Shown: in pieces, positions 1 to 64,000 of the stretch
How the letters are laid out: the number at the start of each line of letters is the position of its first letter
Position numbering within the stretch: the stretch's first letter is position 1
Virus record (IMG/VR): IMGVR_UViG_3300028907_000004
Location: 14,464 to 78,463 of that record
Strand: one strand, 5' to 3'
DNA: 64,000 nt
From: a virus
Lineage: Duplodnaviria; Caudoviricetes
The notes under the pieces: generated by a model
Told to the model about the DNA's origin: nothing
What the model saw: only the letters and a program-made list of their open reading frames with translations
Databases searched by the model: none
Position numbers and translations under genes: made by a program

Positions 1-25
1 GTGCGCCCTTAACAGATTCTGCCAT
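1..25 (-). CDS. 5' fragment of next virion gene (MAESVKGA..., truncated by window edge)
   Basis: ATG at 25-23 preceded on minus strand by GGAGGT, just downstream of capsid stop. Confidence 0.5.
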
Positions 26-56
26 ATCAATTACCTCCAGAAAGGGGTCAAAAGGA

Positions 57-983
57 TTACTTCACCACGGCGGCGTTCTTGATGCCCCAGAGACGGGCAG
101 CGGCGCGACCATGGTAACAGGACAGACCAGCGTACCACTCAACACGGGTACGGTAGGCAGGCTTGGCTTCCAGTTCGCCCAGGTCACGGGCGTCGATGCC
201 GCCGTTCTGGATGCCGGTCAACATACCTTCCGCGAAGCTGACACAGTAGATGGAAGTGCCGGTGGCCGTACCGCCGGCAGGGCAGGCTTCGTTGAAGTTC
301 AGAATCTGCATGTCCGTGTTGTCGTTTTCGACGATCAGGATGGGCAGGTCGGCGTAGAAATACACCTGGCGTCCGAACTCGTCCTTGCCGGTGGTGATGA
401 ACCCGCCGACGGTGGTATCACGAGCGGCCTGGGTCAGCAGGCGGCGCATGGTCTTGTTCATGATCAGATGCGTGGGGTTCTGGACCTGGTCAATGAGTTC
501 GTCCAGCTTCATCAGAGACAGCGCATCGCCATTCTGGGTGCTACCTGCGGCGATCAGCTGGTTGCCGGTGATGCGGGCCTGAAGGCCGTCGAACACGCGG
601 GGGTTGGTCGTGGAATCGCCCTTGATGAACTGAAGGGTCCAGTTCAGCGCCAGGGCCTTGACTTTCATGGCTTCCTGAACCGAACGCTGGTCCATACCCA
701 TGGTGTCGATGATGAACTTGTCCACGTCCAGATCGCCGCCAGCGATGGTCAGCGTTTCCGTGATGGGGTTCAGAATGCCGGTGCTTTCGGTGTAGCCTTC
801 GTTGATACCACGGAAGCCGATGCCGGGCAGGGTTTCTTCCCGATTGTACCGCAGGGCGTTGCCGGGGATGCCTTCAAACGGGAGAACTCGCAGAATCTCC
901 GAAGAAGAGGCATACAGTTCGATGATGGCCTGGCGGACCAGATCGTCCGTCTGCTTTGCGGCCTCAATAAGGGTAAGTGCCAT
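57..983 (-). CDS. major capsid protein
   Basis: 308 aa, MALTLIEAAK start, position after scaffold in head module, GGAGG RBS. Confidence 0.85.
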   Translation of the reverse strand: MALTLIEAAKQTDDLVRQAIIELYASSSEILRVLPFEGIPGNALRYNREETLPGIGFRGINEGYTESTGILNPITETLTIAGGDLDVDKFIIDTMGMDQRSVQEAMKVKALALNWTLQFIKGDSTTNPRVFDGLQARITGNQLIAAGSTQNGDALSLMKLDELIDQVQNPTHLIMNKTMRRLLTQAARDTTVGGFITTGKDEFGRQVYFYADLPILIVENDNTDMQILNFNEACPAGGTATGTSIYCVSFAEGMLTGIQNGGIDARDLGELEAKPAYRTRVEWYAGLSCYHGRAAARLWGIKNAAVVK

Positions 984-1016
984 AGTTGTTTTCCTCCTGC
1001 CCGGCTAGGCTTCCAA

Positions 1017-1760
1017 TTAAGCCGACTGCCTGGACATTTTAAGTTTCTCTGTCGGGGACAAGTGAACATCACCGCCCGTCGGGGCCTTGGGCCGCTTCTG
1101 GGGGTTGGGTCCGCCCGTAGAAGGCTCGAAAAGGTGCGGAGCTTCCACCATCAGACCTTCTGCCCATTCCGCCATCGTAATGGGGGCCTTTCCGTCCTTT
1201 CCGAAAATTTTGGAACCGTCAGAACCCAGGGCAACGGGGTTGCCGTTTTCGTCCAGCTTCCATGTGCCTTTTCCGCGTGAAGCAATATCCTGAATGGCCG
1301 ATTTCTTGGGAACTCCCACTTCCATTACCGCAGCAATAAGGCCCTGTTCGATCAGGTGCTTTTCCAGACGGGAGGACAGCGATTTGATCGTGTTCTCTTT
1401 TTCGTCTACGCTTCCCTTCAGAGCCTTGACCTGGGAGTCGAAGTCCATGCGCATCCTTTCGGTACGGCGGGCAACCAGTTCGTCTACCTTGCCCTGATCC
1501 AAAAGGCCCTTGTCCTCCAACTCTTCCATCTTCTTCAACGCTTCCCGCGCCTTTTCCGGGTCCAGGTCTTTGTACTTGTTGTAATCAGATTTCAGGGTTT
1601 TGAGTTCCTCACGAACCGCCGTCAGGCTGTTCTTCAGGCCGGTAACATCTTCGACGCCTTCCGCATCCAGCTTGAAGCCGCCATTACCGTCTTCCACATA
1701 AAACGCACGAGCCGATTCCTGAATCTCATCCAGAGATTTCACAAAAGCCTTCAGAGCCAT
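1017..1760 (-). CDS. capsid scaffolding protein
   Basis: 247 aa charged coiled-coil protein (LDVEGVEDV-GLK-L, DLDPEKAREAL) directly upstream of capsid. Confidence 0.75.
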   Translation of the reverse strand: MALKAFVKSLDEIQESARAFYVEDGNGGFKLDAEGVEDVTGLKNSLTAVREELKTLKSDYNKYKDLDPEKAREALKKMEELEDKGLLDQGKVDELVARRTERMRMDFDSQVKALKGSVDEKENTIKSLSSRLEKHLIEQGLIAAVMEVGVPKKSAIQDIASRGKGTWKLDENGNPVALGSDGSKIFGKDGKAPITMAEWAEGLMVEAPHLFEPSTGGPNPQKRPKAPTGGDVHLSPTEKLKMSRQSA

Positions 1761-1871
1761 AGACCCTCCCGGTCTGCTTGCGGGCCACCAGCCCGACGTT
1801 GCATAAAAATAAAAACAGTCCTGCCATTTCAGCAGTAGTAGCCCTCATAATATAGAAAAAACAAATGATCG

Positions 1872-3011
1872 TCAATCCGAAACACCATACTTTCTTTTCA
1901 ATGCGGCGACAGAAAGCGGCCTCCCCCGCTGGTCAACCAGGTCAGTAAAAGACAAGCCCTTTTCCTTCCAGACGCTCCACCTACGCTGCCCCAATATGTC
2001 TTTCTGGCGGCTTTCCGATAACCTCGCAAACCAGTCCCCATAAGTAGTGGACGCGGGAACTGCTCCGTCCATAGAAGCGCGTTTGCCCCCCTTTACGAAG
2101 TCATCATAAATCGCATCTATCTTGGGGCTGTAGCCTAACTCTTCCCACGACTTTGTAACAGGCACCAAAGTAGAACGGCAGTTCCAATGTGCCGGGGGGC
2201 CACCAAGAAAAGCCTGTGTATGTCCGATAGGCTGACCGTCCAAAGTATATAACTTTCCGTCACGAGCACGACACAATGGAGTGGTGCGATCATCAAGAGT
2301 CGCATGCCACATCATCCCCTTCATTACGTCTTCGTGTCGGCGTATAATTCGCATCCGTACATCTTCGGCTACCGCCTGTACAGACGTTCTAGCCAACGCC
2401 TCTGCCTGGCGTATGGATGTTGAGGACACGCCCCCAGAATAGTATGGCGTAGTTTTCAACTTTCCGTCCGTTCCTCTGTACTGGACGCTTCGGCTAGAAG
2501 ACAGACCACGTACCCGTTCCGTCAGCTGCTTTACCGACTCGCCTTGAAGGTAGCCCATCCGAATTTCCCTGGCAAATCGTTGCTGGAAGGACTGTTTTTG
2601 TCCCTTCCACCATTCCGCAGACGGGGCACCCTCTATGAGTACGTTGGAAGCTGCTGCCACCAGTTGTTCTTCTGTGAGAGATATGGACGGAAAGGCCACG
2701 CCCAGCCCAGCTTTCAAGGCTTTGTTAAAGAAAACCACTTCTGCCCCGGCTACGGACAGCAGGGCCGACGAGTGGCTGGTTTCAAGTGTGGTGTACGTGG
2801 AGGCTACCTGTGCCCGGGCCTGGACAAGCATAGCCTCCATGCGTTTCTTGGTTCTTGCGCCTACCGTTTCCGACGCCAGAGATTCCATAAGGGACTTCTC
2901 CAATTCAAGGAGAAGTCCCGTGATCGTAAGTCTGGAATCTTCGGCTACTCGCATCAAATCTATTGTGTGGGCCACAAAGGCGTCCACCAAATAGAAATTA
3001 ACAGAGGCCAT
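1872..3011 (-). CDS. head morphogenesis protein (SPP1 gp7 / Mu F family)
   Basis: ARTSVQAV...WHATLDDRTTPLCRARDG...PPAHWNCRSTLVP motifs. Confidence 0.9.
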   Translation of the reverse strand: MASVNFYLVDAFVAHTIDLMRVAEDSRLTITGLLLELEKSLMESLASETVGARTKKRMEAMLVQARAQVASTYTTLETSHSSALLSVAGAEVVFFNKALKAGLGVAFPSISLTEEQLVAAASNVLIEGAPSAEWWKGQKQSFQQRFAREIRMGYLQGESVKQLTERVRGLSSSRSVQYRGTDGKLKTTPYYSGGVSSTSIRQAEALARTSVQAVAEDVRMRIIRRHEDVMKGMMWHATLDDRTTPLCRARDGKLYTLDGQPIGHTQAFLGGPPAHWNCRSTLVPVTKSWEELGYSPKIDAIYDDFVKGGKRASMDGAVPASTTYGDWFARLSESRQKDILGQRRWSVWKEKGLSFTDLVDQRGRPLSVAALKRKYGVSD

Positions 3012-3014
3012 GGG

Positions 3015-4406
3015 CTACTCCTCCGGGGTTTCGTCTTCGCCTTCCGGGGTTCCGACCCCGCCGGTGTCCGCATCCGCATTCATATCCAGAGGGAATGGCG
3101 TTCCGTCCAGAATATCCTGTTTTTCCTGTTCGGCGGTCTTCCCTTCTGGAATGAGTTCGCCCCTGGCCAGGTTGTAGAACAACGTATCGAAAGACATCAA
3201 ACCGGACGCCACAAGTTTGTTAAGAGCCACAATCGTATTGGCATCCAGGGTAATGTCTACGAAGTCCATATTCAGCTTGAATTCCAGTTCCTCTTCAAGC
3301 GTGCCGCCCATCCACCAATTAAGGAAGTGAAGTGCCGCTTTCATGGTAGCGTTGTGGGCTACGATCATTTTGGTAAGCACCGAAACTTCGCCAGTGCGCT
3401 TGAGAAGGACGGCCTGTGCAGTTTCTACTCCCGCCCTTGAGGGTTCCAGAAGGCGCGTGCCCATAAGGGCCATTTCGAGCCGAATGTCTTCATACCGCTG
3501 TTTGTTGGGATTCACGCCGTGGCCGTGGGATTCGCAGAAGCCCAAACGAGCTTCCGTGCTGGCGATGCCTACCGCCTTGGACGACCCCAGAACAATCTTG
3601 TCCACTTCGGACTGATCCGCGCCGGTAACATACAGGAAAGGGTTTCCTGTAAAATACAGGGAATTGGCGTAGTCCGCTCCCACACGTAGCAGTTCCGCAT
3701 TCTTTCGAACCAAATCCAGCATCGGCGGTTTTTCCACTTCCGGCTTGCTGTGGGTTACGTTACAGAAAAAGAACGGAATCTGGGTAAGCGGTCGGCCCAG
3801 CTTCTTGAGAACTCTGGAGTCTCCGCCAGACAAAGAAGGGGATTCGTGGATGGTAACTTCCACCACCCCGTTCTCGTTGATTCGCAGTTCCCGATACCGG
3901 GTAACTTCCTTGATTGTGTACCTGTCCTCTTCTACTTCCTCGATTTCCCGAAGAACCACAAGAGTCATGTCATTTTTCCAGTTAATGATGTCTTCTGCGG
4001 GGTACTTGCGAAGGAAGTGCCGCCCGTCTTCCGTCACATCCACGAGAATGCCAAAACGGCCCACCTCAAACTGGTCGTCCAGACACTGCTTACTAAAGGA
4101 CCGAAGGCCGTTGCCCTCATAGTCAATGTCTTCCTGAATTGCCTGGACACGGGGCGGAAGTTCGATAGTTGGCGGCTTTCTGATAATTACGCCAGACAAA
4201 CCTTCTTTGGTAAGTTCCGCGCCATTGAAAAAGAAGGATCGCTGGACATATGCGGAATAGTCCGTATCCTTCGACATCCCAGAAGGTCTGGGAAGGTATT
4301 CGATAGAGTGGTTCTTGACCTGCTCTTCACCTTCAAAAAAATCTCGACACATCGCCCAGGCTTTCTTGCGGCGTTTGTACTGCTTGTGTTCGGTATTGAC
4401 GGGCAT
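3015..4406 (-). CDS. portal protein (DUF4055 type)
   Basis: 463 aa, YLPRP...Y-AY-QRS-FFN N-terminus, located between terminase and gp7-like gene. Confidence 0.85.
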   Translation of the reverse strand: MPVNTEHKQYKRRKKAWAMCRDFFEGEEQVKNHSIEYLPRPSGMSKDTDYSAYVQRSFFFNGAELTKEGLSGVIIRKPPTIELPPRVQAIQEDIDYEGNGLRSFSKQCLDDQFEVGRFGILVDVTEDGRHFLRKYPAEDIINWKNDMTLVVLREIEEVEEDRYTIKEVTRYRELRINENGVVEVTIHESPSLSGGDSRVLKKLGRPLTQIPFFFCNVTHSKPEVEKPPMLDLVRKNAELLRVGADYANSLYFTGNPFLYVTGADQSEVDKIVLGSSKAVGIASTEARLGFCESHGHGVNPNKQRYEDIRLEMALMGTRLLEPSRAGVETAQAVLLKRTGEVSVLTKMIVAHNATMKAALHFLNWWMGGTLEEELEFKLNMDFVDITLDANTIVALNKLVASGLMSFDTLFYNLARGELIPEGKTAEQEKQDILDGTPFPLDMNADADTGGVGTPEGEDETPEE

Positions 4407-4415
4407 GTGTTTCTC

Positions 4416-4634
4416 CTACTTCTTGACCGGACGGGACAGGAGGCCCGCACGCGGGTTGGAATCTTTGGCCACCTTGAGGAACGCCTGCTTTTCCTCCTCC
4501 AGCTTCTTGACCTGTATGTCAATTTTGGACTTCGCCGCGCTCATTCTTTTGGGGTCCGCTTTAATGCGCTCTGCCTCTGCCAGGGTTCTGGCGTCCGATT
4601 CGGCCTGCCAATCTTTTTCGCTAAATGCCGGCAT
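4416..4634 (-). CDS. small head-module hypothetical protein
   Basis: 72 aa ORF tightly packed between terL and portal, with RBS. Confidence 0.7.
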   Translation of the reverse strand: MPAFSEKDWQAESDARTLAEAERIKADPKRMSAAKSKIDIQVKKLEEEKQAFLKVAKDSNPRAGLLSRPVKK

Positions 4635-4643
4635 GGGTTCCTC

Positions 4644-6047
4644 CTAATACCTGTTCAAAATATCAATATCGTAAATAACCCGATTCCTAACAGGAAATTC
4701 CGCTTCTATGTAATAACCAAGAGCGTCCGTCCAGTGGGTGAGCGACGGGTCCGACTTCTTGTCGATTTCCCCCGCGCCCCCCTCCAGAACGCGCACGCCC
4801 TCAAAGTCCTTAACAACATCAGGACACTTATGCGGGTCCACCATCAATCTTATTACGTTTGACTGACTTCGGCAACGACTATTAACGGCATTGACCCTGG
4901 CGCGTTCCGCTGGGTTCGAAGTTCCCACCTTTATGCGTAAGCTGTCCCCGAATTTAGAGTGTAGCATCTGCTTAATGATTTCCCAGTCCGATCCGGTCAC
5001 CTTCGCCGTGCCCTGGGCACCGCCCGTCGCGTCGCCGTAGACATACACCATACCTACATGCGCGCCCCAGTCTTTCAACAGACGCCGAACAACCGCCGGG
5101 GTGTTCGAGTTCCGGGGAATATTGACCTGGCCAATAACGCCGGTGCCAAACACTGGGTGTTTTTGAAGTACCTTGGAGCCTTCCGGAGCACGCCACTCAT
5201 ACTGGCCCGGAAGGTATTGTTCCTGACATACAACCGCCACGCCGGGAGATACGTTGAAGTCAAAACAAAAGATCAACGGTTCCCTGGGATCGTAACGAAG
5301 ATTTTTGGAACAGTTGTAACGATCCTCAAAACAATAGTAGGCGCGGCCCGAAAAGTGAACAAAGTCCGCTTCGTATTCCTGTTGGAACGTCAACGGGTCC
5401 AAGTCCTGCTTGGCCATTTCGATTTCTTCAGGAGGAAGAATGTCCACCGACTTCCAATGAAAACTTTTCCAAATCCCCGTAGTGTCGGCCCTGGCTTTCC
5501 GGTCCATTTCATAATAGTGGTTTCGGCCTTCGGGCACGCCTATGAGCCAACACCACCCCTGTCTATCCGAAAGGGCAGGACGGACGTTTGCCCCCCACGC
5601 CTGCGGCTTCATGTTGGCGTATTCGTCCAGTACGCCGCCGTCCCAGGGAGAGCCTTCTATGCGTTCCGGCTTATCCAGGCCGACTACGTGGATTTCTGCC
5701 CGTTGGCTTTTCCACTTCAGGTATATTTTGAGATCGGATTCCGAAGGCTTCTTTTCCAGCAGCTTCGGAGGGATCATGGCTTTTAGGTCGTTCCAATAAA
5801 TACGCTTGGCCTGATCGCGTACCGGAGCCGCTGCAAAGTAGTAACGCACATCCCATTTAGGGTGTGGCTTCAGAATGCCCTTGAGAGCTTCTTTTACCAC
5901 CTTTCTTTTGGCCAGTTCTGTTTTGCCAGAACGTCTTCCCGCAGGAACCGTAGCAAAGCGGCAGGAAGAGGTCCAGAGGGCCTGCTGTATATGATGAGGA
6001 CGAAGCGGATACATGCGCTTCGTGGGGGCAAAAGGATTATTCGCCAT
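4644..6047 (-). CDS. terL: terminase large subunit
   Basis: Walker A GRRSGKT, Walker B VLDEYA, nuclease motifs FCFDFN and HWTDALGY. Confidence 0.95.
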   Translation of the reverse strand: MANNPFAPTKRMYPLRPHHIQQALWTSSCRFATVPAGRRSGKTELAKRKVVKEALKGILKPHPKWDVRYYFAAAPVRDQAKRIYWNDLKAMIPPKLLEKKPSESDLKIYLKWKSQRAEIHVVGLDKPERIEGSPWDGGVLDEYANMKPQAWGANVRPALSDRQGWCWLIGVPEGRNHYYEMDRKARADTTGIWKSFHWKSVDILPPEEIEMAKQDLDPLTFQQEYEADFVHFSGRAYYCFEDRYNCSKNLRYDPREPLIFCFDFNVSPGVAVVCQEQYLPGQYEWRAPEGSKVLQKHPVFGTGVIGQVNIPRNSNTPAVVRRLLKDWGAHVGMVYVYGDATGGAQGTAKVTGSDWEIIKQMLHSKFGDSLRIKVGTSNPAERARVNAVNSRCRSQSNVIRLMVDPHKCPDVVKDFEGVRVLEGGAGEIDKKSDPSLTHWTDALGYYIEAEFPVRNRVIYDIDILNRY

Positions 6048-6981
6048 TATCGGCCTCTTCCACAGGACTTACATCAATGGGTGGCTGGTAATTCGGTCCC
6101 AGAACAGCCGAATCGTAGGCCTGAAGGGCATCTGTTTCATTTACCTCTTCCGCGTCATCGTAGTCATTATCCATGGTATTGACCTGGGCCGGGTCTACGG
6201 TAGCGGGCGCGTATTGGGTGCGAAGGCGTCTTTCAAGCAGCCACTTTGCGTGTTCCGGGTTGATCTTTCCGGTCTTAAACTCCATGTTTTCTTCAACAAT
6301 TTCGCCCATTACCTTCTTGGTTTTAATGGAAACCATCGGGTCTAGGCCAAAGGCCGCTCTCTGGATAATGTCAAGATACGTCATCTCAAAACGGGTTCGG
6401 GCAATCTCGATTCCCCTGGCCAGGTAGTATTTCAAGCCGGAACCCTTGGCCATTCCTTCCTTTCGCCATTCAAAGATTCGCTTGTAATCTAAACCCAAAT
6501 AGCGACAAATGGAGGCTAGGCTCATTCCTCGTTCCACACCATAGCAGATCGCCTGAATAAGCGGGGGGCTGATCTCTGGATGGGACGCTTTGAGAAATGC
6601 GCCATCCAACATCGGGGGATTCTTCCACAACTCCGGAACTGTAGTGATGACTTTGGGCGTAGGCGTTCCCAGATAGGATTGGATTTCGGCCAAACGATTA
6701 GGCATGTCCCTGGGGAACATTTCGTCTATCCCCACGCCGTTGGCACGGCGATAAATCTCATCCATTTCCTGTTTCTTTTCTGGGTTTCGTACCTTCCGTG
6801 CCTCCTTGATCCGTTTCGTGAAAAGGTCTTTATTTGTTGGACGGCCACGCCGCTTCGTTGATTCCTGGTCGGGCGGCGTGGCCGGGGGCAAGGACCGTTT
6901 GGGCTTCGCTGGCGACTCAAAAGATCGGGAAGGCGTAGAAGTTCGTGATGTCGTCTTTGTGGGCGGTACTGTTCTTGGCAT
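6037..6981 (-). CDS. terminase small subunit (probable)
   Basis: ATG 6981 after GGAGG; HTH-like segment (GMSLASICRYLGLD), AKWLLERR motif; overlaps terL start. Confidence 0.7.
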   Translation of the reverse strand: MPRTVPPTKTTSRTSTPSRSFESPAKPKRSLPPATPPDQESTKRRGRPTNKDLFTKRIKEARKVRNPEKKQEMDEIYRRANGVGIDEMFPRDMPNRLAEIQSYLGTPTPKVITTVPELWKNPPMLDGAFLKASHPEISPPLIQAICYGVERGMSLASICRYLGLDYKRIFEWRKEGMAKGSGLKYYLARGIEIARTRFEMTYLDIIQRAAFGLDPMVSIKTKKVMGEIVEENMEFKTGKINPEHAKWLLERRLRTQYAPATVDPAQVNTMDNDYDDAEEVNETDALQAYDSAVLGPNYQPPIDVSPVEEADNGE

Positions 6982-7098
6982 GGTTATCCTCCGTTTCATT
7001 ATTATAGCGCGATGAAGAACCAAAAGTCTATATGAACAAAAATCCAATAGAAGTTCTCTGCCCTTTGTAGTATATTTCAAACAAGGAGGATTATTGAT

Positions 7099-7545
7099 AT
7101 GACTGTTCGCCGTGTTTTCACTATCCTTAATTTCATCGAAGAGGCAATGAACGAAACCCTTCAACATGCAAGTTCCGCTAATCGGGCGAAGATCGCAAAG
7201 TCGCAGATGAAGGTGATTGCGTGGCTGGAAAAGGCGAGGGCAGCAACTCGTGAATTTCACGGGGATTATCAAGAAATTTTACCCACGCCCTATTTCCCGA
7301 AAGCCCCGAAGACGGAAACAACCATCATCAACGCAGCACTGGCGTTGGCTGAAGATGTTTGGTTCTACATGCGGACGAAAAAGATGATGTGTACAAAGGA
7401 AATGAAGTCTGCGTGGAATCGTATGATTGCCGCCCTCGTTTCCCTGTTTTCCCACTATGACTCGGAGTGGGAAGACTGTGCGGGTCAAGTTACGGGCCTT
7501 GCGTTGGCCCGTAGAGCTTGGAACTCCGCCAGCAGGAGGCCCTGA
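7099..7545 (+). CDS. hypothetical protein
   Basis: 148 aa, AGGAGG RBS, divergent from terminase. Confidence 0.7.
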   Translation: MTVRRVFTILNFIEEAMNETLQHASSANRAKIAKSQMKVIAWLEKARAATREFHGDYQEILPTPYFPKAPKTETTIINAALALAEDVWFYMRTKKMMCTKEMKSAWNRMIAALVSLFSHYDSEWEDCAGQVTGLALARRAWNSASRRP

Positions 7546-7847
7546 TGCGACGTTCTATCAAAATCACGCTTCGCGCTTACGCCGTCTTGTGCGCGTTGTT
7601 CGCCCTTCTGGCCGTTACGTCTTTGTGTAAGGCAGAAACCTTTGAATATAAGGTTACGGGAATCAACCTCAAAACGCAGGAACGTGTAGTGGGGCATATT
7701 ACGGACTCTGCCCAAAACGGTACTGTGTCTGGTATGATTTGGGATAGAATGGGCGTGTATCCCGTTGAAGGGATTTGGGCCGGGAAAGGCCGAATGCGTC
7801 TTTACAGCACATTGTCCTCATTTACCGTGGATGTGGTAGAAGAATGA
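7545..7847 (+). CDS. hypothetical protein with signal peptide
   Basis: MRRSIK + hydrophobic stretch + cleavage-like CKA-E; TGATG coupling. Confidence 0.65.
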   Translation: MRRSIKITLRAYAVLCALFALLAVTSLCKAETFEYKVTGINLKTQERVVGHITDSAQNGTVSGMIWDRMGVYPVEGIWAGKGRMRLYSTLSSFTVDVVEE

Positions 7848-8035
7848 GCTGGGGAGTTTTTGAAATCTACGGTACAGGGGGCATTATTGTAGAAATACAC
7901 ATAATCCCCTGTACCAGAGAAGGGAGAGTGTATAAAGGCCACGATATTTCCTGTTTTTGCGGCTGCTGCCCTACCGTAGACCCCGAAACAGAACCCGGAA
8001 AACCGCCGATTTTCCATCACCACCAACTACATTAG
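7844..8035 (+). CDS. small Cys/His-rich hypothetical protein
   Basis: ATGA overlap; CFCGCC and HHH motifs. Confidence 0.55.
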   Translation: MSWGVFEIYGTGGIIVEIHIIPCTREGRVYKGHDISCFCGCCPTVDPETEPGKPPIFHHHQLH

Positions 8036-8043
8036 AGGCAGCT

Positions 8044-8253
8044 ATGGAATATCTACTTTCCCTGGGGACCGTATATGGGCTTCTATGTTTGTACGCTTTT
8101 TCGATGGAATCCTTGCGGCGTAGAAGTCCTTGGAAATTCATAATCATTTTTTCCCTTATGTTTCCGGTCCTGTTAATCATTTATTCAATATCAGAGCTTC
8201 GACAGTATAAGAGGAGGAGGAGGAATGGGCTTAAACAAAACCAGAACCCCTAG
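8044..8253 (+). CDS. small two-TM membrane protein
   Basis: two hydrophobic segments, GAGG RBS. Confidence 0.55.
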   Translation: MEYLLSLGTVYGLLCLYAFSMESLRRRSPWKFIIIFSLMFPVLLIIYSISELRQYKRRRRNGLKQNQNP

Positions 8254-8428
8254 CGACCCGGCCCCGGATTGGGTGGGTAAGACTTACGGGGCGCGTATCG
8301 TGGACTGTATCATTCAATTGACGTTATTCGAAATCATTAGTGAGGATGAAGCAAAGCGGCTGTTCCTCCGTGTCGATAGATGGAGAGAAGAGGCCGAACA
8401 ACGAGAGGGCAAATCAAATGTTACCTAG
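8225..8428 (+). CDS. hypothetical protein
   Basis: GGAGGAGG RBS, 67 aa. Confidence 0.6.
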   Translation: MGLNKTRTPSDPAPDWVGKTYGARIVDCIIQLTLFEIISEDEAKRLFLRVDRWREEAEQREGKSNVT

Positions 8429-8510
8429 AAACTTTGTAATTGGGCTGATGGTTGCGCTGGTACTCATAGTTGGTGCTGTTTGGTGTAACACATATTTTTG
8501 TATGAACTAG
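8418..8510 (+). CDS. 30-aa membrane peptide
   Basis: MLPRNFVIGLMVALVLIVGAVWCNTYFCMN, GAGG RBS, fills the intergenic gap. Confidence 0.45.
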   Translation: MLPRNFVIGLMVALVLIVGAVWCNTYFCMN

Positions 8511-8518
8511 GGGGCACT

Positions 8519-8779
8519 ATGCAACATACCCCTAATACCTATATGGGGCATAAAATCATCATAGACGAACGGTGTGACGTCTATGATGATGTTCCGATCC
8601 GCACCCATAGGAAAAAACGCCTTCGCAAGAAGTTCCTCAAGAAGTACGGAACGCGAAAAGTGCTGGTAGCTACCGACGCCTATATGACGAAAGGCGGGGC
8701 GATCATTATGAGCCCACATATGTATAACGAGCTTTGCAAATATACTACTTTAGTAAATCCGACAGGAGGGTTATTCTGA
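8519..8779 (+). CDS. hypothetical protein
   Basis: 86 aa, basic central patch, operon packing. Confidence 0.6.
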   Translation: MQHTPNTYMGHKIIIDERCDVYDDVPIRTHRKKRLRKKFLKKYGTRKVLVATDAYMTKGGAIIMSPHMYNELCKYTTLVNPTGGLF

Positions 8780-9066
8780 TGTGGATTATTGATAACGACC
8801 TCATCAACGACGTCAGGGAAGAAGAAACAATCAATCGGGAAGGGGTCCATAGTTCTGATTTTGACCCGATTATGTTTATGGAGATGGAACGGGTTCCGTG
8901 GCGCGTAAAAGATGATGACGGCGAAATCTACTATGAAGGCCGCATGTCAAAAAAGCGTTTGGAAAGCGAAGCCGAACTGGCTTTTGGCCCTCTTGATTTC
9001 GCTATGGCTGATGCCGGGGCCACCACTATGGAATATCTCGAAAACGGGGAATGGGTTCAGTTATGA
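8779..9066 (+). CDS. hypothetical protein
   Basis: GGAGG RBS, TGATG coupling, WRVKDDDGEIYYEGR motif. Confidence 0.65.
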   Translation: MWIIDNDLINDVREEETINREGVHSSDFDPIMFMEMERVPWRVKDDDGEIYYEGRMSKKRLESEAELAFGPLDFAMADAGATTMEYLENGEWVQL

Positions 9067-9347
9067 GCGAAATTGCGAAGTGTCCGTTATGCGGTAAAGA
9101 TGTTAAAAGGTCTATTTGGCGTCCAGAATATGAAGGCTGTGCTGGTAGCGTAGTAGTCACTGTAAAGTGCTGCGGAATGGAAGCATTAACTGTCGAACTT
9201 TGGAACCAGTACGCTGCTGCGATGGATTACGCAAAGAAAACTGCTTACTGGTTCAGCCTCCCTGACAGCATCCCTCATTCAGATGACGCACGCGCAGAAA
9301 AAGCAATGGAGAATGCTGAAACTCGCGTCTTGGAGGTATTCCTATGA
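9063..9347 (+). CDS. CxxC-containing hypothetical protein
   Basis: ATGA overlap, KCPLCGK. Confidence 0.6.
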   Translation: MSEIAKCPLCGKDVKRSIWRPEYEGCAGSVVVTVKCCGMEALTVELWNQYAAAMDYAKKTAYWFSLPDSIPHSDDARAEKAMENAETRVLEVFL

Positions 9348-9604
9348 GCGATAAGAAACAGCCCCCTCTCAAAGTGGTTCCCCTCCATGAATCGAATTAT
9401 CGAGACATAGTGGCTGCTCTTCGGCTTGTAGCCGATCAAATCGAAAGGGGCGAGTTTGGTCAGGTAAATGATTGCGCGATGGTTCTACAGGGGCCGACTT
9501 TCGAAATCTTTCATATGGGTGCCGGTAATGCAGAAACCGCCCATCTACTTTTTGCGTGCGCGCAACGTAAATTTGAATTGGCAGTACTTGATCATTATGA
9601 ATAG
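9344..9604 (+). CDS. hypothetical protein
   Basis: GGAGG RBS, ATGA overlap. Confidence 0.65.
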   Translation: MSDKKQPPLKVVPLHESNYRDIVAALRLVADQIERGEFGQVNDCAMVLQGPTFEIFHMGAGNAETAHLLFACAQRKFELAVLDHYE

Positions 9605-9614
9605 GAACATTGCC

Positions 9615-9785
9615 ATGAGTAAGAACGAACTTCTTGACGATCTTACTTTTGTTGAAGTCTTTGATCCAGTTTACAAGTATCAAAGGAAAATACCGTTGAA
9701 ATGGGAAGTCGGGCAAATTGAAATTCCTGAACCTTCCCCGGAACATAACGGCTATGGCGTGGTAACAGAACACGATCTTGACTAA
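9615..9785 (+). CDS. hypothetical protein
   Basis: AGGA RBS, 56 aa. Confidence 0.5.
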   Translation: MSKNELLDDLTFVEVFDPVYKYQRKIPLKWEVGQIEIPEPSPEHNGYGVVTEHDLD

Positions 9786-9798
9786 AGGAGTATCATTT

Positions 9799-10131
9799 AT
9801 GAATCAGAAACTACAACAGGCCCTCATCCGCCTTCTGGGGCGCAAATTCCTCATCGTAGCCGGTATGCTGGCATCAACGCACTGGCTTATGAACTACAGC
9901 CGTATTGATGCCAATACCTATATGTATGTCATACTGGGAACAGTAGCCGCCTACATCACCGGTAACGTCACCCAGAACATCAAGCTCTCCTCTTCCTCCC
10001 AATCAGAATCTCTTCAAATCAAGAACACCGTTGGCGATGTATCTTCTACAACTACCGTTTCCCTCTCTCCCGACGAAGTAGACGCCATCGTAAGCCAAAT
10101 CAAATACACCCTAGGTAAACGCAATTCCTAA
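9799..10131 (+). CDS. holin-like two-TM membrane protein
   Basis: GRKF + TM + TM ending YITGNV; AAGGAG RBS. Confidence 0.5.
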   Translation: MNQKLQQALIRLLGRKFLIVAGMLASTHWLMNYSRIDANTYMYVILGTVAAYITGNVTQNIKLSSSSQSESLQIKNTVGDVSSTTTVSLSPDEVDAIVSQIKYTLGKRNS

Positions 10132-10158
10132 TCCCCGCCTAGTTTTCCTTCCCCTCCC

Positions 10159-10199
10159 AAGGGTGGCGTATAAAGCAAACATACGCCACCCTTCCTTTT
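10159..10199 (+). terminator. intrinsic terminator
   Basis: 13-bp perfect stem AAGGGTGGCGTAT/ATACGCCACCCTT followed by CCTTTT. Confidence 0.75.
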
Positions 10200-10639
10200 C
10201 TCTAAAAATACCCATATTTCCTTCATCGTCCCATAACAAATCAAATCATATCGAAATCCGCTAAAAATAAGAAATTCTTTTCTACTGGACTTCTACATAA
10301 CTTCAATCTACTTTTACCGCCTACGAGAAGAAGAAAAAATACCATTTTATCATGTCTTACTCGTTCCATAAATCATAAAGAAAGAAAAACATTATTTCGA
10401 AAACGAAAAACACCCCAAAATATATCCCAATAACTGCTTATTTTTGCCTACCCCTTTTCGTATACAGGGGTGGGTTGGTACTTATTTTTCATTTACTATG
10501 GACCACCCACCAAGTACCTTATTTCCATATCCAAAATACCGACAAAATATCGTCAGGTGGGGAGTTATTTACGTTTTCATATGTGGGACAACCCAAGTAT
10601 CATTGTTTGGTATTCGTTTTATTGGCTCGGAGTTCAGAG

Positions 10640-11230
10640 GTGGGGGTCCCGCCGGAGGGGGGTGGGGGCTCATTGGTGTGTGGGGTGGGGGTGTGGCCAG
10701 CGCCATGCGTAGGGGGTCCAGGAAGCGTGCGGCGAGAGCTTTTGGCGTATGGTATGGCTCATGATACCGATGCCGGAGAATGCCAAAGACGTGGCGTAAA
10801 TGGCGTGTGCCTAGGTTTGGCTAGGACGTTGGTTGTGGGTCCTCCATGGCGTATGGTATGGAGTTTGAGGTCGGGCATCATACGCCATCAGATACGTGGG
10901 CAGAATGGGGTCCGAATTATCCCGTGGGCCGTGGGGTCCGTTTGGAGTGGAGGGTGGATGGCCGCCCCCTCCAACCCCGATACCACAGACCCCCGATCTG
11001 AAACGGACCCCGCCAAGAAGGGGGTCCGACTTCCTCTGCCCCCTACGAAGTCCACCTGCCTTCCTACCATCTATCCATAATCATTCCTTGTAGCCATAAG
11101 GGGGTCACGCCTTCCTTCCTCGGAGGTCCGGGTCATATCCCTTCTTGCTAGTCATTATCATTCCTACTATGGGGCCATGGGCAAAAAGAAGGGGTCCGAC
11201 ACACCCTTGCCGGACCCCGTAGGACTATGG
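10640..11230. repeat. non-coding GGGGTCCG/CGGACCCC repeat block 1
   Basis: multiple motif copies, G-rich then C-rich halves, no credible ORF. Confidence 0.75.
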
Positions 11231-11245
11231 AAAAATGGTCTACGT

Positions 11246-11332
11246 CTACGTGATGGCGTAAAGCGCCAGAATGATGAATATCTGCGTGGCTAGGAAGGCC
11301 AGCTGGGCGAAGCGTTGGATGGATATGTTCAT
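11246..11332 (-). CDS. 28-aa hydrophobic early peptide
   Basis: AAGGAG RBS then MNISIQRFAQLAFLATQIFIILALYAIT. Confidence 0.5.
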   Translation of the reverse strand: MNISIQRFAQLAFLATQIFIILALYAIT

Positions 11333-11357
11333 GGTGTTCTCCTTGGCAAATACGTGG

Positions 11358-11789
11358 CTAATATACGGTGAGGCCCGATTCCAGATTGTAACTGGCGTCA
11401 TACGGGGTGACGGTATCGCGCTGGATGTACGCTTCCGCAGACGTTTCCGGACCCGCTTCACGGACCTTCCGTTTGGCGTAAAGCAAAGCATCTCTGCAGT
11501 TGGTAAAAGATACGGGGTCCGACTTTACTACACCGCCTTTCTGGCCATAGTACGTGATAACTACCACGTAGGGCACCGCCTTCTTGTGCGGCTTGATAGT
11601 AGGTGCCGTGAAATAGTCTGCTATGATATTTGATTCCATTTGCGAAAGAAGGGGGCACCGAGCAACTTCTATGGAAAATGCGAAGCAAAGACGCTTCCGG
11701 ACTTCCCTATTATAGTCCTTGACCTGGGGGTTGACCAAAGTAAAGGAAGCGTTGATGAGAGAAGTGGTGTTAGAGTAGATGGCTTTCAT
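11358..11789 (-). CDS. early hypothetical protein
   Basis: GGGAGA RBS, 143 aa. Confidence 0.6.
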   Translation of the reverse strand: MKAIYSNTTSLINASFTLVNPQVKDYNREVRKRLCFAFSIEVARCPLLSQMESNIIADYFTAPTIKPHKKAVPYVVVITYYGQKGGVVKSDPVSFTNCRDALLYAKRKVREAGPETSAEAYIQRDTVTPYDASYNLESGLTVY

Positions 11790-11822
11790 GGTTTTTTTTT
11801 CTCCCGTAGTATGGATGGTTGG

Positions 11823-12227
11823 TTACAAAAAAACGGTCTCTGCCTTGTTGCTTTCCAATCTATGGGCAAAAAGCTCCATAGTGTGAGCGTCAAAGTAGAA
11901 AGAACCCACCAACGCTCCATTAGATCCACCGTTTACCAGGGTCCATGAAAGGTGGACGGCCACGCCAAACTCCATACGGTCGTTGTTCTTGAGTGCGTTA
12001 TAGATCGTGCCCGTCAAGCAGACTTCCTTGAATATGGAGCGGAAAAGAGAAGGAAGGGGAAGCGGGGTGGACTTGAAGACCATATTCTTGACCTTTCCCC
12101 ACCCCGCTTCCTCCACAGAGAAGTCAATACCGTGCCCGTGAAGCGTCTCTGCGGAGAAGTCCGGACCTAATGCGTAGGGAAGAATGGCGGCCAGGTATCT
12201 GTATTCAGCGGGGGTCTGTGTAGTCAT
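11823..12227 (-). CDS. early hypothetical protein
   Basis: CCAAGGAGAAAATCATG start context, 134 aa. Confidence 0.7.
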   Translation of the reverse strand: MTTQTPAEYRYLAAILPYALGPDFSAETLHGHGIDFSVEEAGWGKVKNMVFKSTPLPLPSLFRSIFKEVCLTGTIYNALKNNDRMEFGVAVHLSWTLVNGGSNGALVGSFYFDAHTMELFAHRLESNKAETVFL

Positions 12228-12253
12228 GATTTTTCTCCTTGGTTTTGTGTAGT

Positions 12254-12544
12254 TTAGTAGGCGGTGCGGTACGTGGCGTGAAGGTCCCAAAGGTGGTTCG
12301 CTTCTTCCTCTTCAAGCGTGATCTGCCAATCGGGGTCCGTGACTTCCGTTTGCGTCCCATCGGGGTCCGTGCGGCGCAGGTAGTTTGGACGGGGGTCATT
12401 CACGTCAAAGGCGGTGCGCTTCCGGACGGTATAAAGCACCATGCCGGTGGTGGGGTCCGTGATACCAAAAAGCGTGAAACGGAAGCGTCTGTCTGATGTT
12501 TCGTAGGTCCGCAGGATGGTGATGGTGGAGGCGTCTATTTCCAT
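12254..12544 (-). CDS. early hypothetical protein (Asp-Pro rich)
   Basis: AAGGAGCAAAAATCATG; several TDP/RT segments encoded by the CGGACCCC motif. Confidence 0.7.
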   Translation of the reverse strand: MEIDASTITILRTYETSDRRFRFTLFGITDPTTGMVLYTVRKRTAFDVNDPRPNYLRRTDPDGTQTEVTDPDWQITLEEEEANHLWDLHATYRTAY

Positions 12545-12594
12545 GATTTTTGCTCCTTGGGGTCCGGACCTTCCCCGGACCCCGTTTGGGTGTG

Positions 12595-13158
12595 CTAGTT
12601 GATTTGACCCGCTTCGCGCAGAGCGTCTATAAGGTCCGCCAACCTTCCCCGATGGCCGTCATGCTCCAGACCGGGGGTGTGAAGCACGCGCAAGAATTCT
12701 TGAAGGTCCGCCACGTAGGCGGTCAAGGCGGCATGGTTTTCCTGATACTTTGCGATGGCCTCTGCGGTCTCTACGGCGTGTTCCCGCATCATCTGCTCCT
12801 CCACCGCCTTCTCTGCCGTTTCGATGCCTGCGATGAAGGTCCGCTGCGATACGATGTGGGACTTGAGCATATCTATGGCGGTGGAGAGTTCAACCCAGCC
12901 CACCCGCTTCTTGCTCGTGAGTTTATAGAAAGCGTCCGTTTCGTAGGAAGCAAACGTGCCGTATGCGATGATGGCCCCGGACTTACACCGACCGTCCTTG
13001 GCCATATCCGAAATAATCTGGTCATTCGCACGCTTGGTAGCAACCAAGCCATTCGGATTCAAGAGGTGAAAATGAGCCTTCTCCCAATTAGACCATCCGG
13101 AAGCGGGGGCAGTAGCCGTCCGTGTAACCATTTCCCATCTGGATTCGTACTTGCTCAT
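12595..13158 (-). CDS. early hypothetical protein, C-terminal coiled coil
   Basis: AAGGAGCAAATCATG, 187 aa. Confidence 0.75.
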   Translation of the reverse strand: MSKYESRWEMVTRTATAPASGWSNWEKAHFHLLNPNGLVATKRANDQIISDMAKDGRCKSGAIIAYGTFASYETDAFYKLTSKKRVGWVELSTAIDMLKSHIVSQRTFIAGIETAEKAVEEQMMREHAVETAEAIAKYQENHAALTAYVADLQEFLRVLHTPGLEHDGHRGRLADLIDALREAGQIN

Positions 13159-13632
13159 GATTTGCTCCTTGAACCCCCTTTCGGGGTCCGGTATCGGTGT
13201 GTGTTATGGGTCCCTTTTAAGGGACTTCCACAAAGAAAGGCAAGTGGAAATATAGGTATAGAACCAAAAAGTCCAAAATAATTCCACTTGATTTTTCTAT
13301 AGGTATGATTGAAAAATATCATAGATATTTTGGAAAAAACTGGATATTTGCGCTTGACTTTTTTGATCAAACGCGCTCGCCAACAGAAATGGCCAAATCC
13401 GCAAATAGGACCACCCAGGCATATCATACCCCTATTTTCATCATAGAACCACTTTAGGCATCATCACTTTCTAGCCACAGAAATGGACTTTTCCGGCATT
13501 TTGGCTTTTTTCGAGCTTTTTTGATCATAGAGAAAAATTGCCAGAAAAGCACAAATAGGCGGCAAATACGGCATGTGAAGATTTGCCTTTTTTCATGGGT
13601 CATAGTAACTGAAAAAAGAAAAAACGCAGAAT

Positions 13633-14490
13633 CATTTCGGACTAGGGAAGTCCGAATGGGAGGTGTATCAGACCAGAAAGGTCCGAATGAAAATTCATAC
13701 GGCAGGGGTCCGAATTATGATATCAGACCAGAAAGGTCCGAATCATGAAAGCGGACTTCCCTAGTCCGGATTGAAAACCATACTGCGGGGGTCCGGTATC
13801 GCGGCCATTTCGTACTAGGGAAGTCCGAAAGCAGACACCATGCTGCAGGACGGTGCCCGTGTGTAAATACCGGAAGGGACCCCCGGAAGCGGACGGTGAC
13901 GGACGCTGCAGCATGCTGCAGGACGGTGTCGGGGTCCGTCCGCTTCCGGACCTTCCGGACAGCACGGTGTCGGACGGTGTCGGACCCCCGGAAGCGGACC
14001 CCGTAGGACCCAGGACCCCTGGCCACGCTGGGTCCGGAAGGGGTCTGCCGGAAGGCCACATACACTGGAAGTCTGCCCCCTTGGTGCCGGAAGGCCACAA
14101 ACGCCATCACCCGCGCCAAGGACCCACCGGAAGGCCACATACACCACAGGTCTGCAGGCATTCGGACTTCCCTAATCCGAAAAGCACCAAAAGCCATAGG
14201 GAATGAGGGGAAAAGCACCAATTTTCCCCATAGCCAATTTTCCTACACATTTTTATAGGTGCCACACCACGTAAAGGGCACCGACAAAAAGAAGGGGTCC
14301 GCTTTCCCTACGGGGTCCGCTTCATTTCCACCCTACGTCAAATCATTCGCAACCTAGTCCGCTTCCGGACCTTTCGGACACCCCCGCTTTCCTACGTCAA
14401 ATCATAGACCAAAAAGAAGGGGTCCGAACCCTTCCCACGGCCAGACCCCTTTATTGTTTCCATACTATTGGGCAACCTAGTCCGAAAGCT
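13633..14490. repeat. non-coding repeat block 2 (dyads, direct and inverted repeats)
   Basis: CGGACTAGGGAAGTCCG x4 (two with one mismatch), TATCAGACCAGAAAGGTCCGAAT x2, CCGGAAGGCCACA x3, CCTACGTCAAATCAT x2. Confidence 0.85.
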
Positions 14491-14773
14491 CCATAACACA
14501 ATCCCATTCTCCATATGCCTTTGACGCACCGTAATGCGGGTGGTTGTGTATATAGTCCAAAGAGGAATGTACAGCAAGGAAGTCCGCCACCTGAAGGCCA
14601 GTAAGTCCCGCCGCTTTGTATTCCATCACTTTTTCCTCTGCCTTTCGGCCAAGGTCCTCCACTGTTTTGGCCACAGTATAGTTCAAAAGCGCACGGACTT
14701 CTCCGGCAGTTATGGCCATTCGCTCATCGGATTCCATCAAACGCAGACGTTCATACAACTCTTTTACGGTCAT
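14477..14773 (-). CDS. early hypothetical protein
   Basis: GGAGG RBS, 98 aa. Confidence 0.65.
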   Translation of the reverse strand: MTVKELYERLRLMESDERMAITAGEVRALLNYTVAKTVEDLGRKAEEKVMEYKAAGLTGLQVADFLAVHSSLDYIHNHPHYGASKAYGEWDCVMELSD

Positions 14774-14819
14774 TTTTCTTCCTCCATTCAAATAATCAAA
14801 CAAAATATAATGGGGTCCG

Positions 14820-15056
14820 TCACGTTTGTAGTGGCCTGTTATAGTGCTGGACAGCCTTGTTATACAACTTGTATGCGTGGTCTATGCGCTTTGCCGTACC
14901 AAATAGAGTTTGGAAAGCGGGTGACCGGAAGGCATACACCCGATACACGCCACCGTCATAGACTAGGTTGATCACCACGCCGTCCAGACTATTCGGAAGC
15001 GCAGTGCTGATGCCCAATCCTGCTTTGAATTCGGAAGGTCCCAGTGGGTATCGCAT
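14820..15056 (-). CDS. early hypothetical protein
   Basis: GGAG RBS, 78 aa. Confidence 0.6.
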   Translation of the reverse strand: MRYPLGPSEFKAGLGISTALPNSLDGVVINLVYDGGVYRVYAFRSPAFQTLFGTAKRIDHAYKLYNKAVQHYNRPLQT

Positions 15057-15059
15057 AAT

Positions 15060-15365
15060 TCACTCCACACGGTCAAATATCTTGATAGGATGGGAGAAGG
15101 GGAAGCGTGAGTCACTACTGTACAGGAAGTTGCCCCCAAACATATAATGCCGTCCGCTTCCATAGTCCGATGGCGCTGCTATGTAATCCCTGAATTGCGG
15201 ACGGAAATGGAGGTGTAACACGCTTTCCCTTCCTTCCGTTTCGAACACAGGGGGCACGTTTGTCCCCACAAGAATGACGGCGTGGTACCGCGAAGACACC
15301 CCGCCATTCGTACAATCGCCCATATTGCTGGGCCGATACACTGTACATAAAAGTCCTGTGGCCAT
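15060..15365 (-). CDS. early hypothetical protein
   Basis: DCTNGGVSS...MFGGNF motifs typical of small phage early proteins. Confidence 0.65.
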   Translation of the reverse strand: MATGLLCTVYRPSNMGDCTNGGVSSRYHAVILVGTNVPPVFETEGRESVLHLHFRPQFRDYIAAPSDYGSGRHYMFGGNFLYSSDSRFPFSHPIKIFDRVE

Positions 15366-15366
15366 A

Positions 15367-15555
15367 CTACACCCCCGATATAGGTTGGAGTTCATTTTCT
15401 TCTACAGCGTACCAAGGCGCATCGTGCGGAGTTATGTGGTAACATGGACCCCTTTGCTCCATAACACAGTCCACTATGGTTCGCACCCCATTATCACGTC
15501 CATAACTATTGACCCAGTGGACTTTCTGGCCTGGTTTGTACTTGAAAGTGCCCAT
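15367..15555 (-). CDS. small SH3-like early protein
   Basis: FKYKPGQKVHW pattern, GGAG RBS. Confidence 0.55.
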   Translation of the reverse strand: MGTFKYKPGQKVHWVNSYGRDNGVRTIVDCVMEQRGPCYHITPHDAPWYAVEENELQPISGV

Positions 15556-15556
15556 A

Positions 15557-15934
15557 TCATTCTCCATAACTTGCTGGAATAGGTTCACCCGATATATCGC
15601 AGAACAGCATATCATCTTCGTAGTTAATGTCCACGGCCACAATACGGTTCAATGTTTTTCTTTTAACATTGTCCAATTGCGTCTTCAGGTCCGACAAACA
15701 GCCTTTAAAAGACACGGCATAGCCATCATTGGTCACGAAGTACATCTGGTATCCACCCGGCCAGGCATACTCGCCAGCGCGCAACGTGGCCTTCAGGTCT
15801 GCCGTAGTGTTGATGGTACGGTGTGTTTGTTTATAGTTATGGCGCAGGGGTGCGCGGGTGCTCCAACTAGGGGTCCGGGTATCGTACAAGCCCCCATCGC
15901 TTTCGCTGATAAAAAAGTGCTCCGGAAGGTTCAT
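15557..15934 (-). CDS. early hypothetical protein
   Basis: YAWPGGY-MYFVTNDG motif, 125 aa. Confidence 0.65.
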   Translation of the reverse strand: MNLPEHFFISESDGGLYDTRTPSWSTRAPLRHNYKQTHRTINTTADLKATLRAGEYAWPGGYQMYFVTNDGYAVSFKGCLSDLKTQLDNVKRKTLNRIVAVDINYEDDMLFCDISGEPIPASYGE

Positions 15935-15936
15935 GA

Positions 15937-16164
15937 CTACACCGCCTTGTTTACTATGGTTGAAATTTCACGTTCAAGAAAAAGGGCATACTCAACCCCT
16001 TCCAGGAACACCCCACTATCGCGCTGCCACTTCCTGGCCTTCCGGATTGCTCTTTCTGTTACGTTGAACCTTCCGGACACCGGCCACAAGTGCGAGGTAT
16101 CCGTTTGCCGGAAGCGGGCATTTATCTGGCGTTTGGTCATACTGTTCCAGGGGCTGCTTACCAT
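15937..16164 (-). CDS. early hypothetical protein
   Basis: AAGGAG RBS, 75 aa. Confidence 0.6.
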   Translation of the reverse strand: MVSSPWNSMTKRQINARFRQTDTSHLWPVSGRFNVTERAIRKARKWQRDSGVFLEGVEYALFLEREISTIVNKAV

Positions 16165-16179
16165 GTATGTCTCCTTGGC

Positions 16180-16476
16180 TCAATAGCCATCATCGTAGTC
16201 ATCCGGATACATTCCGCCAGACACGGGGTCATTTTCGTCCGGAAGGTGGGCCGTGCTTGCCTGGGGCGCCAGCGCTTTGCTAGTCCAATTTTCTGCCGCT
16301 TCCGGATATTCGGCCAACGCTGCTTCCTCTGTTTCAAAATTGTCCAGGAAGCAAGTCACCGTTTGCCCCGCCAACACGCTGTCCGGCGGCATTTCCTTGA
16401 AGCCAACTACGTCCACCCCGCCATACTTTCCCTGGCGCAGGGAAAGCCACAAATACTCTTGGTCATTACTAGGCAT
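16180..16476 (-). CDS. acidic early hypothetical protein
   Basis: AAGGAG RBS, first gene downstream of promoter P1. Confidence 0.7.
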   Translation of the reverse strand: MPSNDQEYLWLSLRQGKYGGVDVVGFKEMPPDSVLAGQTVTCFLDNFETEEAALAEYPEAAENWTSKALAPQASTAHLPDENDPVSGGMYPDDYDDGY

Positions 16477-16516
16477 TGTCTTTCTCCTTGGTTTATTTTC
16501 CGACTCACATGCCTTT

Positions 16517-16564
16517 TATATACGTCTGACCCTGTGAGAAGTCAAGGACTTTTCTTGATATCTT
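16517..16564 (-). promoter_or_regulatory. early sigma70-type promoter P1
   Basis: TTGACT(16545-16540)-17 bp-TATATA(16522-16517). Confidence 0.8.
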
Positions 16565-16570
16565 CTATTT

Positions 16571-16795
16571 TTATTTGATACCGGACGATGGGCGGAAGGT
16601 CCCTTTATCAAAATACATCGAGTTGCGGACCCCTTGTTTCACTGGCTTTTTGCGGTACAGCTCCCAGTGGCTTCCGGCATCGCGGACCCCATAGTTGGAC
16701 ATAGTGTCTCCCAAGAATTTCATGTTGTTTCTGCTGAAGAAAAGGCCATTAGGGTGCGCGCTTTCATACTGGCGCTTGAGCTCATATGGGGTCAT
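16571..16795 (-). CDS. early hypothetical protein
   Basis: FFSRNNMKFLGDT motif, AAGGAG RBS. Confidence 0.65.
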   Translation of the reverse strand: MTPYELKRQYESAHPNGLFFSRNNMKFLGDTMSNYGVRDAGSHWELYRKKPVKQGVRNSMYFDKGTFRPSSGIK

Positions 16796-16818
16796 GATAT
16801 TCCACTCCTTGCGTTTGC

Positions 16819-17520
16819 CTATGCGGCAGTTTTGACCATTACGGGGCACAGCCTACTCAATGAATTGGTGAGGTGCTGTAGCATACTATCCATTTCCTCT
16901 GCGGCCCAACTCTGCCCAACAATACCCCACACTGATTCTCCAGGTCCCTCATCGTATATTACACCATCATCATCGCATTCGGGGTCCGTGTGGTCGATGT
17001 GATACGTGCCCACTTCTACGCCAAATACATCCCCATTCAAATACGATATGTATTCATCTATTTCCAGTTCCATGTATCTGCGTGCCTTCCGGTACGCTGC
17101 CGGACCTTTGCCCCATTCCTTCTTTATTGTCTCCGGAGACATGTAGAAAATGGCGTCGTGTGCCCATTCTACTGGGCTGGCGAAGTCCCCAAGCACGCAA
17201 GCGTCCGGATCAATAGGAATGACGAGGAAGCCAAGTTGGCGCGCAGTAGCCACAAGGACTTCGATGTCAGAGAAGTCCCTGAATGCCTTGCTGTCTTCGT
17301 CTTCCCAACCTGCCCGGAAGCGGGGGTGACGTCGGACTTCCGTCAAAAGATTGTACCTGCTGGCGTGCTTGTCCGTGTGAACGTCGGTACGGGGTCCCAG
17401 ACCCAAAAGCGTAGTCGCGCAATCCATCATCGTCCGTGGGTTGGTCGGCCAGGGGTCACGAACAACCTTGCCGTACACTCCACCCTCAAACACGGTCATT
17501 ACGGTATTGCGATCAGACAT
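16819..17520 (-). CDS. early hypothetical protein
   Basis: 233 aa, AAGGAG RBS, YLNGDVFG motif. Confidence 0.7.
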   Translation of the reverse strand: MSDRNTVMTVFEGGVYGKVVRDPWPTNPRTMMDCATTLLGLGPRTDVHTDKHASRYNLLTEVRRHPRFRAGWEDEDSKAFRDFSDIEVLVATARQLGFLVIPIDPDACVLGDFASPVEWAHDAIFYMSPETIKKEWGKGPAAYRKARRYMELEIDEYISYLNGDVFGVEVGTYHIDHTDPECDDDGVIYDEGPGESVWGIVGQSWAAEEMDSMLQHLTNSLSRLCPVMVKTAA

Positions 17521-17845
17521 GGCCATTCTCCTTGTTAGTTTGGGCCGATTTATGGCCGCAGGGGGTCTCATTGAACATCAGGGCAAAAAGGGGTCTGCCA
17601 TTGGATTTGAGCTGGACTTCGATGATGGGCCATTCGTCTGATACCTTGACCCTGCCCTTGCTCCACTGGGACAGCTGTTCCATTTTCCGGAGAAGGGACA
17701 GAACACGGCGGGGGGTGATGTCGTCTTCGCCAAAGACGATGTCCCGCTCAACGATGTAGGACGCATTCCACGTCCAACACCCTTCTTCCTTCCAGGCATC
17801 AATAGACACCAGGTCCGCTTTGAAAAATCGTGCTTCCTTTGCCAT
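17513..17845 (-). CDS. early hypothetical protein
   Basis: AAGGAG RBS preceded by motif hairpin. Confidence 0.65.
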   Translation of the reverse strand: MAKEARFFKADLVSIDAWKEEGCWTWNASYIVERDIVFGEDDITPRRVLSLLRKMEQLSQWSKGRVKVSDEWPIIEVQLKSNGRPLFALMFNETPCGHKSAQTNKENGHV

Positions 17846-17903
17846 GACGTCTACTCCTTGACGGGGGTCCGGAAGGTCCGGACCCCCTGTGTTGTGTTCC
17901 GAC

Positions 17904-18509
17904 TTACTTGGCACCGGCCACCGCCTTGGCCTTCTTGACGTCGGGGAAAGTGGACTTGATCAGCGCGGTGGTGTACTGGTAAACCGTGCGTGCGATGGTG
18001 CCCGCCTTCTCTCCGGTGTACTCTGCGATTTCACGGCTGATGGGCCAAGTGAAGGCAGACGCCAAGTGGCTGCGATTGACCTTTTGGCCTTGCGGGGTCC
18101 GTGCGGCCAAATCGGCATACGCTTCCTTGCCCTTCCGCTTGACGTCCAGCGCCACAGCGCACTGGCCGCACAGATACTTTCCCCGTCTCTTGAGCTCTGC
18201 GCCGGCACCACACTTCTCGCACTGGTGGGCTTCCTGCGCGGGGGTGACGGGGTCCGCTTCCTTCTTTGCTGCCGCCTTGGGCTTGCCTTCCTTCTTGGTC
18301 GGTGCGGGGGTGACGACTTCCTGCACGGGCGTGGGCTCCAGTGCGAGCAGGACAACTTCCGCATCGACGTGGGTGTCACCGAAATGATCGGTCAGTGCGG
18401 CACGCTGGGTGGCCAGGTTGGCTTCCTCGGGCACGTCCACCTTGTAGTGGTTGATCATGGCGGTGGCCTGGGACTTGTTAACACGGTTCAGATTCACGGA
18501 CTTGGACAT
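17904..18509 (-). CDS. early Lys/Ala-rich protein with CxxC...CxxC
   Basis: AAGGAG RBS; CEKC...CGQC; phage-like codon usage. Confidence 0.75.
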   Translation of the reverse strand: MSKSVNLNRVNKSQATAMINHYKVDVPEEANLATQRAALTDHFGDTHVDAEVVLLALEPTPVQEVVTPAPTKKEGKPKAAAKKEADPVTPAQEAHQCEKCGAGAELKRRGKYLCGQCAVALDVKRKGKEAYADLAARTPQGQKVNRSHLASAFTWPISREIAEYTGEKAGTIARTVYQYTTALIKSTFPDVKKAKAVAGAK

Positions 18510-18571
18510 GGCTTGCTCCTTGGGTTGGTGGTTGGTTTTTGTTTTCTTCCTTCTTCGTCTCACTTGCCCTT

Positions 18572-18619
18572 TTTATAGGGGTTTGTGCCGGAGAAGTCAA
18601 GGACTTTTCTTGATATCTT
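18572..18619 (-). promoter_or_regulatory. early sigma70-type promoter P2
   Basis: TTGACT(18600-18595)-17 bp-TATAAA(18577-18572); 29 bp identical to P1. Confidence 0.85.
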
Positions 18620-18631
18620 GAAAATTATTTT

Positions 18632-18766
18632 TTACAGGGCAAATCCGACTACCACGAAAAGTGCGATCAAAATCAAATACAGGGCCAGGACAAAAGGGCC
18701 ATCTTCGTCAAGAAACGGTCCGGACTTGCGGCGAAGTCCTACGGTGCCTTGGTAAAGCGTGCTCAT
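18632..18766 (-). CDS. small membrane peptide
   Basis: 44 aa with C-terminal TM segment. Confidence 0.45.
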   Translation of the reverse strand: MSTLYQGTVGLRRKSGPFLDEDGPFVLALYLILIALFVVVGFAL

Positions 18767-18767
18767 G

Positions 18768-19022
18768 CTAGTAGCCCCGCCGCATGCCGGCAATCTTGCC
18801 TTCCGGAGTGATGGTGATGTCCTTGAGGTACCCACCGCGAATGCGGACCCAATCACCCGATTCGGTGCGGACTTCATACCGGATGGACCTGGCCTGAATC
18901 TTGAGGCGGTACTGCCTGCCCCCTTCTTCCTTCTTCAGGTTGCCATATCGGTCACGAGTGTGCCCACGACCTTCAGCCCAAGCGTAAATTTCACGGACCT
19001 TTTTTTCATTCTTGGTGCTCAT
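18768..19022 (-). CDS. early basic hypothetical protein
   Basis: AAGGAG RBS, 84 aa, first gene after P3. Confidence 0.7.
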   Translation of the reverse strand: MSTKNEKKVREIYAWAEGRGHTRDRYGNLKKEEGGRQYRLKIQARSIRYEVRTESGDWVRIRGGYLKDITITPEGKIAGMRRGY

Positions 19023-19065
19023 AGTCTTACTCCTTGAAGGTTGTTTTCTTGATCCAGATGCCCTT

Positions 19066-19100
19066 TTTATAGGTATGAATTGGGGAAAAGTCAAGGACTT
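19066..19100 (-). promoter_or_regulatory. early sigma70-type promoter P3
   Basis: TTGACT(19094-19089)-17 bp-TATAAA(19071-19066), same AAGTCCTTGACTT context. Confidence 0.85.
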
Positions 19101-19359
19101 TTTTGGACTTCCCCAAAAATAAATTTACTTTTTCCACTTTTTTCTTTCGGCATCATTTCCGGCATCATAAAAAAGGCGCATACCTTTATCCAAGAAAAGT
19201 CCTAGCATGCGGGATTGCCCACTTTCTGCGCGTTGATTTTTGGGTCATATTGGAGCGAACCAGCAAAAGCTCCAAAAGTATCCGGATACAGGAATGCCCC
19301 ACCGTGGTCAATTTTTGGCCCTTCCTGCCGGAGACCAAATTTCACCAGGGTGTAGCTGG

Positions 19360-19780
19360 TTGCCGGACCCCTTCCGGACCCCTATATTGTGACGGAAGGG
19401 GTCCGGACCCCGTAGGACTTCCGGACCCCCGCTTGTGCGGCTTGTGTTTGTAAGTCCTAGTAGGTCCGGAAACGGACCCCGCTCATTGACACGCCACCGG
19501 ACCTTCCGGACCCCCTGGGCCACGCCCACGCAAGCTCCAGACCCCGCACATGAGTGGGACCCCTGGTGGCGTGGGCGTGGGACCCCGCCACCTATCAGTA
19601 ATGATTATGGTTAGCGGCGCAGGGTCCAGGAAAATTCCATCCCCCACCATTTCCCACAATTCCAACCCTACCTACAAATTCTAGTAGCACCCACAGAACT
19701 CTAAAGCACCACACAACAAAAGACCCTACACCACCCTATAGCACGCAAACAGGAATCGGGACAACCCGGACCCTGTGAAA
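19360..19780. repeat. non-coding CGGACCCC repeat block 3
   Basis: about 11 GGACCC/GGGTCC copies incl. perfect palindrome GGGGTCCGGACCCC at 19398-19411. Confidence 0.8.
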
Positions 19781-20345
19781 CGCCCCTTTGCCGTAAATAC
19801 GGCCAATATGTCCAATAAATCCGCCTTTCTTCGCCCCTGCTATAGACATCATAAATGCTACCTATAGGGTTTACCTATAGGACATTTCCGGCGTTCCGCT
19901 TAATCCTTGCCTATAGAATAGCCATCATTGCGCCGCTAGTGGACAAATGACGCACCCGAATCCCTAGAACGCCGAAAGGGTTGTTCCGAATCTCCGGCAC
20001 GTGTACGGTGGCAAATTTTCGATTTTCCGTTTTCGACTCTCCGGCCCTTTACTGTGTCGGCCCTTTCGGTCTATATTTCGCCTTCCTTCGCGCACACCCT
20101 TTCATACTATCTGACCGCGCAGACCCTTTCCAGCCCGCTTTTCCGGGCTTTTTCTTGTCGTTTTCTAGGGGTTTCCACAAAATTATTTTCAGAATATAGG
20201 AGAATTTTTACACACACTTAAAAAATCAAACAAAAATAAATGACATCCGGCAACTATTAGGGCCACTAAAAACACTTGACTTCTTTTGAAAAGTCCGTAC
20301 CTATTGAGTCACGTTGATTGTAAACAACCCAAGGAGGAAACGTCT

Positions 20346-20954
20346 ATGCCTAGAAACACCCGCCCCGGATCAAAAACCGTAGACCCTACCGGATCAACCG
20401 CCTTCAAGCGTTACGAGTTGTACATTCACGCCGCTGTTCGGTCCTTCAATCACACTACCGGGATTGATAAGGACGAACTCTATGGGGCGGCACGCGAAAT
20501 CTACGCACGTGCCCTCAAGTTCTACAAGCCGCAATCCGGCAAGCCCTTCGGGTGCCTCCTGTCTACTATGCTCAAACTTGAGCTCATCAACTTCTGCGAT
20601 CAGTACCGCCGTCAGTTCAATCGAAACATCAAAGATACAGACCAGCGCATGTTTGTAAACATCGACTGGTGTTCTGCCGAAGCCGGGGATGAAGAGAATT
20701 TCCCCGAAAACATGGCCTATATCAGTCAAGAAGATTTAGGGTTTAGAGAGGTGGAGTTTAATGAGAAACTCCAACAACTCTCCGAAGCCGCGCAACGACT
20801 TGTAAAAGATTTAATGGGAGCCACCACAGAGCCTACCCGTCGGAACGGGCCGGAAGATGTGGCCAGATTCGCCAAGAAATATCTTGGCTGGAAGCTGAAA
20901 GACGCCAGGAAAGCCGCAATAGAAATCAACACTATGTTATTCGTGGAAGGTTAG
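20346..20954 (+). CDS. phage sigma-70 family factor (probable)
   Basis: region-2-like DKDELYGAAREIYARALKFYKPQSGKPFGCLL; AAGGAGG RBS; TTGACT at 20276. Confidence 0.6.
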   Translation: MPRNTRPGSKTVDPTGSTAFKRYELYIHAAVRSFNHTTGIDKDELYGAAREIYARALKFYKPQSGKPFGCLLSTMLKLELINFCDQYRRQFNRNIKDTDQRMFVNIDWCSAEAGDEENFPENMAYISQEDLGFREVEFNEKLQQLSEAAQRLVKDLMGATTEPTRRNGPEDVARFAKKYLGWKLKDARKAAIEINTMLFVEG

Positions 20955-20956
20955 AC

Positions 20957-22831
20957 ATGATCGTACCGTCAGACATATGGATCCAGGCTATGTTGAACCT
21001 CTATGCCAAACAAGAAGGCATAGGCTTCAGCAAGACCGAATTTCCCATAATGGCAGAGATCGTTGCTTACTATCGCAACAAGCGAACGGTCACGCCTTCT
21101 ATGATGCGAACCATAAAGAGGACGGTCAAACGCTACCTCCCACTACTAACCCTGGAAGCCCCCCGACCCCAAAGACGGGCGCACCCGTCGAAGAAAGACG
21201 CCGCGCCCGTTATTGTGGAACAGGTCAATTCTACCAAGAAACTGAAACTGACCTGTGATAACGGATTCGCCAACCAGCTCAAAAAGATCAACGGACGCAA
21301 GTACATTCCCAAGAACGGCTACTGGTCTATTCCCATGTCTCTCAAGAACGTGGAAAGGTTGATTGATGCCGGGGCAGAACTAGGCCCCCGCCTTCGTAAC
21401 TGGTACGAGAACATCAATACGCAACCTGACGAAAACACGACAATCCAGTACAATAAACTCAAACGCGAACTCCGGAGCTACCAAGAGTTTGGGGTGCGCT
21501 TTATTGAAGCCAAGAACGGGCGGTGTCTCGTTGCAGACGATATGGGCCTTGGTAAAACAACAGAAATCCTTGCGTGGTTAGACTCCCGGCCCGACGCCTG
21601 GCCCGTACTTATTGTTTGCCCTTCCAGCGTGAAGTACAACTGGGGCCGGGAAATACAGAAGTGCTTGGGCAAAATACGCACACAGTTCCTTTCTGGAAAG
21701 AAGGTCAAGGACGCCCTGACCGGGAAGGCCGTCATCATCAACTACGACATCTTGTACGCCTGGAAGAAAGCCCTAGCCTCCCACGAATTCAAGACCATCG
21801 TGTTTGACGAAGGGCACTACCTCAAGAATACCGAAGCCAAACGCACCAAGGCCGCAGTAGCTCTGGCCGGAAAGTCAAAGCATATTCTTTGGGCTACGGG
21901 CACCCCTATCGAACAGAAGCCTATCGAATTTTGGACAGCCATTAACACCCTGGCCCCCGGCCTCTTCTACGACAAGAAAGAGTTTGGGCTGGAGTACTGC
22001 GGCGCAACCAAAGGCTATTACGGTTGGGACTACAACGGGGCCACCAACACCAAAGAACTTCACAAGCTCTTGACTTCTACGATTATGCTGCGGCGCAAGA
22101 AAACCGAAGTGGCCAAAGAGATTCCCGAAAAGAACCACATAGTCATTCCTATCGAAATGAGCCGGGAAGGTGCCGCCGAATACCGCCGGGCAGAATCCCA
22201 GTTCCTTTCCTGGCTTCGCGGCGAACATGGCGTTGGGGCCTACAACCGGGCCAAAAAAGCAGAACAGATAGTCAAGATCAACTACCTGAAACAGCTGGCT
22301 TGGAAAGCGAAAGCCGACGCCTGTATTGATTGGGTACGGGATTTCCTTGACTCCGGTAACAAACTGGTGACCTTCCACGCCTATACAGAAAGCCTTATTC
22401 AGATGCGGGACGCCTTCAGCGAAATATCCGTGTCCATTAAGGGCGGCATGAAAGCCAAGGATAAATTGGACACTGTTGACGCCTTCGTAAAGAACGGAAA
22501 CATCAAACTCTGTCATTGTAACATCATTGCCGGCGGTACGGGAACGGACGGCCTTCAGCACGCCGCTAGTGACGTTGCCTTCTACGGGCCTATGTGGAAT
22601 CCGATGATTCACGTACAGGCAGAGGACCGCTTACACCGTATCGGCCAGACGCTTCCCTTGACGGTTTGGTGGTTCGTTGCTGTTGATACTGTAGAAGAGG
22701 ATATATTGAACGTGCTCGACGTCAAAAAGCAGAACGTCAGCGCGTGTACCGATGGAGAGGATATTCCCAACAAGGAACTCTTAACCGAAATCTTGAAGCG
22801 CATGTCCAAGAGACACGCCCCGGAGGATTAA
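20957..22831 (+). CDS. SNF2/HARP-like helicase
   Basis: ADDMGLGKT, DEGH, TGTP, QAEDRLHRIGQ motifs. Confidence 0.92.
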   Translation: MIVPSDIWIQAMLNLYAKQEGIGFSKTEFPIMAEIVAYYRNKRTVTPSMMRTIKRTVKRYLPLLTLEAPRPQRRAHPSKKDAAPVIVEQVNSTKKLKLTCDNGFANQLKKINGRKYIPKNGYWSIPMSLKNVERLIDAGAELGPRLRNWYENINTQPDENTTIQYNKLKRELRSYQEFGVRFIEAKNGRCLVADDMGLGKTTEILAWLDSRPDAWPVLIVCPSSVKYNWGREIQKCLGKIRTQFLSGKKVKDALTGKAVIINYDILYAWKKALASHEFKTIVFDEGHYLKNTEAKRTKAAVALAGKSKHILWATGTPIEQKPIEFWTAINTLAPGLFYDKKEFGLEYCGATKGYYGWDYNGATNTKELHKLLTSTIMLRRKKTEVAKEIPEKNHIVIPIEMSREGAAEYRRAESQFLSWLRGEHGVGAYNRAKKAEQIVKINYLKQLAWKAKADACIDWVRDFLDSGNKLVTFHAYTESLIQMRDAFSEISVSIKGGMKAKDKLDTVDAFVKNGNIKLCHCNIIAGGTGTDGLQHAASDVAFYGPMWNPMIHVQAEDRLHRIGQTLPLTVWWFVAVDTVEEDILNVLDVKKQNVSACTDGEDIPNKELLTEILKRMSKRHAPED

Positions 22832-23041
22832 ATGGGACTCAAGGATCAAGCAGCTATGTGTGGGGTTATTCGCACCCATCTACAGAATCTCCAACAGAGC
22901 ATAGACAAAGCTGTAGACATGGGCGTCAAAGTTGATGTGGAGGTTTGCAACAACATCAGGTATATTCCAAACCTCCACCACACCCCTAAAATAGAAATCA
23001 AAACATACATCGAACTTACTGACGAGGTTGAAAATGGCTAG
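22832..23041 (+). CDS. hypothetical protein
   Basis: GGAGG RBS, abuts helicase. Confidence 0.6.
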   Translation: MGLKDQAAMCGVIRTHLQNLQQSIDKAVDMGVKVDVEVCNNIRYIPNLHHTPKIEIKTYIELTDEVENG

Positions 23042-23477
23042 AACAAAACCCGCCCCCGTAATAGAGGACAAACCCCGTAGACGGACTATGCCTTCATTGC
23101 CGCAGAAAGTGGACGCTCCGGCACGCAGAAGGGTTCCCCCAACCCCGAAGACACCTACAGGGGGAAAACCCGCAGGAACGCCGCGAAGGGGAACCAAAGT
23201 GCTCACGAAGTTTACAGAATTTTTTCATAACTGGGGCGGCTGTCTTCCCTTCGTAGACCCCGAAGAGTGTTCCCACCAGCGACTGTTCCGCGATAAACAG
23301 AAAGACGGCGTTGTGTATTGGATTGATAACGGCATCTGTAAGCAATTCTGTCCCAATGGGGCACGGCACTGTACCCGCTACAACAATTACTGGGCCAAGA
23401 ACGGCGACAAGGCCGTCCACGAAGAATTCATGAAGCAACGCTTTATCGAAGCCGGGGCAAGCAATGGCGGTTCTTGA
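23034..23477 (+). CDS. hypothetical protein with Cys cluster
   Basis: GAGG RBS; Pro/Arg-rich N-terminus, Cys-rich C-terminus. Confidence 0.65.
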   Translation: MARTKPAPVIEDKPRRRTMPSLPQKVDAPARRRVPPTPKTPTGGKPAGTPRRGTKVLTKFTEFFHNWGGCLPFVDPEECSHQRLFRDKQKDGVVYWIDNGICKQFCPNGARHCTRYNNYWAKNGDKAVHEEFMKQRFIEAGASNGGS

Positions 23478-23709
23478 TAAGAACCAGTTGCGGGCTATCC
23501 GCCAACGTAATGATATGGAAATAAGCCGTGGGAGTAAATCAGCCCACGGCTATCCGAAAGAAATCATTCACGATCTACTCCAAACAATAGACTTCTTGGC
23601 CAAGGAAAAGAAAAAGTGGCAACGTGTAGCCGAACACAGAGGCGACCGTTTTCGCAAGATCGTTGAAATTTGCGCAGACGCCGCCATAACTCCGGAGGAA
23701 GAATCATGA
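23464..23709 (+). CDS. hypothetical protein
   Basis: overlap-coupled, 81 aa. Confidence 0.65.
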   Translation: MAVLDKNQLRAIRQRNDMEISRGSKSAHGYPKEIIHDLLQTIDFLAKEKKKWQRVAEHRGDRFRKIVEICADAAITPEEES

Positions 23710-24056
23710 TAACAAAGATATTGGAAATCCGGTATTGCATCGAATGCCCCCACTGTAACGGGTACTTCCAGTGCGCCAAGCTGGAAAGGGCCGTTGATGA
23801 GATTCCGGAAGACTGCCCGCTTGAAAGCATTACCTATGTCGACCACGGGGCAAACTCTTTGGATTCCAAAAGACTCGACTTCCTGGAACAGCAAACACGC
23901 AAAAGTCCTACTGGAGTTTCATTACAGTGGATGCCCGCCGGAGCCACACACAGAGAGTCGGCGGGCATCCACTTTATGCGACGTGGTAAAATATACGAAC
24001 AAAAAAAGACTGTGCGCGAAGCCATTGACGTTGCTATAAAAGATTGTTGGAAATAG
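23706..24056 (+). CDS. Cys-rich hypothetical protein
   Basis: GGAGG RBS, CIECPHC...C...CPL. Confidence 0.6.
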   Translation: MITKILEIRYCIECPHCNGYFQCAKLERAVDEIPEDCPLESITYVDHGANSLDSKRLDFLEQQTRKSPTGVSLQWMPAGATHRESAGIHFMRRGKIYEQKKTVREAIDVAIKDCWK

Positions 24057-24065
24057 GAAACTACA

Positions 24066-24980
24066 ATGGCATTTGACGCACTCGCCTTCTTCCGCAGTAT
24101 CGGAATTGAACCGAAGACGGAAGGGCACAAACATACGCAGGTAGGGTGGGCAAACGTGGTATGTCCGTTCTGTACCGGCAACCCTGGCTATCATCTAGGA
24201 TTTCACCTAGAGTCCGGGGCCTGGAAGTGCTGGCGTTGCGGCAATCACGGTCTGTATTCTGTTCTGTCCGCCTTCCTGGGATATGACAAAAAGCGGATTC
24301 AGGAGGCCCTTGACAAGTTCAAGGGCCGTCCTACCGCCAAGACTGAAGACGAAAGAAAGGCGAGAGGGCGCAGCCACTCATTGAATCTTCCCTCCGGTAC
24401 CAAAGACCTTACCCCAGAGCATCGGGCCTACCTCCGCAAGAGAGGCTACCAAGTGGGCAAACTCGTGCGGAACTGGGACTTGAAGAGCACCGGACCCATT
24501 GGGCCGTACAAGCACAGAATCGTCGCTCCTATTACTTTTCAAAAGAAGATCGTGAGCTACACTTGCCGCGACGTTACTGGGAAGTCTGGAATAAAATTCA
24601 AGTCTTGTAAATTGGAAGAGGAGGTGGTGTATCACAAGTCCATTTTGTACGGTATTGATATGCTGCCCTACCGTACCGGTGTCATCGTAGAAGGCCCCCC
24701 GGACGTTTGGAGATTGGGCCCCGGCGCGGTAGCTACCTTTGGAATTGAATTCACCCCGGAACAGGTAATGTGCGCCGCCGTTCATTTGGATCTTGCTTAC
24801 ATATTTTATGATCCGGAAAAACAGGCAAGAACGCAAGCGGAAAAACTTGCGCTGGCTCTTTCGGCCCTGGGCGTTGAAGTCGAAATTCTATACGCCCCTG
24901 ATGGGCACCCGGACCCCGGCGATATGCCCCAAGATGAAGCGGACGACCTCATGTTGGACTTATTTTCAAGCGTAATGTAA
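24066..24980 (+). CDS. DNA primase (Zn finger + TOPRIM)
   Basis: CPFC...H...CWRC zinc finger; VIVEGPPD and YDPE/DPGD TOPRIM motifs. Confidence 0.9.
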   Translation: MAFDALAFFRSIGIEPKTEGHKHTQVGWANVVCPFCTGNPGYHLGFHLESGAWKCWRCGNHGLYSVLSAFLGYDKKRIQEALDKFKGRPTAKTEDERKARGRSHSLNLPSGTKDLTPEHRAYLRKRGYQVGKLVRNWDLKSTGPIGPYKHRIVAPITFQKKIVSYTCRDVTGKSGIKFKSCKLEEEVVYHKSILYGIDMLPYRTGVIVEGPPDVWRLGPGAVATFGIEFTPEQVMCAAVHLDLAYIFYDPEKQARTQAEKLALALSALGVEVEILYAPDGHPDPGDMPQDEADDLMLDLFSSVM

Positions 24981-24991
24981 GGAGTAACATC

Positions 24992-25204
24992 ATGGCACTG
25001 TACAAAACAAAACCCAGATACGTCCTTGAGCATCGCGGTAGCATGCCGCCTACCTTCTTTCCCGAAGGGTATGACACATCGAATCTATTGGAAATTACCA
25101 CTCACGGAGAAGCCTTTGCTGTGTTCATGAATATCGAAACCGGGGAAACGATACGCTGCGAGGATTTCCACAATCAAGCGCGCAAGGAACAGGGACTGCT
25201 ATGA
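24992..25204 (+). CDS. hypothetical protein
   Basis: AAGGAG RBS. Confidence 0.6.
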   Translation: MALYKTKPRYVLEHRGSMPPTFFPEGYDTSNLLEITTHGEAFAVFMNIETGETIRCEDFHNQARKEQGLL

Positions 25205-25413
25205 ACATAGGCCGAAGTGAATACACACGACTGGTTCAGATTGAAGTGAAGTATCGGAAAATCATAGAACTCTACAAATGGATAGACGAATGCCTTGAAA
25301 TGCTTGCGGACCTTACGGTTGATGACGATTCCAACGCCTACTATGATGCGGTAAACGTACTGGATGAAGCATATACCGAATTTCAAAAATACCTTCAGGA
25401 ACTCACGTCATGA
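25201..25413 (+). CDS. hypothetical protein
   Basis: ATGA overlap. Confidence 0.6.
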   Translation: MNIGRSEYTRLVQIEVKYRKIIELYKWIDECLEMLADLTVDDDSNAYYDAVNVLDEAYTEFQKYLQELTS

Positions 25414-25592
25414 TATACCTTGGAATTGGATGGGAAGCTCTTGTTCTACTTTTCTTGCTATGGATTATCATTAGGGCCGTTCTGAAATCAATGGATAGGC
25501 GTCTTGATAAGATATTTTCTGTTTATGATGAGCGGGGAGGGGGAAAACGAGTACCCCGAAGGGGTACGAGTAAGGGGGAGGGGGATTCTTAA
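25410..25592 (+). CDS. small membrane protein
   Basis: N-terminal TM segment, ATGA overlap. Confidence 0.5.
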   Translation: MIYLGIGWEALVLLFLLWIIIRAVLKSMDRRLDKIFSVYDERGGGKRVPRRGTSKGEGDS

Positions 25593-25668
25593 AATCATAC
25601 GAAGTATGATTAAGAAGTGTTTACACTTCCGAAGGAAGTGTAAACAGCTTAGTGTTACGAAGTAACAC
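25551..25668. other. cluster of four perfect hairpins with C-GAA-G loops (candidate replication origin)
   Basis: GTACCCC-GAA-GGGGTAC; AATCATAC-GAA-GTATGATT; TGTTTACACTTCC-GAA-GGAAGTGTAAACA; GTGTTAC-GAA-GTAACAC. Confidence 0.7.
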
Positions 25669-25717
25669 GGTTAGTGCTATTAGGCGCGGGAGCGCGTAGA
25701 ACACCGGAGCGTATCAT

Positions 25718-26605
25718 ATGGCCCTAAAACCGATGCTAACCAAAGCACCTTCCCCAATGGCTAAAAAGTTCAAGGAGGTTGTAAACAAGAAAGACAAACA
25801 AACCCCGGAACAACAATTATGGGACTTTTGGCGAAGTCTTCCCAATGGGATACGACATAAGGCCGGGAACTCCCAAACAAAGAAGCGTACCCTGAGCATG
25901 ATTAAACTTATCATGTCTGGACAACTGGGTTCTGATATACTGCCACTTGATAAAGAGTGGTTGCGAAAAAAGAACATACGCCTTGGTGTAGCTAAACGCC
26001 AATGGCCGATGCTTGCGTTGCGGACGGTCCTTGCCAACATGAACGAATCTTTTGGCCCCGACGCCCCGGATTGGTTGATTGGCTTGAGTAAACGCCCATT
26101 ACATGAGTTGCTGTATAACTCCCTCACCCAACGAAGTTGGTTTCTGGTGTTTTACCAAGAGGGCGCAATAAAGCCAGCAGAAGTGATAGAGCGTAGAATC
26201 ATGGCCCCCTTTACAGACGACATGGTTGCGGCACTGAAAGAAATCACCGAGATCGTGACAACTATCAAGGGAGGCAACACATATCTGTCCCCAGTAGAGC
26301 GTTCTACGCTTCGCAGGATTACACGAGAAATCTGTGACGTGTACAACGAAGTCCCATTGGAGAGGTGCGGTGCGTTCCGGCGCGAGTTTGGGACAGCGGC
26401 CAAGTTTGCCAAAGCGTACAAAGAACACGTGTACGAAAAGGCCATTGGGAAGACCGACCTTGAAGCGTGGCAGTTGGGTCTGAAGTGTAGCCTGTGGAAT
26501 GAATTCTACACGGATATTATGTGCTTCTGTGGTAGACGAGAGAAAGAAATTCTTGAGGTTGTAATAAAGAGACACCGGGAACGAAAAGACGCAGGAAACA
26601 GGTGA
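25718..26605 (+). CDS. hypothetical replication protein (initiator/helicase loader candidate)
   Basis: 295 aa between hairpin cluster and DnaB-like gene; function inferred from position only. Confidence 0.55.
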   Translation: MALKPMLTKAPSPMAKKFKEVVNKKDKQTPEQQLWDFWRSLPNGIRHKAGNSQTKKRTLSMIKLIMSGQLGSDILPLDKEWLRKKNIRLGVAKRQWPMLALRTVLANMNESFGPDAPDWLIGLSKRPLHELLYNSLTQRSWFLVFYQEGAIKPAEVIERRIMAPFTDDMVAALKEITEIVTTIKGGNTYLSPVERSTLRRITREICDVYNEVPLERCGAFRREFGTAAKFAKAYKEHVYEKAIGKTDLEAWQLGLKCSLWNEFYTDIMCFCGRREKEILEVVIKRHRERKDAGNR

Positions 26606-26606
26606 T

Positions 26607-28136
26607 ATGGCCATAAGCAGAAAGAAACTCGACGCACGACTGGAAAAGCGCATACTGACCGGCATGATCGTCAGCCGGGAGTACCTGAAACAGATACACC
26701 CCATTTTCAAGTCTGAACTTTTTGAAGTCCCGTTTATTGCGACAATAGCCCAATGGTGCATAGACCACTTTGAACAGTACGACACGGCCCCTGGCCTAGA
26801 AATTCAAAACATCTATGCTTACCATGCCAAGAACAAGCTACAGGAAGATCAAGCCGAACTGATCGCAGAGTTTCTACAGCGTCTGTCCAGTGAATGGGAT
26901 GCCTCGCAAGAACTCAATGTTCCATACTTGATCGACCAGACAGAACAGCGGTTCAAGGAAAGGGCCATGCGCATGGCCCTTGAGGACGCCGAAGCCTACC
27001 TGTCCAAAGGCGAAATCCTTGAAGCCGAAAAGCTGCTGACAGGATTCAAAGCCCCCATGCGACCTAGTGCCGTGGGGGTTGATCCTTTTTTGGACTCTGA
27101 AGCAATCTATGACGCCGTTGGAGATCACGACTCCAATGCGCTGTTTGCCCTTCCCGGCGATTTGGGGAAGATGCTGGGACCCTTTGAGCGGGAATCGTTT
27201 TGGGGCATACTAGCCCCGGAAAAGCGCGGCAAGTCGTGGCGAATGATTGACATAGCAAACAGGGCCTGGAAGAAACGGTTCCGCGTGGCTATGTTCCAAT
27301 GCGGCGATATGTCCCAAAGAGCTACCACGGCGCGTATTCATTCCAACCTGACGGGAAGACACCCCCGGTACTTCGGCAGATTCCTTATGCCTGTGCTGGA
27401 TTGCGCGTGGAATCAAGACAATTCGTGTACGGCGCGACAGAGAGCCTGCGATTTCGGCGTGCTAGGCAGAAAGGGCCAAATGATGACGTATGAAGAGGCC
27501 CCGGACTACGTGCCGTGTTCCTTCTGCCAGCGCAAGTACCCGGATGCTTTCAAGGGGGCGGTATGGTACAGGGAAGAAAGCACAGAAAGGCTGAACTTCC
27601 AGTATGCGGTAAACTACGCCCAAAAGCTCTCAAAACGCTACAGGGCCCAACCTTTTAAGCTGTCCACCTATCCGACCAAGACCGTAAATGTCAAGATGAT
27701 CAACGCCCAGTTAGACATATGGGAAAACACCGAAGGGTGGGTGCCGGACTTCGTAATCATCGACTATGCGGACATTTTGGCCCCGGAAGACCCGCGAAAA
27801 GAATTTCGCCACCAGCAGAACGAAAGTTGGGAGGCGTTGCGGGCTTTATCCCTAGATCGCAAGTGCTGCGTCATAACGGCCACACAGGCAACGAAAGACG
27901 CACACAAGAAGAGACAAACCGGAGTGACCGATATATCGGAAGACAAAAGAAAGCTCGCACACGTTACGAATATGATCGCCCTCAACCAAACTCCGGAGGA
28001 AAAGAGGGCCGGAATCATGAGAATATCACAATTAGCTGTTCGAGAGGATGAATTTGACGTAGAGGCCAATGTCTGCGTTCTTCAACAATTACGGGTAGGT
28101 AATCCCTGTATTGCTAGTTATTTTGATAAAGAGTAA
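26607..28136 (+). CDS. DnaB-like replicative helicase
   Basis: APEKRGKS Walker A, VIIDYAD, TATQA, SEDKRK motifs. Confidence 0.85.
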   Translation: MAISRKKLDARLEKRILTGMIVSREYLKQIHPIFKSELFEVPFIATIAQWCIDHFEQYDTAPGLEIQNIYAYHAKNKLQEDQAELIAEFLQRLSSEWDASQELNVPYLIDQTEQRFKERAMRMALEDAEAYLSKGEILEAEKLLTGFKAPMRPSAVGVDPFLDSEAIYDAVGDHDSNALFALPGDLGKMLGPFERESFWGILAPEKRGKSWRMIDIANRAWKKRFRVAMFQCGDMSQRATTARIHSNLTGRHPRYFGRFLMPVLDCAWNQDNSCTARQRACDFGVLGRKGQMMTYEEAPDYVPCSFCQRKYPDAFKGAVWYREESTERLNFQYAVNYAQKLSKRYRAQPFKLSTYPTKTVNVKMINAQLDIWENTEGWVPDFVIIDYADILAPEDPRKEFRHQQNESWEALRALSLDRKCCVITATQATKDAHKKRQTGVTDISEDKRKLAHVTNMIALNQTPEEKRAGIMRISQLAVREDEFDVEANVCVLQQLRVGNPCIASYFDKE

Positions 28137-28144
28137 AATTTTTC

Positions 28145-28173
28145 TTGACTTTGAAAAACTTCTCCTGTAAATA
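28145..28173 (+). promoter_or_regulatory. promoter TTGACT-17-TAAATA
   Basis: intergenic, upstream of AAGGAG RBS of 28235 gene. Confidence 0.65.
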
Positions 28174-28234
28174 ACTTCATACGCGGACAACACGCAAACG
28201 AAATTCAACTCAAGTTTCAAAAGGAGAGAACATC

Positions 28235-29041
28235 ATGGCAAAGAAAGTCGAAAAGAAGGAAAAGGGGTTTTGTGGCGTCAAGGGTCTGACCGAAGACATG
28301 CTGATCGCCGCCGCCGAAGACCTGAACGCCTCCATTGGCCTTGATCCGGCCATCGACGTGGAAGACCTCGAAGGCGAAGAACTTCTGGAAGCCGTCAAGA
28401 CGGGCATGAGCGAAGTCTACACCGCCGACCAGCTGGAAGACGACACCTGGAAGGTGATGGAACTCCTGGGCATCGAAGCGCAGGAAGCCCCCGAAGAGGA
28501 AGAACCGGAACCGGAAGAGAAGCCCAAGGCCAAGGCCGGCAAGAAGGCTTCCAAGAAGACCGAACCGGAACCGGAAGACGACGACAACGGCGACGATGAT
28601 GGCGACGATGATGGCGGGGAAGAAGAGGCCCCGAAGTCCAAGAAGGGCAAGGCCGCTCCCGCCCCGGCCAAGGGCAAGAAGGCCGCGCCCAAGGAAGAGC
28701 CGGAAGATGACGGCGATGGCGACGACGATGAGCCGAAGGCCAAGAAGGGTGCGAAGGCCAAGGCCGAACCCGCCAAGAAAGCCGCTCCCAAGAAGGCCAA
28801 CGACGGCCCCAAGTACAGCCGTTCTGACGCCTTCGGGGAAACCCTGATGGCCGGCAAGAAGAACAAGAAGTCCCTGGCCCAGATCATCGAAGATTCCGAC
28901 GCGCTGTACAGCGAAAACACCGGACGCCGCAGCAATCCGAAGGAATCCGCCTGGTGCGCCAATCTGTCCCTGAAGGCCCTGGCCGCTTGCGGCTACGTCA
29001 AAGTGGACGGCGACAGCGTCGAAATTCTGGTCCGGCCCTAG
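28235..29041 (+). CDS. low-complexity acidic/Lys-rich protein (possible DNA-binding)
   Basis: DDDDG and PKAKKG blocks, strong GC3 codon bias suggesting high expression. Confidence 0.75.
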   Translation: MAKKVEKKEKGFCGVKGLTEDMLIAAAEDLNASIGLDPAIDVEDLEGEELLEAVKTGMSEVYTADQLEDDTWKVMELLGIEAQEAPEEEEPEPEEKPKAKAGKKASKKTEPEPEDDDNGDDDGDDDGGEEEAPKSKKGKAAPAPAKGKKAAPKEEPEDDGDGDDDEPKAKKGAKAKAEPAKKAAPKKANDGPKYSRSDAFGETLMAGKKNKKSLAQIIEDSDALYSENTGRRSNPKESAWCANLSLKALAACGYVKVDGDSVEILVRP

Positions 29042-29275
29042 CGTCTTATGGTGACGCTGATACTCCTGGCCGAATGGTTACCCACTCCCCGTAACCTTCG
29101 GCTGGGAACCCCCACCCGGAAAACGGGCACGAAGCCCGCAACGACTACCGCACCGCAGAGGCCGGTGGCTGGTCTGGGGAGAGATAACGACAGAACGCCC
29201 TGTGAACGGCGTAATTGGAAAGCGCGGCCCCAGCCGTCCCGCCTACCATAACGGGACCACGCAACATCCGGGCCC
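29041..29275 (+). ncRNA. candidate structured non-coding RNA
   Basis: stems GCCGAA/TTCGGC + GGTTAC/GTAACC, CCCG/CGGG, ACGCC/GGCGT, CTGGGG/CCCCAG, GTCCCG/CGGGAC; followed by terminator. Confidence 0.4.
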
Positions 29276-29315
29276 AACCCGCCCCCGGCCAGCTTCGGGG
29301 GCGGGTTTCTTTTTC
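29276..29315 (+). terminator. intrinsic terminator
   Basis: 12-bp stem AACCCGCCCCCG/CGGGGGCGGGTT then TCTTTTT. Confidence 0.8.
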
Positions 29316-29333
29316 AGAAAAAGAGAGGTTGTT

Positions 29334-30416
29334 ATGAAAAGACTCAAGACCCCGTTGACCATTCGTGGGGATTGCTTGTACTGCCCGCTTTCTCTTTCCC
29401 TCGACACCTACTGGAACTGTCTTTGTGACTGTTTGCATTGCTACCTTCGCCGCTTGAATAGGACTTGGGGAACGGACCTGCGCCCCGTAGAGCACGAGCT
29501 TGTGGAAAGAATCCTCACCAACGGTCTGAAGAACAAGAACCCCAAGACGCCGCTTGCGCACGCCCTAGCCGCCAAGAAGACGCTTCGCTTTGGAAACAAA
29601 GCCGATCCCTTTCAACCCGCTGAAAGAATCTACCTTGTAAGCGCAGAAGCCCTTCGCGCACTCAAAAAACTCCAATGGTCCTTCGTAATCCAGACCATGG
29701 TTACTGACGTTATGATGGACTACGAGCGCATCATAATGAATTGTCGGGACTTCGCTTGGATTCAGCCTATTATCAGCCCCGGCATGGAAAAGGACTGGGA
29801 AGTTCTGGAGCGTAAGCGCACGACAAACCCGATCCAACGCCTAGAGCATCTTGTTGCCTTGAAGAAGCAGGGCATGCGCGTAGCTGTAAATGGTGAGCCC
29901 TTTATTCCCGGCTTCCATACGGTTCAGGATTTTGAAGATACATGTAAACTTCTCCGGTCCTACGGCATCCGAAGATACAACACCTATAACTTTCACTTCA
30001 ACGATCATGTGGCCAAGAATATGCACGAAGCTGGCATAGACATCCGGGCCATTTACGAAAACAACCAAGACGGGCCTTGGAAGAAAATACTCGTCCAGTT
30101 GTTAGATATTGCCAAGAAATACGACATTCTGTTGGGCTGTCCGGACTTTGTGAATACAGGCCCGCAATATCGGGAAATGGCCAATACCTGCTGCGGCGTA
30201 GACGTTTCCAACCCAATGACCTTCAATACGCATACATGGAAACGTATGATCCAAGACGGGGTTCCCCTTGAGGAAATCTACGAGTCCACCAAAGACGGCG
30301 TAGGGGATGAGGAAGAGGGCCGCAAAGTGCTGTTTGGGGAAGGTCCGCAAGGAATCTATACGATGGAAGATGCCGGACTTGTAAAGAAGGGTAAAGTTCT
30401 GGACACCAAGGAGTAG
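29334..30416 (+). CDS. radical SAM enzyme, SplB/COG1533-like (paralog 1)
   Basis: CLCDCLHC = CxxxCxxC; DPFQPAE motif. Confidence 0.88.
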   Translation: MKRLKTPLTIRGDCLYCPLSLSLDTYWNCLCDCLHCYLRRLNRTWGTDLRPVEHELVERILTNGLKNKNPKTPLAHALAAKKTLRFGNKADPFQPAERIYLVSAEALRALKKLQWSFVIQTMVTDVMMDYERIIMNCRDFAWIQPIISPGMEKDWEVLERKRTTNPIQRLEHLVALKKQGMRVAVNGEPFIPGFHTVQDFEDTCKLLRSYGIRRYNTYNFHFNDHVAKNMHEAGIDIRAIYENNQDGPWKKILVQLLDIAKKYDILLGCPDFVNTGPQYREMANTCCGVDVSNPMTFNTHTWKRMIQDGVPLEEIYESTKDGVGDEEEGRKVLFGEGPQGIYTMEDAGLVKKGKVLDTKE

Positions 30417-30418
30417 CC

Positions 30419-31285
30419 ATGCTGATACACACCCCGGTAGAGAAGTACAGTGGCATCTATGTGAAAAGGGAGGATATGGCCGTAAACGATCCCACGGCCC
30501 CGCCCTTTTCCAAGATGCGTGGAGTTCTGGCGCATCTTACCAAGTTACGTGATTCCGGCATCAGAACAGTAGGATACGCCGAAAGTGCCATTTCTATGGC
30601 TGGTTGGGGACTTGCTTGGACCGCCCGGCAGCTTGGCCTTCAAGCGGTTATTTTTGCCCCTGTGTACAAATGCGACCACCCATATCTTGAAGTGTTGCGT
30701 ATGCATAGAAAACACTGGGAGCGTCTTGGGGCACAAATAGTGCCCATGCCGGCGGGACGTACCAAGATCATTTATTATCAGGGCCGGAAGTGGATGGAGG
30801 ACCATTACCCGAAAAACAGCGAAATGTTGCCCATCGGTATGAGTTTCCCCGAAACCGTAGAGGCTACTGCCGCAGAGTACGTTTGGACGCTGAAAGAGTA
30901 CAAACTCCAGCCCAAAAACGTCGTGTTGTGCGTAGGAAGCGGAACCATTGCCGCCGGGGTGGCACGAGGAATTGCGGAGAGCAATTTGAAAACGAAGCTC
31001 TGGGGAATACTCACGCGGGACGGTAGCGTGCCGGAAAAACTGCGCTACATGGAAAAACTCGCAGGGTTTCCTCTATCCTCCGAGGGCATGCTGGGCACGT
31101 TCTCTTCCGCTTCGGTTACATTGCTGAGTTCTGGGTTCGAATACACACAGAAATCCAAGATCGTTGTCCCCTTTCCCTGCAATCCCTATTACGACGCAAA
31201 AGCGTGGGAGTGGCTTGCTAGCAGAAAGTCTACCTACGAAGAATTTAACAGAAAACAAACGCTTTTTTGGAACATCGGGGCCTAG
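30419..31285 (+). CDS. PLP-dependent enzyme, fold type II (ACC deaminase/D-Cys desulfhydrase-like)
   Basis: TPVE...YVKRED...SKMRG Schiff-base region; VLCVGSGTIAAG phosphate loop. Confidence 0.85.
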   Translation: MLIHTPVEKYSGIYVKREDMAVNDPTAPPFSKMRGVLAHLTKLRDSGIRTVGYAESAISMAGWGLAWTARQLGLQAVIFAPVYKCDHPYLEVLRMHRKHWERLGAQIVPMPAGRTKIIYYQGRKWMEDHYPKNSEMLPIGMSFPETVEATAAEYVWTLKEYKLQPKNVVLCVGSGTIAAGVARGIAESNLKTKLWGILTRDGSVPEKLRYMEKLAGFPLSSEGMLGTFSSASVTLLSSGFEYTQKSKIVVPFPCNPYYDAKAWEWLASRKSTYEEFNRKQTLFWNIGA

Positions 31286-31316
31286 TCTGTAAATATCCTC
31301 GTAGGAGGACAAAAAT

Positions 31317-31991
31317 ATGAAACTCGACGCATTTGTTGAATTACGCAATAGGCTTCTAGCCAAAGACCCCAATTTCATCGTCATACGCAAAACCCCGGCG
31401 GTACTGAACGCACTAGGCCCGTCCAACGACGGCAAGGTGTGGTATTGGGACGCGGTAAACGGAAGGGCCATTCTTGTGTACACGGTGGAGTCCGCGGCCA
31501 ACCTAGCCGCCGACTTCTCCAAATACGAAAAAAGGGCCGAACAGTTCCTCAACAAACTCCTCAATCAGCCCATTAAGCCGTTGTCTTTTGGAATCACGCA
31601 GACGAAAGAAGACTGGTTCGACAAGATATTTAGGGAAGCGGCGACGAAGATTTGTAAAGAAATAAAAAACGACAGAGCTTTCTTCGTTACAATGGAGCCT
31701 GGCGACTATGTTGTTTGGGAAGTTGTAGACGATCCCGCGAAGGAAGTGGATGTCCAGTTTTACTCCCGACTGTCCCCAGATATTGAGAACCGCTTTTCCC
31801 GAAAGACCAGAAATCAGACTTCCGGAATAATCCACATGTTGTTGGACTTGACATTTCCCGACAATTCCAATATCATGTTTTTCTTCGGAAAGTATGAGCG
31901 CGAAGACGGTTCCATCTTTCTGGAAGTGAAAGGCGGCTACAAGAAACAACAGGGCATCGTTATTCAGTTCAATGACGTAACTCGCATCTAG
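31317..31991 (+). CDS. hypothetical protein within radical SAM cluster
   Basis: AGGAGG RBS, 224 aa, no motif recognised. Confidence 0.7.
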   Translation: MKLDAFVELRNRLLAKDPNFIVIRKTPAVLNALGPSNDGKVWYWDAVNGRAILVYTVESAANLAADFSKYEKRAEQFLNKLLNQPIKPLSFGITQTKEDWFDKIFREAATKICKEIKNDRAFFVTMEPGDYVVWEVVDDPAKEVDVQFYSRLSPDIENRFSRKTRNQTSGIIHMLLDLTFPDNSNIMFFFGKYEREDGSIFLEVKGGYKKQQGIVIQFNDVTRI

Positions 31992-32001
31992 TGGAGAGAC
32001 A

Positions 32002-33438
32002 ATGACCAAGAAAGAACTTCTTCAGATGGATTACTGGGAACTGCGTAAAGTGGTTTCCAAACTCGTTCCTCGCACGTTCCGTCTTCGGGAAGACGCCAGA
32101 AAGGGCGAAGCGGTCAAGGAAAAGGGCAGAAAAAAGAATTACCACCAATACGATCTGGTGGGACAGGAAATGACCAAGCGGGAACGCCTTCTGAATACGG
32201 AAGAGGTCAACAGCTTTCTCGAAATATCCTGCCGGGCCCAAGCCTGCCCTATGCCGCTGAATTTGGACGTGTATGACGGCCTTCTTTGTGGCTTCAAATG
32301 CATCTATTGCTACGCCGACGCCTTCCGCGCCTCCCTGTACACATCTTTCTTCGATAACAGCAAATCCGTGGGACTTCGCCACTGTAATCCGGACTTCTAC
32401 AAGGCGAAGCTGGACGATCTGTTCAATAAGTCCCTGGGAAAAGACCCGTTGGAAATCAAGAGCGACGTTGGAAAGGCTCTGGCCAAGCGCATTCCCATTC
32501 GTTTCGGTATTCGGTTTGAAGACTTTCTGCCCGCAGAAAAGTCGAAAGGGATCAGCCTGGAACTTCTGAATTACCTCCGGAAAGCCCAGTACCCGCTGAT
32601 GATCAACACCAAGTCCAACCTCGTAGGCGAAGACGCCTACGTGAAGGCTTTGAGTGGGAATAAGGCCAAGACCGCCGTACACATCACTATGATTTCCTGT
32701 GACGAAGACTTCTTGCGGGTAATTGAGCCGGGGGCACCCACCTTTGAAAAACGCATCCAAGCTGCCAAGAATCTCGTGGACGCTGGCGTGCGTGCCGTTG
32801 CCCGAATCGAACCCTATATGGTGTTCTTGAACGATTCGCAGGACATGGTTCAAGAATACTTTGGACGAATGAAGGAAGCTGGGGTCACGCATCTTACCTT
32901 TGACACATACTCCTATTCCGCCAACAACCCCGGAATCCGCCAGAATTTTGTTAGAAGGGGCTATGACTGGGAACGTATGTTCCTCCTTACCTCCGATTCC
33001 CAGGCCATAGGCTCGCTCCTGCTCTCTAAATTCATGGAGATGTTTAGAGAGCAGGGGTTTTCCGCTTCCAGTTTTGATATGGGCGGCGTTCCCGATAACA
33101 ACGACCCCATTTGTTGTTCTGTAGGCGATTGGTTTAAGGATGCTGGCTATAATTGGGGTTGCGTGGTTGGGGCGGTTCGGTACATCAAGGAACGCGGCCT
33201 GAAGCCTACGTCGTGGAATAATTTCCACAGATACGTGATGCGCAACGGCGGCTTCCTATCTAGGGTTCTTGAAGAAGAGGTCAAGGAACTCTGGAACCTG
33301 GAAGGAAATGCGTCCTACTTCGTCAATTGGGGTCGCGGTATTGAGCCTTGCGGTCATGATGAGCATGGAATCCTCTGGCATTACAGGGAAAACCCCGAAA
33401 CCGACTTTCGCTATAAAATACTGGAGGGGGTGGTATAA
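32002..33438 (+). CDS. radical SAM enzyme, SplB/COG1533-like (paralog 2)
   Basis: CGFKCIYC = CxxxCxxC; EDFLPAE and INTKS motifs; RIEP. Confidence 0.88.
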   Translation: MTKKELLQMDYWELRKVVSKLVPRTFRLREDARKGEAVKEKGRKKNYHQYDLVGQEMTKRERLLNTEEVNSFLEISCRAQACPMPLNLDVYDGLLCGFKCIYCYADAFRASLYTSFFDNSKSVGLRHCNPDFYKAKLDDLFNKSLGKDPLEIKSDVGKALAKRIPIRFGIRFEDFLPAEKSKGISLELLNYLRKAQYPLMINTKSNLVGEDAYVKALSGNKAKTAVHITMISCDEDFLRVIEPGAPTFEKRIQAAKNLVDAGVRAVARIEPYMVFLNDSQDMVQEYFGRMKEAGVTHLTFDTYSYSANNPGIRQNFVRRGYDWERMFLLTSDSQAIGSLLLSKFMEMFREQGFSASSFDMGGVPDNNDPICCSVGDWFKDAGYNWGCVVGAVRYIKERGLKPTSWNNFHRYVMRNGGFLSRVLEEEVKELWNLEGNASYFVNWGRGIEPCGHDEHGILWHYRENPETDFRYKILEGVV

Positions 33439-33696
33439 ATGGAATTTAGCTATTTGAAGTTTCTCCTATACGCAGGGGGGCTTGCCGTCTTTCTTTTCTT
33501 TTTCAACATGTGGTATTTTCGCCGTCTTCAGACAGCAGCAGCCCGTCGTCAGAGAAAAGAAGAAGAGGCGCATATCGAAAACATAAAGAAATGGAAAAGC
33601 TACGCTGTTACTTGTAAGAAGTTTGAGAACGGCGAATGCGACCTGTCCATTGCTTGTGATACTTGTTCATATTATAAGGAGCCTGAAGATGAGTAA
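33439..33696 (+). CDS. small membrane protein with C-terminal Cys motif
   Basis: N-terminal TM, C...C...CDTC. Confidence 0.6.
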   Translation: MEFSYLKFLLYAGGLAVFLFFFNMWYFRRLQTAAARRQRKEEEAHIENIKKWKSYAVTCKKFENGECDLSIACDTCSYYKEPEDE

Positions 33697-34498
33697 GAAG
33701 GTCAATAAACTTCCAGAAGAAACAATGAAACAAATCTTCGCACACGCGGTAGCCCTGGATCAGAACGGCAGGTTGAGAAATACCATCTACGCGAAGGATT
33801 CCACCGTGTACGTCCTGAACTCTGACAACACTGTTCTGCTTCGCTTCAGTACGAGCCAGCCCCTTCCGATTGACGGCGAAGTCCGTTTCAAGGCGTCCGA
33901 CTACGAAGGCGACAGCTTCCAAATCGAAGACGGCAAGATGGTATTCACGACTCGTTGCGGCGGCGTGGAAAGAAAGAAGTCCTGCGGCCTTCCGGACCTG
34001 ACCTTTGCTGATGTGGAACACATCTTCGATTCTCATGAGCCGGATACCGATGAGCCGTTTGCCGCCGCCCTGGTCCTGACGAAGGACATCGTTTCCATCC
34101 TCGACGAGAACCTTTCTCATGTCGAAATTAGTGGCGATAAGAAGACGGGGTGGCTCATAGTCCAGCGGGACATCTACAGCGGCGCAAAAGTGGAAATACG
34201 GCAGATCAAGGCACACGGTATGGGCGTACACGATGCGTCCGAAGTGAGCCAGAACTTCGGCCCCATCGGTTTGCGCACCAACGACTTCATTGCCCTGTTC
34301 CTGTTCCACGGTTCGATCAACTTTGCTTTCCAGTTACTGGAAAAACGCGTTGTCTATATCGAAGCGGAAACGGCGGCATACGATCTGAAAGGCGTAGTTG
34401 CCCAGTGCGTCTACGATGAGATGGGCACTATAGGGGCCACAATTTCCGAGGAATCCGAGGAAAAAAAGAAACCTACTAGACGAACCACAAAGAAGTAG
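33689..34498 (+). CDS. hypothetical protein (possibly clamp-like fold)
   Basis: 269 aa, AAGGAG RBS; fold guess from alternating beta patterns only. Confidence 0.6.
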   Translation: MSKKVNKLPEETMKQIFAHAVALDQNGRLRNTIYAKDSTVYVLNSDNTVLLRFSTSQPLPIDGEVRFKASDYEGDSFQIEDGKMVFTTRCGGVERKKSCGLPDLTFADVEHIFDSHEPDTDEPFAAALVLTKDIVSILDENLSHVEISGDKKTGWLIVQRDIYSGAKVEIRQIKAHGMGVHDASEVSQNFGPIGLRTNDFIALFLFHGSINFAFQLLEKRVVYIEAETAAYDLKGVVAQCVYDEMGTIGATISEESEEKKKPTRRTTKK

Positions 34499-34537
34499 CT
34501 AGAAGGTTTGTAAATACTTTCAACGGAGGGAGTTTCT

Positions 34538-34687
34538 ATGGGAGGAAAGAGCAGAAAGACGGGAGGCGTCAGCAAGGCCCTCATCGACAAGCTCACCGGA
34601 TCGCAGGTACAAAAGGAACGTAAAGGCAAATCCAAACAATCCAAGTCCGACGCTGCCGACAAGAAGGCGGGGATGGGCGTAGGATAA
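34538..34687 (+). CDS. 49-aa basic peptide (MGGKSRKTGG...)
   Basis: GGAGG RBS, TGTAAATA upstream, not in supplied ORF track. Confidence 0.6.
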   Translation: MGGKSRKTGGVSKALIDKLTGSQVQKERKGKSKQSKSDAADKKAGMGVG

Positions 34688-34719
34688 ATCACCAAAACAC
34701 CGTAAAGGAGAAACAGACC

Positions 34720-35160
34720 ATGGCCAAGAAAGAAGCACCCAAGACCACGAAGAAAGCCGCCCCCGCCGCCAAGAAGACCGCCGCCAAGAAGACCGCCGCC
34801 AAGGGCAAGCCCACCGGCAAAGAATCCATTCTCGACAAGGCCCGTGCCGCACGCGAAGCCGCCAAGGAAAACGCCCAGGCGTCCATCTCCAAGGACGGCC
34901 TTCTGAAGGAAATCGCCAAGAAGCTGGGCATTGCCAAGGACGACGTTCAGACCGTCGTTGACGCCTTCCTCGACGCCGCCGGACAGCACCTGGCCGCTGG
35001 CGAGAAGGTCAGCGTCCACGGCTTCGGCATCTTCAACACTTCCGTCATGGCTGCTCGTGACGGAGTCAACCCCCTGACCGGCGAACCCATGCACATCGCG
35101 GAATCCACCCGCGTCACGTTCAAGGCTTCCACCGCCCTGAAGGAACTCGTCAACGGGTAA
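34720..35160 (+). CDS. HU/IHF-family DNA-binding protein with Lys/Ala-rich N-terminal tail
   Basis: VSVHGFGIF...ARDGVNPLTGEPMHI...VTFKASTALKE. Confidence 0.92.
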   Translation: MAKKEAPKTTKKAAPAAKKTAAKKTAAKGKPTGKESILDKARAAREAAKENAQASISKDGLLKEIAKKLGIAKDDVQTVVDAFLDAAGQHLAAGEKVSVHGFGIFNTSVMAARDGVNPLTGEPMHIAESTRVTFKASTALKELVNG

Positions 35161-35164
35161 TTCC

Positions 35165-35986
35165 ATGCTCAATTACCTTACGCTCATGGAACAGGCGGGG
35201 ATCGCCCCGAACTTTTGGACCAGCAGGGCGTACTTGGAAAGAGCAGGAGCAGTAGAACAGACAAAAGGGAACCTCATCTGGCTGGAAGCGGATGAGGTTC
35301 CGCTTTTTCCCACCCTGTCCTTTTCTGGTATGATCGCACCTATGCGAGAATGGCCGGTTCAGTATTGCTGGAGCGACTTTGAGGGCTTCTCCTCCGAAAC
35401 GACCAACAAGGAATTTCTGGATTATGAGTTTATCTATAACCCAACCGACTTTCTTGAGATGGCTGGAGGAAAATGGGCTGTGTTTAGAAAAAACAGCCGT
35501 AAATTTCCACGCCGTTTCGAAGGGTCCGTCTATTCCAGAGGATATGTCCCTAGCTACGGGGATTTGGTCGGATTGCTACAAAGGTGGGCTAGTCGTTTTA
35601 ACGAAGACGACACTATTCACGACGCCGCCATTATCCTAAAGTATTTGGAAGACCTTTCCCCTGGTGTGGATTTTGGCTGGAAAACGCTTCGATTGAATAA
35701 TACCCATAAACCAGAAGATTTGGTGGGAATTAATATCTGGGACCGTAACTGGAAGTATATCAACTTCCGGTACTGTTTTTGTGATCCCGATTACCCTTTT
35801 ATTTCAGAATACATGCGATGGTTGTTTTATACGGACCCCGCCATACTTGCGCAGAAGCGCCTTGTATGTGACGGCGGGTCCGTAGATCGTCCAGAATTAA
35901 AAGCCTTCAAAGAAAAAATGAACCCGCTCCAAGTCCGTGAAGTATATACTTGGGGCAAAGAACCAGGAGAAGGATATGGAGATTGA
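35165..35986 (+). CDS. DUF2156 / LPG_synthase_C-like aminoacyl-tRNA-dependent transferase
   Basis: DYEFIYNPTDFLEMAGGKWAVFRKNSRKF and C-terminal DGGSVDRPELKAFKEKMNP resemble the family's DYIY..DL..L.GKK...RN and D.G..GLR..K.SY.P motifs; no TM domain. Confidence 0.65.
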   Translation: MLNYLTLMEQAGIAPNFWTSRAYLERAGAVEQTKGNLIWLEADEVPLFPTLSFSGMIAPMREWPVQYCWSDFEGFSSETTNKEFLDYEFIYNPTDFLEMAGGKWAVFRKNSRKFPRRFEGSVYSRGYVPSYGDLVGLLQRWASRFNEDDTIHDAAIILKYLEDLSPGVDFGWKTLRLNNTHKPEDLVGINIWDRNWKYINFRYCFCDPDYPFISEYMRWLFYTDPAILAQKRLVCDGGSVDRPELKAFKEKMNPLQVREVYTWGKEPGEGYGD

Positions 35987-36998
35987 TAGAAAGCAGCTAC
36001 TGGACGCGCTTACCCTGGCCCGTCCCGGTCTTGCCTCTTCGGACGTTGTAGAACAGGCGTCCATGTTCGTGTTTCGTCCCAAGGACATTGTAACCTTTAA
36101 TGACGAACTTTGCGTGCGCGTCAAGATCAAGTCCGGTATCGAAGGCGCTGTCCAGGCTCAAGAGCTTTACGCCTACCTTTCCAAGAGTAAGGCCGAAAAG
36201 CTCACGATGGAAACGACGGAAGACGAACTCATCATCAAGGCCGGGAAGCGCGCAAGCGTAGGCATCCGGCTGTCCAGCAAAATCTACCTTCCGGTGGACG
36301 GGATCAATGATGCGGAATCCTTTGAACCGCTTCCCAAGAACTTTACCAAGGCCCTGTCCCTGGTATCGCAGACGGCGGCGAAAAACGCCTCAAGCATGCC
36401 CATTCTTGCTGCTCTTCATTTCGTAGGGGACAAGGTGGAATCCTGCGACAATTTCCGGATCACCGCCTACACATTTGAAGAAGGCACCGACTTCCCCGAA
36501 TTTTTGCTTCCGGCAAACATGGTCAAGGAAGTGCTCAAATTTGAGCCGGTAGAGTATTCTGTTGTCGAGGGTTGGGCGCACTTCCGAACTGCCGAGGGTG
36601 TGTGGCTCTCGTGCCGTACCGTGGCTGCGGGGCCGAAGGGCTACCCGGACCTGTCCGGAATCGTAGAAGTTGAAGGCGTCACTATCGAATTTCCCGAAGG
36701 TTTCGCAGAAGTTCTGGACAGGGCTTCCGTTTTTGTTGATAAATCCGCTACCTTGGACGAGTTTGTAACAATTTCTGTAAAAGAGGGTAGAGCGTCTGTC
36801 GTAGCGGAAGGGACTATGGGTTGGTTCAGGGAATCGGTGAAAGTAGACTCTGATAATCCGGAATGCTCTTTTAACGTCAATCCCGGCTTTCTGTCTGGAA
36901 TCCTTCCGCTTCTGTCCAACGCTATCGTGGGCGACAACTACCTGCGACTGGACGGTGAGGATTTCCTTCACGTTATGTGTTTGTGTGTAGAAAAATAG
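35976..36998 (+). CDS. dnaN: DNA polymerase sliding clamp (beta-like)
   Basis: IDRKQLLDAL start, ESCDNFRI, YPDL, three-domain length 340 aa. Confidence 0.8.
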   Translation: MEIDRKQLLDALTLARPGLASSDVVEQASMFVFRPKDIVTFNDELCVRVKIKSGIEGAVQAQELYAYLSKSKAEKLTMETTEDELIIKAGKRASVGIRLSSKIYLPVDGINDAESFEPLPKNFTKALSLVSQTAAKNASSMPILAALHFVGDKVESCDNFRITAYTFEEGTDFPEFLLPANMVKEVLKFEPVEYSVVEGWAHFRTAEGVWLSCRTVAAGPKGYPDLSGIVEVEGVTIEFPEGFAEVLDRASVFVDKSATLDEFVTISVKEGRASVVAEGTMGWFRESVKVDSDNPECSFNVNPGFLSGILPLLSNAIVGDNYLRLDGEDFLHVMCLCVEK

Positions 36999-37007
36999 GA
37001 GAACGAC

Positions 37008-37187
37008 ATGGGCGGCAAAAGACAGCAGAGAATCGTTTCTATGGAAGCGCAGGGGAAACTGGACTTTGAGAAGTACGGCCACCGCCGCTTCCGCTGGCGC
37101 AAGCCGTGTGCCGAAGAACACGCCTACATGCGCGGTTACGCCAAGGCCAAGTATGGCGTTTTTGTTCGATATGGCCGGCATTTCTAA
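37008..37187 (+). CDS. 59-aa basic peptide (MGGKRQQR...)
   Basis: AGGAG RBS, not in supplied ORF track. Confidence 0.55.
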   Translation: MGGKRQQRIVSMEAQGKLDFEKYGHRRFRWRKPCAEEHAYMRGYAKAKYGVFVRYGRHF

Positions 37188-37197
37188 ATAATCAACA

Positions 37198-37421
37198 AGC
37201 GGGGCGGCGTGGATGGTGACACGCTTTTAGAACTAGAAAGCTCGACAATGCTAGCCATGGCCTACGGCAACGCAGGATGTAATGGCCGGGGCGGACAAGG
37301 CCGCATAACCCGAATGGGCATTCAAAGTTCCTCCTCAATGTTCCGGTATGGGCGGGACAAGCGCTCGCCCGATGCGTTGAGATGATACCGAGCACGGCCG
37401 GTTCGATTCCGGCCCCCGCTT
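37198..37421 (+). ncRNA. tRNA-like RNA with ~150-nt expanded variable arm
   Basis: acceptor AGCGGGG/CCCCGCT, D-arm GCGTG/CACGC, T-arm GCCGG-TTCGATT-CCGGC, non-canonical anticodon-like hairpin, GCTCG/CGAGC closing a structured insert. Confidence 0.7.
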
Positions 37422-37560
37422 TTCACATAATTCCATCCAGACACGGGGTGGAGATCACGGAAAGGGAAGACCCCACCCAAACGGGGTACTGTCTAACCGT
37501 CCTGACCGAGACAGCGCAAAGCGAGTTGTGGTGCGTAGGAGGGACTTTCTAGGGAGGAGC

Positions 37561-37998
37561 ATGAACGACGAACCTACAGAATGGCGTACCTGGGGAATAT
37601 ACGCTATGTCTAAAGAAGGCTACATGACCATAGCTTCCGAAATCCCAGGAGGGAAGCCCGCCGGAACGTATCTCATCCCACGAATAGTAGGAAGCGTAAC
37701 ACCCAGATACCGCCTGACCAAGAAAGGAGTCTTGATCACCTACAAGATTTCTGACCTTTTGAAAAAGATCTGGGGAGTCAAGCGAACCCTCACCAATGAA
37801 AACGCAGCGGAAATGAGAAAAAACGCCTACGCCTGGAATGAGCGTAGACGGGCCTTGCGAGAAGAACAGGAAACTATACGCCGCCCAAGACTGGCGCGTT
37901 CCCGCACAGAAATAGACCCCCAGGACGACTACGGGAACGAAGACCCCTTTATGGACCCGTCCCACCCTCAAAACGACCCCTTTTCAAACTGGAGGTAG
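37561..37998 (+). CDS. hypothetical protein
   Basis: GGAGGAG RBS, 145 aa. Confidence 0.65.
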   Translation: MNDEPTEWRTWGIYAMSKEGYMTIASEIPGGKPAGTYLIPRIVGSVTPRYRLTKKGVLITYKISDLLKKIWGVKRTLTNENAAEMRKNAYAWNERRRALREEQETIRRPRLARSRTEIDPQDDYGNEDPFMDPSHPQNDPFSNWR

Positions 37999-38000
37999 TC

Positions 38001-38354
38001 GTGGCCAGACGAAAACCGCCGAAGACGAAGGAAATCACGCTCAAAGAGCTTCTGTATAAAATACGGAAGACCTATGACGACGCCATAGACGAACTACGCA
38101 AGGAACAGGAACAGAAATTGCGGGAAGCCATTACCAAATTCTGCCCACTTCCCAAAGAAAAAGAGTTTCTTGTGGCGGATTACTCCTTCAAAGGGAAAAC
38201 TTTCCAATACAAAGACTTTCGGCATCAATGGGGCGATGTTATTCTGTTCGGCGGGACGCTTCGTAATAATGGCGAAGTATCAGAAAAACAGTATTGCGAG
38301 TCCAGAATCAACACCGAGCATATAAAAATCACAGTACCCGCAGAGGAAGAGTAA
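38001..38354 (+). CDS. hypothetical protein
   Basis: GGAGG RBS with GTG start. Confidence 0.65.
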   Translation: MARRKPPKTKEITLKELLYKIRKTYDDAIDELRKEQEQKLREAITKFCPLPKEKEFLVADYSFKGKTFQYKDFRHQWGDVILFGGTLRNNGEVSEKQYCESRINTEHIKITVPAEEE

Positions 38355-40966
38355 TGGCCGGATTCTTTCAGAAGGATGACGTATCACACGGAGCTAGGGT
38401 CAAGCCCAAGCAAAAAGTCGAAGCGTTTGGAACTTGCGAGACTTGCGGGCTGTATGAATATGGAAATTCCGTCAAACCCTTTGGAGAGAACAGAAAGCGC
38501 ATAATGATTGTGACCGAAACCCCTTCAGAAGGGGAGGCCCGAAAAGGCAAGATGTGGTCTGGGGAGCAAGGGCAGCTTCTCCGATCCATTTTGCGCGAGA
38601 ACGGAATTGACCTGAATCGGGATTGCGTGTCCATCTACGCAGTACGATGTAACATTCCAGAAGACCGCAACCCCCAACCCAACGAAGTTATCGGGTGTCG
38701 GGATAAACTGTTCAAAGCCATCGAGAAATACGAGCCTAGACTGGTCGTATCATTGGGCTATTTTGCTTTGTTTGCTCTTATAGGGCATCGGATGGGCGAC
38801 GGGCTGGGCGGCACGCTTGATCGCTGGAGAGGGGCCAAAATTCCGTATCACGAAATCGGAGCGTGGCTGTGTCCTACATTCCATCCTATCTACGTGATGG
38901 CAAACGAGAAAAACCCCAACGTCGAACTCTACTGGGAACGGGACATCAAGAATGCTATATGCCAGCTGGACAAAGAACTTCCAAATCCCATTAACGAAGA
39001 TTCGGTTGACGTTTTGGTGGAGCCGAAAGACATCAAAGATCGGCTTGGTTATCTCCTTTCCCGTCCAGACGAAATCAGAGCCGCAGTAGACTGGGAAACA
39101 ACGGGCCTGAAGCCCCATGCCAAGGGGCACCGCATCTTTACCGCCGGATTTTCTACGGGGCTTGATAACACATTTGCCTTTAAGATGGAACCGCAGTACC
39201 GGGAACCGCTCATACAAATCGCCAAAAGCCGAACCGTGGCGAAAATAGCGGCCAACATGAAATTCGAAGATACGTGGGCCCGGCAATGCCTGGGGACACA
39301 TATCAACAATTGGTATTGGGACACTATGGTTGCGCAGCATGTTATCGACAACCGCCGTTACATTACCGGCCTCAAATTCCAATCCGCTGTCCGTTATGGC
39401 GTATGGGATTATGATTCTGAAATCTCTCCTTACTTGAGGGCCGAAGACGAAAGCAACGCAAACGCCTTCAACCGCATATATCAGGCCCCCTTACCGAAAC
39501 TGCTAAAGTACAACGGTATGGACTGCCTACTTGAGTTCCTTCTCCATGAAGATCAGATTTCCGAAGTAAACGAACAAGGCACTATGGACGGCTACATGCT
39601 ATTACATGCCGGAATACTTGCGCTGTCCGATATGGAATGGCGCGGCCTTCCGGTAGAAGATACGCACGTGGTCCAAGAGATCAGACGCCTTGAACAGGAA
39701 GTCGCAGAAATCGAACAAAGCATATGGGCGTCCAAAGAAGGGAAGAAATGGAAAAAGAAGTATGGAACGGACGCCAATTGGAATAGTAATCAGCAGTTTG
39801 TAGAAGTGCTTTCTGAATGCGGCGTAGAGTTTGAAAAGAAGACCGCCAGTGGGCAGTTCGCCGCCGACAAGGGCGTTCTGGAGATGTTGGACCATCCCAT
39901 TGCGAAGCAAATCCTACGTGCCAGAAAGCTGACGAAGAACGGGGGAACATTCCTGGCCAATATCCGGAAAGAGGCCGTAAGTGGCTCTCTCCATCCAATA
40001 CACAACCTTCACAAGGTTATCACATTTCGGTCTTCCTGCGAATCCCCGAACACGCAGAACATGCCTAAACGTGACGAAGAGTCCATGAAGATCGTCCGGG
40101 CGTCCTTTCGCGCCCCGAAGGGTAAGTGTATTGCTGAAATCGACTATTCCGGTGTTGAGGTCCGGGTGGGGTGTTGCTACCACCGGGACAAAAATATGGA
40201 GCGGTACATTCTCGACACTTCTACCGACATGCATAGGGACGAAGCCTGTTCCATATTTTGTTTTGATCCCTATTACATCAACACTGAAGTAATTCAGGGA
40301 AGCGACGACTTGGCCCAGAAATACTTCAAGGCGATTCGAAACAGCGCAAAAAACGGATGGGTCTTTGCCCAGTTCTATGGTGACTGGTACAAGGCTTGTG
40401 CGAAGAACATCTGGAATCAGATCACTCACTGGAACCTCAAGGCCCCGGACGGACGGCCCTTGTTTGACCATCTCCGAAAACAGGGAATCAAAAACCTCAA
40501 GGATTTCGAATCCCATCTCAAGGACTGTGAGCGGAAACTCTGGGAAGAACGCTTTGGTGGGTACGGTAAGTGGAAGGAGAAGACCTGGAAGAAGTATATG
40601 AAACAGGGCTACCTGGACACCTATACGGGTATGCGGTTGTCGGCCCTTTCCTCCAGAAATGAAATCCTCAATGCCCCGATCCAGGGAAGCGCGTTCCACT
40701 GCCTGTTATGGTCCGTTATTGAAATGAACAAGAAGCTCAAGAAGGAAAAGTGGGAAACCGTGCCAGTAGCCCAGATTCATGACTCTTGTATTTTCATAAC
40801 CACTCCTGACGAGATAGATGAATTGTATAAAGTAGCACACGAGATAATGTGCGTAAAGATTGTAAAACACTGGCCCTGGCTAGTCATTCCACTTGAAATA
40901 GATATGGACATTACAGAACCGGGAGGGGCCTGGAGTGAGCAAGAGTCCTATAAGCCCACAAAATAG
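38354..40966 (+). CDS. polA: family A DNA polymerase with N-terminal UDG-like and 3'-5' exonuclease domains
   Basis: CETCGL..TFHP (UDG family 4-like); DWETTGL (ExoI); IDYSGVEVR, R-x3-K-x7-YG, QIHDS (motifs A, B, C). Confidence 0.93.
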   Translation: MAGFFQKDDVSHGARVKPKQKVEAFGTCETCGLYEYGNSVKPFGENRKRIMIVTETPSEGEARKGKMWSGEQGQLLRSILRENGIDLNRDCVSIYAVRCNIPEDRNPQPNEVIGCRDKLFKAIEKYEPRLVVSLGYFALFALIGHRMGDGLGGTLDRWRGAKIPYHEIGAWLCPTFHPIYVMANEKNPNVELYWERDIKNAICQLDKELPNPINEDSVDVLVEPKDIKDRLGYLLSRPDEIRAAVDWETTGLKPHAKGHRIFTAGFSTGLDNTFAFKMEPQYREPLIQIAKSRTVAKIAANMKFEDTWARQCLGTHINNWYWDTMVAQHVIDNRRYITGLKFQSAVRYGVWDYDSEISPYLRAEDESNANAFNRIYQAPLPKLLKYNGMDCLLEFLLHEDQISEVNEQGTMDGYMLLHAGILALSDMEWRGLPVEDTHVVQEIRRLEQEVAEIEQSIWASKEGKKWKKKYGTDANWNSNQQFVEVLSECGVEFEKKTASGQFAADKGVLEMLDHPIAKQILRARKLTKNGGTFLANIRKEAVSGSLHPIHNLHKVITFRSSCESPNTQNMPKRDEESMKIVRASFRAPKGKCIAEIDYSGVEVRVGCCYHRDKNMERYILDTSTDMHRDEACSIFCFDPYYINTEVIQGSDDLAQKYFKAIRNSAKNGWVFAQFYGDWYKACAKNIWNQITHWNLKAPDGRPLFDHLRKQGIKNLKDFESHLKDCERKLWEERFGGYGKWKEKTWKKYMKQGYLDTYTGMRLSALSSRNEILNAPIQGSAFHCLLWSVIEMNKKLKKEKWETVPVAQIHDSCIFITTPDEIDELYKVAHEIMCVKIVKHWPWLVIPLEIDMDITEPGGAWSEQESYKPTK

Positions 40967-41741
40967 CAAACGAATTCGTTTGGTGCTTACAAAACGTACA
41001 GATTTGCGCCTTTTGATACGAATGGAAGATCACTATTCAAAACCACAAGGTTTTGTAGGAAGAAATTTATGTTATGCTGTGTATTGCGATAACGCCTATT
41101 ATGGACACATAGTGGCCGGGTCCGCTACCAAGCACTTGTCTGGAAGGCATGAATTTCTAGGAACCACACAAGAACAGCTTAACAATATAGTGAACAACAT
41201 CTTTTTTAATGTGTCCCCAGTCGAAGGAAAGTATCCATTTAGAAATTTTACATCTGCTGTTGTAAAAGAATTTGTAAAAAAAGTAAAAGTGGATTGGCCT
41301 AGATTTTATCAAGATTCTGTGCTAGGGTTTGAAACGCTTGTAGAACTCCCAAGAAAAGGAACACTATACCTACGCGCTGGTTGGTCTGTTGTCGGTCAAA
41401 CAAAAGGCTACACGTGCAAAAGAACTGCCGGCACAGGAACGGACTCTTGGAGTGGAAAGCGGGTTTGGAATACCGATCCGGAACAATTACGCCCTAAATT
41501 GATATTGTGTTTTCGAGTAAAACCAAAAAGGAGAAACCATCATGCCCCTTCACTTGGACCATCGTCCCAAAACCCTCAAGAAGGTTGTAGGCCAGGGCGC
41601 GACGGTAGCTGCCCTCAAGGCGGTACTGGAACGCGACGACATCCCGCACGCCTTCCTCTTCCACGGCCCGTCCGGGTGCGGAAAGACCACCCTGGCCAGA
41701 ATCGTAGCCAAAAAGCTGGGATGTTCGGAAATGGATATTAA
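40935..41741 (+). CDS. DUF4338 (DruA)/Mom-like protein
   Basis: HYSKPQGFVGRNLCY; GFETLV..RKGTLYLRAGWSVVGQTKG; AT-rich; last 200 nt overlap next gene. Confidence 0.6.
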   Translation: MSKSPISPQNSKRIRLVLTKRTDLRLLIRMEDHYSKPQGFVGRNLCYAVYCDNAYYGHIVAGSATKHLSGRHEFLGTTQEQLNNIVNNIFFNVSPVEGKYPFRNFTSAVVKEFVKKVKVDWPRFYQDSVLGFETLVELPRKGTLYLRAGWSVVGQTKGYTCKRTAGTGTDSWSGKRVWNTDPEQLRPKLILCFRVKPKRRNHHAPSLGPSSQNPQEGCRPGRDGSCPQGGTGTRRHPARLPLPRPVRVRKDHPGQNRSQKAGMFGNGY

Positions 41742-43605
41742 GGAGTTGAACGTGGCGGATGTGCGCGGTATCGACTCTGTGCGCGAAATTACCCGTTCCA
41801 TGATGCTTCGGCCCATGGGGGGAAATGCGCGTGTGTGGATTCTTGACGAATGCTTTCCTGCCAACACCCCAATAACTACGCCGACTGGAGAAAAGCCCAT
41901 ACAGGAATTAGTGGAAGGGGATTCTGTATGCTCTCTGTTTGGAAAAAACGACGTTGTGGAAAAAACATTTAGAAAAGAAATTCCTCTCAGCAGGGTTGTT
42001 CGGATTGACTTTTCCAACGGGAAGGTTCTTTTTTGTTCGGACCACCACCAGTTCTTTACCCCGGACGGTTGGAAGTTCGCAAAAGACTTGATTTCTGGGG
42101 ACTTTACTTTTAGCATCCTTCGTAATACTATGGGAGAAAACGGAGGACTTTATGAAGAGGTACAAGAGAACTATTTGTGTGGTGTGCCGAACGAAGCTCA
42201 AGCCCCACCAGAAAGTTTGCTGTTCGATAGCGTGTCGAAGTCGTTTGCGGGTAACGAAAAAGACCAGACTGTGCGAATACTGCCAAGTGAAAAAGATACC
42301 ATATTACCCGAATCGTCAGGAGAAGTACAACCGGAAATACTGCTCTCTTCAATGTCTGGCAGCAGCGAAAATGGAGAATCCGGAGTTTCGGAAAAAGCTC
42401 CACAATCCGGAAGTGTCGCAGAAGATAGCCTTGGCGCAGAAGGCTTTTTATTCGACAGAAGCGGGGAAAGCGGAAGCGCAGAAAATATCTATTCGCATGC
42501 GAACGAACAACCCTATGGAGAGTGCGGATGTTGTAGAAAAAATGCGAGTGACGAAAGAGCGGAACGGAACGTTGCGCCTACCGCCGAAGATTCGTGGTGG
42601 GAACGGTCAATTAACGCTTCCCCAGAAAACACTTCATGGGCTTCTGGGTCCGGATTGGAAAGCGGAGTTTGTGGTGAATACGGGAGTAAAGAGAATGTGG
42701 AGCCGTCCCATTTACCCCAATCATTACAAACTGGACTTGGCGCTTCCGGGACTGCTTCTTTGCGTAGAGGTAGACGGAGCGAATCACAGAACGAAGCTGA
42801 TTTCCTCTCAAGATCAGAAAAAGACGGAATTTCTGAAAGGGTTAGGGTGGACCGTATTACGTGTTACGAACGAGGAGGTAATGACGAACTCTTCCTTGGT
42901 GTTGTCGAAGATACAGAAAGAAGTAACGGCTTTGTTACGATGTACGACGTAACAGTAACGGGCCACCCTAGCTACTTTGCAAATGGTTTCGCGGTACACA
43001 ATTGTCACGCCATGAGCAAGGACGCGCAGAACGCGCTTCTCAAGCCGCTGGAAGATTGCCCCGACCACGTGTATTTCATGTTGTGTACTACCGATCCCCA
43101 GAAGCTCATTGCTACCATCCGGAATCGGTGTTCGCAGTTCGCCCTTACTCTTGTTTCCGACGAAGACTTGGCCGACTTGTTGAACGCCGTAGCCGCAAAA
43201 GAAGGCGTGGAAATTCCCGAATCGGTCATCAACAGTATCGTGTCCGCTTCCGGGGGATCGCCGCGTGCCGCCCTGGTCCACCTGGATAAGGTCAAGGACT
43301 TGCCCGAAGATGAGATGGAAAAGGCCGTTTCCCGAATCGACACCAACGCTTCTGCCGCCATTGACCTTTGCCGGGCCTTGTTGAAAGATAAGCCCAATTG
43401 GTCCGAAATCGCCAAGGTACTGTCGAACCTTTCCGGGGGAGAACCGGAGCAGATCAGGATGGCTGTATTGGGCTACTGTAACGCCATCCTGCTGAAGGGG
43501 AAGTTCAACGGAAGGGCGTGCTTGGTTATGGAGTGTTTCAAAGACCCCTTTTACAATGACGGCAAGTTCCGTCTTACTCTTGCTTGCGCCGCTTCAGTGG
43601 CGTAG
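41542..43605 (+). CDS. clamp-loader AAA+ subunit (DnaX/RFC-like) containing an intein
   Basis: HRPKTL..VVGQ, GPSGCGKTT, spliced Walker B WILDE-CHAMS, QNALLKPLE, TIRNRC. Confidence 0.92.
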   Translation: MPLHLDHRPKTLKKVVGQGATVAALKAVLERDDIPHAFLFHGPSGCGKTTLARIVAKKLGCSEMDIKELNVADVRGIDSVREITRSMMLRPMGGNARVWILDECFPANTPITTPTGEKPIQELVEGDSVCSLFGKNDVVEKTFRKEIPLSRVVRIDFSNGKVLFCSDHHQFFTPDGWKFAKDLISGDFTFSILRNTMGENGGLYEEVQENYLCGVPNEAQAPPESLLFDSVSKSFAGNEKDQTVRILPSEKDTILPESSGEVQPEILLSSMSGSSENGESGVSEKAPQSGSVAEDSLGAEGFLFDRSGESGSAENIYSHANEQPYGECGCCRKNASDERAERNVAPTAEDSWWERSINASPENTSWASGSGLESGVCGEYGSKENVEPSHLPQSLQTGLGASGTASLRRGRRSESQNEADFLSRSEKDGISERVRVDRITCYERGGNDELFLGVVEDTERSNGFVTMYDVTVTGHPSYFANGFAVHNCHAMSKDAQNALLKPLEDCPDHVYFMLCTTDPQKLIATIRNRCSQFALTLVSDEDLADLLNAVAAKEGVEIPESVINSIVSASGGSPRAALVHLDKVKDLPEDEMEKAVSRIDTNASAAIDLCRALLKDKPNWSEIAKVLSNLSGGEPEQIRMAVLGYCNAILLKGKFNGRACLVMECFKDPFYNDGKFRLTLACAASVA
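41851..43002 (+). mobile_element. intein (384 aa) in clamp-loader Walker B
   Basis: starts CFPANTPITTPTGEKPI, block B CSDHHQF, ends MYDVTV...YFANGFAVHN followed by +1 Cys. Confidence 0.92.
42152..42952 (+). CDS. DUF559/Vsr-like (EDxHD) homing endonuclease nested in the +1 frame of the intein
   Basis: own GGAGG RBS at 42142; CxxC/CS-xC repeats; YKLDLA..LCVEVDGANH..QDQKKTEFLKGLGWTVLRVTN. Confidence 0.88.
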   Translation: MKRYKRTICVVCRTKLKPHQKVCCSIACRSRLRVTKKTRLCEYCQVKKIPYYPNRQEKYNRKYCSLQCLAAAKMENPEFRKKLHNPEVSQKIALAQKAFYSTEAGKAEAQKISIRMRTNNPMESADVVEKMRVTKERNGTLRLPPKIRGGNGQLTLPQKTLHGLLGPDWKAEFVVNTGVKRMWSRPIYPNHYKLDLALPGLLLCVEVDGANHRTKLISSQDQKKTEFLKGLGWTVLRVTNEEVMTNSSLVLSKIQKEVTALLRCTT

Positions 43606-43613
43606 GAGGCCAT

Positions 43614-44198
43614 ATGAGCATTCGAGATCGTGACTTGGACTATTACGCGGATTTAGAGTTCAACCCGGAGAATTTGGGCGAGGAGTGGCAAAAACAGCCA
43701 ATCCTTTATTCCCGATACGCCGACCTGGCCGCTGAAGCTGAACTGGCATACAACAAGGCCGTCGAATACAAGAAGACGGTACGCAGTCAGATTTGGCTGG
43801 ACGTAGCAAAGGCGGGGGAAGGACTTCTGGGCGATGGCGTAAAGCCCACGGAAAAGAACGTGGAAGCCTACATGCGCCAGGCCCCGAAATACATCAAGGC
43901 AAAGGAAGCGGAACTGGAAGCGAAGCGCGTTATGGATGTTCTGAAAAACGCCGTGTTCGCTTTCCATCAGCGGAAGGTTGCGTTGGAGTCTACTGTTCAG
44001 CTGGTAGTTTCCAAGATTTATGCCTCTCCGTCCGAGCCGAAAGAACTGCGCCAGCTTGCCGAGTCGATTTTGCAGGCTTCGTCTGTAAATAAGATTCGGA
44101 AGGCTATGTCTGCGTCTTCTGCGGATGATGATAACGATGACGCGGAAGATGAAAAACCTGTTGTGAGAAAACGTCTTGGATCCAAACGTACAAAGTAA
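43614..44198 (+). CDS. UvsY-like recombination mediator (probable)
   Basis: DLEFNPENLGEEWQKQPILYSRY pattern, coiled coil, precedes SSB and RecA. Confidence 0.55.
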   Translation: MSIRDRDLDYYADLEFNPENLGEEWQKQPILYSRYADLAAEAELAYNKAVEYKKTVRSQIWLDVAKAGEGLLGDGVKPTEKNVEAYMRQAPKYIKAKEAELEAKRVMDVLKNAVFAFHQRKVALESTVQLVVSKIYASPSEPKELRQLAESILQASSVNKIRKAMSASSADDDNDDAEDEKPVVRKRLGSKRTK

Positions 44199-44210
44199 AA
44201 GGAGTACAGC

Positions 44211-45512
44211 ATGTCCAGTATGAGAGATCGGTTCAAAAAGCGCGCAAAGGAAGGGGCCCAGAAGGGGTTCTCTGTTCAGCTTCCCGAAGACGTCAAGCGG
44301 TTTGCCCCTAAAAAGGGAACGTACAAGCTGGACGTAATTCCCTACACAGTTTCCGCCAAGAAGCACCCGGACGGCGTAGCCGCTGGCGAGCTTTGGTGCC
44401 GCCGCCCCTTCCTGATTCACTACGGAATCGGTGTGGACAACAAGCCCCAGGTGTGCCCCCGCACTATCGGCAAGCCCTGCCCCATCTGCGAATACTACGA
44501 GCGCGAAAGGAAACGCCCTGGTGCGGATGAAGACGCACTGAAGGAAATCCGCGCCAAGGCCAGGGAACTGTACAACGTCATCGACTTGGACAACGAGGAT
44601 GACGGCATTCAGGTTCTCGAAATGTCCTACCATCTGTTTGGTAAGCTGCTGGAAAACGAGATCAACGAAGCCGACGATGACGAGGTTGCCGGCTTCGCGG
44701 AACTGAAGGGCGGCAAGACCCTCAAGGTGCGCTTTTCCGAATCTTCGATGGGTACCAACAAGTTCCTGGAAGCCACCCGAATCGACTTCCTGGACCGCGA
44801 CGACTACAAGAAGTCGATTCTTGATGACGTTGTGGACCTCGACACCGTCTTCAACATCCTGCCCTACGAGGAACTGGAAGCCGTCTTCCTTGAGGATGAA
44901 GGGGCCGGCATGGCCGCAGATGACGATGACGACGAAAAGCCCAAGTCGAAGTCCAAGAAAAAGTCCTATAAGGACGACGATGACGACGATGATGAGGCCC
45001 CCAAGACCAAGAAGCGGTCCAAGTCTGATGACGACGATGACGACGATGAAAAGCCCAAGTCCCGTCGCTCTTCCAAGAAGGAAGAACCGGAAGATGACGA
45101 GGACGAGGACGAGGCCCCCAAGTCCCGCCGTTCCGCAAAGAAGGCCGCGCCGGAAGACGACGATGACGACGAAAAGCCCAAGTCCAGACGTTCTGCCAAA
45201 AAGGCCCAGCCTGACGCCGATGACGCCGATGACGACGCCGATGAAAAGCCCAAGCGCAAAGCGTCTTCCAAGAAGGCCGATGACGATGACGATGACGACG
45301 AGCCCAAGGCAAAGTCCAAGGCCAAGAAAAAGCCTGAACCCGACGATGACGATGACGACGAGCCCAAGGCCAAGAAGGGCAAGGGCGGGAAGTCTGCCGG
45401 CGGTGAATGTCCGTTGAGCAACGGCACCTTCGGAAAGGACTTCAACAAGTTCGATGAGTGCGACGACTGTGAAGTCTGGTCCGAGTGCGGCAAGGCCAAA
45501 AAAGCTAAATAA
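44211..45512 (+). CDS. single-stranded DNA-binding protein with repeated acidic/basic tail
   Basis: VCPRTIGKPCPICE, ARELYNVID, IQVLEMSYHLFG; tail of DDDDDEKPK-type repeats. Confidence 0.75.
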   Translation: MSSMRDRFKKRAKEGAQKGFSVQLPEDVKRFAPKKGTYKLDVIPYTVSAKKHPDGVAAGELWCRRPFLIHYGIGVDNKPQVCPRTIGKPCPICEYYERERKRPGADEDALKEIRAKARELYNVIDLDNEDDGIQVLEMSYHLFGKLLENEINEADDDEVAGFAELKGGKTLKVRFSESSMGTNKFLEATRIDFLDRDDYKKSILDDVVDLDTVFNILPYEELEAVFLEDEGAGMAADDDDDEKPKSKSKKKSYKDDDDDDDEAPKTKKRSKSDDDDDDDEKPKSRRSSKKEEPEDDEDEDEAPKSRRSAKKAAPEDDDDDEKPKSRRSAKKAQPDADDADDDADEKPKRKASSKKADDDDDDDEPKAKSKAKKKPEPDDDDDDEPKAKKGKGGKSAGGECPLSNGTFGKDFNKFDECDDCEVWSECGKAKKAK

Positions 45513-45527
45513 GCAAATAAGGACTCC

Positions 45528-46109
45528 ATGATGAGAACTATCATACCGCCGAAATTGATGGGCAGGGTTGCTCCGGACATTCCCCGTGAATATCGCTACG
45601 CGCCCCGGCCCCTGTCCACAACAGAAGCAAGTTTGGTAGCCTATCAACATGGAGTCCGTTTTCTTCCCAAGTCCATCGAAAGGCTCTGCCGTCGTTTGGT
45701 TCATACCGGCCTAGCCTACAAAGTAAGAAACAGATGGGTCATAGACTTCTACCTCTTCTTGGAGTACATCAATGGCAAGGACATCTCTCTTTCCCCGGAA
45801 AGGCTCCACAACCACAAATTCGTCTGCCCGTACTGCGGGAAAACTGAAGAGTATCGCGGCGAACATAAAGAATGGCGCGGATATGAGGCAGAAAGAAAAC
45901 ACCTCGAAAAGAAATCCAAAAAACGACGTAAGCCCAAAAAACTTCGTAAGTACTGGGAGCACACTCCTGAACCTGGTCCTGACGGATCGCAAGGAGGCCG
46001 GTTTCAGAAAAGGAAGGATAGTGAATCTAGTGGGGGACAGCAGTGCGGGAAAGTCGTTTCTCGCACTAACCGTCCTCGCAGAGGCCGCCCACTCTCCAGA
46101 GTTCGATGA
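45528..46109 (+). CDS. HTH-like/CxxC hypothetical protein
   Basis: AAGGA RBS; LSTTEAS..IERLCRR; CPYC; 3' part overlaps recA. Confidence 0.5.
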   Translation: MMRTIIPPKLMGRVAPDIPREYRYAPRPLSTTEASLVAYQHGVRFLPKSIERLCRRLVHTGLAYKVRNRWVIDFYLFLEYINGKDISLSPERLHNHKFVCPYCGKTEEYRGEHKEWRGYEAERKHLEKKSKKRRKPKKLRKYWEHTPEPGPDGSQGGRFQKRKDSESSGGQQCGKVVSRTNRPRRGRPLSRVR

Positions 46110-46941
46110 CTACAGGTTGATCTATGATGACGCAGAAAACGCCCTTTGCTTCAATATGGAGAAGCTGTTTGGAAAGAAGGCCAGCAAACGAATAGACACA
46201 ACCATCAAATCCGACACCGTCCAGAAGTGGAAAAAGAATATGGTGCGCCTTGTTGAAGAGGGCGTTCCATTTCTTTACGTTTTGGACTCTTTTGATTCCC
46301 TGACTTCCGTAGAGGCCCTTGACCGCGCCATCAAAGCTGCGAAGTCTGATGGAGACGAAGGCGGCAGCTACAAGACGGAAAAGCCCCGGATCGGAAGCGA
46401 AACGGCATCCATGATCGTGGAGCCTATTGCGGAAACGGGGTCCATCCTGATTATCGTTTCCCAGACTCGTGATAACATCGGCGTTACCTTCGGGGAGAAA
46501 AAGACCCGTTCCGGCGGTAAGTGGCTTCAGTTCTACTCTACTCATGTTCCCTGGATGGCCATTACAGAAAGGGATCGTCACGAAGTTTCCGTCAACGGAA
46601 AGAAGGTCAAGCGTACCGTTGGCGTTCACACTCGTGTCCGCTGTAAGAAAAACAAGGTCACAGGAAAAGAACGCGAATGCGATATCAAGATTTCCTACGA
46701 CTACGGCATTGATAACATATACTCCAACATCAAGTTCCTCGTAGACTCCGGCACATGGTCCGCCAAGAGCGGATATATTGACCCGGACGGAATCGCTGAC
46801 GAAAAGATGAAAGCCGATGATCTGCGCCAGTATGTGGAAGACAACAACCTTGAAGAAGACCTGGCCGAACTGGTAGAGGAAACCTGGCACAAGATAGAAG
46901 AGGCTTTTGTTTCCAAGGAGAGGAAGCCTAAATATGAATAA
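45883..46941 (+). CDS. recA: RecA/UvsX-family recombinase
   Basis: STGSTLLN, GDSSAGKS, VLDSFDSL, IVSQTRDNIG, SGGKWLQFYS. Confidence 0.93.
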   Translation: MRQKENTSKRNPKNDVSPKNFVSTGSTLLNLVLTDRKEAGFRKGRIVNLVGDSSAGKSFLALTVLAEAAHSPEFDDYRLIYDDAENALCFNMEKLFGKKASKRIDTTIKSDTVQKWKKNMVRLVEEGVPFLYVLDSFDSLTSVEALDRAIKAAKSDGDEGGSYKTEKPRIGSETASMIVEPIAETGSILIIVSQTRDNIGVTFGEKKTRSGGKWLQFYSTHVPWMAITERDRHEVSVNGKKVKRTVGVHTRVRCKKNKVTGKERECDIKISYDYGIDNIYSNIKFLVDSGTWSAKSGYIDPDGIADEKMKADDLRQYVEDNNLEEDLAELVEETWHKIEEAFVSKERKPKYE

Positions 46942-47845
46942 CGGGCTGTTTGATAAAATACTCGTGTTCGACGCGAATGGGGTGGCCTGGACCGAGTTTC
47001 ACGGCATGCCCCAATTCTCTTTTAACAAGATACTCACAGGAGTGGCCTATGGATTCATTCTCCAAATCCTTGCGCTTGCTGGGCACTACAACACAAACCG
47101 CTTCGTGTTCTGTTGGGATTCTCGCAAGTCTTTTAGAAAGGATCGCCACCCGTGGTACAAAGAAAAACGGGCCTATGAAAACAAGACCGAGGAAGAGCAG
47201 GAAAAATATGTTAAGGCCATCGGCCAGTTCCAGAAGATTCGAAAGGAAATGTTACCGGGCCTGGGGTTCAGTCAGAATTATATGATGTCCGGCTATGAGG
47301 GTGATGACCTCATAGCTTCTGTGGTTTTGAATAACCCCGGCGACTTTGTTGTGGTTACCACGGACAACGATATGCTTCAACTTCTGGATCGTTGCGATAT
47401 ATACAATCCCAGGACCAAAACGGAAATCACCAAGAAGTCATTTTGGCGCGAAAACCACCTTACGCCGCAAGATTGGGTCCGGGTCAAGGCGATAGGTGGA
47501 TGCGCGTCTGACTGCGTTCCCGGTGTGCCCGGAGTGGCTGAAAAGACAGCTTCGCAGTATGTTCGAAACGAGCTTTCCCCGAAGTCGAAAAAGTTCCAGA
47601 GCATTGAATCCTTCGAAGGAAAAACGATCATTGAAAGAAACGATTGGCTGGTGCGACTTCCCTTGGAAGATACGCCGCCGATCTACCCCCAGTTCAACGA
47701 AGACTCCTTCGATTACGATAAGTTCTTGGATATGTGCGCTGAATTTGGGTTCCGCTCCTTACTGAAGCCTGATATAAAATCTCTGTGGCGTTCTCTTTTC
47801 TGCGGAGAAGAAGAACGCCCAATGATGGGAGGTATGACGCGATGA
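46934..47845 (+). CDS. 5'-3' exonuclease / flap endonuclease
   Basis: [15 protein letters not shown]...[41 protein letters not shown]. Confidence 0.92.
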
Positions 47846-48063
47846 ACAACGATACGCCCACTAATAGGTACCATGACTATCTGAAGCAGCTCAAGAAAAA
47901 CGAAAAACTAGCTTCGGCCCTGGAAGCTGCCAAAAACGCCAAAACGCTTAAACGGGCATACGGTAAGACTGGAAGGAATGCGCCGTGTCCTTGTGGCAGC
48001 GGAAAGAAGTACAAACACTGCCATATGAAAGAAGTGGAGAGGAAATATGCTGTTGTCTCTTGA
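47842..48063 (+). CDS. SEC-C motif protein
   Basis: [18 protein letters not shown]. Confidence 0.85.
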
Positions 48064-48718
48064 CCTGGGCTTCGTCAATACCGGCTATGTTGTGGTAAGC
48101 GAAAGGGGCCTGGAAACATACGGCACGATTACCACCTCAAAAACAACCAACAAGCAAGGGCGCGTATCTGACGACAACGTCAACCGCTGCTCCCATATCG
48201 CTACCGAAATCAACAAACTTGTAACCCACTATGGCATCCGGGGAATTATGGGGGAACTTCCTTCTGGCGGCACCCAAAGTAGCTCTGCCGCGAAAGCCAT
48301 GAGCCTAGTGACTGGGTGCGTAGGGGCGTGCGTAGCTATTTTGGACCTACCGTGCGAGTGGTGTACGCCCCTTCAGACCAAGATGGCTCTGTGTGGATCA
48401 AAAACGGCCAGCAAGCAGGATATGATGGAAAAGGCCGTAGAGGTTATGCGGGGAGGGTCCGAAAAGAAGGCAAACGGGGTACAGTACTGGATGCCTTTGG
48501 TGTCCGGAAAGCAAGGCCCCAGAATGTTCGGGTCTACTTTCGAACACGTAGCCGACTCCCTTGGGGCCTTTATGGCTCTTGAAAGCGGACTCCTTGTAAA
48601 ACTTATGAAAGTGATGCCCCTATCCGGAGGACCGAGATCATGCCTTTCAAAAAAACACTCCAAATACTCGACAGAATTGCCGCCACGCCGTCCTCAAAGG
48701 ACAAAGCCAAGATCATAG
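48047..48718 (+). CDS. RuvC-like Holliday junction resolvase
   Basis: [37 protein letters not shown]. Confidence 0.85.
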
Positions 48719-49884
48719 AACACCACGCTACTGATCCTTTTTTCCGTAGCGTGGTTTTGTACGCTTTGAATCCGCATTGGCGTTTCAAGATGACGGAGGT
48801 TCTTCCACCAACTACGGACGAAGACCCATTCGGGCTTGACGTATTCCAGAACCTAGATTGTATGGTGGAAGCCTCCGGCCTTACCAACTCCCAGAAACAA
48901 ATAGCCTCCAACATATTTCACGCCTTCGGAAAGGAAGGTGTCGAAGTCGTAAACCGCATTCTCCAGAAAGACCTCAAATGCGGTGCCGGTCCCAAAACCT
49001 TCCGGAAGTTTATTCCAGAAATCCCACTCCATGAAGTTATGAAGTGCGGATTTATGAGCAACCTCGACAAGTGGTTCAAAAACACCCCGAAAGAAAGACG
49101 CGCCTGGTCGCATAAAATCAACGGCGTCCGTAATTGGGCTATTGTTGAATACAAGGGGGCAACTCCCGTTCACCTTTCCAACGACGGCTTGGAGTATCCC
49201 AACTTTTCTGTATTCAACGAAGCAATACTGGAAATGGTGGAGATGCGACCCAAGAGCGAACGCAACAAATATCCTTGTATTTGGGACGGGGAAGTTATTT
49301 CCACAGACGCGCACTTCAATCAAAGAATTAGTGAAATACGAACCCACAACAACGCCCACCCGGACAAGTTCCGGTTTCTCATATTTGATTACGTCCACCC
49401 AGAGTTTCCGTTGTGGATGCGTGATTTAATAATAGACAGGACTCTGGGAAGGGTTCGCCCCAAGAACATTCAAAAAGTAGACCTCATCGAGTTCGCCCAT
49501 AAAGAGCAAGTTGAGCAAATCTTTAGGGAATACGTGGCTAGTGGTGGAGAGGGCCTTGTTCTCAAAGACCTTGACGGCCTATACGAAATCAAACGGGTAA
49601 ACCACCAAGTTAAGTGGACTCCCGAAGAGTTTGTGGACGTTCGTGTCGTGGAAGTGTTAGAGGGCAAAGGAAAGCTGGCCGGGCACGTAGGACGCTTTGT
49701 AATAGAGTACGAAGGACGGATTTGCGAAGCGGGGCCGGGGAAGGCTACTCACAAGCAATTGAAAGAGTACTGGACAAAGCCGCCCACTATGATTGAGGTA
49801 AAGTATAGGGAAGTGACCCCTGACGGCGCACTTCTTTTTCCAGTCTTTAACAGAAACCGGGAAGACAAAAGGAGCGACATATGA
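48640..49884 (+). CDS. ATP-dependent DNA ligase family protein
   Basis: HKINGVR (motif I variant), WDGEV, FLIFDY, GEGLVLK, OB domain ending LLFPVF. Confidence 0.8.
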   Translation: MPFKKTLQILDRIAATPSSKDKAKIIEHHATDPFFRSVVLYALNPHWRFKMTEVLPPTTDEDPFGLDVFQNLDCMVEASGLTNSQKQIASNIFHAFGKEGVEVVNRILQKDLKCGAGPKTFRKFIPEIPLHEVMKCGFMSNLDKWFKNTPKERRAWSHKINGVRNWAIVEYKGATPVHLSNDGLEYPNFSVFNEAILEMVEMRPKSERNKYPCIWDGEVISTDAHFNQRISEIRTHNNAHPDKFRFLIFDYVHPEFPLWMRDLIIDRTLGRVRPKNIQKVDLIEFAHKEQVEQIFREYVASGGEGLVLKDLDGLYEIKRVNHQVKWTPEEFVDVRVVEVLEGKGKLAGHVGRFVIEYEGRICEAGPGKATHKQLKEYWTKPPTMIEVKYREVTPDGALLFPVFNRNREDKRSDI

Positions 49885-50444
49885 GCGATTTTTCTTTGGT
49901 GGAAATGGCCCTCTACCAGTTCATGAAGATGGACGCCGCGCCGTTGGTAGAGTACCAGGAGCTTTGCGAGCAAGTGTTGCCGCTTCTGGAAAACCAAAAG
50001 GCGGACGCTTCTGGGTGCGTCTACATACCCAAGAATACAATTACCAAAGTTATTACAACCTCCAAGACTTTAGCATATTCCGTACTGACCATCAAATCCA
50101 GCCTAGCCGTTAGTGAGCCGGCATCAGAAGCGGAAACCGTTGCTATATGTAGCCGTTTTGTGCAAGGCCCCGGAGTATTGGACCGGGGAGATGTTGTTTA
50201 CTTTCTTCCCCGGTGCTGCACGTTCCGTGACATCCCTCCTGGCGTTCCTTTCGTAGTTGCTGACCCCCTTCCGGATGTCGAAAACGCCGATCTATCCTTT
50301 CCGGCCATCTACGCCATTGAGCTGGTCTACCTCGACACCTACGGGGCAATTCAGTCCTGTATCGTAGACCGGCGGCGCGTATCCAGGGAAAAACATGCCG
50401 TTTCCCCTCTTGCCGAAGCCCCATCCACTTCGGTGGTGTCCTAA
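49881..50444 (+). CDS. hypothetical protein
   Basis: AAGGAG RBS, ATGA overlap. Confidence 0.6.
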   Translation: MSDFSLVEMALYQFMKMDAAPLVEYQELCEQVLPLLENQKADASGCVYIPKNTITKVITTSKTLAYSVLTIKSSLAVSEPASEAETVAICSRFVQGPGVLDRGDVVYFLPRCCTFRDIPPGVPFVVADPLPDVENADLSFPAIYAIELVYLDTYGAIQSCIVDRRRVSREKHAVSPLAEAPSTSVVS

Positions 50445-50445
50445 T

Positions 50446-50679
50446 ATGGAAGCTGTAAACCCGTGCCCCTTCTGCCGGGCCGAACCGTCAAGGCTTCGTG
50501 TGCGTAGGGTGTTTGGTTGGTTGTGGCCTTTTTCCAAAATAGAATACGCCCTTTATTGTAAAGACTGCCGTTGTTGGGGTCCGGTAGAAGCTACGCCCAC
50601 ACGAGCTTTTTGGGCTTTCGGAGCTATAAGCAAGCCCCTAACAGATAAATCCAGATGGCGCTTGGGGTCGGTAAAATGA
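50446..50679 (+). CDS. Lar-like (restriction alleviation family) zinc-finger protein
   Basis: NPCPFC...YCKDCRCWGP...AFWAF pattern. Confidence 0.55.
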   Translation: MEAVNPCPFCRAEPSRLRVRRVFGWLWPFSKIEYALYCKDCRCWGPVEATPTRAFWAFGAISKPLTDKSRWRLGSVK

Positions 50680-51605
50680 TAAAGAAACTTACCCTGAAGA
50701 ACTTCGAAGTCCACCGAAAGTCGGCCTTGGAATTTGTTCCTGGGGTGAACGTGATAGCTGGGCCTTCAGATCACGGCAAGTCTTCTATCGTCCGCGCCCT
50801 GGGGCTGGTTCTTCTGAATCGGCCCCAGGGCCTTTCCTACGTCCGGAATACGGAAGAGGATACCAAAACAAAGGCCGTAGTTGGCGCAATGTTTGACGAT
50901 TGCGAGATAAGCAGGGTTCGGTCCAAGTCAGATAACTACTACACCTTAAACGGGCAACAATTGAAGGCAATGGGTGCGGCGGTTCCGGACGAAATCGCCC
51001 ATGCCAGCCGAATGAACGAGTTGAACATACAGTTCCAATTCTCCCGCAAAATGCAGCACTACCTCCTTTCCCTGTCTTCCGGGGAAGTTGCGCGGTATCT
51101 GAACGCTTTATTGGAATTGGACATTATTGACGAAACCCTCAAGAAAGTTACCAGCATCGCATCTTCTGCCGATCTGGAATACAAGGCAAGTATCAAAAAA
51201 GCGGATGAGTTGGACGCCGACATAAAAAATATGGAATGGCTTCCCGACGCGCTACACCTTCTGGACGAAGCCGACAAATTAGAATCTGAAATAGCCGCCC
51301 ATTCCGAATTGCTGCAAAGAATCAAAAAGGCCCACGCATCCTACACCAGACTCAGCAAGGCATTGGACAATAAGGTCGCCAAACTTCTTAATCTTCAGAC
51401 AAATTTCGAAGTGGTGCGCGGCCTGGCCAAGAAAATAGAGAAGCTAAAAAAAGAAGCAGTTTCTATAAGAAAACACATCACTTCTGTCCACAAAGCGATG
51501 AAACGAGTTGAAGATTCCAAACAGGAACTTATGGAAGCTGCAGCCGCTTATCAAAAGCTAAACAAAACGATCAAACGCTGTCCTTCCTGTAAGAGGCCAT
51601 TATGA
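50676..51605 (+). CDS. SbcC/Rad50-like ATPase, N-terminal half
   Basis: LKNFEVH, GPSDHGKSS Walker A, coiled coil ending in CPSC hook. Confidence 0.85.
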   Translation: MIKKLTLKNFEVHRKSALEFVPGVNVIAGPSDHGKSSIVRALGLVLLNRPQGLSYVRNTEEDTKTKAVVGAMFDDCEISRVRSKSDNYYTLNGQQLKAMGAAVPDEIAHASRMNELNIQFQFSRKMQHYLLSLSSGEVARYLNALLELDIIDETLKKVTSIASSADLEYKASIKKADELDADIKNMEWLPDALHLLDEADKLESEIAAHSELLQRIKKAHASYTRLSKALDNKVAKLLNLQTNFEVVRGLAKKIEKLKKEAVSIRKHITSVHKAMKRVEDSKQELMEAAAAYQKLNKTIKRCPSCKRPL

Positions 51606-52510
51606 TACTTGGAGCTATGGGCGATTTGCACCACCGCAAAACAAGCCCGAAATTACGAACAGACAATTACCCCGACACCTTGCGGCGTAAATGGGAATGG
51701 GCGTTGAAAGAAGCCAAGAAATGCGGCGTGGAGTATATGTTGCTTCCCGGCGACATTTACGACAGCCACGATGCCCCCTACGCCCTTGTGGTGTATCTTC
51801 TGCGCTCTATGAAAAGGAGCAAGCTGGAGTTCGGCGTTGTTTGGGGCCAGCACGATCAACGCTATCACTCCACGAAAAAGAACAACACGCCGCTGGGGGT
51901 TCTTTCCAATACGGCGGTAGATGCTCTAGGAGCTACGCCCCTTGTTTTCGTAGAGGACGACGATTCAGAGATTCACCTATACGGAATGTCATGGGGAGAA
52001 CCGCTTCCATCCATACAGGACCATAACGCCTACAACATACTGTGTTGTCATAAACACATTTACGCGGTAGCCGAAGGCTGGGAAGGCGAAGATGCTGTGG
52101 AAGCCTTAAAATATCTGAAATCGTCGCCTTTTGATCTGATCGTTTCCGGAGACAATCACAAACAATTTGTTAGAACGCACAAGCAGAAATGGCTGGTGAA
52201 CGCTGGATCGCTAGGCCGATCTAAAGTGGACCAAGTGGACCACTTCCCGGCGTTCTATGTAATAGATACGAAAGAGCGTAAAGTGACGCGGGTGGAAATC
52301 CCGCACGATCCTGTAGATGTTGTATTCAATATGGAAGAATACCAACACCAGAAGGAAAGAAAGAACGAATTGGAACAATTTACGTCCAGCCTCAAGGCCG
52401 GAAAGCGTATTTCTCTCAACTTCAAGAAAAACGTAATGGACGCTCTTGAAGAAAACAAAAAAGCCCTTTCGAAAGACACGAAAGACATTATATTGGAGGT
52501 TATGTCATGA
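51602..52510 (+). CDS. SbcD/Mre11-like metallophosphoesterase nuclease
   Basis: GDLH, PGDIYD, GQHD, HKH, SGDNH, NAGS motifs. Confidence 0.9.
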   Translation: MILGAMGDLHHRKTSPKLRTDNYPDTLRRKWEWALKEAKKCGVEYMLLPGDIYDSHDAPYALVVYLLRSMKRSKLEFGVVWGQHDQRYHSTKKNNTPLGVLSNTAVDALGATPLVFVEDDDSEIHLYGMSWGEPLPSIQDHNAYNILCCHKHIYAVAEGWEGEDAVEALKYLKSSPFDLIVSGDNHKQFVRTHKQKWLVNAGSLGRSKVDQVDHFPAFYVIDTKERKVTRVEIPHDPVDVVFNMEEYQHQKERKNELEQFTSSLKAGKRISLNFKKNVMDALEENKKALSKDTKDIILEVMS

Positions 52511-52761
52511 GCGCCATGGAACAATTAGCCGCTCTGGAGAAACAACTTTCCAAGAAGCAAAGCGCGTATGATCAGGAAGTCGGAGCGTTGGATATGGCCA
52601 AACAGACTCTCCAAGAACTGTACGGAAAGTCCTTCAGAATGGAAGCCGTTGAGAAAGACATCCAGAAGAAAGAGGCCCATATCAAGGAATTGGAAGAAGA
52701 GTTCGAAAAGACGGTCAAGGCCCTGACGACTATGATGGAGGAAAACGACGATGGGCGGTGA
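52507..52761 (+). CDS. short coiled-coil protein
   Basis: heptad pattern, GGAGG RBS. Confidence 0.7.
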   Translation: MSAMEQLAALEKQLSKKQSAYDQEVGALDMAKQTLQELYGKSFRMEAVEKDIQKKEAHIKELEEEFEKTVKALTTMMEENDDGR

Positions 52762-53356
52762 ATTGGAGAGGATTCGAAAACGCCTGTACAAACTAGACGG
52801 AAAACGCAGCGGCCTAGTATCGTTGCGAAAGGCCCAGCGTAAATTGGCACGAGAGGCAAGCAAGCGTAGCCTCGCAGCTAAAGAGGCGCGGGAATTTTTC
52901 TTAAAGGTTGCCCAAGACACACAGGCGAACCTGGAAACCAGACTTTCCAAGATCGTTACTATGGCCTTGTGCGCCGTGTTTGACGATCCGTATGAATTCA
53001 AGGTCAAATATGAAATCAGAAGGGGCACCACCGAATGTGATCTGGTTTTGTACCGCGACGGCTACGAGTATGACCCGTTGGCGTCTTCTGGTGGCGGCGT
53101 TGTTGATATTACCTCCCTGGCGCTTCGTATGGCGGTATGGTCCCTTGCCCCGGATTCCCGGCCCGTAATGATTCTTGATGAACCTTTTCGCAACCTTTCG
53201 GAGAACCACCATGAATTGGCAGCAGAAATGCTACACTCCCTTTCCCAGAAGTTGGGAATACAGATTATTATGGCCTCTCACAACAAAGGTATTATTTCCG
53301 GTGCGGATGCGGTATTTCGTCTTGTAAAAAAGGGTGTAGTGGAAAGACAACAGTGA
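52751..53356 (+). CDS. SbcC/Rad50-like ATPase, C-terminal half
   Basis: LASSGGG signature, MILDEPF Walker B, MASHN H-loop. Confidence 0.88.
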   Translation: MGGELERIRKRLYKLDGKRSGLVSLRKAQRKLAREASKRSLAAKEAREFFLKVAQDTQANLETRLSKIVTMALCAVFDDPYEFKVKYEIRRGTTECDLVLYRDGYEYDPLASSGGGVVDITSLALRMAVWSLAPDSRPVMILDEPFRNLSENHHELAAEMLHSLSQKLGIQIIMASHNKGIISGADAVFRLVKKGVVERQQ

Positions 53357-53366
53357 GGGACTCTCC

Positions 53367-53882
53367 ATGTCCAAAGCCCCGTATGATCTGGAAGGAAAGA
53401 AATTTGGAAGGCTTCTTGTATTGGAGCCGGTAAAAGTAAAAAGCAACAACGGGGGCCGTCACTGGCGTTGTTTGTGCGATTGCGGAAACCACACAATAGT
53501 TAGAACTTCCCACTTGACTTCCGGACATACGGTGAGTTGCGGATGCCGCAAGGAAGAGGTCAAAAAGGAAATAGACAAGGCCCATGAAGCGGTTAGGGCC
53601 AAAGGCCGGAAAAAGAAACAGGTACAACGGAAACGCACCCTGCTTCCCCCCAACCTTATGGAACGCTTGAGGAAAGCGGAAGAGGGGATGGCTGCGTTTC
53701 GTTTGGACAATATAAGGCTAAAGGTTCAGATAAATGAGCTCAAGAAAAAGCTCAACAAAGTGTGTGCTACCCCAACACCACGCTATGGGCCAGAAAGTGA
53801 ATTAGGCGATCCTCACTACTGTCCTGTGGACTATTCAACAGAAGGAGCTATGTATGGAACTAAATGGGATGACTTGTTCTGA
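53367..53882 (+). CDS. HNH/AP2-type homing endonuclease N-terminal domain without nuclease core
   Basis: DLEGKKFGRLLVL...WRCLCDCG...LTSGHTVSCGC then coiled coil; no HNH motif. Confidence 0.7.
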   Translation: MSKAPYDLEGKKFGRLLVLEPVKVKSNNGGRHWRCLCDCGNHTIVRTSHLTSGHTVSCGCRKEEVKKEIDKAHEAVRAKGRKKKQVQRKRTLLPPNLMERLRKAEEGMAAFRLDNIRLKVQINELKKKLNKVCATPTPRYGPESELGDPHYCPVDYSTEGAMYGTKWDDLF

Positions 53883-54600
53883 TCGGCCTTTGATTATTGG
53901 GTTTTCCGGAAAAATCGGGTGTGGGAAAACTACCATTTGTGAGCTACTAGAGAGATTGCTCAACACCCGTCTGGAACTTTCCGTAAAGACACTTTCCTTT
54001 GGAACCGTCCTGAAAAAGAGAGTAGCAAAGACGTTTAATTTTCCCCTGGACTGGTGCTACTCTACCGAAGGGAAAGCCGAATATGTTAAATTCTCCCAGC
54101 CGCATTACGTTCTGGAAGAAGAAATGCATACGTTCAAGGATGCCATCAACTTCAAAAAGCAGGTAAGTATTGTTCCGCACGTAAAGGGGATGAATGTACG
54201 AAATCTGCTACAGTGGTGGGGAACGGAAGTGTGCCGCCGACACGATCCCCACTATTGGGTCAAGGCGTGGAAGGCTGAATTAGGACGTACCGGAGTGGAT
54301 GTTGTTTTGGTAGATGATGTGAGATTCCCCAACGAAGTTTATGCTGTGCGTGGTGGTGATTCCTACGGCGGCGTGTTTCGGGTACTTCCTTATGAAGGCT
54401 GGAACTTCTTTTCTTCTCATGAATCTGAAACGGCTTTGGACTCTTACGACTTTGGCGAATACTGGACTTTGTGTCCGGAAAAGGGTCATAATTTCCTTCA
54501 GCAAATCGCCTGGGACGTATTTGAGGCGGTTCAGTCCGGAGAAATCAAAACCCGAATCGCAAATATGAAACAGTGGGAGGGTATGTATGGCTTTGAATGA
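53854..54600 (+). CDS. deoxynucleoside monophosphate kinase
   Basis: IGFSGKIGCGKTT, RNLLQWWGTEVCR, DDVRFPNE, HESE. Confidence 0.9.
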   Translation: MELNGMTCSDRPLIIGFSGKIGCGKTTICELLERLLNTRLELSVKTLSFGTVLKKRVAKTFNFPLDWCYSTEGKAEYVKFSQPHYVLEEEMHTFKDAINFKKQVSIVPHVKGMNVRNLLQWWGTEVCRRHDPHYWVKAWKAELGRTGVDVVLVDDVRFPNEVYAVRGGDSYGGVFRVLPYEGWNFFSSHESETALDSYDFGEYWTLCPEKGHNFLQQIAWDVFEAVQSGEIKTRIANMKQWEGMYGFE

Positions 54601-55039
54601 TGGTCGCATTTCTTGGCCGGAATACTTTATGAGTATTGCCGTGCTCGTTGCGGAGAGGTCCACCTGCCTTCGTAGAAAGGTGGGTGCTGTGGCGATCCGA
54701 AACAGCAGAATCCTGGCCACCGGGTACAATGGGGCGCCCTCCGGAATCCCCCATTGTATTACTCGTGGGTGCTTACGGGAAGAGCTGGGGATACCCTCCG
54801 GAAAACAGTTAGACATATGTTGGTCCGTCCACGCAGAGCAAAATCTCATAGTCCAGGCAGCACTTCATGGAGTGAGTCTTCATCGAGCCGACGTTTACTG
54901 TACCTGTAAGCCCTGTTTTACCTGCGCAAAAATGCTAGTAAACGTGGGCGTCAAAAGCATCGTCACAGCCCACGTTTACCCTGACGAGAATACAGACAAA
55001 CTTCTTTTGGACGCCAACGTGCGTCTCATCTACGTCTAG
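54587..55039 (+). CDS. dCMP deaminase
   Basis: RSTCLRRKVGA, TGYNG, VHAEQN, PCFTC. Confidence 0.95.
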   Translation: MALNDGRISWPEYFMSIAVLVAERSTCLRRKVGAVAIRNSRILATGYNGAPSGIPHCITRGCLREELGIPSGKQLDICWSVHAEQNLIVQAALHGVSLHRADVYCTCKPCFTCAKMLVNVGVKSIVTAHVYPDENTDKLLLDANVRLIYV

Positions 55040-55047
55040 GAGGCGAT

Positions 55048-55728
55048 ATGATTCTTGCACTTCCACAAGCACGCCTAGTGCTTCCTGCCGACCATGAGAC
55101 TTTAGTGGAGGTTTGCGCTACTGGCGCAGCCCTTTGCTATCGAAAGGATATTGACGACATGTCTTTTCCGGAGCTTGCCGACTTTCTGGAAAAACGCATT
55201 AAGATTGGCCACGAGTCGGTTATTGAACACGCCTCCTTTTCGGCGTTACTTTTGACCAACCGGGGCGTGACCCACGAACTGGTACGACACCGTATTGGAG
55301 TCGTCTTTACCCAGGAATCTACGCGATTCACTAACTACGAAAAGAAGGACGGCCATATCACCTTTATCATTCCCCCGCAACTTCGCGGAGAAGTAAGCCC
55401 TGGTGTGTGTACTACGGATGATGCCGAAAATTTACGACTCGAAGACGACATTGACGACGAGGCCGCAGATTGGGTGTATGACATGGCCCTGGCAGAACAT
55501 TCTTATTTTCGAGCCTTGGGACGTGGGTGGGCCCCGGAAGAGGCGCGTTGCTACCTCAACAATGCTACCGCTACCCGGATTCTGGTCACAGCCAATATGC
55601 GCGAATGGCGTCATATCTTCAACCTTCGTTTCCACGGCACAACAGGACGGCCTCACCCGGAAATCAAGGAAGTTATCGGAATGGTTCATGAAGACGCCGC
55701 AACCCGCTATCCCACCTTTTTTGCATAA
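55048..55728 (+). CDS. thyX: FAD-dependent thymidylate synthase
   Basis: GHESVIEH, THELVRHR..FTQESTR, ANMREWRHIFNLR, HPEI. Confidence 0.92.
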   Translation: MILALPQARLVLPADHETLVEVCATGAALCYRKDIDDMSFPELADFLEKRIKIGHESVIEHASFSALLLTNRGVTHELVRHRIGVVFTQESTRFTNYEKKDGHITFIIPPQLRGEVSPGVCTTDDAENLRLEDDIDDEAADWVYDMALAEHSYFRALGRGWAPEEARCYLNNATATRILVTANMREWRHIFNLRFHGTTGRPHPEIKEVIGMVHEDAATRYPTFFA

Positions 55729-55738
55729 GGAGAACACC

Positions 55739-56089
55739 ATGCCTATTGGAGAAATGACCTTCAATGAGTATCAGGAACTGGCCGCTGGAACGGCCATCTA
55801 TCCCAATCGGGGCGAAATCGGGGGCCTGACATACACCGTCTTGGGGCTGAACGGCGAAGCCGGAGAAATCGCAGAAAAACTCAAGAAGGTAATACGCGAC
55901 ACAGACGGCGTGATTGACGAACGCAAAACCTACGAACTGGCAAAGGAACTTGGGGACGTTCTTTGGTACGTCGCAGAAACGGCCTCCCAGCTTAACCTGT
56001 CCCTGGGCCAAATCGCTGAAATCAACGTCGAAAAACTCTACAGCCGGAAAGATCGGGGCCAGCTTCAGGGAAGCGGTGACGAGCGGTAG
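55739..56089 (+). CDS. MazG-like nucleotide pyrophosphohydrolase
   Basis: FNEYQ, LGLNGEAGEIAEKLKK, ELGDVLWY. Confidence 0.92.
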   Translation: MPIGEMTFNEYQELAAGTAIYPNRGEIGGLTYTVLGLNGEAGEIAEKLKKVIRDTDGVIDERKTYELAKELGDVLWYVAETASQLNLSLGQIAEINVEKLYSRKDRGQLQGSGDER

Positions 56090-56169
56090 TGGGCATATGA
56101 TGCGTCGAAACGTTCCGAACAGCCCGACGCCCAACCTTACCCCCTACCGTTAAAATCATCTGGAATTTC

Positions 56170-56222
56170 GGCAAAACAAATGCCGGGTAAGCGCAAGGAG
56201 AGAAACGCTTACCCGGCATTTG
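56170..56222 (-). terminator. intrinsic terminator between convergent modules
   Basis: 17-bp stem CAAATGCCGGGTAAGCG/CGCTTACCCGGCATTTG, U-tract on minus strand. Confidence 0.8.
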
Positions 56223-56244
56223 CCGTTCCGGAGGGTGCCGGAAA

Positions 56245-56529
56245 CTATTTTTCCAACGAATCGTACCAAATGCGCATTGCAGCTTTATCGGCATTGGACT
56301 CGTTCAAGGCGCGTAAGAGTTCAAGAGACCATCGCAGAAGATCGCCGTTTGTAATGTACTGGGTGGAGTTCGCTTCTATCTGCGGGACTTCCGTGGGAAC
56401 CATAAGGCTTTGCGGGGGAAGCTCCCTTTTAATCACTACCTGCGGCACGTATTCCACCTGCTTGGAGCAAGACGCCGACAGCACCAGCAGGGAGAACAGA
56501 AGAATCCCAATCATTGGTTTCCGGATCAT
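56245..56529 (-). CDS. o-spanin (Rz1-like lipoprotein)
   Basis: lipobox-like LSASC after hydrophobic leader, Pro-rich, overlaps i-spanin. Confidence 0.8.
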   Translation of the reverse strand: MIRKPMIGILLFSLLVLSASCSKQVEYVPQVVIKRELPPQSLMVPTEVPQIEANSTQYITNGDLLRWSLELLRALNESNADKAAMRIWYDSLEK

Positions 56530-56851
56530 TTTTCATAGCCTCCGTGTATTGCTGGTAGAGAGAAGACCACTTTCTTTGTATCTTGTTTTTGTCTTCCGTA
56601 GCCTTCGCCAGTGCTTCCTCTAGGCGTCTTTGGCCGTCTATCGCTTCCTGGGCCGCTTTCTCGTTTTCTTTGGCCCACTCTACCGTCTTCTTGATCGTTT
56701 CTTCCAAACCGGCTTTCTGTTCCTTGAGCTGGCCTACCTCTTCCTGAAGGGAATCATTGCGCCACGACAGCCAACGAATACCAACTACCAGCCCCAGAAT
56801 AATTACCAGCACAGTCACCGTTGCTGCTATTTGCATCTTGCTGAAGACCAT
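56429..56851 (-). CDS. i-spanin (Rz-like)
   Basis: N-terminal TM + long coiled coil. Confidence 0.8.
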   Translation of the reverse strand: MVFSKMQIAATVTVLVIILGLVVGIRWLSWRNDSLQEEVGQLKEQKAGLEETIKKTVEWAKENEKAAQEAIDGQRRLEEALAKATEDKNKIQRKWSSLYQQYTEAMKNDPETNDWDSSVLPAGAVGVLLQAGGIRAAGSD

Positions 56852-57461
56852 TCCAATCCTCCTTGTACCGGGGGCCGCGTACCTTTAGGATGTTATAAAC
56901 GTATTCCCGATTGATGTCAAAAAAAGACTTCTTGTAACCTGCTACTGGCTTGGTGTTCCGGTATGTGTGTTTTTCTACGTTTCCAAACCATTTCGAAGGA
57001 TTGCACCCAGAAATCCCTTTACAAATGTTACGGTCCTTTATCAAACCGCCGACACCACCATTATACGCACAAAACATAAAGGCCATTCGATCATAGGGCG
57101 AATCCGTAAGGCTTTTGACGGAAAAATAAATGTGGCGATCATAAACTACAAGAGCGCGAAGTTGCATTCTGGGATTGTACCTGTCGGTCCACTCCCATGC
57201 CTGTAGTTTGGAATCCATCTGCTTGATGATTTCGAAGTTATTGAAACGATCTGTTATGGTTATTTGGCCAAGGCCAAATCCGTACTCCCTAGACGTTTTC
57301 AACTCCGCATGAGGATTCCAGCACTTGGAATGTTTCAACGAAATACATGTTTCTTGCTCTATCTGCCCCGCAAGCATATACGGCAGGTGGAGGTCGGGGA
57401 AAACCTCCACCTGTACCGCAAACAGAAGCGATAAGTACAGAATTGCTCCAGGAGGAATCAT
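56754..57461 (-). CDS. endolysin, lytic transglycosylase (SLT-like)
   Basis: QIEQET catalytic Glu, GLGQIT, AYNGGVG. Confidence 0.85.
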   Translation of the reverse strand: MIPPGAILYLSLLFAVQVEVFPDLHLPYMLAGQIEQETCISLKHSKCWNPHAELKTSREYGFGLGQITITDRFNNFEIIKQMDSKLQAWEWTDRYNPRMQLRALVVYDRHIYFSVKSLTDSPYDRMAFMFCAYNGGVGGLIKDRNICKGISGCNPSKWFGNVEKHTYRNTKPVAGYKKSFFDINREYVYNILKVRGPRYKEDWNGLQQDANSSNGDCAGNYSGAGSWYSLAVVAQ

Positions 57462-57469
57462 AACGCCCC

Positions 57470-57790
57470 CTATGGACGAATCCACCAAATAGGAATGATC
57501 GTCATGGCTAGATAGAATACCAAGACCATACAAAACACGATTGCCGAAGCAACAGGAGACTCATTGGCTTTTTCGACAAAGGCCCTCAAATCCAGATAAG
57601 GGACAACCACCTTGCGAACCAAGTGCCCCAGACCCAGGAGGGCATAAAACACACAAAAGGTCTTAACCAGAGCCTCAAACCCTTTCCAATCAGAAATCAG
57701 GACCAGTGTGGCAGGTAGGAATAAGTACAGAAATCGAAAATCACCCAAAACCAGAAGCGGCTGGACTGCTCTTTCTACAGACTTTCTCAT
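57470..57790 (-). CDS. holin (three TM)
   Basis: three hydrophobic segments directly upstream of endolysin, GGAG RBS. Confidence 0.7.
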   Translation of the reverse strand: MRKSVERAVQPLLVLGDFRFLYLFLPATLVLISDWKGFEALVKTFCVFYALLGLGHLVRKVVVPYLDLRAFVEKANESPVASAIVFCMVLVFYLAMTIIPIWWIRP

Positions 57791-57792
57791 AA

Positions 57793-58482
57793 CTACTTCT
57801 CCAATTCGCAAATAGAGTTACACATACACAACAAGGTGGCTACCCTGGTGGCCAGTCCTTTCAAGTCGTTAAATTCTTCATCTTCCAGATCACGGAAATC
57901 CTCACAATAATCCACCATCAAAAACCCTATGGGAAGGCCGTTGTTAGCATATAAGCCCACACAATACACAGAATATATGCCTTGCATTTTCAATGTTTCG
58001 TAGGTAGAAGGGTCGATTTCTTTGAAGCAGTCTATAGAGGTACACCGCAACCCCTCTCCGGTTATGACCCTGCGGTTAAAAGAACAGAACATAGTAACTG
58101 GAAGGTTTTGGTATATGGGCTGAATCGGTTTTATTCCCAAAGCTACCGTTTCGTGTGTACACGAGCACCTAGCAAAATCCAAACCCATTACATTGTGGCC
58201 GCCGTTATGATAGCTGAATATCGTAATTCTGCTTGCTTCGTATTCGACAATAATGGCTCGGAGAATGTCCATTACCTGCTCATTGATGTCCATTACCTGA
58301 AGCATACGTTCCGGGTATTTCTTTCTGTGGCGTTCGCTTTCGTCCAAACGCATGGCTACTTCAAAAGCCTTATCCACTTTAGGCTTCAGCCACCTCCCCA
58401 AAAGAAACAGAAGAACGAGCGGAAGGCCATATGAGTTTACGAGTTTGAGAACAGTATCCAGAGTGAGAGAATCAACAGCCAT
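57793..58482 (-). CDS. TM + GAF-like domain protein (T-holin/antiholin-like)
   Basis: N-terminal TM; IFSYHNGG..CSCTHE..IGFLMVDY GAF-like pattern; first gene of lysis cassette. Confidence 0.6.
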   Translation of the reverse strand: MAVDSLTLDTVLKLVNSYGLPLVLLFLLGRWLKPKVDKAFEVAMRLDESERHRKKYPERMLQVMDINEQVMDILRAIIVEYEASRITIFSYHNGGHNVMGLDFARCSCTHETVALGIKPIQPIYQNLPVTMFCSFNRRVITGEGLRCTSIDCFKEIDPSTYETLKMQGIYSVYCVGLYANNGLPIGFLMVDYCEDFRDLEDEEFNDLKGLATRVATLLCMCNSICELEK

Positions 58483-58522
58483 TTTCGCGTTCTCCTTGTT
58501 TCATTATGGTTCTAAATAGGCA

Positions 58523-58750
58523 TCACTCGTAATCGTCCCCTGCGCCAAAGTCGTCATAGTCTATCCAGTCTCCGTAATCTGTGTCTGAGCACATGAGCAC
58601 CAGGGGTTTGCCCTTTGTGGCGGCAAGAAAGCTCCGAAGCCTCTCCCGTGCTGCTGGGTAGACGTAGAGATTCGTCATTTCCTCGCGTCCCTGCCCTATC
58701 CATAGACGCTGCCGCGTTTCGTGGCAGACAAGTTCGAATGTCCTGCTCAT
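58523..58750 (-). CDS. hypothetical protein
   Basis: MSRTFELVCHE start coupled by ATGA overlap to DUF2793 gene. Confidence 0.55.
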   Translation of the reverse strand: MSRTFELVCHETRQRLWIGQGREEMTNLYVYPAARERLRSFLAATKGKPLVLMCSDTDYGDWIDYDDFGAGDDYE

Positions 58751-59103
58751 ATCGCCACCCCTGCAGACCACCCAGCCGTCTTGTACGCAGACAGTTTTTC
58801 CTCGTCCTCGATGTACGTCACCCACCCCAGGCGGGGGGCGTAGAACACCCAGGTTGCCCCGTCCCACACGGCAACCTGCTTCTCCTTCCCTGCCCAGGTC
58901 CCGGTAGCCGCTGCGGCGACGATGTAGGTGTCTCCCACTGCGGGGGATGCCGGAGGCGTGGCCAGGTCGCGGTCCTTGACCGAGAGGTGGACGCCAACGC
59001 GGGCCAACTTGAGAAGATTCGCGTCCATCCCGACGTTCCATCCCGATTCGCCAAGCGTCCAGCCATATTGCAAGCCGAACCGTACATCTGTTTGTGCGGG
59101 CAT
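58747..59103 (-). CDS. DUF2793 tail-associated protein
   Basis: PPASPAVGDTYIV..TGTWAG...W.F..PRLGW. Confidence 0.85.
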   Translation of the reverse strand: MPAQTDVRFGLQYGWTLGESGWNVGMDANLLKLARVGVHLSVKDRDLATPPASPAVGDTYIVAAAATGTWAGKEKQVAVWDGATWVFYAPRLGWVTYIEDEEKLSAYKTAGWSAGVAI

Positions 59104-59112
59104 AACTACTCC

Positions 59113-59616
59113 TTATTCCGGCCAGACCATGGCCGGCAGTTCAGCGATCAACTCTTCTGGCTTCGGGATCGGGCGAGTCCCGGCCTGACACTCTGCCAAG
59201 ATCTGATACCCTTTAGTCCAGCAGGCATCGCGCCACTCGACTCCTGCCTGGCCTTCTGCCACGAATTTCGGACTTGGGCTTGTCGCGTAGGTGCATAGCG
59301 AAAGGATGCCGTCGTAGGCCCGCGCCTGCGCCGTCGTGTCGAGGTACTGCTGTATCACGCCGACGAGGTGCGCCTGCACTTCCTCGTGCGTCCACGGCAC
59401 GACCTGCCAGCCCTGCACCCAGGAGCCGTCGATCTGTACGGGGCCAACCTGCTCGACGCGCTCATACGGCCCGCACTCAGGGGAGGGGGATGTTGCGACC
59501 CAGACGTAGCCATCGGGGAGGACGGCTGACGCGAGGTCCGCCGGAAACGATGTGGCGGGGAAGTCGACCTGGAGGTTGGCAGGTCTTGGGCCGTCGTCCG
59601 TAATTTTGAAAATCAT
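59113..59616 (-). CDS. tail fiber assembly-like protein
   Basis: LDTTAQARAYDGILSLCTYA..S.KF.AEG...WRD motif. Confidence 0.75.
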   Translation of the reverse strand: MIFKITDDGPRPANLQVDFPATSFPADLASAVLPDGYVWVATSPSPECGPYERVEQVGPVQIDGSWVQGWQVVPWTHEEVQAHLVGVIQQYLDTTAQARAYDGILSLCTYATSPSPKFVAEGQAGVEWRDACWTKGYQILAECQAGTRPIPKPEELIAELPAMVWPE

Positions 59617-59625
59617 GGTTGTCTC

Positions 59626-60339
59626 CTATGCGGTGGGTAGGGGCCACACGGGTGGCGTGTGGTCGCCGGTGTAGCGGACGCCCTCGGTGATGCGCATCCA
59701 TCGCATATGCCCCGTATATGCAGCGCTTGGGGCTCCTGCCGAAAACATGCCGACCATCATTTGCTGGTGGCTCGCTGTAGACGGGGCGTTTGCTGATTTG
59801 TCACCGCTGGCAACTAGGGTGCCATCAACGTAAAGTTTCAGGTGACCAGATGTTAGTGACGGATCGTATGTGATGCAGATCTTGCTTGTCGTGTTTACGG
59901 CAAATACATAATTAAGGGTCACATTAATTACGTAAGAATTTGACACCCTGCGAGTGATAAACACGTAAATTTTGCTGTTTGTGTATGCGACAAAAACGCC
60001 GCTATTAGATGTTGTTCCTCTGGTTGTGTCTATTATAGCGTCGTCATTGCCTATCTGAGACGGACGCAACTCGGCTTCCAACGTCCACGCACCGCCGTTG
60101 TGCATAAATGCAAAATCAGTAGTGCCCCCAACATCCAGCCGGTCCCCATTGCCGTCAAACAGGATTGACGGATACCCGAGCCCCGTGGACACAACCGTGT
60201 TGCCGACCACGCCGACTGTCTTACCCGTGGCGTCGGAGATTACCGAGCCGGATTCGGGAGCCTGTACCAGCAAACGCACGTTGCTCCATAGCGGATCGCC
60301 CAATGTTTTCCGCACCATCAACCGCTTCGCCAGTTTCAT
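59626..60339 (-). CDS. LamG/concanavalin-A-like tail protein
   Basis: DPLWSNVRLL, SILFDGNGD, WTLEA, KLYVDG, YTGHMRWMRITEGVRY. Confidence 0.8.
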   Translation of the reverse strand: MKLAKRLMVRKTLGDPLWSNVRLLVQAPESGSVISDATGKTVGVVGNTVVSTGLGYPSILFDGNGDRLDVGGTTDFAFMHNGGAWTLEAELRPSQIGNDDAIIDTTRGTTSNSGVFVAYTNSKIYVFITRRVSNSYVINVTLNYVFAVNTTSKICITYDPSLTSGHLKLYVDGTLVASGDKSANAPSTASHQQMMVGMFSAGAPSAAYTGHMRWMRITEGVRYTGDHTPPVWPLPTA

Positions 60340-60698
60340 GCCGAGTCTCCAGAATACAGCCGAAACAGCGTCGTCCCGACTTTCCACAGCACAATCACAT
60401 TGAGGCCAGCGGCAAGACCGGTGGGCCAATCACCAATGATGGTGCTCGTCGGCCATGTGACACTGTACGCTCCAGGAGTAAGGTGCAGCGTCATGGACTG
60501 GCCGTCCGTGAGCGTATCAACTGGCGTGGAGTTGCCTGTCAGCGTCCACTTTGCGATGGAGCCGACAGCCGGATCGTCGGGGTCAAGGTCCGGGGCTGTC
60601 CCGGTCAATTCGCCAACAACTTCCGTCATAGCGATGGAGTCTGGCGCGACGGCGAATTGTGTGCCGCCAGGCCCGTCAAGTAGCGGTTCAAATTTCAT
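60336..60698 (-). CDS. tail fiber-associated protein
   Basis: 120 aa, WTLTGNS...SVTWP...VIVLWKVGTTL; coupled to neighbours. Confidence 0.6.
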   Translation of the reverse strand: MKFEPLLDGPGGTQFAVAPDSIAMTEVVGELTGTAPDLDPDDPAVGSIAKWTLTGNSTPVDTLTDGQSMTLHLTPGAYSVTWPTSTIIGDWPTGLAAGLNVIVLWKVGTTLFRLYSGDSA

Positions 60699-63525
60699 AA
60701 TAAACCTCGGTTGTGCCGTGATACACCTGCGATGCGCCATGATACACGGGCAGTTGAGAGATATAGTCAAATGTATGCGAGAAAACCTGAAAACTCTCCA
60801 ACGCATCACGCACCGACCAAACTTCCAGCCGCACCTCGCCACGATAGGACGGCGTGAATGCAACAGTATTGCCGGTGATCCCTGTCGAAGCATCTAGTTC
60901 AGCCTCGGTGTCCGCACGTACTAACCTGGCCGAATACGTCACTCCCGCCTCCGGGCCGACACTCCCATCAGTCCACCCAAGCACCGATCCGCCCGTCTGC
61001 TGGATGCGGTCCCGGTGGACCCATGTTGCCACAATGCCGACGAGATCGTCGGCAACTACCGTTCCAGGAAAGTACACGCCGCCAATTTTCACATCAGCCG
61101 GAGGATACGGGCGGACGGCCCGCTGGTCCATCACAACGGAGTCAACCGGGGCATCTGCGATGGCCAGGGGGCCCTGGCCGCTGGCTGTCAGGATCTTCAC
61201 ATCCACTTCGTCGCTGGCGACATACTCCACGTCATCACTGGCCGCGTATCCGTCCCAGATTACGACAGCAGTGCCATCCGCATGAGCTGTCGGAACGGTG
61301 TCCAGGCACCCGCGCCGGATTGTGGCTACGCCGTCCACGATGGACTCGATGACGACGATCTCATCGTCAATCTGAGCCAGGCTGCCATCCGCAAACTCAT
61401 CGAGGTCCACGCCGTCCCTGAGCGTTGCCGTCGTGTCGAGGTGGCCGATAGCTCCATCCAGGGCCGCGCAGGGGCAGAAATCCAGCGTGCCACCCTCAGA
61501 GTAGCCTGCCCCGGAATCGACCTGCAGTTCGGCGTTGATCTCTGCGGCTGGACGTCCTGCGGCTACCATCAGGTAGCCCAGTTCTGGCAATCCAGAGAGC
61601 TTCGCGGCGGTGTCCACCTCTCCGAGTTGGCGCACAATCTCGTAGTATGGCGTCTCCATCACCAGTCGTGGCGTTGCCGGGAGCGGCGCTACTGACGGAT
61701 TGGTCCACTCGGTCGGCTCGGCCTCGACGTAGACGATGTCCGGCAGGGAAAACACGTCCTGAGCGCACTGGATGCGGACGGTGTTGTCCACCCCATCGCC
61801 AAACGCAATCTCGGTCACGCGCATGATGTACGAGGTCGCAATGCCGTTGCCGTCCTCGTCTGTCTCGGTCCAGTTCCACCGAAAAACGCTGCCGATATTG
61901 AGGGCCGCCGCATCCCGCTGGGCATAGATCGTGGCCGTCACGAGCGGAGTGCTCATGGCTTTCAGGTCACGCGCTGCCGCCCTTGCAGCGATGGCCTGAT
62001 TTGCAAACCCCATGTACTCGACGGTCGCCGCGATGATCGCACCCTGCTGTTGGATCATCGCCAGATTTTGCAGCGTCACCGTCTCGACCTGGCCAGTTTC
62101 GTTCGAGTTGTAGGTGACTGTGATTTCGTTGACGAGTTCCGCCAGGGTTTGCTTTGAGTAGCCCTCGACGCGAGAAATGTTCGACTGGTCCAGGACGAAC
62201 AGTGACGACTCGTCATAGTCGTCGCGGATCAGCTTCAGTTCAAACTTCCCTGTCGCACGGTCGACGTAGAGCGTGGCGTCAATGTGGCGGATAATCTCTT
62301 CAACAAAGTCCTCGATGCTCGTCTGCTGGCTCCAGAGGATGGATATGCCCATTTTTTCCGCGAAAAGCGTGCTTGCTGCCAAGACAAAGGACTCGCCCAT
62401 GTCCGATTCAGGATAACCCATACCCCAATTTGTATCTGTCAAGCACTCGCGGACAATGTGGGCTGGGTTCATATCTCTAAAATAACCCTCGACATCCAAC
62501 CCTGGGTCAAAAAAACTCTGGCGAAAAACAATTTCTCCGTATTTGGTGACTACAAGAGGCGGATTAATGCTAGCATACGAGTTTTCAATCTGATAGCCGT
62601 TGATGATAGATAATGATCCTGCAATCGTCACAGTTCCTACAACGCCCACATAAAGCAAAGAAAATTCGATTGTGTAATCCTCTTTCTGGACGATAGAAGC
62701 CGAATACTGTCTGCCAGGAATAAGTGGCGTATCAGACAGCGCAGCGCCTCCAAAATAGGGCAAATCCCCGTGTAGGGCCGACCATGGCCGAAACTGATAG
62801 ATTGCACTACCGGAACTGTTTAAAAAGTTCATTACAGCGGAGTCTTTCCCAGCAACCGCGGATTCGAGCATAAAATTAAATTCAATCCTGGACACCGCTC
62901 CTGAAAAACTACCCACGCTGGTCGCCTTGGCAGATCCAACGCCTTGCTTTGACAGGTTGTGGGTGATGCTATTCCCGAGCGCCAACCACACCCCTGGCTG
63001 TGACCCTTCAGGCACCACTAGACTCCAATCGCTGAACGGAACCACCGACTCCTCGGAAATAGGTGGATAGGAATCGTCCACACGATAGTAGTTGATGGCT
63101 GACTTTTCATTGTACCACTGTGCTGTTCCGTCGCTCCTGACTCGTATCCGCTGTAATAGCCACCCCCAGTCCTTCAAATACGGGTTTAGTCCAATGTAGA
63201 CTTGCCGGAGAACGGCACAGCACACGCCGCGAAACGCGGGAAGAAGGTCAGCGCCAAGCTTGGCCGCCAGGTAGGAGTTTTGGGCCTGCGTAGGCCCGCC
63301 CATTTCGATGTCCACCCGACCCGTGACGCCCCCCTCACGGTTCTCTCCTCCGAACAGTCCTGGCTTGTCGATGGTCAACGCGCCGCCGCTGTTTTCGCCC
63401 ACCCACGCTTTTTTCCCGCCGACACGGATGCGCACGAGCTTGTCAACAGGGCCATGACACAAGGCCATGTGCATGCCGACGTAGTATTTGTACCCGACGG
63501 TAACTTCTTTGCTACTGCCGCCCAT
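60688..63525 (-). CDS. tail tip / host-specificity protein
   Basis: 945 aa; MGGSSK..GYKYY, PAFRG, DMNPAHIVRECLTD, RPYPP motifs. Confidence 0.9.
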   Translation of the reverse strand: MGGSSKEVTVGYKYYVGMHMALCHGPVDKLVRIRVGGKKAWVGENSGGALTIDKPGLFGGENREGGVTGRVDIEMGGPTQAQNSYLAAKLGADLLPAFRGVCCAVLRQVYIGLNPYLKDWGWLLQRIRVRSDGTAQWYNEKSAINYYRVDDSYPPISEESVVPFSDWSLVVPEGSQPGVWLALGNSITHNLSKQGVGSAKATSVGSFSGAVSRIEFNFMLESAVAGKDSAVMNFLNSSGSAIYQFRPWSALHGDLPYFGGAALSDTPLIPGRQYSASIVQKEDYTIEFSLLYVGVVGTVTIAGSLSIINGYQIENSYASINPPLVVTKYGEIVFRQSFFDPGLDVEGYFRDMNPAHIVRECLTDTNWGMGYPESDMGESFVLAASTLFAEKMGISILWSQQTSIEDFVEEIIRHIDATLYVDRATGKFELKLIRDDYDESSLFVLDQSNISRVEGYSKQTLAELVNEITVTYNSNETGQVETVTLQNLAMIQQQGAIIAATVEYMGFANQAIAARAAARDLKAMSTPLVTATIYAQRDAAALNIGSVFRWNWTETDEDGNGIATSYIMRVTEIAFGDGVDNTVRIQCAQDVFSLPDIVYVEAEPTEWTNPSVAPLPATPRLVMETPYYEIVRQLGEVDTAAKLSGLPELGYLMVAAGRPAAEINAELQVDSGAGYSEGGTLDFCPCAALDGAIGHLDTTATLRDGVDLDEFADGSLAQIDDEIVVIESIVDGVATIRRGCLDTVPTAHADGTAVVIWDGYAASDDVEYVASDEVDVKILTASGQGPLAIADAPVDSVVMDQRAVRPYPPADVKIGGVYFPGTVVADDLVGIVATWVHRDRIQQTGGSVLGWTDGSVGPEAGVTYSARLVRADTEAELDASTGITGNTVAFTPSYRGEVRLEVWSVRDALESFQVFSHTFDYISQLPVYHGASQVYHGTTEVYYEI

Positions 63526-63765
63526 TTATAGCTCCTGCTCCGACCGTGCCGCAGCGGCAACCTGTAGGGCCATAGCGTCGCCTGTTCTTTCCAGGGCCTC
63601 CACGGGCAGGCCAGCGCGCAGAAACTCGGACCAGTCCAACCCGTGGCGCTCAAACCACGCACGCGCCCCGCGAGAGCACATCTTACATTGCCGGATATGG
63701 CGCATCGTGAACTTGACTTCGCTCATTTCTTGCCGCCTTTCTTTTTGATCGCCACGGTATGCGTG
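63526..63765 (-). CDS. small tail assembly protein
   Basis: CSRGARAWFERHGLDWSEFLRAG...TGDAMA motif. Confidence 0.75.
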   Translation of the reverse strand, partial: HAYRGDQKERRQEMSEVKFTMRHIRQCKMCSRGARAWFERHGLDWSEFLRAGLPVEALERTGDAMALQVAAAARSEQEL

Positions 63766-63953
63766 TCGCCCCACCAAACGATGTTCTGGCCGGTGATTTC
63801 CCTAGACCCGAAAAGCATCGGGATTTCAGCCCCGGCGGTGGCGATGGCCTTCGCTTCGATGGTCCCAGGCTTCGGCGAGTCGTATTTGACCTTGGGCCGG
63901 AAGATGTAGCCGATGACCAGCGATGCGACGAAAAAACCGAGTTCGATCCACAT
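63723..63953 (-). CDS. small tail assembly protein
   Basis: EIPMLFGSR...NIVWWGD..IKKKGGKK. Confidence 0.8.
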   Translation of the reverse strand: MWIELGFFVASLVIGYIFRPKVKYDSPKPGTIEAKAIATAGAEIPMLFGSREITGQNIVWWGDTHTVAIKKKGGKK

Positions 63954-64000
63954 TACACGAGGCTCCTTCCGTCAAACGGATTGCGGGACGGAATCCATGG
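63953..64000 (-). CDS. 3' end of tail protein (DUF2163/BR0599-like), truncated
   Basis: reads ...PWIPSRNPFDGRSLV-stop, the typical C-terminus of this family. Confidence 0.7.
   Translation of the reverse strand, partial: PWIPSRNPFDGRSLV

Follow-up and report, generated by a model that had tools for sequence, protein, structure and literature searches.

A short asymmetric word repeated throughout the early block of an uncultured siphophage, possibly a docking site for a DNA-binding protein

Comparison with described systems

Chi and KOPS are short words of bacterial chromosomes that are strictly polar and occur genome-wide. In T4-type phages, the PeSL (promoter-early stem-loop) cassettes of Arbiol et al. 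2010 are reportedly possible recombination junctions. In cluster A mycobacteriophages, which are temperate, one protein (L5 gp71 and relatives) is thought to stop both initiation and elongation at the stoperators, 13 bp sites that are found genome-wide and whose orientation strictly tracks transcription and is required for function (PMC9283540). The first-step-transfer block of T5 is a proven terminal repeat of approximately 9-10 kb, with small pre-early genes, strong host-type promoters and large untranslated stretches rich in repeats, inverted repeats and palindromes, and its injection stop signal has 8 DnaA boxes (bioRxiv 10.1101/866236).

The DNA studied here belongs to an uncultured lytic siphophage with a genome of approximately 75.5 kb, of which a stretch of 64,000 nucleotides (the window) was analyzed. 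The features of its word-rich segment are collected in Table 1. Family scans placed none of the approximately 14 genes of this block in a Pfam or PHROG family, and the block resembles a host-takeover module.

The word, the octamer GGGGTCCG/CGGACCCC, resembles the stoperators in being one short asymmetric sequence present in dozens of copies in transcribed blocks. Stoperators occupy promoters and short intergenic gaps; here, 27 of the 37 octamers of the block are intergenic, with some next to a -10-like box or between genes, and 10 are inside genes. Unlike the stoperators, the word has 6-8 bp, is limited to one 9-kb block, occurs many times in genes, and has a polarity that is reversed or absent in the relatives L139 and L140; its reader is putative. 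Lysogeny genes were not found either, given that no integrase, repressor or partition families were detected among approximately 50 scanned phage proteins (part of the ORFs).

An earlier note on this DNA had raised the possibility that the block enters the cell first or forms a terminal repeat, with the word bound by a protecting or pulling protein; the first-step-transfer region of T5 would be the model for this. Its layout is T5-like, with small early genes without relatives, strong promoters of the host sigma-70 type and large untranslated, repeat-rich stretches, and the phage carries T5/T4-like recombination genes (Rad50/Mre11-like, RecA-like, flap nuclease). Against this, the closest cultured terminases (25-37% identity) are those of Pseudomonas phages of the PaMx25/JG054 group and of Salmonella siphophages such as SETP7, which we take to be headful packagers; the terminase small subunit also has an Sf6-type match, a weak one under Pfam's cut-off. 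Contig ends differ in position across four assemblies, and the assembled record closes on itself within a tail gene. In contrast to the T5 block, the segment has no DnaA boxes: TTATCCACA with up to one mismatch occurs 10 times in the window (11.7 by chance) and 0 times in 10.1-20.3 kb. To our knowledge, T5 has not been described as saturated with one octamer. The hints on first-entering or terminal DNA are indirect and weak, and lean against this origin, which is considered unlikely.

Table 1. Positions in the window of the word-rich segment and its features.
Feature	Position	Strand	Description
Word-rich segment	10400..19900		leftward early block and three non-coding stretches; 61 GGTCCG/CGGACC including 37 octamers
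Non-coding stretch of converging blocks	10132..11250		plus-strand terminator ~10160-10205, AT-rich part, G-run tract 10640-10700
Hairpin	11004..11028		CGGACCCC-N9-GGGGTCCG; zone of converging gene blocks
Intrinsic terminator of leftward block	11191..11218	-	stem GGGGTCCGG.../...CCGGACCCC, then TTCTTTTT
Small genes (~14)	11358..19022	-	from coding-potential scan, translations, ribosome-binding sites
Genes, first seven	11358-11789, 11823-12290, 12254-12544, 12595-13158, 14477-14803, 14820-15056, 15060-15395	-	
Genes, last seven	15557-15934, 15937-16164, 16180-16476, 16819-17571, 17513-17842, 17904-18509, 18768-19022	-	
Stretch of ~212 bases	12340..12559		present here, absent from L132; flanked by direct octamers (12332, 12559)
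Hairpin between genes	12559..12583		9-bp word stem, just upstream of AAGGAG RBS of gene 12254-12544
Central non-coding stretch	13160..14480		top word density (27 GTCCG/CGGAC); CGGACT-N5-AGTCCG dyads, AT-rich part
Terminator-like hairpin	14414..14436	-	ends CGGACCCC then TTCTTTTT; partner arm with G-U pair
Early promoter copy 3	16517..16549	-	repeat family D1
Hairpin between genes	17863..17887		GGGGGTCCGGA-AGG-TCCGGACCCCC, just upstream of AAGGAG RBS of gene 17513-17842
Zinc-ribbon/helix-turn-helix-like early protein	17904..18509	-	CxxC...CxxC; conserved C-terminal three-helix part
Early promoter copy 2	18572..18604	-	upstream driver of gene 17904-18509
Early promoter copy 1	19066..19098	-	AAAAGTCC-TTGACT-N17-TATAAA
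Inverted repeat, 14 bp	19363-19406		surrounds -10-like TATATT (TTGCCG-N17-TATATT, 19360-19388)
Word cluster, divergent control region	19363..19515		7 octamers
Palindrome GGGGTCCGGACCCC	19398-19411		divergent control region

Enrichment and form of the word

Outside the segment, which has 37 octamers, the genome (66 kb) has 5, four of them in the window (4551, 24910, 35832 and 50576) and one in the remaining 11.5 kb. All 37 lie in 10640-19780, as 23 GGGGTCCG and 14 CGGACCCC, and the same interval has 55 GGGTCC/GGACCC. Taking the rest of the genome as reference, 0.8 octamers would be expected, and 300 dinucleotide shuffles of the region give 0.66 (maximum 4). The hexamer GGTCCG/CGGACC shows the same behavior, with 61 copies in the block versus 6.7 +/- 2.6 in dinucleotide shuffles, approximately 10-fold over chance, and the variants AAGGTCCG (13 versus 0.8 expected) and GGAAGTCC (10 versus 0.2 expected) are enriched too. 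Within the 14 predicted genes, 8 octamers are found on the sense strand, versus 1.5 under synonymous-codon shuffling (400 shuffles, maximum 4), and control genes covering 27 kb have 2.

The earlier note had reported approximately 55 and 37 copies, the four outliers in the window, an expectation below one octamer and frequent variants; its counts agree with those obtained here. It had also named two outcomes that would speak against it, the loss of the enrichment under a codon- and composition-preserving shuffle and a uniform motif density genome-wide, and what was found is that the enrichment stayed under dinucleotide and under synonymous-codon shuffling and that it is confined to the block. 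The note had placed the core at the non-palindromic GTCCG, but the unit common to the relatives is the hexamer GGTCCG. It had also seen the motif as shaping coding sequence, but the word is mainly non-coding given the number of intergenic copies.

The word is a short unit and not a piece of a longer repeat, the sole long repeat family being the three-copy promoter. Base conservation, examined from -60 to +50, reaches no further than approximately 2 bases from the hexamer on each side. The usual form is RRGGTCCG(G): the base ahead of the hexamer is preferably a purine, a G frequently follows it, and in this strain the form is mostly GGGGTCCG. Of the one-base variants of the hexamer, those altered at the strict positions 2-3 (G, T) stand at 0.2-0.5 fold, while AGTCCG, GGTCCC and GGTCTG are 3-4 fold enriched. 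Judged from these frequencies, the graded tolerance looks like that of a binding profile. A bipartite promoter for a sigma-like protein of the phage was considered and rejected, since the 61 aligned sites have no information and no positional 4-mer outside -2 to +8.

The earlier note had also suggested a host restriction or methylase system. An AvaII-type site (GGWCC) is present in the word as GGTCC, many bacterial genomes have few copies of the octamer, and part of a candidate base-hypermodification gene set was confirmed in the phage (radical SAM enzyme, dCMP deaminase, dNMP kinase), all of which would suit a target, decoy or preferred site of restriction-modification or of phage base modification. 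Nonetheless, the classes GGNCC and CCGG are not enriched and GGCCC stands at 0.4 fold, restriction sites are usually avoided, the reverse of what is seen here, and the targeting of the block alone is left unexplained. The suggestion therefore finds no support, and a role of this kind is very improbable.

Conservation, turnover and strand among relatives

The confinement of the hexamer to the block is repeated in related phages. Versus dinucleotide shuffles, L132 has 48 copies in the block (5.1 in shuffles) and 4 in the flank (4.9), L139 has 42 (4.2) and 3 (4.3), and L140 has 15 (3.1) and 4 (2.7). In relatives down to approximately 73% DNA identity, the density in the blocks is 2.4-6 per kb, and outside the block it is at chance level. 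At close range, comparison with L132 gives 97.1% identity for the bases of the octamers and 88.9% for the background, and in blocks of approximately 94% identity 22 of 23 sites are intact where approximately 14 are expected (0.94^8 per site). By this comparison of sequences, the sites are under purifying selection with respect to L132. At approximately 73% identity, 6 of the 28 alignable hexamer sites are in place, with a neutral expectation of approximately 4 (0.735^6 per site). The fact that the density is kept while the sites turn over means that selection acts on the number of copies and not on their position. The longer form preferred around the hexamer also differs between relatives.

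These observations bear on the view that the word has no function and is a by-product of a foreign module's oligonucleotide usage or of mutation bias. Other words do deviate in the block (GAAC/GTTC 36 versus 98 expected; GGTG/CACC enriched), as such a bias would produce. Yet the 10-fold excess over dinucleotide shuffles persists under codon shuffling, the sites are better conserved than their flanks, and their density is held through turnover, which makes this view very improbable.

The gene content of the block varies among relatives, and the word together with the repeated promoter could serve as microhomology for module swaps in a hypervariable early block. The block is like the PeSL regions in that respect, with small genes without relatives, reiterated early promoters and shared stem-loops. 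Unlike the PeSLs, which are cassettes of tens of bases at gene borders, it has a bare word of 6-8 bases with many copies in genes; the three 69-nt promoter copies and the shared-stem hairpins are not joined into one unit, and the word is mostly found by itself. The direct octamers on both sides of the stretch missing from L132 fit such exchange. Homology breakpoints with L132, L139 and L140 have a median distance of 39-47 nt from the sites versus 71-73 nt for random positions (p = 0.05-0.19), several of them within 0-8 nt of the word. This statistic is weak, and also biased, since conserved islands are where alignments tend to stop. A word of eight bases is, however, very short for homologous exchange, which would also leave the copies in genes, the purifying selection and the palindromes at the promoter unexplained, and recombination may follow from the word without being its purpose. 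It is quite unlikely that recombination is what the word serves.

Approximately one third of the octamers are found in strong hairpins, as terminator stems, as hairpins between genes or as palindromes of the divergent control region, with two thirds unpaired. This would suit a signal at the RNA level, in the stems of terminators, in stabilizing or processing hairpins near ribosome-binding sites, or as a target that an RNA-binding protein or a nuclease recognizes; T4 RegB, for instance, acts on GGAG. Three of these lie directly upstream of an AAGGAG ribosome-binding site and two or three are followed by a T-run. The features of an intrinsic terminator, a GC-rich stem and then a run of T, are present on the minus strand at 11191-11218 and 14414-14436, few of the 37 copies. 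The hairpin at 17863-17887 is identical in L127 and L132, and in L139 both arms are altered together (GGGTGTCCGG...CCGGACACCC), which means that at some sites pairing matters, instead of or besides sequence. In addition, all 8 octamers counted within the predicted genes read CGGACCCC in the mRNA. This sense bias is nonetheless inseparable from constraints on coding, as codon shuffling predicts 0 antisense copies. The stem sequence is common to all hairpins, though any GC-rich stem would fold and structure alone needs no shared stem sequence. Furthermore, the single octamers at 10907 and 10933, which are kept in L132, lie between convergent terminators, a place in which transcription should be scarce, and the strand of the word relative to transcription is reversed or lost in L139 and L140. 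That the word is an RNA-level signal is, given these points, unlikely. In L139, the counterpart of the central non-coding stretch has tandem GGGTCC repeats.

The orientation of the octamers is 22:8 to the left of 19.2 kb and 1:6 to the right, and for the unpaired copies it is 18:4 (p = 0.004) and 0:5, so that in this genome the G-rich strand aims at approximately 19.2 kb from both sides. The switch in orientation proposed in the earlier note is thus present here, but the strand bias, 27:10 in the window and 23:9 in L132, is lost in the more distant relatives L139 (10:20) and L140 (6:5). Known Chi sites are G-rich and of 7-8 bases, as is the word, and the polarity of this genome would be that of Chi-like or other one-way sites at which a nuclease is halted or a translocase is guided after entering, near 19.1-19.36 kb, at a DNA end. 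The word is also like Chi and KOPS in being selected for density and not position, in and out of genes, but unlike them it is block-limited and its polarity is not conserved, as L139 and L140 show. Across 151 sampled Pseudomonadota genomes, which may not include the host of the phage, the octamer is usually rarer than its reversed control, with a top ratio of approximately 1.5, and never clearly over-represented. Sites of this kind are very unlikely. From the sequences compared, a strand bias that is not conserved fits better with recognition of duplex DNA than with an RNA signal or a one-way process.

Possible reader and use of the word

The fact that related phages keep the density while single copies come and go indicates that some protein probably reads the word. 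Our preferred reading, which is a tentative one, is that the word is the docking site of a double-stranded-DNA-binding protein that marks or shuts off the early block through a network of operators or roadblocks. The earlier note had proposed sites selected for a protein, and this agrees with the confinement to the block, the selection seen against L132, the kept density and the graded variants, from which a reader is inferred. The reader would most likely be a regulator of the phage, made early or mid-infection and sequence-specific on double-stranded DNA. It would have approximately 60 sites, as single copies in genes and leaders, direct pairs, GGTCCGGACC palindromes, both arms of intergenic hairpins, and copies against the -10 of the rightward promoter in the divergent control region. 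Occupancy of these sites would mark the block alone, with transcription shut off or insulated as the presumed effect, and a subset of the copies would double as stems of terminators and intergenic hairpins.

Two further observations favor such a docking site. CGGACCCC directly adjoins the -10-like TATATT both in the window and in the relative L127. The 10-bp palindrome GGTCCGGACC is limited to the block, where the genome has all 3 of its copies, and L127 and L139 have it in their control regions as well.

As to which protein may read the word, the product of gene 17904-18509 is a speculative candidate on the basis of its predicted sequence features; no fold match was found for it, and its presence in the relatives is a consequence of how these were found.

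Counting against a docking site, no reader beyond this speculative candidate came out of the analysis. The block has three identical sigma-70-type promoters, in 69-nt repeat copies (family D1), and the word is absent from the core of all three, which also counts against it. Half-sites are found at many spacings and helical phasing is absent, which a classical dimeric repressor would not usually show.

Shut-off is one among several possible uses of a region-marking protein. A more general proposal, which we regard as doubtful, is that the word is a region-identity code, in which approximately 5 copies per kb of 6-8 bases are maintained through turnover in the early block only. If this were true, a dedicated protein would tell the block from the remaining phage genome and from host DNA, and the block could be spared from the phage's attack on host DNA or silenced at the switch to middle genes. 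Similar words noted in the early regions of unrelated phages (WGACCCC, CCGTGC and TTATCGGAC), if they are likewise block-limited, would then be parallel examples that use different words.

Enrichment and placement of the word

The word has the hexamer GGTCCG/CGGACC as its core and takes longer forms, among them AAGGTCCGG, the octamer GGGGTCCG (with CGGACCCC on the other strand) and the 10-bp palindrome GGTCCGGACC; GGGGTACG is their non-word control counterpart, and TTATCGGAC is a word outside this analysis. Between 10640 and 19780, GGGTCC/GGACCC occurs 55 times and the exact octamer 37 times, both as counted in the earlier note, and the positions that it gave for four octamers elsewhere in the window were also reproduced exactly. 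Given that the remaining genome holds only one more octamer, which makes five outside the segment versus 37 within, the density of the word is not uniform genome-wide. The claim that this enrichment does not result from composition or codon choice holds as well, since dinucleotide-shuffled versions of the segment contain 0.66 octamers (maximum 4) and 6.7 +/- 2.6 hexamers, versus 61 hexamers observed, and synonymous-codon shuffles give 1.5 octamers (maximum 4 in 400), versus eight observed in genes. Control genes spanning 27 kb contain two octamers. When k-mers are compared without bias between the segment and the remaining genome, CGGACCCC/GGGGTCCG ranks first (37 versus 0.8 expected), followed by the related words GGTCCGGA, AAGGTCCG, GGAAGTCC and CCGGAAG.

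When the 61 hexamer sites are aligned, the information is confined to positions -2 to +8, reading RRGGTCCG and then a weak GAA, with no second box within -60 to +50. One-base variants at hexamer positions 2-3 are reduced to 0.2-0.5 fold, while the tolerated variants AGTCCG, GGTCCC and GGTCTG are enriched 3-4 fold, and this graded tolerance is what a binding profile would be expected to give. No enrichment was found for GGNCC and CCGG tested as classes, nor any helical phasing between site spacings, and the literature returned the octamer in primer sequences only.

A scan using codon usage trained on the long genes of this genome gives a minus-strand coding signal at 11.3-13.2, 14.5-14.8 and 15.5-19.0 kb and none at 10.13-11.25, 13.16-14.48 and 18.9-20.3 kb. 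The genes of the block are small, with AAGGAG-type ribosome-binding sites and no Pfam or PHROG family among them. The leftward direction of these genes and of their promoters, which form the sole long repeat family in the segment, sets the block apart from its neighbours, a small set of rightward genes (7518-10131) on one side and the replication module, also rightward and starting at about 20346, on the other. No Rfam RNA family was found in 7-21 kb. In the convergent non-coding stretch at 10210-10900, some 400 bp are AT-rich and are followed by a G-run tract (10640-10700), judged by eye to be prone to G-quadruplexes; there are also GGCGTATGGTATGG repeats, and the contig of the near-identical relative L133 stops inside the stretch, at 10467. 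The stretch is a possible origin or packaging site.

The word had also been proposed to shape the coding sequence, and this stands for the eight sense-oriented octamers in genes, which mostly read Thr-Asp-Pro and exceed the codon shuffles, whereas 27 of the 37 octamers are intergenic. About a third of the octamers are paired in strong hairpins (see the table). A 96-residue reading frame at 12254-12544 (minus strand) has three in-frame octamers read as Thr-Asp-Pro-Asp/Thr; relative L132 lacks most of it, owing to the loss of about 212 bases lying between two octamers.

Promoters and inverted repeats of the early block (window coordinates)
Feature	Position	Strand or direction	Description
Sigma-70-type promoter AAAAGTCC-TTGACT-N17-TATAAA	19098, 18604, 16549	leftward	three strong copies
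Terminator with word stem	11191-11218	-	hairpin
Terminator-like hairpin	14414-14436		hairpin
Hairpin in convergent zone	11004-11028		hairpin
Hairpins between genes	12559-12583, 17863-17887		each immediately upstream of a ribosome-binding site
14-bp inverted repeat	19363-19406		encloses -10-like TATATT

Conservation of density and turnover of sites among relatives

Environmental relatives were found by protein searches: L133 (99.99% identical), L132 (85-94% DNA identity), L140 (about 79%), L127 (74-79%), L139 (about 73%; a contig of 75,457 bases) and L141, whose zinc-ribbon protein is 45-52% identical to that of the window. The word is enriched in every relative that covers the block, with 48 hexamers versus 5.1 expected in L132, 42 versus 4.2 in L139 and 15 versus 3.1 in L140, and it is at chance level in the flanks. 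Compared with L132, octamer bases are 97.1% identical over a background of 88.9%, and in blocks of about 94% identity 22 of 23 sites are intact versus about 14 expected (0.94^8 per site, by hand count and arithmetic). Between these two genomes, perfect and imperfect copies replace each other by single changes at the same positions. Compared with L139, just 6 of the 28 hexamer sites that can be aligned persist, when our own arithmetic (0.735^6 per site) gives a neutral expectation of about 4, and the 42 hexamers of L139 lie mostly in new places and mostly have the AAGGTCCGG or GGGTCCGG form, not GGGGTCCG. Near-neutral retention of sites together with a maintained number of hexamers indicates that selection maintains the density of the word and not its position. 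The region of L139 that corresponds to the central non-coding stretch of the window (L139 14856-15070) takes the word to a local extreme, with GGGTCC repeated in tandem.

To the left of 19.2 kb, the unpaired copies have orientations of 27:10 for hexamers (p = 0.008) and 18:4 for octamers, and to the right the ratio is 0:5 for octamers. The orientation switch described in the earlier note is real in this genome. L132 has the bias too, but is itself closely related; in L139 (10:20) and L140 (6:5) the bias is gone or reversed. Given that the bias flips among relatives that all keep the density, polarity is unlikely to be essential, which argues against strictly one-way readings of the Chi-like, KOPS-like or L5-type roadblock kind. 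A signal read in mRNA is likewise disfavoured, because the transcripts of the relatives would carry opposite words. A Chi-like role is further weakened by the fact that the octamer is not over-represented in any lineage among 151 sampled Pseudomonadota genomes, a sample that may not include the lineage of the host.

In many genomes, including the Nitrosomonas eutropha contigs (10 versus 72), GGGGTCCG falls far below its reversed control, and in some complete genomes the listed octamer copies lie on one strand over long stretches. As for the host, the tail protein gave only two matches, both of 40%, to a Nitrosomonas eutropha contig and to a contig of a Myxococcales genome bin; neither genome has a portal relative, and both match the DNA polymerase only weakly (about 32% identity, E ~1e-15).

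Several further candidates were rejected. Distant relatives found through the SNF2 helicase (L001-L004 and L129-L131; 31-38% identity) have another gene layout and no comparable word, and phage MW202621, whose terminase is the closest (61% identity), has no comparable block or local word. Scanning viral contigs for two nearby octamers gave about 120 loci but no relative with a similar block; the loci are chance matches or repeats in coding sequence with a period of 27-39 bases, the repeats being read as collagen-like. The GGCCCGG of L141 (8 versus 1.0 expected) was not counted as co-evolution of word and reader, given that it was chosen post hoc and consists partly of Gly-Pro codons.

Possible roles of the word

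Together, the results fit a duplex-DNA word that would be read by a sequence-specific protein at about 60 sites, all within the early block and its control regions. In the window as in L127, the octamer CGGACCCC adjoins a -10-like TATATT, and the divergent control regions of these two and of L139 contain palindromes; GGTCCGGACC itself has three copies in the block and none in other parts of the genome. These sites, along with the hairpins between genes, speak for a network of operators or roadblocks by which the early block would be marked and shut off or insulated, a tentative reading, somewhat short of probable, in which a putative protein on some of the copies would affect transcription of the block. 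The product of gene 17904-18509 (minus strand) is only a candidate for the reader: it combines a zinc ribbon with a C-terminal helical part that is strongly conserved and resembles a helix-turn-helix, but no PDB sequence matches it significantly, and its model has no clear counterpart among known folds. That the relatives have this protein is a consequence of how they were searched for. If a reader exists, a simple pull-down could identify it.

Part of the word set works through pairing, as indicated by the hairpin at 17863-17887, both arms of which changed together in L139, and by two or three copies that are genuine terminator stems. Recombination may also use the word as microhomology, perhaps as a side effect, given that direct octamers flank a stretch of about 212 bases that differs from L132 and that homology breakpoints lie somewhat closer to sites than random positions do.

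To our knowledge, the ways in which lytic phages shut off or protect their first-expressed genes are known in few models, and little is known of the DNA signals behind them. If the word marks the block for protection or for wholesale silencing, it would bear on how a DNA segment that enters early comes to be handled differently from all other DNA in the cell. As an example, the breakdown of host DNA by T5 takes place at a stage when the cell has received no more than the first 8% of the phage genome (bioRxiv 10.64898/2026.04.02.716235). Functionally, the cluster A mycobacteriophage stoperator network (PMC9283540) comes closest among described systems; this word differs from it in not following the defining orientation rule, in being shorter, and in its restriction to one block of a phage with no sign of lysogeny. 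The layout of the segment resembles the first-step-transfer region of T5 (bioRxiv 10.1101/866236), and this analogy keeps alive the reading of the block as possible terminal or first-entering DNA; nonetheless, DnaA boxes are absent, and neither the terminase relatives nor the scattered contig ends lend support. No description was found in the literature of an early block of a lytic phage that is kept saturated with a word of 6-8 bases through turnover. The case is clean and testable: a short word confined to one gene block, with measurable selection on it, that a group of environmental relatives also carries.

The phage and its genome

The source record is a single virus contig of 78,463 bases, of which the window covers 14464-78463. 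Its two ends (1-2911 and 75553-78463, the latter being window 61090-64000) align without gaps at 83% identity, with 506 mismatches in 2911 bases, which indicates that the assembly, having gone once round a circle of about 75.5 kb (the genome), continued into a strain variant. From the alignment, the overlap looks like a circle closed in this way and not like a true terminal repeat. No similar DNA was found in cultured phage records in near or distant search modes.

The genome encodes a portal, a large terminase, a weak Sf6-type small terminase and a GTA-like tail protein, as well as an SNF2 helicase, a primase, a DnaB-like helicase, SSB and a family A DNA polymerase that carries a fused UDG domain. 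The clamp loader gene carries an intein, and of two radical SAM-like genes one is clear and one weaker. Further genes encode an HU-like protein (34720-35160), RecA-like, flap nuclease, ligase and Rad50/Mre11-like proteins, and others a dNMP kinase, a dCMP deaminase and MazG. No lysogeny gene turned up among the scanned proteins.

The rightward module opens with a gene (20346-20954, plus strand) for a 202-residue protein with a sigma region 2-like pattern, and the top Foldseek rows for its low-confidence model (pLDDT 61) are ECF sigma factors (SigH, SigL, RpoE, sigma-28), aligned over the full length at E ~0.1. From this weak resemblance, the protein may be a phage sigma factor. CCCGGG occurs once and ACCGGT four times in the 75.5 kb, which suggests avoidance of particular restriction sites, and GAAC/GTTC is depleted inside the early block only (36 versus 98 expected). 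At about 44100-45400, a plus-strand reading frame with long acidic and basic repeats, Asp runs followed by Lys-Pro-Lys-Ser, overlaps a long minus-strand frame without family (43653-45704), and of the two the plus-strand one is probably the real gene.

Follow-up and report, generated by a model that had tools for sequence, protein, structure and literature searches.

The analysed window, a stretch of 64,000 nucleotides, belongs to an uncultured 78-kb phage, whose replication genes house a conserved, previously undescribed set of enzymes. All features located here between positions 29042 and 37421 lie on the plus strand. This single strand carries two radical SAM paralogues (rSAM1 and rSAM2), a fold-type II PLP enzyme, an HU protein, a soluble protein of the DUF2156 fold, a sliding clamp and a tRNA-like element of 224 nt. 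A preliminary description of the region was largely confirmed; two core parts had been overlooked in its list, a PCNA-fold protein (33686-34498) and a 49-aa peptide (34538-34687).

Just upstream of rSAM1, a structured non-coding leader (29042-29325) ends in an intrinsic terminator, recognisable as a GC hairpin with a run of T behind it. Its RNA fold has a z-score of -3.27, none of 200 shuffles folds equally well, and its hairpins show compensatory changes in the related loci L002 and L013. It is probably a transcript boundary or a regulatory element, not a part of the enzyme set. Two genes within the region have no assigned function: a 224-aa protein (31317-31991), with no match in Pfam, PHROG, NCBIfam or Atlas, has homologues only in the closest relatives (L002/L014, plus presumably L012 and L013, where an ORF matches it in size and position), and an 85-aa ORF (33439-33696), with no significant family match, has a homologue only in the close relatives L002/L014. 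HU and the clamp are interleaved with the other genes, as previously described. The HU-type DNA-binding protein (34720-35160; PF00216, E 1.2e-25) has a Lys/Ala-rich N-terminal tail, and its gene is an insert restricted to the closest relatives (L002, L012 and L013). The replicative clamp (35976-36998), a three-domain, beta-like protein, matches phrog_947 (E 5.6e-28), and one homologue bears PF00712; it is probably a neighbour and not a module enzyme. The operon also contains genes of nucleotide metabolism, coding for a dNMP kinase, a dCMP deaminase and ThyX (55048-55728), the last already recognised earlier.

Both radical SAM enzymes are of the SplB/PA0069 type, outside the SPASM/RiPP maturase clades. 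rSAM1 (29334-30416, 360 aa) carries the motif C29-x3-C33-x2-C36 and matches phrog_13321 (E 2.9e-11) and phrog_9252 ('DNA repair photolyase'); it also matches the NCBIfam PA0069/Rv2578c model, but far under the cut-off. rSAM2 (32002-33438, 478 aa), the best conserved of the radical SAM enzymes in this module, carries C96-x3-C100-x2-C103 and matches PF04055, phrog_13321 (E 1.3e-19) and NCBIfam PA0069/Rv2578c. That the two are CxxxCxxC paralogues, as had been proposed, was borne out by hhalign (probability 99.9, E 1e-31). In rSAM1, C17, C29, C33, C36, C269, C286 and C287 are conserved at 90% or more, and, judging from sequence, the four extra cysteines could hold an auxiliary cluster; in rSAM2, the conserved cysteines are C82, C96, C100, C103, C371 and C372. 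The rSAM2 genes of L012 and L013 are interrupted by an intein exactly at the third cysteine of the motif.

SplB and PA0069/Rv2578c share with the phage enzymes a common clade for the radical SAM core, and by analogy the chemistry would be expected to centre, as in SplB, on a thymine C5-methyl radical. The phage proteins score 38-57 bits, against family cut-offs of 360-430. Compared with SplB, their extra cysteine motifs and their genomic partners argue for modification instead of repair. Family profiles of rSAM1 and rSAM2 were also aligned with gp53 of phage M6 (hhalign probability 96.4, E 1.2e-9, and 96.0, respectively); for both families the similarity is remote, with E about 1e-9 and about 20% identity. 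M6 gp53 isomerises N-alpha- to C-alpha-glycinyl-thymine by radical SAM chemistry, with DNA as substrate, and, like both enzymes described here, has extra conserved cysteines compatible with a second Fe-S cluster (PMC8989533).

The PLP enzyme (30419-31285) was confirmed as fold-type II by its match to PF00291, and matches phrog_7093 (E 5.7e-51). It is a full-length homologue of M6 gp52 (35% identity, E 1e-51), the decarboxylase of DNA-bound C-alpha-glycinylthymine (C-alpha-GlyT) (PMC8989533); its K32 aligns with K36 of gp52, the Schiff-base lysine being kept. In M6, a Yuavirus, the 5-NedU pathway further includes gp51 (amino acid:DNA transferase), gp54/gp55 (5-hmU DNA kinase) and gp58 (dUMP hydroxymethylase) (PMC8989533). 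As in M6, the genes are surrounded here by others for replication and nucleotide metabolism. M6 has a single radical SAM enzyme, against two paralogues here, and none of the PCNA-fold protein, the invariant micro-protein and the DUF2156-fold transferase. Conversely, ADDT, HMUDK (either domain of the 5-hmU DNA kinase), a ThyA-like hydroxymethylase and a TET/JBP gene were all absent from the present CheckV-complete genome, including the 14 kb outside the window; ThyX is found instead. The earlier statement that a hydroxymethylase, a 5-hmU kinase and an aGPT-type transferase are lacking holds for the complete genome, and, with gp52 and gp53 homologues present and the genes that start the pathway absent, the route does look distinct from the one through 5-hmdU, as had been suggested.

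The product of 33686-34498 found no match in a Pfam search, and none of its more than 125 homologues is annotated. Its AlphaFold model (pLDDT 82.6) has a two-domain sliding-clamp fold, for which Foldseek retrieved PCNA and 9-1-1 at E 3e-10, and VIA-align gave a Z of 15.4 over 217 aligned residues (rmsd 4.5). On the basis of this model, the phage is predicted to have, besides its replicative clamp, a second clamp-like protein, which belongs to the core of the module. Since the fold resembles the Rad9-Hus1-Rad1 checkpoint clamp as closely as PCNA, and both radical SAM enzymes fall within the 'DNA repair photolyase' COG-type clade, a repair module could be envisaged, in which two SPL-like enzymes and a 9-1-1-like clamp would reverse UV or radical lesions of thymine. 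This is very improbable: the gp52-like decarboxylase, the transferase of aminoacyl-tRNA type and the invariant peptide would be left unexplained in spite of their tight linkage, and UV lesions are unlikely in the source habitats, which look anoxic as far as MAG names, the only basis, indicate.

Downstream lies the gene of the 49-aa basic micro-protein (34538-34687), preceded by the ribosome-binding site GGAGGGAG. The N-terminus of the protein has the form MGGKSRKxG..S..L; a variable linker rich in lysine follows, and the C-terminus bears a short hydrophobic motif. Residues M1-K7, G9 and L15 show no variation in 45 distinct sequences, and the heptapeptide MGGKSRK is unchanged in 56 distinct genes; the invariant codons do change synonymously, serine being encoded by both AGY and TCN and arginine by both AGR and CGN. 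The micro-protein is a core part of the module.

The gene at 35165-35986 encodes a soluble double-GNAT protein of the DUF2156/FemX/MprF-C fold. The protein had been described as DUF2156-like; it has no direct Pfam match, the Pfam DUF2156 model falling short of it, and the assignment stands on other grounds. PF09924 is found in 6 of 73 homologues, and the family profile matches the DUF2156 protein of PDB entry 2hqy (E 3.7e-4), the alignment falling on the basic-helix motif. The AlphaFold model (pLDDT 94.1) retrieved, by using Foldseek, 2hqy (E 2.7e-10), followed by A-PGS/MprF, Sbb17/Sba18, FemX and ATE1. At E below 1e-30, the family comprises 268 clusters at 50% identity. The best structural and profile matches are thus with the DUF2156/LPG_synthase_C family (MprF C-domain, A-PGS/L-PGS, ErdS, 2hqy), which shares with FemX the double-GNAT fold with a basic helix between the subdomains. 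The phage protein differs in being soluble, about 270 aa long and under the Pfam threshold, in its reduced first subdomain, and in the location of its gene within a phage replisome operon. To our knowledge, the characterised DUF2156/FemX enzymes acylate lipids, peptides or small molecules, DNA not being among their substrates; a lipid is an unlikely acceptor for the phage protein. It has a conserved basic helix between its two subdomains, and R108-K109-N110 are invariant within helix 102-117. Such a helix is an aminoacyl-tRNA-binding feature (PMC7334510), and the modelled fold points to an aminoacyl-tRNA-dependent transferase.

A precedent for a GNAT enzyme that uses a charged tRNA on dsDNA is offered by Mom of phage Mu, whose modification of N6-adenine depends on Gly-tRNA(Gly), and for which a FemX-like mode of tRNA binding has been proposed (PMC13219725). 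The transferase described here also belongs to the GNAT superfamily and would also move an amino acid from a charged tRNA to DNA. Mom consists of a single GNAT domain and acts alone, whereas the present protein is a double GNAT of the DUF2156 type, its gene being part of an obligate set that also encodes radical SAM enzymes, a clamp-fold protein and a peptide.

Co-occurrence was counted over 60 related viral loci whose flanks were long enough, anchored on the DUF2156 gene. The PCNA-like gene and the 49-aa peptide were each found beside it in 59 loci, at least one radical SAM gene in 56, at least two in 53, and the PLP enzyme in 30. Synteny is tight, and the position of the module constant, with a DnaB-like helicase on one side and clamp and polymerase genes on the other. 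The association of DUF2156 with radical SAM enzymes, for which a survey across phages had been suggested, holds in these 56 of 60 loci. The conserved core has five parts, namely two SPL/M6-gp53-like radical SAM enzymes, the PCNA-fold protein, the micro-protein and the DUF2156/FemX-fold transferase; one further slot is taken by a variable tailoring enzyme, in this phage the gp52 homologue. The PLP enzyme, previously counted as a part of the system, is an optional, lineage-variable tailoring step. The DUF2156 gene has a different neighbour in the sister locus L068, where a gene of a TET-associated glycosyltransferase family (PF20691, E 5e-40) stands in place of the radical SAM genes, the PCNA-like gene and that of the peptide; in L016 the DUF2156 gene adjoins a DNA methylase, and in L056 the module includes a phosphopantetheine-carrier-domain protein and ThyX. 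A tblastn search of 50,697 phage records with both radical SAM enzymes, the PCNA-like protein and the DUF2156 protein returned nothing or only a fragment; as judged by this search, no cultured phage among these records has the module.

The main rival to a DNA substrate is that the micro-protein itself is the true substrate, no base being modified. The transferase would aminoacylate it on the N-terminal amine or on Lys4/Lys7, acting like L/F-transferase, ATE1 or FemX, and the radical SAM and PLP enzymes would tailor it into a modified DNA-binding or clamp-binding peptide. The invariance of MGGKSRK despite free synonymous change is typical of a site recognised or modified by an enzyme, the micro-protein gene always directly precedes that of the transferase, and the fold neighbours of the latter include FemX and ATE1, which acylate peptides and proteins. 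We consider this rather unlikely, since the closest characterised relatives of the PLP and radical SAM enzymes work on DNA-bound groups, the latter are of the SplB clade and not of the maturase clades, a PCNA-fold protein is among the core parts, and L068 keeps the transferase without the peptide, beside a DNA glycosyltransferase-family gene. Points against a DNA-modifying module are the remoteness of the similarity to gp53, the lack of a cultured carrier, the non-DNA substrates of characterised DUF2156/FemX enzymes, the failure of the Pfam DUF2156 model to reach the phage protein, the conflict over the carboxylate described below, and the invariant end of the peptide, a possible substrate.

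The tRNA-like RNA (37198-37421, 224 nt), which follows the transferase gene at a distance of 1.2 kb, had been proposed as a component of the system. Its 7-bp acceptor stem (AGCGGGG/CCCCGCT), D-like hairpin and canonical T arm with a GGTTCGATTCC loop are visible, and the 21-nt 3' strand of T arm and acceptor is identical to that of genuine tRNA-Met genes, the tRNAs called at this 21-mer being tRNA-Met(CAU) in 77 of 90 genomic cases and in all 37 from viral contigs. Neither default ARAGORN nor Rfam (E up to 10) calls it, the only, weak call of relaxed ARAGORN with introns allowed being 'tRNA-Ser(aga) with a 138-nt intron'; in stability the fold does not exceed shuffled sequence (z -1.1), and an encoded CCA and a clear anticodon arm are missing. 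The genuine tRNA-type stem and T arm, the nearby transferase gene, and the Leu, Gln and Gly tRNA genes at or near the equivalent position in three related loci are in keeping with a charged RNA serving as dedicated amino-acid donor to the DUF2156 enzyme. This idea is largely refuted and extremely improbable: L013 and L012, with module proteins at 67-93% identity, lack the RNA; the L002 copy has diverged strongly, its closing stem showing one compensatory pair; and of 80 loci, only 3 have a tRNA gene close to the module. The RNA is a tRNA-Met-derived, strain-specific insert outside the system. By analogy with Mom, host aminoacyl-tRNA would be the likelier donor; of the earlier proposal, a charged tRNA as amino-acid source retains a published precedent (PMC13219725), and the tRNA mimic finds no support.

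The dNMP kinase, dCMP deaminase and ThyX genes in the operon, and the carrier-domain protein and ThyX within the L056 module, would also fit a pathway acting at the precursor level, on a nucleotide or other metabolite modified before replication. Chemistry on DNA is favoured by the presence of a PCNA fold among the core parts and by the homology to enzymes that act on polymeric DNA, and such a pathway is quite improbable.

With a confidence somewhat above even, we regard the gene set as a post-replicative DNA-base hypermodification module that an uncultured phage lineage carries in its replication operon. DNA would be its substrate, as suggested by the homology of the PLP and both radical SAM enzymes to the DNA-acting gp52 and gp53, the PCNA/9-1-1 fold, the DUF2156/FemX fold with its basic helix, the synteny, the absence of 5-hmU genes, the glycosyltransferase-family swap in L068, the methylase in L016 and the inteins in the rSAM2 cluster motif. 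Ordinary thymine DNA would be made with the help of dCMP deaminase, ThyX and dNMP kinase, and the PCNA-like ring would keep the enzymes on the duplex. A radical SAM enzyme would abstract a hydrogen at the base, most simply from the thymine C5-methyl as in SPL chemistry, creating or rearranging a carbon-linked, amino-acid-derived side chain, so that 5-hmdU, a 5-hmU DNA kinase and an amino acid:DNA transferase would all be bypassed. The PLP enzyme, like gp52, would decarboxylate a DNA-bound alpha-amino acid to an amine, and the DUF2156-fold enzyme would add an aminoacyl group, taken from host aminoacyl-tRNA, to the base adduct or to the invariant GGK end of the micro-protein, a possible acceptor or carrier. 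Since acyl transfer uses up the carboxylate required by a gp52-type decarboxylase, these two enzymes cannot act on the same residue in simple linear order. The tRNA-like RNA is not needed in this scheme. A distinct route of base modification, as first envisaged, is thus supported, with DNA as its presumed substrate and without a role for the RNA. Most likely, the module adds an amino-acid-derived group to the phage DNA with none of the enzymes that initiate the known pathways.

The two radical SAM paralogues claimed in the preliminary description are both genuine. Their genes, at 29334-30416 (rSAM1) and 32002-33438 (rSAM2) on the plus strand, encode a CxxxCxxC [4Fe-4S]-binding motif (C29/C33/C36 and C96/C100/C103, respectively), each cysteine of which is at least 90% conserved in the family alignments. 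rSAM2 scores above the PF04055 cut-off, both proteins place in the SplB/PA0069/Rv2578c clade, and the two are paralogous to each other (hhalign probability 99.9). With the NCBIfam models PA0069 and Rv2578c, scores for the pair were 38.5 and 56.6 bits (cut-off 360) and 27.5 and 52.3 bits (cut-off 430); both are clade-level relatives only, outside these two equivalogs. Their family profiles matched gp53, a thymidine hypermodification protein of Pseudomonas phage M6, with hhalign probabilities of 96.4 and 96.0 (E ~1e-9) over 256 and 178 columns; phmmer gave no match for either protein among PDB sequences. Each also has further conserved cysteines (C17/C269/C286/C287 in rSAM1, C82/C371/C372 in rSAM2), as would be expected for a putative second cluster. 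In two close relatives, L013 (6625-8481) and L012 (6483-8330), rSAM2 contains a mini-intein of about 140 aa, whose insertion point coincides with the third cysteine of the motif; a faint PT-HINT match is found in an ORF upstream in L012.

Two plus-strand genes lie between the radical SAM genes. The first (30419-31285) encodes the PLP enzyme, which is of fold-type II, as had been claimed (PF00291; phrog_7093, E 5.7e-51). It is 35% identical to M6 gp52 over 287/288 residues (E 1e-51), and its K32 aligns with gp52 K36, the proposed Schiff-base lysine; sequence comparison thus identifies it as a homologue of the M6 gp52 and ViI gp226 decarboxylases of DNA-bound amino acids. The second gene (31317-31991) encodes a 224-aa protein with no match in Pfam, PHROG, NCBIfam or Atlas.

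The product of the plus-strand gene at 35165-35986, a 273-aa protein, had been described as DUF2156-like. The fold was confirmed through homologues, profile and model; a direct Pfam match is absent, PF09924 not being found at E up to 5 or 10. In precomputed annotations PF09924 is recorded on 6 of 73 homologues; the two contigs that display a strength mark both rate it faint. The family profile matched the DUF2156 structure 2hqy (E 3.7e-4), and a Foldseek search with the model (pLDDT 94) returned 2hqy (E 2.7e-10, TM 0.67) as well as A-PGS, MprF, Sbb17 and FemX, each with probability 1.0; the same-fold matches include the aa-tRNA-dependent peptide synthases Sbb17/Sba18, and ATE1. The best-conserved segment is a basic helix (residues 102-117), where R108-K109-N110 are invariant and K113 nearly so, and which is aligned by the profile to the KRNHINRF motif of 2hqy. 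In the DUF2156 family, the helix lying between GNAT I and GNAT II is positively charged and binds aa-tRNA (PMC7334510). Three lines of evidence assign the protein to the double-GNAT DUF2156 fold; it is a predicted aa-tRNA-dependent transferase. Its family comprises 268 clusters at 50% identity (E <1e-30), all stand-alone and about 250-290 aa long; a search for fused, longer forms found none, a weak indication.

Two parts of the module had been overlooked in the preliminary description, both encoded on the plus strand. The 270-aa product of the gene at 33686-34498 has no family match, and its family profile produced only noise against PDB sequences, so that a fold search was needed. Its model (pLDDT 82.6) corresponds to the PCNA / 9-1-1 fold over the whole length (Foldseek E 3e-10; VIA-align Z 15.4, with yeast PCNA and human Rad9 aligning over 217-223 residues), two repeated clamp domains being predicted to cover the entire protein. 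The other is a 49-codon gene (34538-34687), preceded by a good ribosome-binding site and located between the PCNA-like gene and the HU gene (34720-35160). The peptide begins with MGGKSRKxG..S..L, and residues M1-K7 do not vary in any of the 56 distinct relatives; the complete list of invariant columns comes from an alignment of 45 of them. Other proteins of the peptide-bearing relatives are just 30-40% identical, and the codons for the invariant residues show free synonymous variation. Taken together, the invariant N-terminus, the free synonymous change and the divergent partner proteins show that selection acts on the peptide itself. The remainder consists of a variable Lys-rich linker and a short hydrophobic C-terminal motif, of the LFD, GLGL or LLDE type.

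The profile of the DUF2156-fold family identified 102 viral contigs, from which 80 loci were retrieved. Searches of their ORFs with iterated HMMs showed a nearly constant gene order: helicase, g268, rSAM1, a variable slot, rSAM2, PCNA-like gene, peptide gene, DUF2156 gene, clamp and polymerase. Co-occurrence was counted in the 60 of these loci that extend 6 kb or more upstream. The PCNA-like and peptide genes are each present in 59/60 loci, at least one radical SAM gene in 56/60 and at least two in 53/60, the PLP enzyme in 30/60, and a third, downstream radical SAM in 7/60; HU, the 224-aa gene and an 85-aa gene (33439-33696) are confined to the nearest relatives. The core is therefore made up of two radical SAM enzymes, the PCNA-like protein, the peptide and the transferase, and the PLP enzyme is one among several alternative tailoring genes. 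The association of DUF2156 with radical SAM genes put forward initially thus stands, with PLP in half of the loci; the tRNA-like RNA, which had been included in the same set, is not conserved.

Variation among the loci involves further genes. One phage, L068, retains the DUF2156 gene and has no radical SAM, PCNA-like or peptide genes; their slot, upstream, is occupied by a gene of the TET-associated glycosyltransferase family (4710-5852; PF20691, E 5e-40), and neither TET/JBP nor ThyA was found in this 87%-complete record. A DNA methylase and a DUF362 protein are present in L016, and a carrier-protein domain and ThyX within the module of L056. In the latter, the gene between the peptide and DUF2156 genes (8416-8892) encodes a 159-aa protein that has both a zinc ribbon and a phosphopantetheine-attachment domain, ThyX (10803-11555) directly follows the DUF2156 gene, and the module is broken up by GIY-YIG endonuclease genes. 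A nucleotide search of 50,697 phage records gave no match to window positions 29000-38000. By tblastn, the rSAM1, PCNA-like and DUF2156 proteins had no match in phage records, and the sole match for rSAM2 was a 5-kb faecal fragment; the complete module is absent from GenBank phage records, and no cultured phage carrying it was found.

The viral record spans 78,463 bp, of which the window covers bases 14464-78463, and is 100% complete according to CheckV. A block of plus-strand genes for replication and nucleotide metabolism extends between about 20 kb and 56 kb: an SNF2 helicase, a primase-like protein and a DnaB-like helicase precede the stretch studied, which is followed by the clamp (35976-36998), a UDG-PolA fusion polymerase and an intein-containing clamp loader, then by a RecA-like protein, a FEN nuclease, a DNA ligase and Rad50/Mre11-like genes, and finally by a dNMP kinase, a dCMP deaminase and ThyX. 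The AAA+ gene of the clamp loader (41542-43605) is split by an intein (PF14890, Hint_2), and a 266-aa ORF (42152-42952) lies in a different frame from it. In the polymerase gene (38294-40966), an N-terminal UDG-like domain is fused to a family A DNA polymerase; PF03167 is recorded on the homologues of three related loci (L010, L012 and L013), and in some relatives the gene is in two pieces, UDG-exonuclease and polymerase. A Rad50/SbcC-like ATPase (50655-53356) seems to be split around an Mre11/SbcD-like phosphoesterase, in the order AAA_23 N-terminal part (50655-51605), Metallophos (51602-52510) and SMC_N C-terminal part (52751-53356). Upstream of rSAM1, a 284-nt intergenic region (29042-29325) is structured (z -3.27) and has a strong terminator at its end; compensatory changes are seen in the hairpins of this region in L002 and L013, and the terminator alone is retained in L012.

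The tRNA-like RNA (37198-37421, plus strand) has a 7-bp acceptor stem (AGCGGGG/CCCCGCT), a D-like hairpin and a perfect canonical T arm. The 21-nt T-arm/acceptor strand is identical to that of many genuine tRNA genes, and, among the carriers of this 21-mer that ARAGORN calls as tRNAs, 77/90 in genomes and 37/37 in viral contigs are tRNA-Met(CAU). A second segment, CAUAACCCGA, resembles what we take to be the anticodon-arm sequence of E. coli initiator tRNA-Met. The 21-mer identity and this presumed resemblance indicate that the RNA is tRNA-derived rather than a chance match. ARAGORN with default settings reports 0 genes at this position and, in relaxed, intron-allowing mode, only a weak candidate, tRNA-Ser(aga) interrupted by a 138-nt intron; no Rfam family matches at E up to 10, and the fold (z -1.1) is no better than that of shuffled sequence. 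A tmRNA was considered and rejected, since ARAGORN calls none and a G3:U70 pair, an encoded CCA and a tag-like ORF ending are lacking; a tRNA with a group I intron was likewise discarded, there being no Rfam intron match at E up to 10.

The preliminary description had made this RNA a component of the system, which the relatives do not bear out. It is an indel, missing from L013 and L012, whose module proteins are 67-93% identical to those of the window; the L002 copy is strongly rewritten, its closing stem showing one compensatory change; and ordinary tRNA genes occur near the module in only 3/80 loci (ARAGORN). The absence from L013 and L012 is decisive: the transferase has no conserved partner in this RNA and, if it uses aa-tRNA, this must be the host's. 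A T-loop motif scan of 83 loci yielded 17 matches, about 11 being expected by chance, which makes the count uninformative.

Other non-coding elements were noted in the window and in related loci. Directly after the tRNA-like RNA and ahead of a 156-aa gene, a stretch of about 110 non-coding nt (37422-37530) is almost identical in the window, L002, L013 and L012, the flanking proteins being 56-90% identical; it has no Rfam match and a fold z of -1.8, and may be a conserved leader, or a regulatory RNA or DNA site. T-arm-like hairpins, with perfect 5-bp stems around a GGTTCRANYCC loop and not called as tRNAs by ARAGORN, occur at L031:7600, L039:10009, L066:16319/16404 and L068:6516/12411; conserved upstream sequence common to L039 and L066/L069 points to another family of tRNA-like RNAs among these phages. 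In L006 (contig shared with L037), a normal tRNA-Leu(UAA) at 14510-14597 directly follows the clamp gene, in the same relative position as the tRNA-like RNA of the window.

To our knowledge, every characterised thymidine hypermodification begins with 5-hmdU, a DNA kinase and an amino acid:DNA transferase, and we know of no tRNA-dependent DNA modification to date other than that by stand-alone Mom. In M6, the SPL-like radical SAM enzyme gp53 converts N-alpha-glycinylthymine to C-alpha-glycinylthymine, which gp52 decarboxylates in DNA; gp51 (ADDT), gp54/gp55 and a ThyA-type hydroxymethylase are also required (PMC8989533). Mom, from phage Mu, is a GNAT enzyme that moves glycine from Gly-tRNA to adenine in dsDNA (PMC13219725). 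The 5-hmU pathway genes, which might have lain in the part of the genome outside the preliminary description, were looked for and are absent: the models for gp51/ADDT (PF18724) and for the 5-hmU DNA kinase gp54/gp55 (PF18748, PF18723) found nothing in the 100%-complete genome with E allowed up to 1, and six-frame searches found no ThyA-type hydroxymethylase or TET/JBP. The phage has a gp52 homologue and gp53-related radical SAM enzymes but, unlike M6, neither 5-hmU DNA kinase nor ADDT. Enzymes of known kinds are here in a new arrangement, the known initiating steps missing; full-text literature searches turn up the M6 and Mom papers and nothing on this gene set.

As to the substrate, we lean, by a small measure, towards DNA, because three of the enzymes have DNA-acting relatives, a clamp-fold protein belongs to the core, the module has a fixed place in the replisome operon, and the same slot in sister phages is occupied or flanked by DNA-modification genes. 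The most economical chemistry would be an SPL-type hydrogen abstraction from the thymine methyl, leading to a carbon-linked amino-acid adduct; in lineages that have one, the gp52 homologue would decarboxylate it, and the resulting amine, or the peptide, would undergo tRNA-dependent aminoacylation. A weak point of this scheme is that acyl transfer uses up the carboxylate needed by the decarboxylase, so that transferase and PLP enzyme cannot serve the same residue in simple series. The main rival takes the invariant 49-aa peptide as the substrate itself; we consider it rather unlikely. Under a third reading, which is a long shot, the peptide would be a clamp-tethered carrier: the DUF2156-fold enzyme would load an amino acid from host aa-tRNA on its GGK end, and the SPL-like radical SAM enzymes would join the residue or peptide to a radical at a thymine methyl group, the DNA being held by the PCNA-like protein. 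If true, hypermodified or peptide-linked DNA would be formed by way of a peptide, with no need for a kinase or 5-hmU.

The family is not rare, with about 270 clusters at 50% identity and 102 viral contigs. Its module unites relatives of the late M6 enzymes, a tRNA-type transferase, a clamp-fold protein of its own and an invariant peptide, without any of the known first steps. If DNA is what is modified, direct radical C-H activation on DNA would represent a third way into base hypermodification, and might provide new restriction-resistant DNA chemistries and new DNA-labelling enzymes.

Follow-up and report, generated by a model that had tools for sequence, protein, structure and literature searches.

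A phage RNA gene with tRNA-like ends and an exchangeable folded core in place of the anticodon arm, predicted to encode a stable non-decoding RNA

The window analysed here, a stretch of 64,000 nucleotides, belongs to the 78-kb genome of an uncultured phage of IMG/VR. In the replication module, next to the genes for a sliding clamp and a DNA polymerase, a 373-nt non-coding gap houses a 224-nt RNA locus at positions 37198-37421 (+), on the same strand as the genes. The parts of this locus and the box preceding it are as follows.

37185..37192 (+): A/T-rich -10-like box TAAATAAT, 6-7 nt 5' of the first paired base
37198..37204 (+): acceptor-stem 5' strand AGCGGGG (positions 1-7), with 7/7 pairing to 37414-37420
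37207..37224 (+): D-arm hairpin GCGTG-GATGGTGA-CACGC, with GG in the loop and stem strands 37207-11 and 37220-24
37225..37239 (+): A/U-rich linker UUUUAGAACUAGAAA, unpaired in the MFE and centroid folds
37240..37393 (+): type A core, structured and exchangeable, enclosed in the MFE fold by GCTCG (37240-44) and CGAGC (37389-93)
37397..37413 (+): canonical T arm GCCGG-UUCGAUU-CCGGC, stem strands 37397-401 and 37409-13
37414..37424 (+): acceptor 3' strand CCCCGCU, discriminator U37421 and U-run; CCA not encoded

The gene keeps the end-helix and the elbow of a tRNA, and a large folded domain replaces the anticodon arm. The acceptor AGCGGGG/CCCCGCT, the discriminator U without CCA, the D arm, the canonical T arm and the GCTCG/CGAGC helix around the insert had all been recognised in a preliminary description of this DNA, and all are present. 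TTTCAC lies directly 3' of U37421, so that no CCA is encoded. Taking both strands of the window together, there is a single T arm that is followed directly by the 7/7 Watson-Crick partner of a 7-mer upstream, and such a pattern arose in only 3 of 200 dinucleotide shuffles. The single-sequence fold energy of the RNA was no better than that of shuffles (z = -0.93). Upstream, the TAAATA seen earlier lies at 37185-90, 7 nt from the RNA, and the box TAAATAAT is a candidate promoter, as we infer from its sequence and position. A/T-rich boxes of differing sequence stand at an equal distance upstream of the RNA in all relatives. Consensus scans found neither a full sigma-70 promoter nor an intrinsic terminator, and a search for repeated promoters found no second copy of the conserved ACATAATTCC box within the window.

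Related loci were sought in several collections. The INPHARED phage collection gave no DNA match with blastn or megablast, whereas IMG/VR contained one close relative (L002/L027); a 16-mer scan of IMG/VR returned 63 loci, of which one was related and the other 62, matching by chance, later served as controls. Metagenome contigs yielded nothing by the clamp protein or by the pattern of the leader that follows the RNA, and genome contigs nothing by the leader pattern. Eleven loci found via the downstream protein have the RNA at the same place. It exists there in three versions, type A (224 nt), type B (212-216 nt) and type C (162 nt), which have in common only the terminal stem, U73 and the adjoining 5-bp/7-nt hairpin. 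Their cores are unrelated in sequence, yet all are structured.

Acceptor positions 2-7 are invariant in all three types, and a U follows the acceptor stem in every relative. Pair 3:70 is C-G in 10 of 10 sequences. At pair 1:72, six sequences have A-U and three have G-C, and a recombinant contig end has A.C. The D stem of type A is identical in type C (L068), with changes confined to the loop, which reads GATGGTGA, GACGGTGA or GACGGCGA; type B has another hairpin at this site, GGUGGC-GAYGAM-GCCRUU. The T arm of type C, GUCGG-UUCGAUU-CCGAC, differs from that of type A by a compensatory C-G to U-A change. In type B, the hairpin adjoining the acceptor stem is GUCGG-UGAAAAC-CCGAC, which has no T-loop sequence, and a T-loop hairpin, GG-UUCGAUC-CC, is located further inside. 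Therefore, the elbow of type B is not canonical.

The shell and the cores both bear signs of selection. In the shell, the T-stem pair 50:64 and pair 1:72 covary. The latter supports the 7-bp stem, and we do not favour the earlier option of placing +1 at G37199, with ends read as in tRNA-Gly. In the type B alignment 99.5% of the cells are paired and six pairs have changed on both sides; its covariation score of 0.130 compares with 0.079 in shuffles (0 of 500 reached 0.130) and with 0 in slid controls, a result based on only three to four independent lineages and on a structure derived from the same sequences. Compensatory changes in related phages, to which the preliminary description had looked ahead, were thus found in six pairs of type B and in the T stem of type C. 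The GNRA loops change without leaving the GNRA pattern: type A has GCAA or GUAA, and type B has GUGA or GCGA. The strand is fixed by G.U pairs that are conserved and by pairs that switch from A-U to G.U, indicating an RNA rather than a DNA structure.

The type A core of the window measures about 145-150 nt, is enclosed by GCTCG/CGAGC, and is predicted to contain the following elements.

37247-52/37317-22 (+): sub-helix of the type A core, predicted fold
37254-58/37282-86 (+): sub-helix of the type A core, predicted fold
37265-72 (+): GNRA hairpin CG-GCAA-CG, predicted fold
37287-37312 (+): CGGG-GCGG-ACAAGG-CCGC-AUAA-CCCG, predicted fold
37334-41/37374-81 (+): sub-helix of the type A core, predicted fold
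37350-56/37364-70 (+): GGGCGGG/CUCGCCC helix, predicted fold

The inner stems GCGG/CCGC, CTCAATG/CGTTGAG and GGGCGGG/CTCGCCC are thus present as described before, and ACAAG stands in two loops; at the stringency used, ACAAG-loop hairpins were neither rarer than chance nor enriched. None of the seven substitutions found in type A (L071 and L078) breaks a helix: they fall in loops or junctions, preserve the GNRA loop (GUAA for GCAA) or replace a G.U pair by G-C.

These observations bear on the possibility that the locus is a former tRNA-Cys or tRNA-Met gene, broken by insertions and without function. Its shell cannot be told apart from genuine tRNA halves, none of the tools identifies the locus as a tRNA, and in one relative, the L078 contig, the 5' 150 nt are gone via an ATGGGCGG repeat deletion, so that the RNA may be dispensable. 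We nevertheless regard decay as very improbable, because the shell pairs and the cores show the covariation, pairing and double changes given above, substitutions avoid helices, and the gap is retained in every relative with DNA at the locus. Judging from this comparison of relatives, the locus is a real RNA gene.

ARAGORN with default settings reported no genes in the window or in the rest of the 78-kb genome, which has no tRNA genes besides this tRNA-like RNA. Rfam at the gathering threshold made no call for the RNA, and a permissive Rfam scan of 37100-37560 returned only tRNA-Sec (16.7 bits, E=1.4). Relaxed ARAGORN settings produced guesses of intron-containing tRNAs or permuted tmRNAs (Ser, Gly, Thr and others) that were mutually inconsistent and were taken as noise. 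The RNA has a 7-bp acceptor stem, a UUCRANY T loop and GG in the D loop, the D arm being confined to types A and C. When the core was deleted in silico, ARAGORN called a tRNA at its default threshold, with AAC in the anticodon arm. The loop concerned, AGAACUA, has G33 and U37 and therefore lacks U33 and R37. The anticodon-like hairpin CTTTT-AGAACTA-GAAAG proposed earlier did not withstand this analysis: two of its bases already belong to other helices, C37224 to the D stem and G37240 to GCTCG; without them UUUU/GAAA is all that remains; and the hairpin appears neither in the MFE and centroid folds nor in types B and C. A canonical decoding tRNA was rejected, since no detector called one and the anticodon arm is non-canonical and has no counterpart in types B and C.

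Other origins of a split tRNA were considered as well. A tRNA interrupted by a group I intron was rejected because Rfam gave no intron match at E<=10 and the inserts, of 89-150 nt, are unrelated between types. Precise removal of the insert had been named as a route to a standard tRNA, but the loop stays non-canonical after deletion in silico. An attP site derived from the 3' half of a tRNA was also dismissed: no integrase of the tyrosine or serine recombinase type was found in the genome, and both stem halves and the D arm are present. Searches of the genome for a CCA-adding enzyme, a reverse transcriptase and RtcB found none either. The earlier view of the RNA as a non-decoding tRNA mimic is supported: its shell is real and conserved, its anticodon-like loop, lacking U33 and R37, is not conserved, and ARAGORN and Rfam are silent.

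The preliminary description had also considered a reduced tmRNA-like role, in which the RNA would tag stalled proteins with ATQDVMAGADKAA. Indeed, the frame 37267-37308 translates to ATQDVMAGADKAA followed by a stop and ends Ala-Ala-stop, and ARAGORN offered a permuted tmRNA at an 80% threshold. The topology is also like that of tmRNA (SsrA): the ends form an acceptor stem with the T arm adjoining, there is no anticodon, and a long helix leading into a large, helix-closed structured domain replaces the anticodon arm. We reject this role as exceedingly improbable. With C-G at 3:70 the AlaRS determinant G3.U70 is absent; default ARAGORN and Rfam are negative; the GCA codon lies inside the CG-GCAA-CG tetraloop hairpin and becomes GUA in L071 (loop GUAA); and no such frame exists in type B, whose core has 1-nt indels, or in type C. 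Further differences from tmRNA are that neither a tag frame nor a resume codon is conserved, that no series of pseudoknots was identified, that the RNA measures 162-224 nt, and that its cores are non-homologous between close relatives. The RNA is unable to act on the ribosome as either a tRNA or a tmRNA.

More than 120 bacterial genomes have genuine tRNA genes that agree letter for letter with the last 23 nt of the RNA (T arm and acceptor 3' strand), with about 0.02 matches expected for a random 23-mer. The matching genes are tRNA-Cys(GCA) and tRNA-Met(CAU) of many bacteria. The acceptor stem of the L002 type (positions 1-7) together with U73 equals that of Burkholderiales tRNA-Cys(GCA); in the window RNA, acceptor positions 2-7 and U73 match tRNA-Cys, and so does the T arm of types A and C. 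Acceptor positions 2-7 are also those of bacterial tRNA-Met, mostly of the initiator type (C1 with A72-A73). In contrast to both tRNAs, the RNA has no GCA or CAU anticodon arm, a different D arm and no encoded CCA, and it holds a 100-150-nt core between the D and T arms.

One possible role of the RNA is that of a decoy or sponge, diverting a host factor whose target, for attack or for sensing, is the acceptor end or the elbow of tRNAs. Acceptor-targeting, nucleotidyltransferase or acetyltransferase toxins and tRNA-triggered defences would be candidates, and the core swaps would reflect an arms race. The invariant part of the RNA is exactly the acceptor/T minihelix with U73, its acceptor positions 2-7 are those of tRNA-Met and tRNA-Cys, and the locus behaves as a hot spot would, three alleles being found in backgrounds that are nearly identical. 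In L076, for example, the stretch 37206-37408 has been swapped for an unrelated structured core B, with breakpoints at 37205 and 37409, the ends of the shell, and a flank identity of 96.5% upstream and 84% on the other side. On the other hand, no defence or counter-defence gene is linked, and a structured core is not needed for such a role. The decoy for anticodon nucleases suggested in the preliminary description is disfavoured, because the three versions share no anticodon arm and these enzymes are thereby excluded as a target. A decoy is a purely inferential idea and appears to us quite improbable.

Two neighbours of the RNA are of interest as well.

35165..35986 (+): P0014, a soluble tandem-GNAT protein of the DUF2156 / MprF C-terminal / FemX fold (profile, AF2, Foldseek)
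37422..37560 (+): structured leader of the downstream 145-aa gene, 89% identical to L002

P0014 is encoded two genes upstream of the RNA and clusters with two radical-SAM enzymes and one PLP enzyme. The protein by itself has no Pfam match, but 28 of 76 family members match PF09924, and the family profile matches PDB 2hqy at E=6.7e-5. Its AF2 model (pLDDT 94) had 2hqy, MprF, A-PGS/L-PGS, Sba18/Sbb17 and FemX as top Foldseek matches. The modelled structure thus verified the assignment of P0014 to the aminoacyl-tRNA-dependent transferase superfamily, for which catalysis and donor are predicted. We found nothing specific in the literature on DUF2156 in phage DNA modification.

The RNA could accordingly be an aminoacyl carrier: once CCA-tailed, it would receive an amino acid from a host synthetase relying chiefly on the acceptor end, and it would then act as donor for the DUF2156-fold transferase, while the missing anticodon would keep it off the ribosome. 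Cysteine is the best guess for the amino acid. In bacteria, the Cys determinants of the acceptor are U73, G2-C71 and C3-G70, and minihelices gain Cys identity from U73 alone, but CysRS depends strongly on the GCA anticodon, too (PMC9976931). The phage RNA has these acceptor determinants, and its acceptor with U73 in the L002 type and its T arm in type A of the window equal those of Burkholderiales tRNA-Cys(GCA); the GCA anticodon is absent, and the identity is ambiguous because the 3' half also occurs in tRNA-Met genes. The RNA is the sole tRNA-like gene of the genome, and P0014, encoded 1.2 kb upstream of it and on the same strand, is retained in all relatives having the RNA. The transferase is 98% identical in phages with core A and core B, which fits recognition of the acceptor end only.

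A linkage test covering +/-6 kb around other loci of the enzyme family spoke against a general pairing. In 56 DUF2156-like viral loci (625 kb) we found 10 T-arm-like hairpins and 6 shells, no more commonly than in the 62 controls (7 and 5 in 548 kb), and ARAGORN called a single tRNA in the 56 loci. With no excess of shells and almost no tRNAs, the enzyme family does not generally need an RNA of its own. Furthermore, a carrier role would leave the large, selected and exchangeable core unexplained. Taken together, a carrier role seems doubtful. The more specific version, a private tRNA-Cys-type mimic that is CCA-tailed and feeds the phage transferase for DNA or metabolite modification together with the radical-SAM and PLP enzymes, is improbable to about the same extent as a decoy.

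On its 3' side the RNA is followed directly by the leader of the 145-aa gene, which shows 89% identity to L002 compared with about 75% in the adjoining coding DNA. Indels of 1-2 nt show that the leader is not coding. RNAalifold predicted that GUCCU..CC pairs with the GGAGGG Shine-Dalgarno sequence, and a hairpin with two compensatory pairs. The leader is possibly a separate element that merely neighbours the RNA. Its GGGUGGA could pair with a UCCA 3' end in the manner of a T-box, but four matching bases are to be expected by chance, and at E<=10 Rfam reported no T-box in 37100-37560; this idea was dropped. The 145-aa protein belongs to no Pfam or PHROG family, and its AF2 model (pLDDT 50) was too poor for a structure search.

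This arrangement is compatible with a function in cis, in which the tRNA-like fold, rather than being a trans-acting RNA, would signal processing or termination within a polycistronic transcript and part the message for the clamp and a 59-aa protein from the structured leader of the next operon. The RNA lies between co-oriented genes, a U-run follows its stem, a very conserved leader with a Shine-Dalgarno-sequestering helix stands directly 3', and the consensus scan revealed no strong promoter. A minimal minihelix would be enough for such punctuation, however, yet cores of 100-150 nt with GNRA loops and compensatory changes are kept in each type, and a -10-like box lies right at the 5' end of the RNA in all relatives. 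We therefore consider punctuation unlikely.

The closest known counterpart is the species 1 RNA of phage T4 (rnaC, 139 nt; neighbour rnaD). A comparison of the folds showed that both RNAs have an acceptor-like terminal stem adjoining a T arm, CCGGG-UUCGAAU-CCCGG in T4, and hairpin inserts instead of an anticodon arm. The phage RNA is of the T4 species 1 type, with a terminal stem, an adjoining canonical T arm and structured inserts. By eye their sequences show no similarity, and Rfam has a family for neither of them. Whereas rnaC sits inside a tRNA gene cluster, the present RNA lies in the replication module of a genome without tRNA genes, and it differs from rnaC in its complete D hairpin, its perfect 7-bp stem of Cys/Met-type sequence and its three interchangeable cores. 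The function of species 1 RNA is unknown (PMC3014915, PMC9697503).

YrlA, a bacterial Y RNA also present in phages, is similar in being non-decoding and in mimicking the T and D arms. Its ends form the Ro-binding stem and its tRNA-like part is distal, whereas the ends of the phage RNA form the acceptor stem; the genome has no Ro60/TROVE gene and the RNA no Rfam match, and an identity as Y RNA was rejected. In the TMERs of murid herpesvirus 68 and in engineered tRNA scaffolds, a tRNA-like module would recruit tRNA processing enzymes and stabilise an unrelated cargo RNA. Their likeness to the phage RNA would be one of function, without homology. They are eukaryotic viral or artificial systems, and their cargo is placed behind the tRNA or takes the place of the anticodon stem only. 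We found nothing specific in the literature on anticodon-less phage tRNA-like RNAs.

The reading we prefer, with moderate confidence and on the grounds of comparative sequence data, is that of a free-standing gene for a predicted stable, non-decoding RNA built on a tRNA chassis, with the exchangeable core as its working part. Host tRNA enzymes would recognise this RNA through the chassis, namely RNase P if a 5' leader exists, RNase Z or 3' exonucleases, and the CCA-adding enzyme. Such recognition would provide the RNA with defined ends and tRNA-like stability. The exchangeable core, which varies between otherwise near-identical phages, may bind a host or phage factor.

To our knowledge, the tRNA-shaped species 1 RNA of T4 has been without a known function for about fifty years. 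The locus described here is a cleaner system than T4 for asking what such RNAs do: it offers a single chassis RNA without a tRNA cluster, three natural core alleles in near-isogenic phages, signs of selection on shell and cores, and a homologue of aminoacyl-tRNA-dependent transferases two genes away. Should the RNA turn out to be charged, phage chemistry would have a new kind of amino-acid carrier; should it be a private carrier for the transferase, it would be a tRNA-like cofactor for non-ribosomal chemistry that is kept off the ribosome by design. If the chassis serves only processing and stability, the locus would be a natural counterpart of the engineered tRNA scaffold, with the cores as effectors.

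The RNA lies on the + strand of a 78,463-bp virus record that IMG/VR rates as complete and of which the window covers bases 14464-78463; it sits inside a 373-nt stretch without a credible ORF. The surrounding genes belong to a module of replication and DNA metabolism, which also holds a DnaB-like helicase and a PLP enzyme.

Features around the RNA (window positions)
29202-30416, ORF of the same module, no match in a Pfam search
32002-33438, radical-SAM protein, Pfam match
34720-35160, HU
35165-35986, + strand, 273-aa protein P0014, predicted DUF2156/MprF-C/FemX fold
35937-36998, sliding clamp
37008-37187, + strand, 59-aa ORF, upstream neighbour, co-oriented with the RNA
37198-37421, + strand, the RNA, 224 nt
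37561-37998, + strand, 145-aa ORF, downstream neighbour, co-oriented with the RNA
38294-40966, UDG-fused family A DNA polymerase

The phage lineage is uncultured and distant, since its polymerase and that of Vibrio phage SSP002-like siphoviruses share only ~25% identity. The 145-aa protein belongs to no Pfam family, has no PHROG match below E=0.06, and its predicted model reaches a pLDDT of only 50. ARAGORN found neither tRNA nor tmRNA in the entire 78,463-bp genome, and searches of the genome for a reverse transcriptase, RtcB or a CCA-adding enzyme showed that none is encoded.

The preliminary description had presented the RNA as a tRNA mimic, and its acceptor stem, D hairpin, T arm, GCTCG/CGAGC closure and inner stems were all recovered at the positions it gives, as were the discriminator (U37421) and the absence of an encoded CCA. 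The anticodon-like hairpin did not survive: its closing pair borrows C37224 from the D stem and G37240 from GCTCG, and what is left (UUUU/GAAA) is unpaired in both the MFE and the centroid fold. The shell, consisting of the acceptor stem, U73, the D hairpin and the T arm, is unlikely to have arisen by chance. A T arm with, directly behind it, a 7-mer that pairs perfectly with an upstream 7-mer turned up at a single place in the window and was present in 3 of 200 dinucleotide-shuffled sequences. In addition, the final 23 nt match genuine tRNA genes of >120 bacterial genomes letter for letter (matches expected for a random 23-mer, ~0.02). The fold energy of the single window sequence was not better than that of shuffles (z = -0.93), and consensus scans detected neither a promoter nor a terminator.

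DNA searches of a phage collection gave no match to the window locus, and a search of IMG/VR gave one relative, L002. Further relatives were traced in ENA and Logan assemblies via homologues of the 145-aa protein. Eleven additional loci span the upstream gap, and all of them (11/11) bear an RNA at the same place, which comes in three versions.

Versions of the RNA at the shared locus
Type A: window, L071-73, 3' part in L078; 224 nt; acceptor, D hairpin, T arm, GCTCG/CGAGC closure
Type B: L002, L079, L083/84, L070, L076, L077, L080; 212-216 nt; acceptor as in type A, first hairpin and core both different
Type C: L068/69; 162 nt; acceptor and D hairpin as in type A, different 110-nt core

Only the 7-bp stem, U73 and the adjacent 5-bp/7-nt hairpin are invariant across the three. 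The T arm of type C (GUCGG-UUCGAUU-CCGAC) carries a compensatory change relative to type A. In type B, GUCGG-UGAAAAC-CCGAC adjoins the acceptor 3' strand and the core holds an internal T-loop hairpin, GG-UUCGAUC-CC. At position 1:72, six sequences have A-U and three have G-C; the single A.C comes from a recombinant contig whose sequence starts exactly there. The basic 59-aa product accompanies types A and B and is missing with type C. In the most distant relative (L074:1-30), a perfect 11-bp hairpin, GATCGTGACTG-GGAAA-CAGTCACGATC, stands upstream of the conserved leader where the end of the tRNA-like stem would be; the contig ends at that point.

The core has been swapped between near-identical phages, with breakpoints within the conserved shell. 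The window and L076, a type B locus, are 96.5% identical over 2.16 kb up to 37205, share no similarity from 37206 to 37408, and align again from 37409 at 84% identity; their 273-aa proteins are 98% identical. In L078, the DNA between two ATGGGCGG repeats, one at the start of the 59-aa ORF and the other at window 37347-37354, is deleted; the ORF is lost together with the 5'-terminal 150 nt of the RNA, and the clamp gene runs directly into ATGGGCGGGACAAGC... (L078:60-150). Either natural variation or an assembly artefact could account for this.

Covariance across related phages had been named as a check on the preliminary description, and in type B six pairs have changed on both sides, albeit in a small sample. 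Of the cells in the 58 pairs of the type B structure, 99.5% are paired. The score for covariation, 0.130, exceeds the 0.079 of column shuffles and is reached by 0/500 of them; when the partners were slid by 1-3 columns, double changes fell to zero. As only 3-4 lineages are represented and the structure was built from the sequences that were tested, this supports a selected RNA structure without being conclusive. The same pairing and two-sided changes make it very unlikely that the locus is merely a dead tRNA gene. Conserved G.U pairs and switches from A-U to G.U, which would be A.C mismatches on the opposite strand, fix the + strand and favour RNA over a DNA structure. Tetraloops stay within GNRA (GUGA/GCGA in type B, GCAA/GUAA in type A), and the seven substitutions in the type A loci L071 and L078 lie in loops or at junctions, preserve GNRA, or turn G.U into G-C, given the originally proposed register GGGCGGG/CUCGCCC. 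We conclude that the + strand carries a structured RNA element that derives from a tRNA, is under selection and does not decode.

The non-decoding part of the earlier proposal was borne out: no tRNA detector calls the RNA, and its lone anticodon-like loop, confined to type A, has G33 and U37, so a decoding tRNA was rejected. With the core deleted in silico, ARAGORN calls tRNA(AAC) for type A and nothing for type C. An intron-containing tRNA was also discarded, as the inserts (89-150 nt) are mutually unrelated and lack a group I signature. The suggested kinship with tmRNA failed, and a tmRNA-like RNA is extremely unlikely: position 3:70 is C-G, types B and C have no tag frame, and the claimed resume codon forms the loop in a CG-GCAA-CG hairpin. 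Neither an attP remnant (no integrase was found in the genome, and both stem halves are present) nor YrlA (no Ro60 gene was found in the genome) was retained.

The 23-nt 3' half is found in genes for tRNA-Met(CAU), mostly of the initiator type, and for tRNA-Cys(GCA), as in Burkholderiales (GGCGGGG...GCCGGUUCGAUUCCGGC-CCCCGCC-U-CCA). These tRNA-Cys genes share their acceptor stem and discriminator with the L002-type shell and their T arm with type A; the window acceptor stem differs from theirs solely by A1-U72. In bacteria, the acceptor-branch determinants of cysteine identity are U73, G2-C71 and C3-G70, and U73 is enough for the Cys identity of minihelices (PMC9976931). These determinants would suit an aminoacyl carrier, but recognition by CysRS also draws heavily on the GCA anticodon (PMC9976931), and T-arm shells were no commoner at 56 other viral loci of the P0014 family (+/-6 kb) than in 62 controls; we regard such a carrier as rather unlikely. 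That the acceptor end acts as a decoy seems quite unlikely.

The fold assigned to the neighbouring P0014 holds at the level of prediction, because 28 of 76 family members match PF09924, the family profile matches PDB 2hqy (E=6.7e-5), and the predicted model (pLDDT 94) matches 2hqy, MprF C-terminal domains, A-PGS/L-PGS, FemX and Sba18/Sbb17, the last two being aa-tRNA-dependent peptide synthases. A Pfam search with the 273-aa window protein itself gave no match. The family comprises 293 clusters at 50% identity, and most of the clusters closest by language model (ESM Atlas) are viral. The proteins are soluble, and the window copy sits in the replication/DNA-modification module. The link between P0014 and the RNA is weaker than the fold assignment. 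At a distant family locus, L098, a 141-nt terminal-stem-plus-T-arm RNA 1.9 kb upstream of a DUF2156 homologue (41% identical) may be a fourth and distant version of the same kind of RNA. It occupies L098:3999-4139 within a 270-nt gap and gets no call from ARAGORN; its ends pair over 7 bp (AAGGUAC/GUACCUU), and it contains a long hairpin as well as the T arm GUGGG-UUCAAAU-CCCAC. Two further tRNA-like stretches at family loci are likewise uncalled by ARAGORN: L119:11248-11370 and L117:12200-12520 (the same in L120). The first has TGCCATG/CATGGCA as its acceptor, a D arm of class-II-like form and a pair of T-arm hairpins separated by 37 nt; in the second, 85 nt separate two T arms, and a canonical D-arm sequence comes after them.

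Downstream of the RNA, the leader of the 145-aa gene (37422-37560) is 89% identical to L002, compared to ~75% in coding DNA, and is non-coding, as indicated by 1-2-nt indels. RNAalifold pairs GUCCU..CC with the GGAGGG Shine-Dalgarno sequence, and two pairs of a hairpin directly upstream show compensatory changes. The leader looks like a candidate translational control element that would act via a ligand or protein. A role of the RNA itself as cis-acting punctuation is unlikely. In L070, an inserted N6/N4 DNA methyltransferase gene (352-1278) separates the 59-aa ORF from the RNA, and genes for Vut_1, a queuosine-precursor transporter, and DpdA, a 7-deazaguanine DNA transglycosylase, follow the downstream ORF (2082-3339); DNA-modification cargo around the RNA locus therefore differs among close relatives.

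The closest known system is T4 species 1 RNA (rnaC), in which, as in the window RNA, the ends pair beside a canonical T arm and hairpins occupy the place of the anticodon arm; its role is still not known (PMC3014915, PMC9697503). The window RNA stands apart by its Cys/Met-type chassis, as the sole tRNA-like gene of its genome, by its position in a replication module beside a transferase homologue, and by its three alleles with mapped breakpoints. We see about an even chance that it is a transcribed, host-processed stable RNA in which a tRNA shell carries an exchangeable core. Transcription would start from the A/T-rich box just upstream and the 3' end would lie at the U-run; host tRNA enzymes would recognize the acceptor/T minihelix, trim the RNA and add CCA, which would stabilize it, and the exchangeable core would be the effector part.
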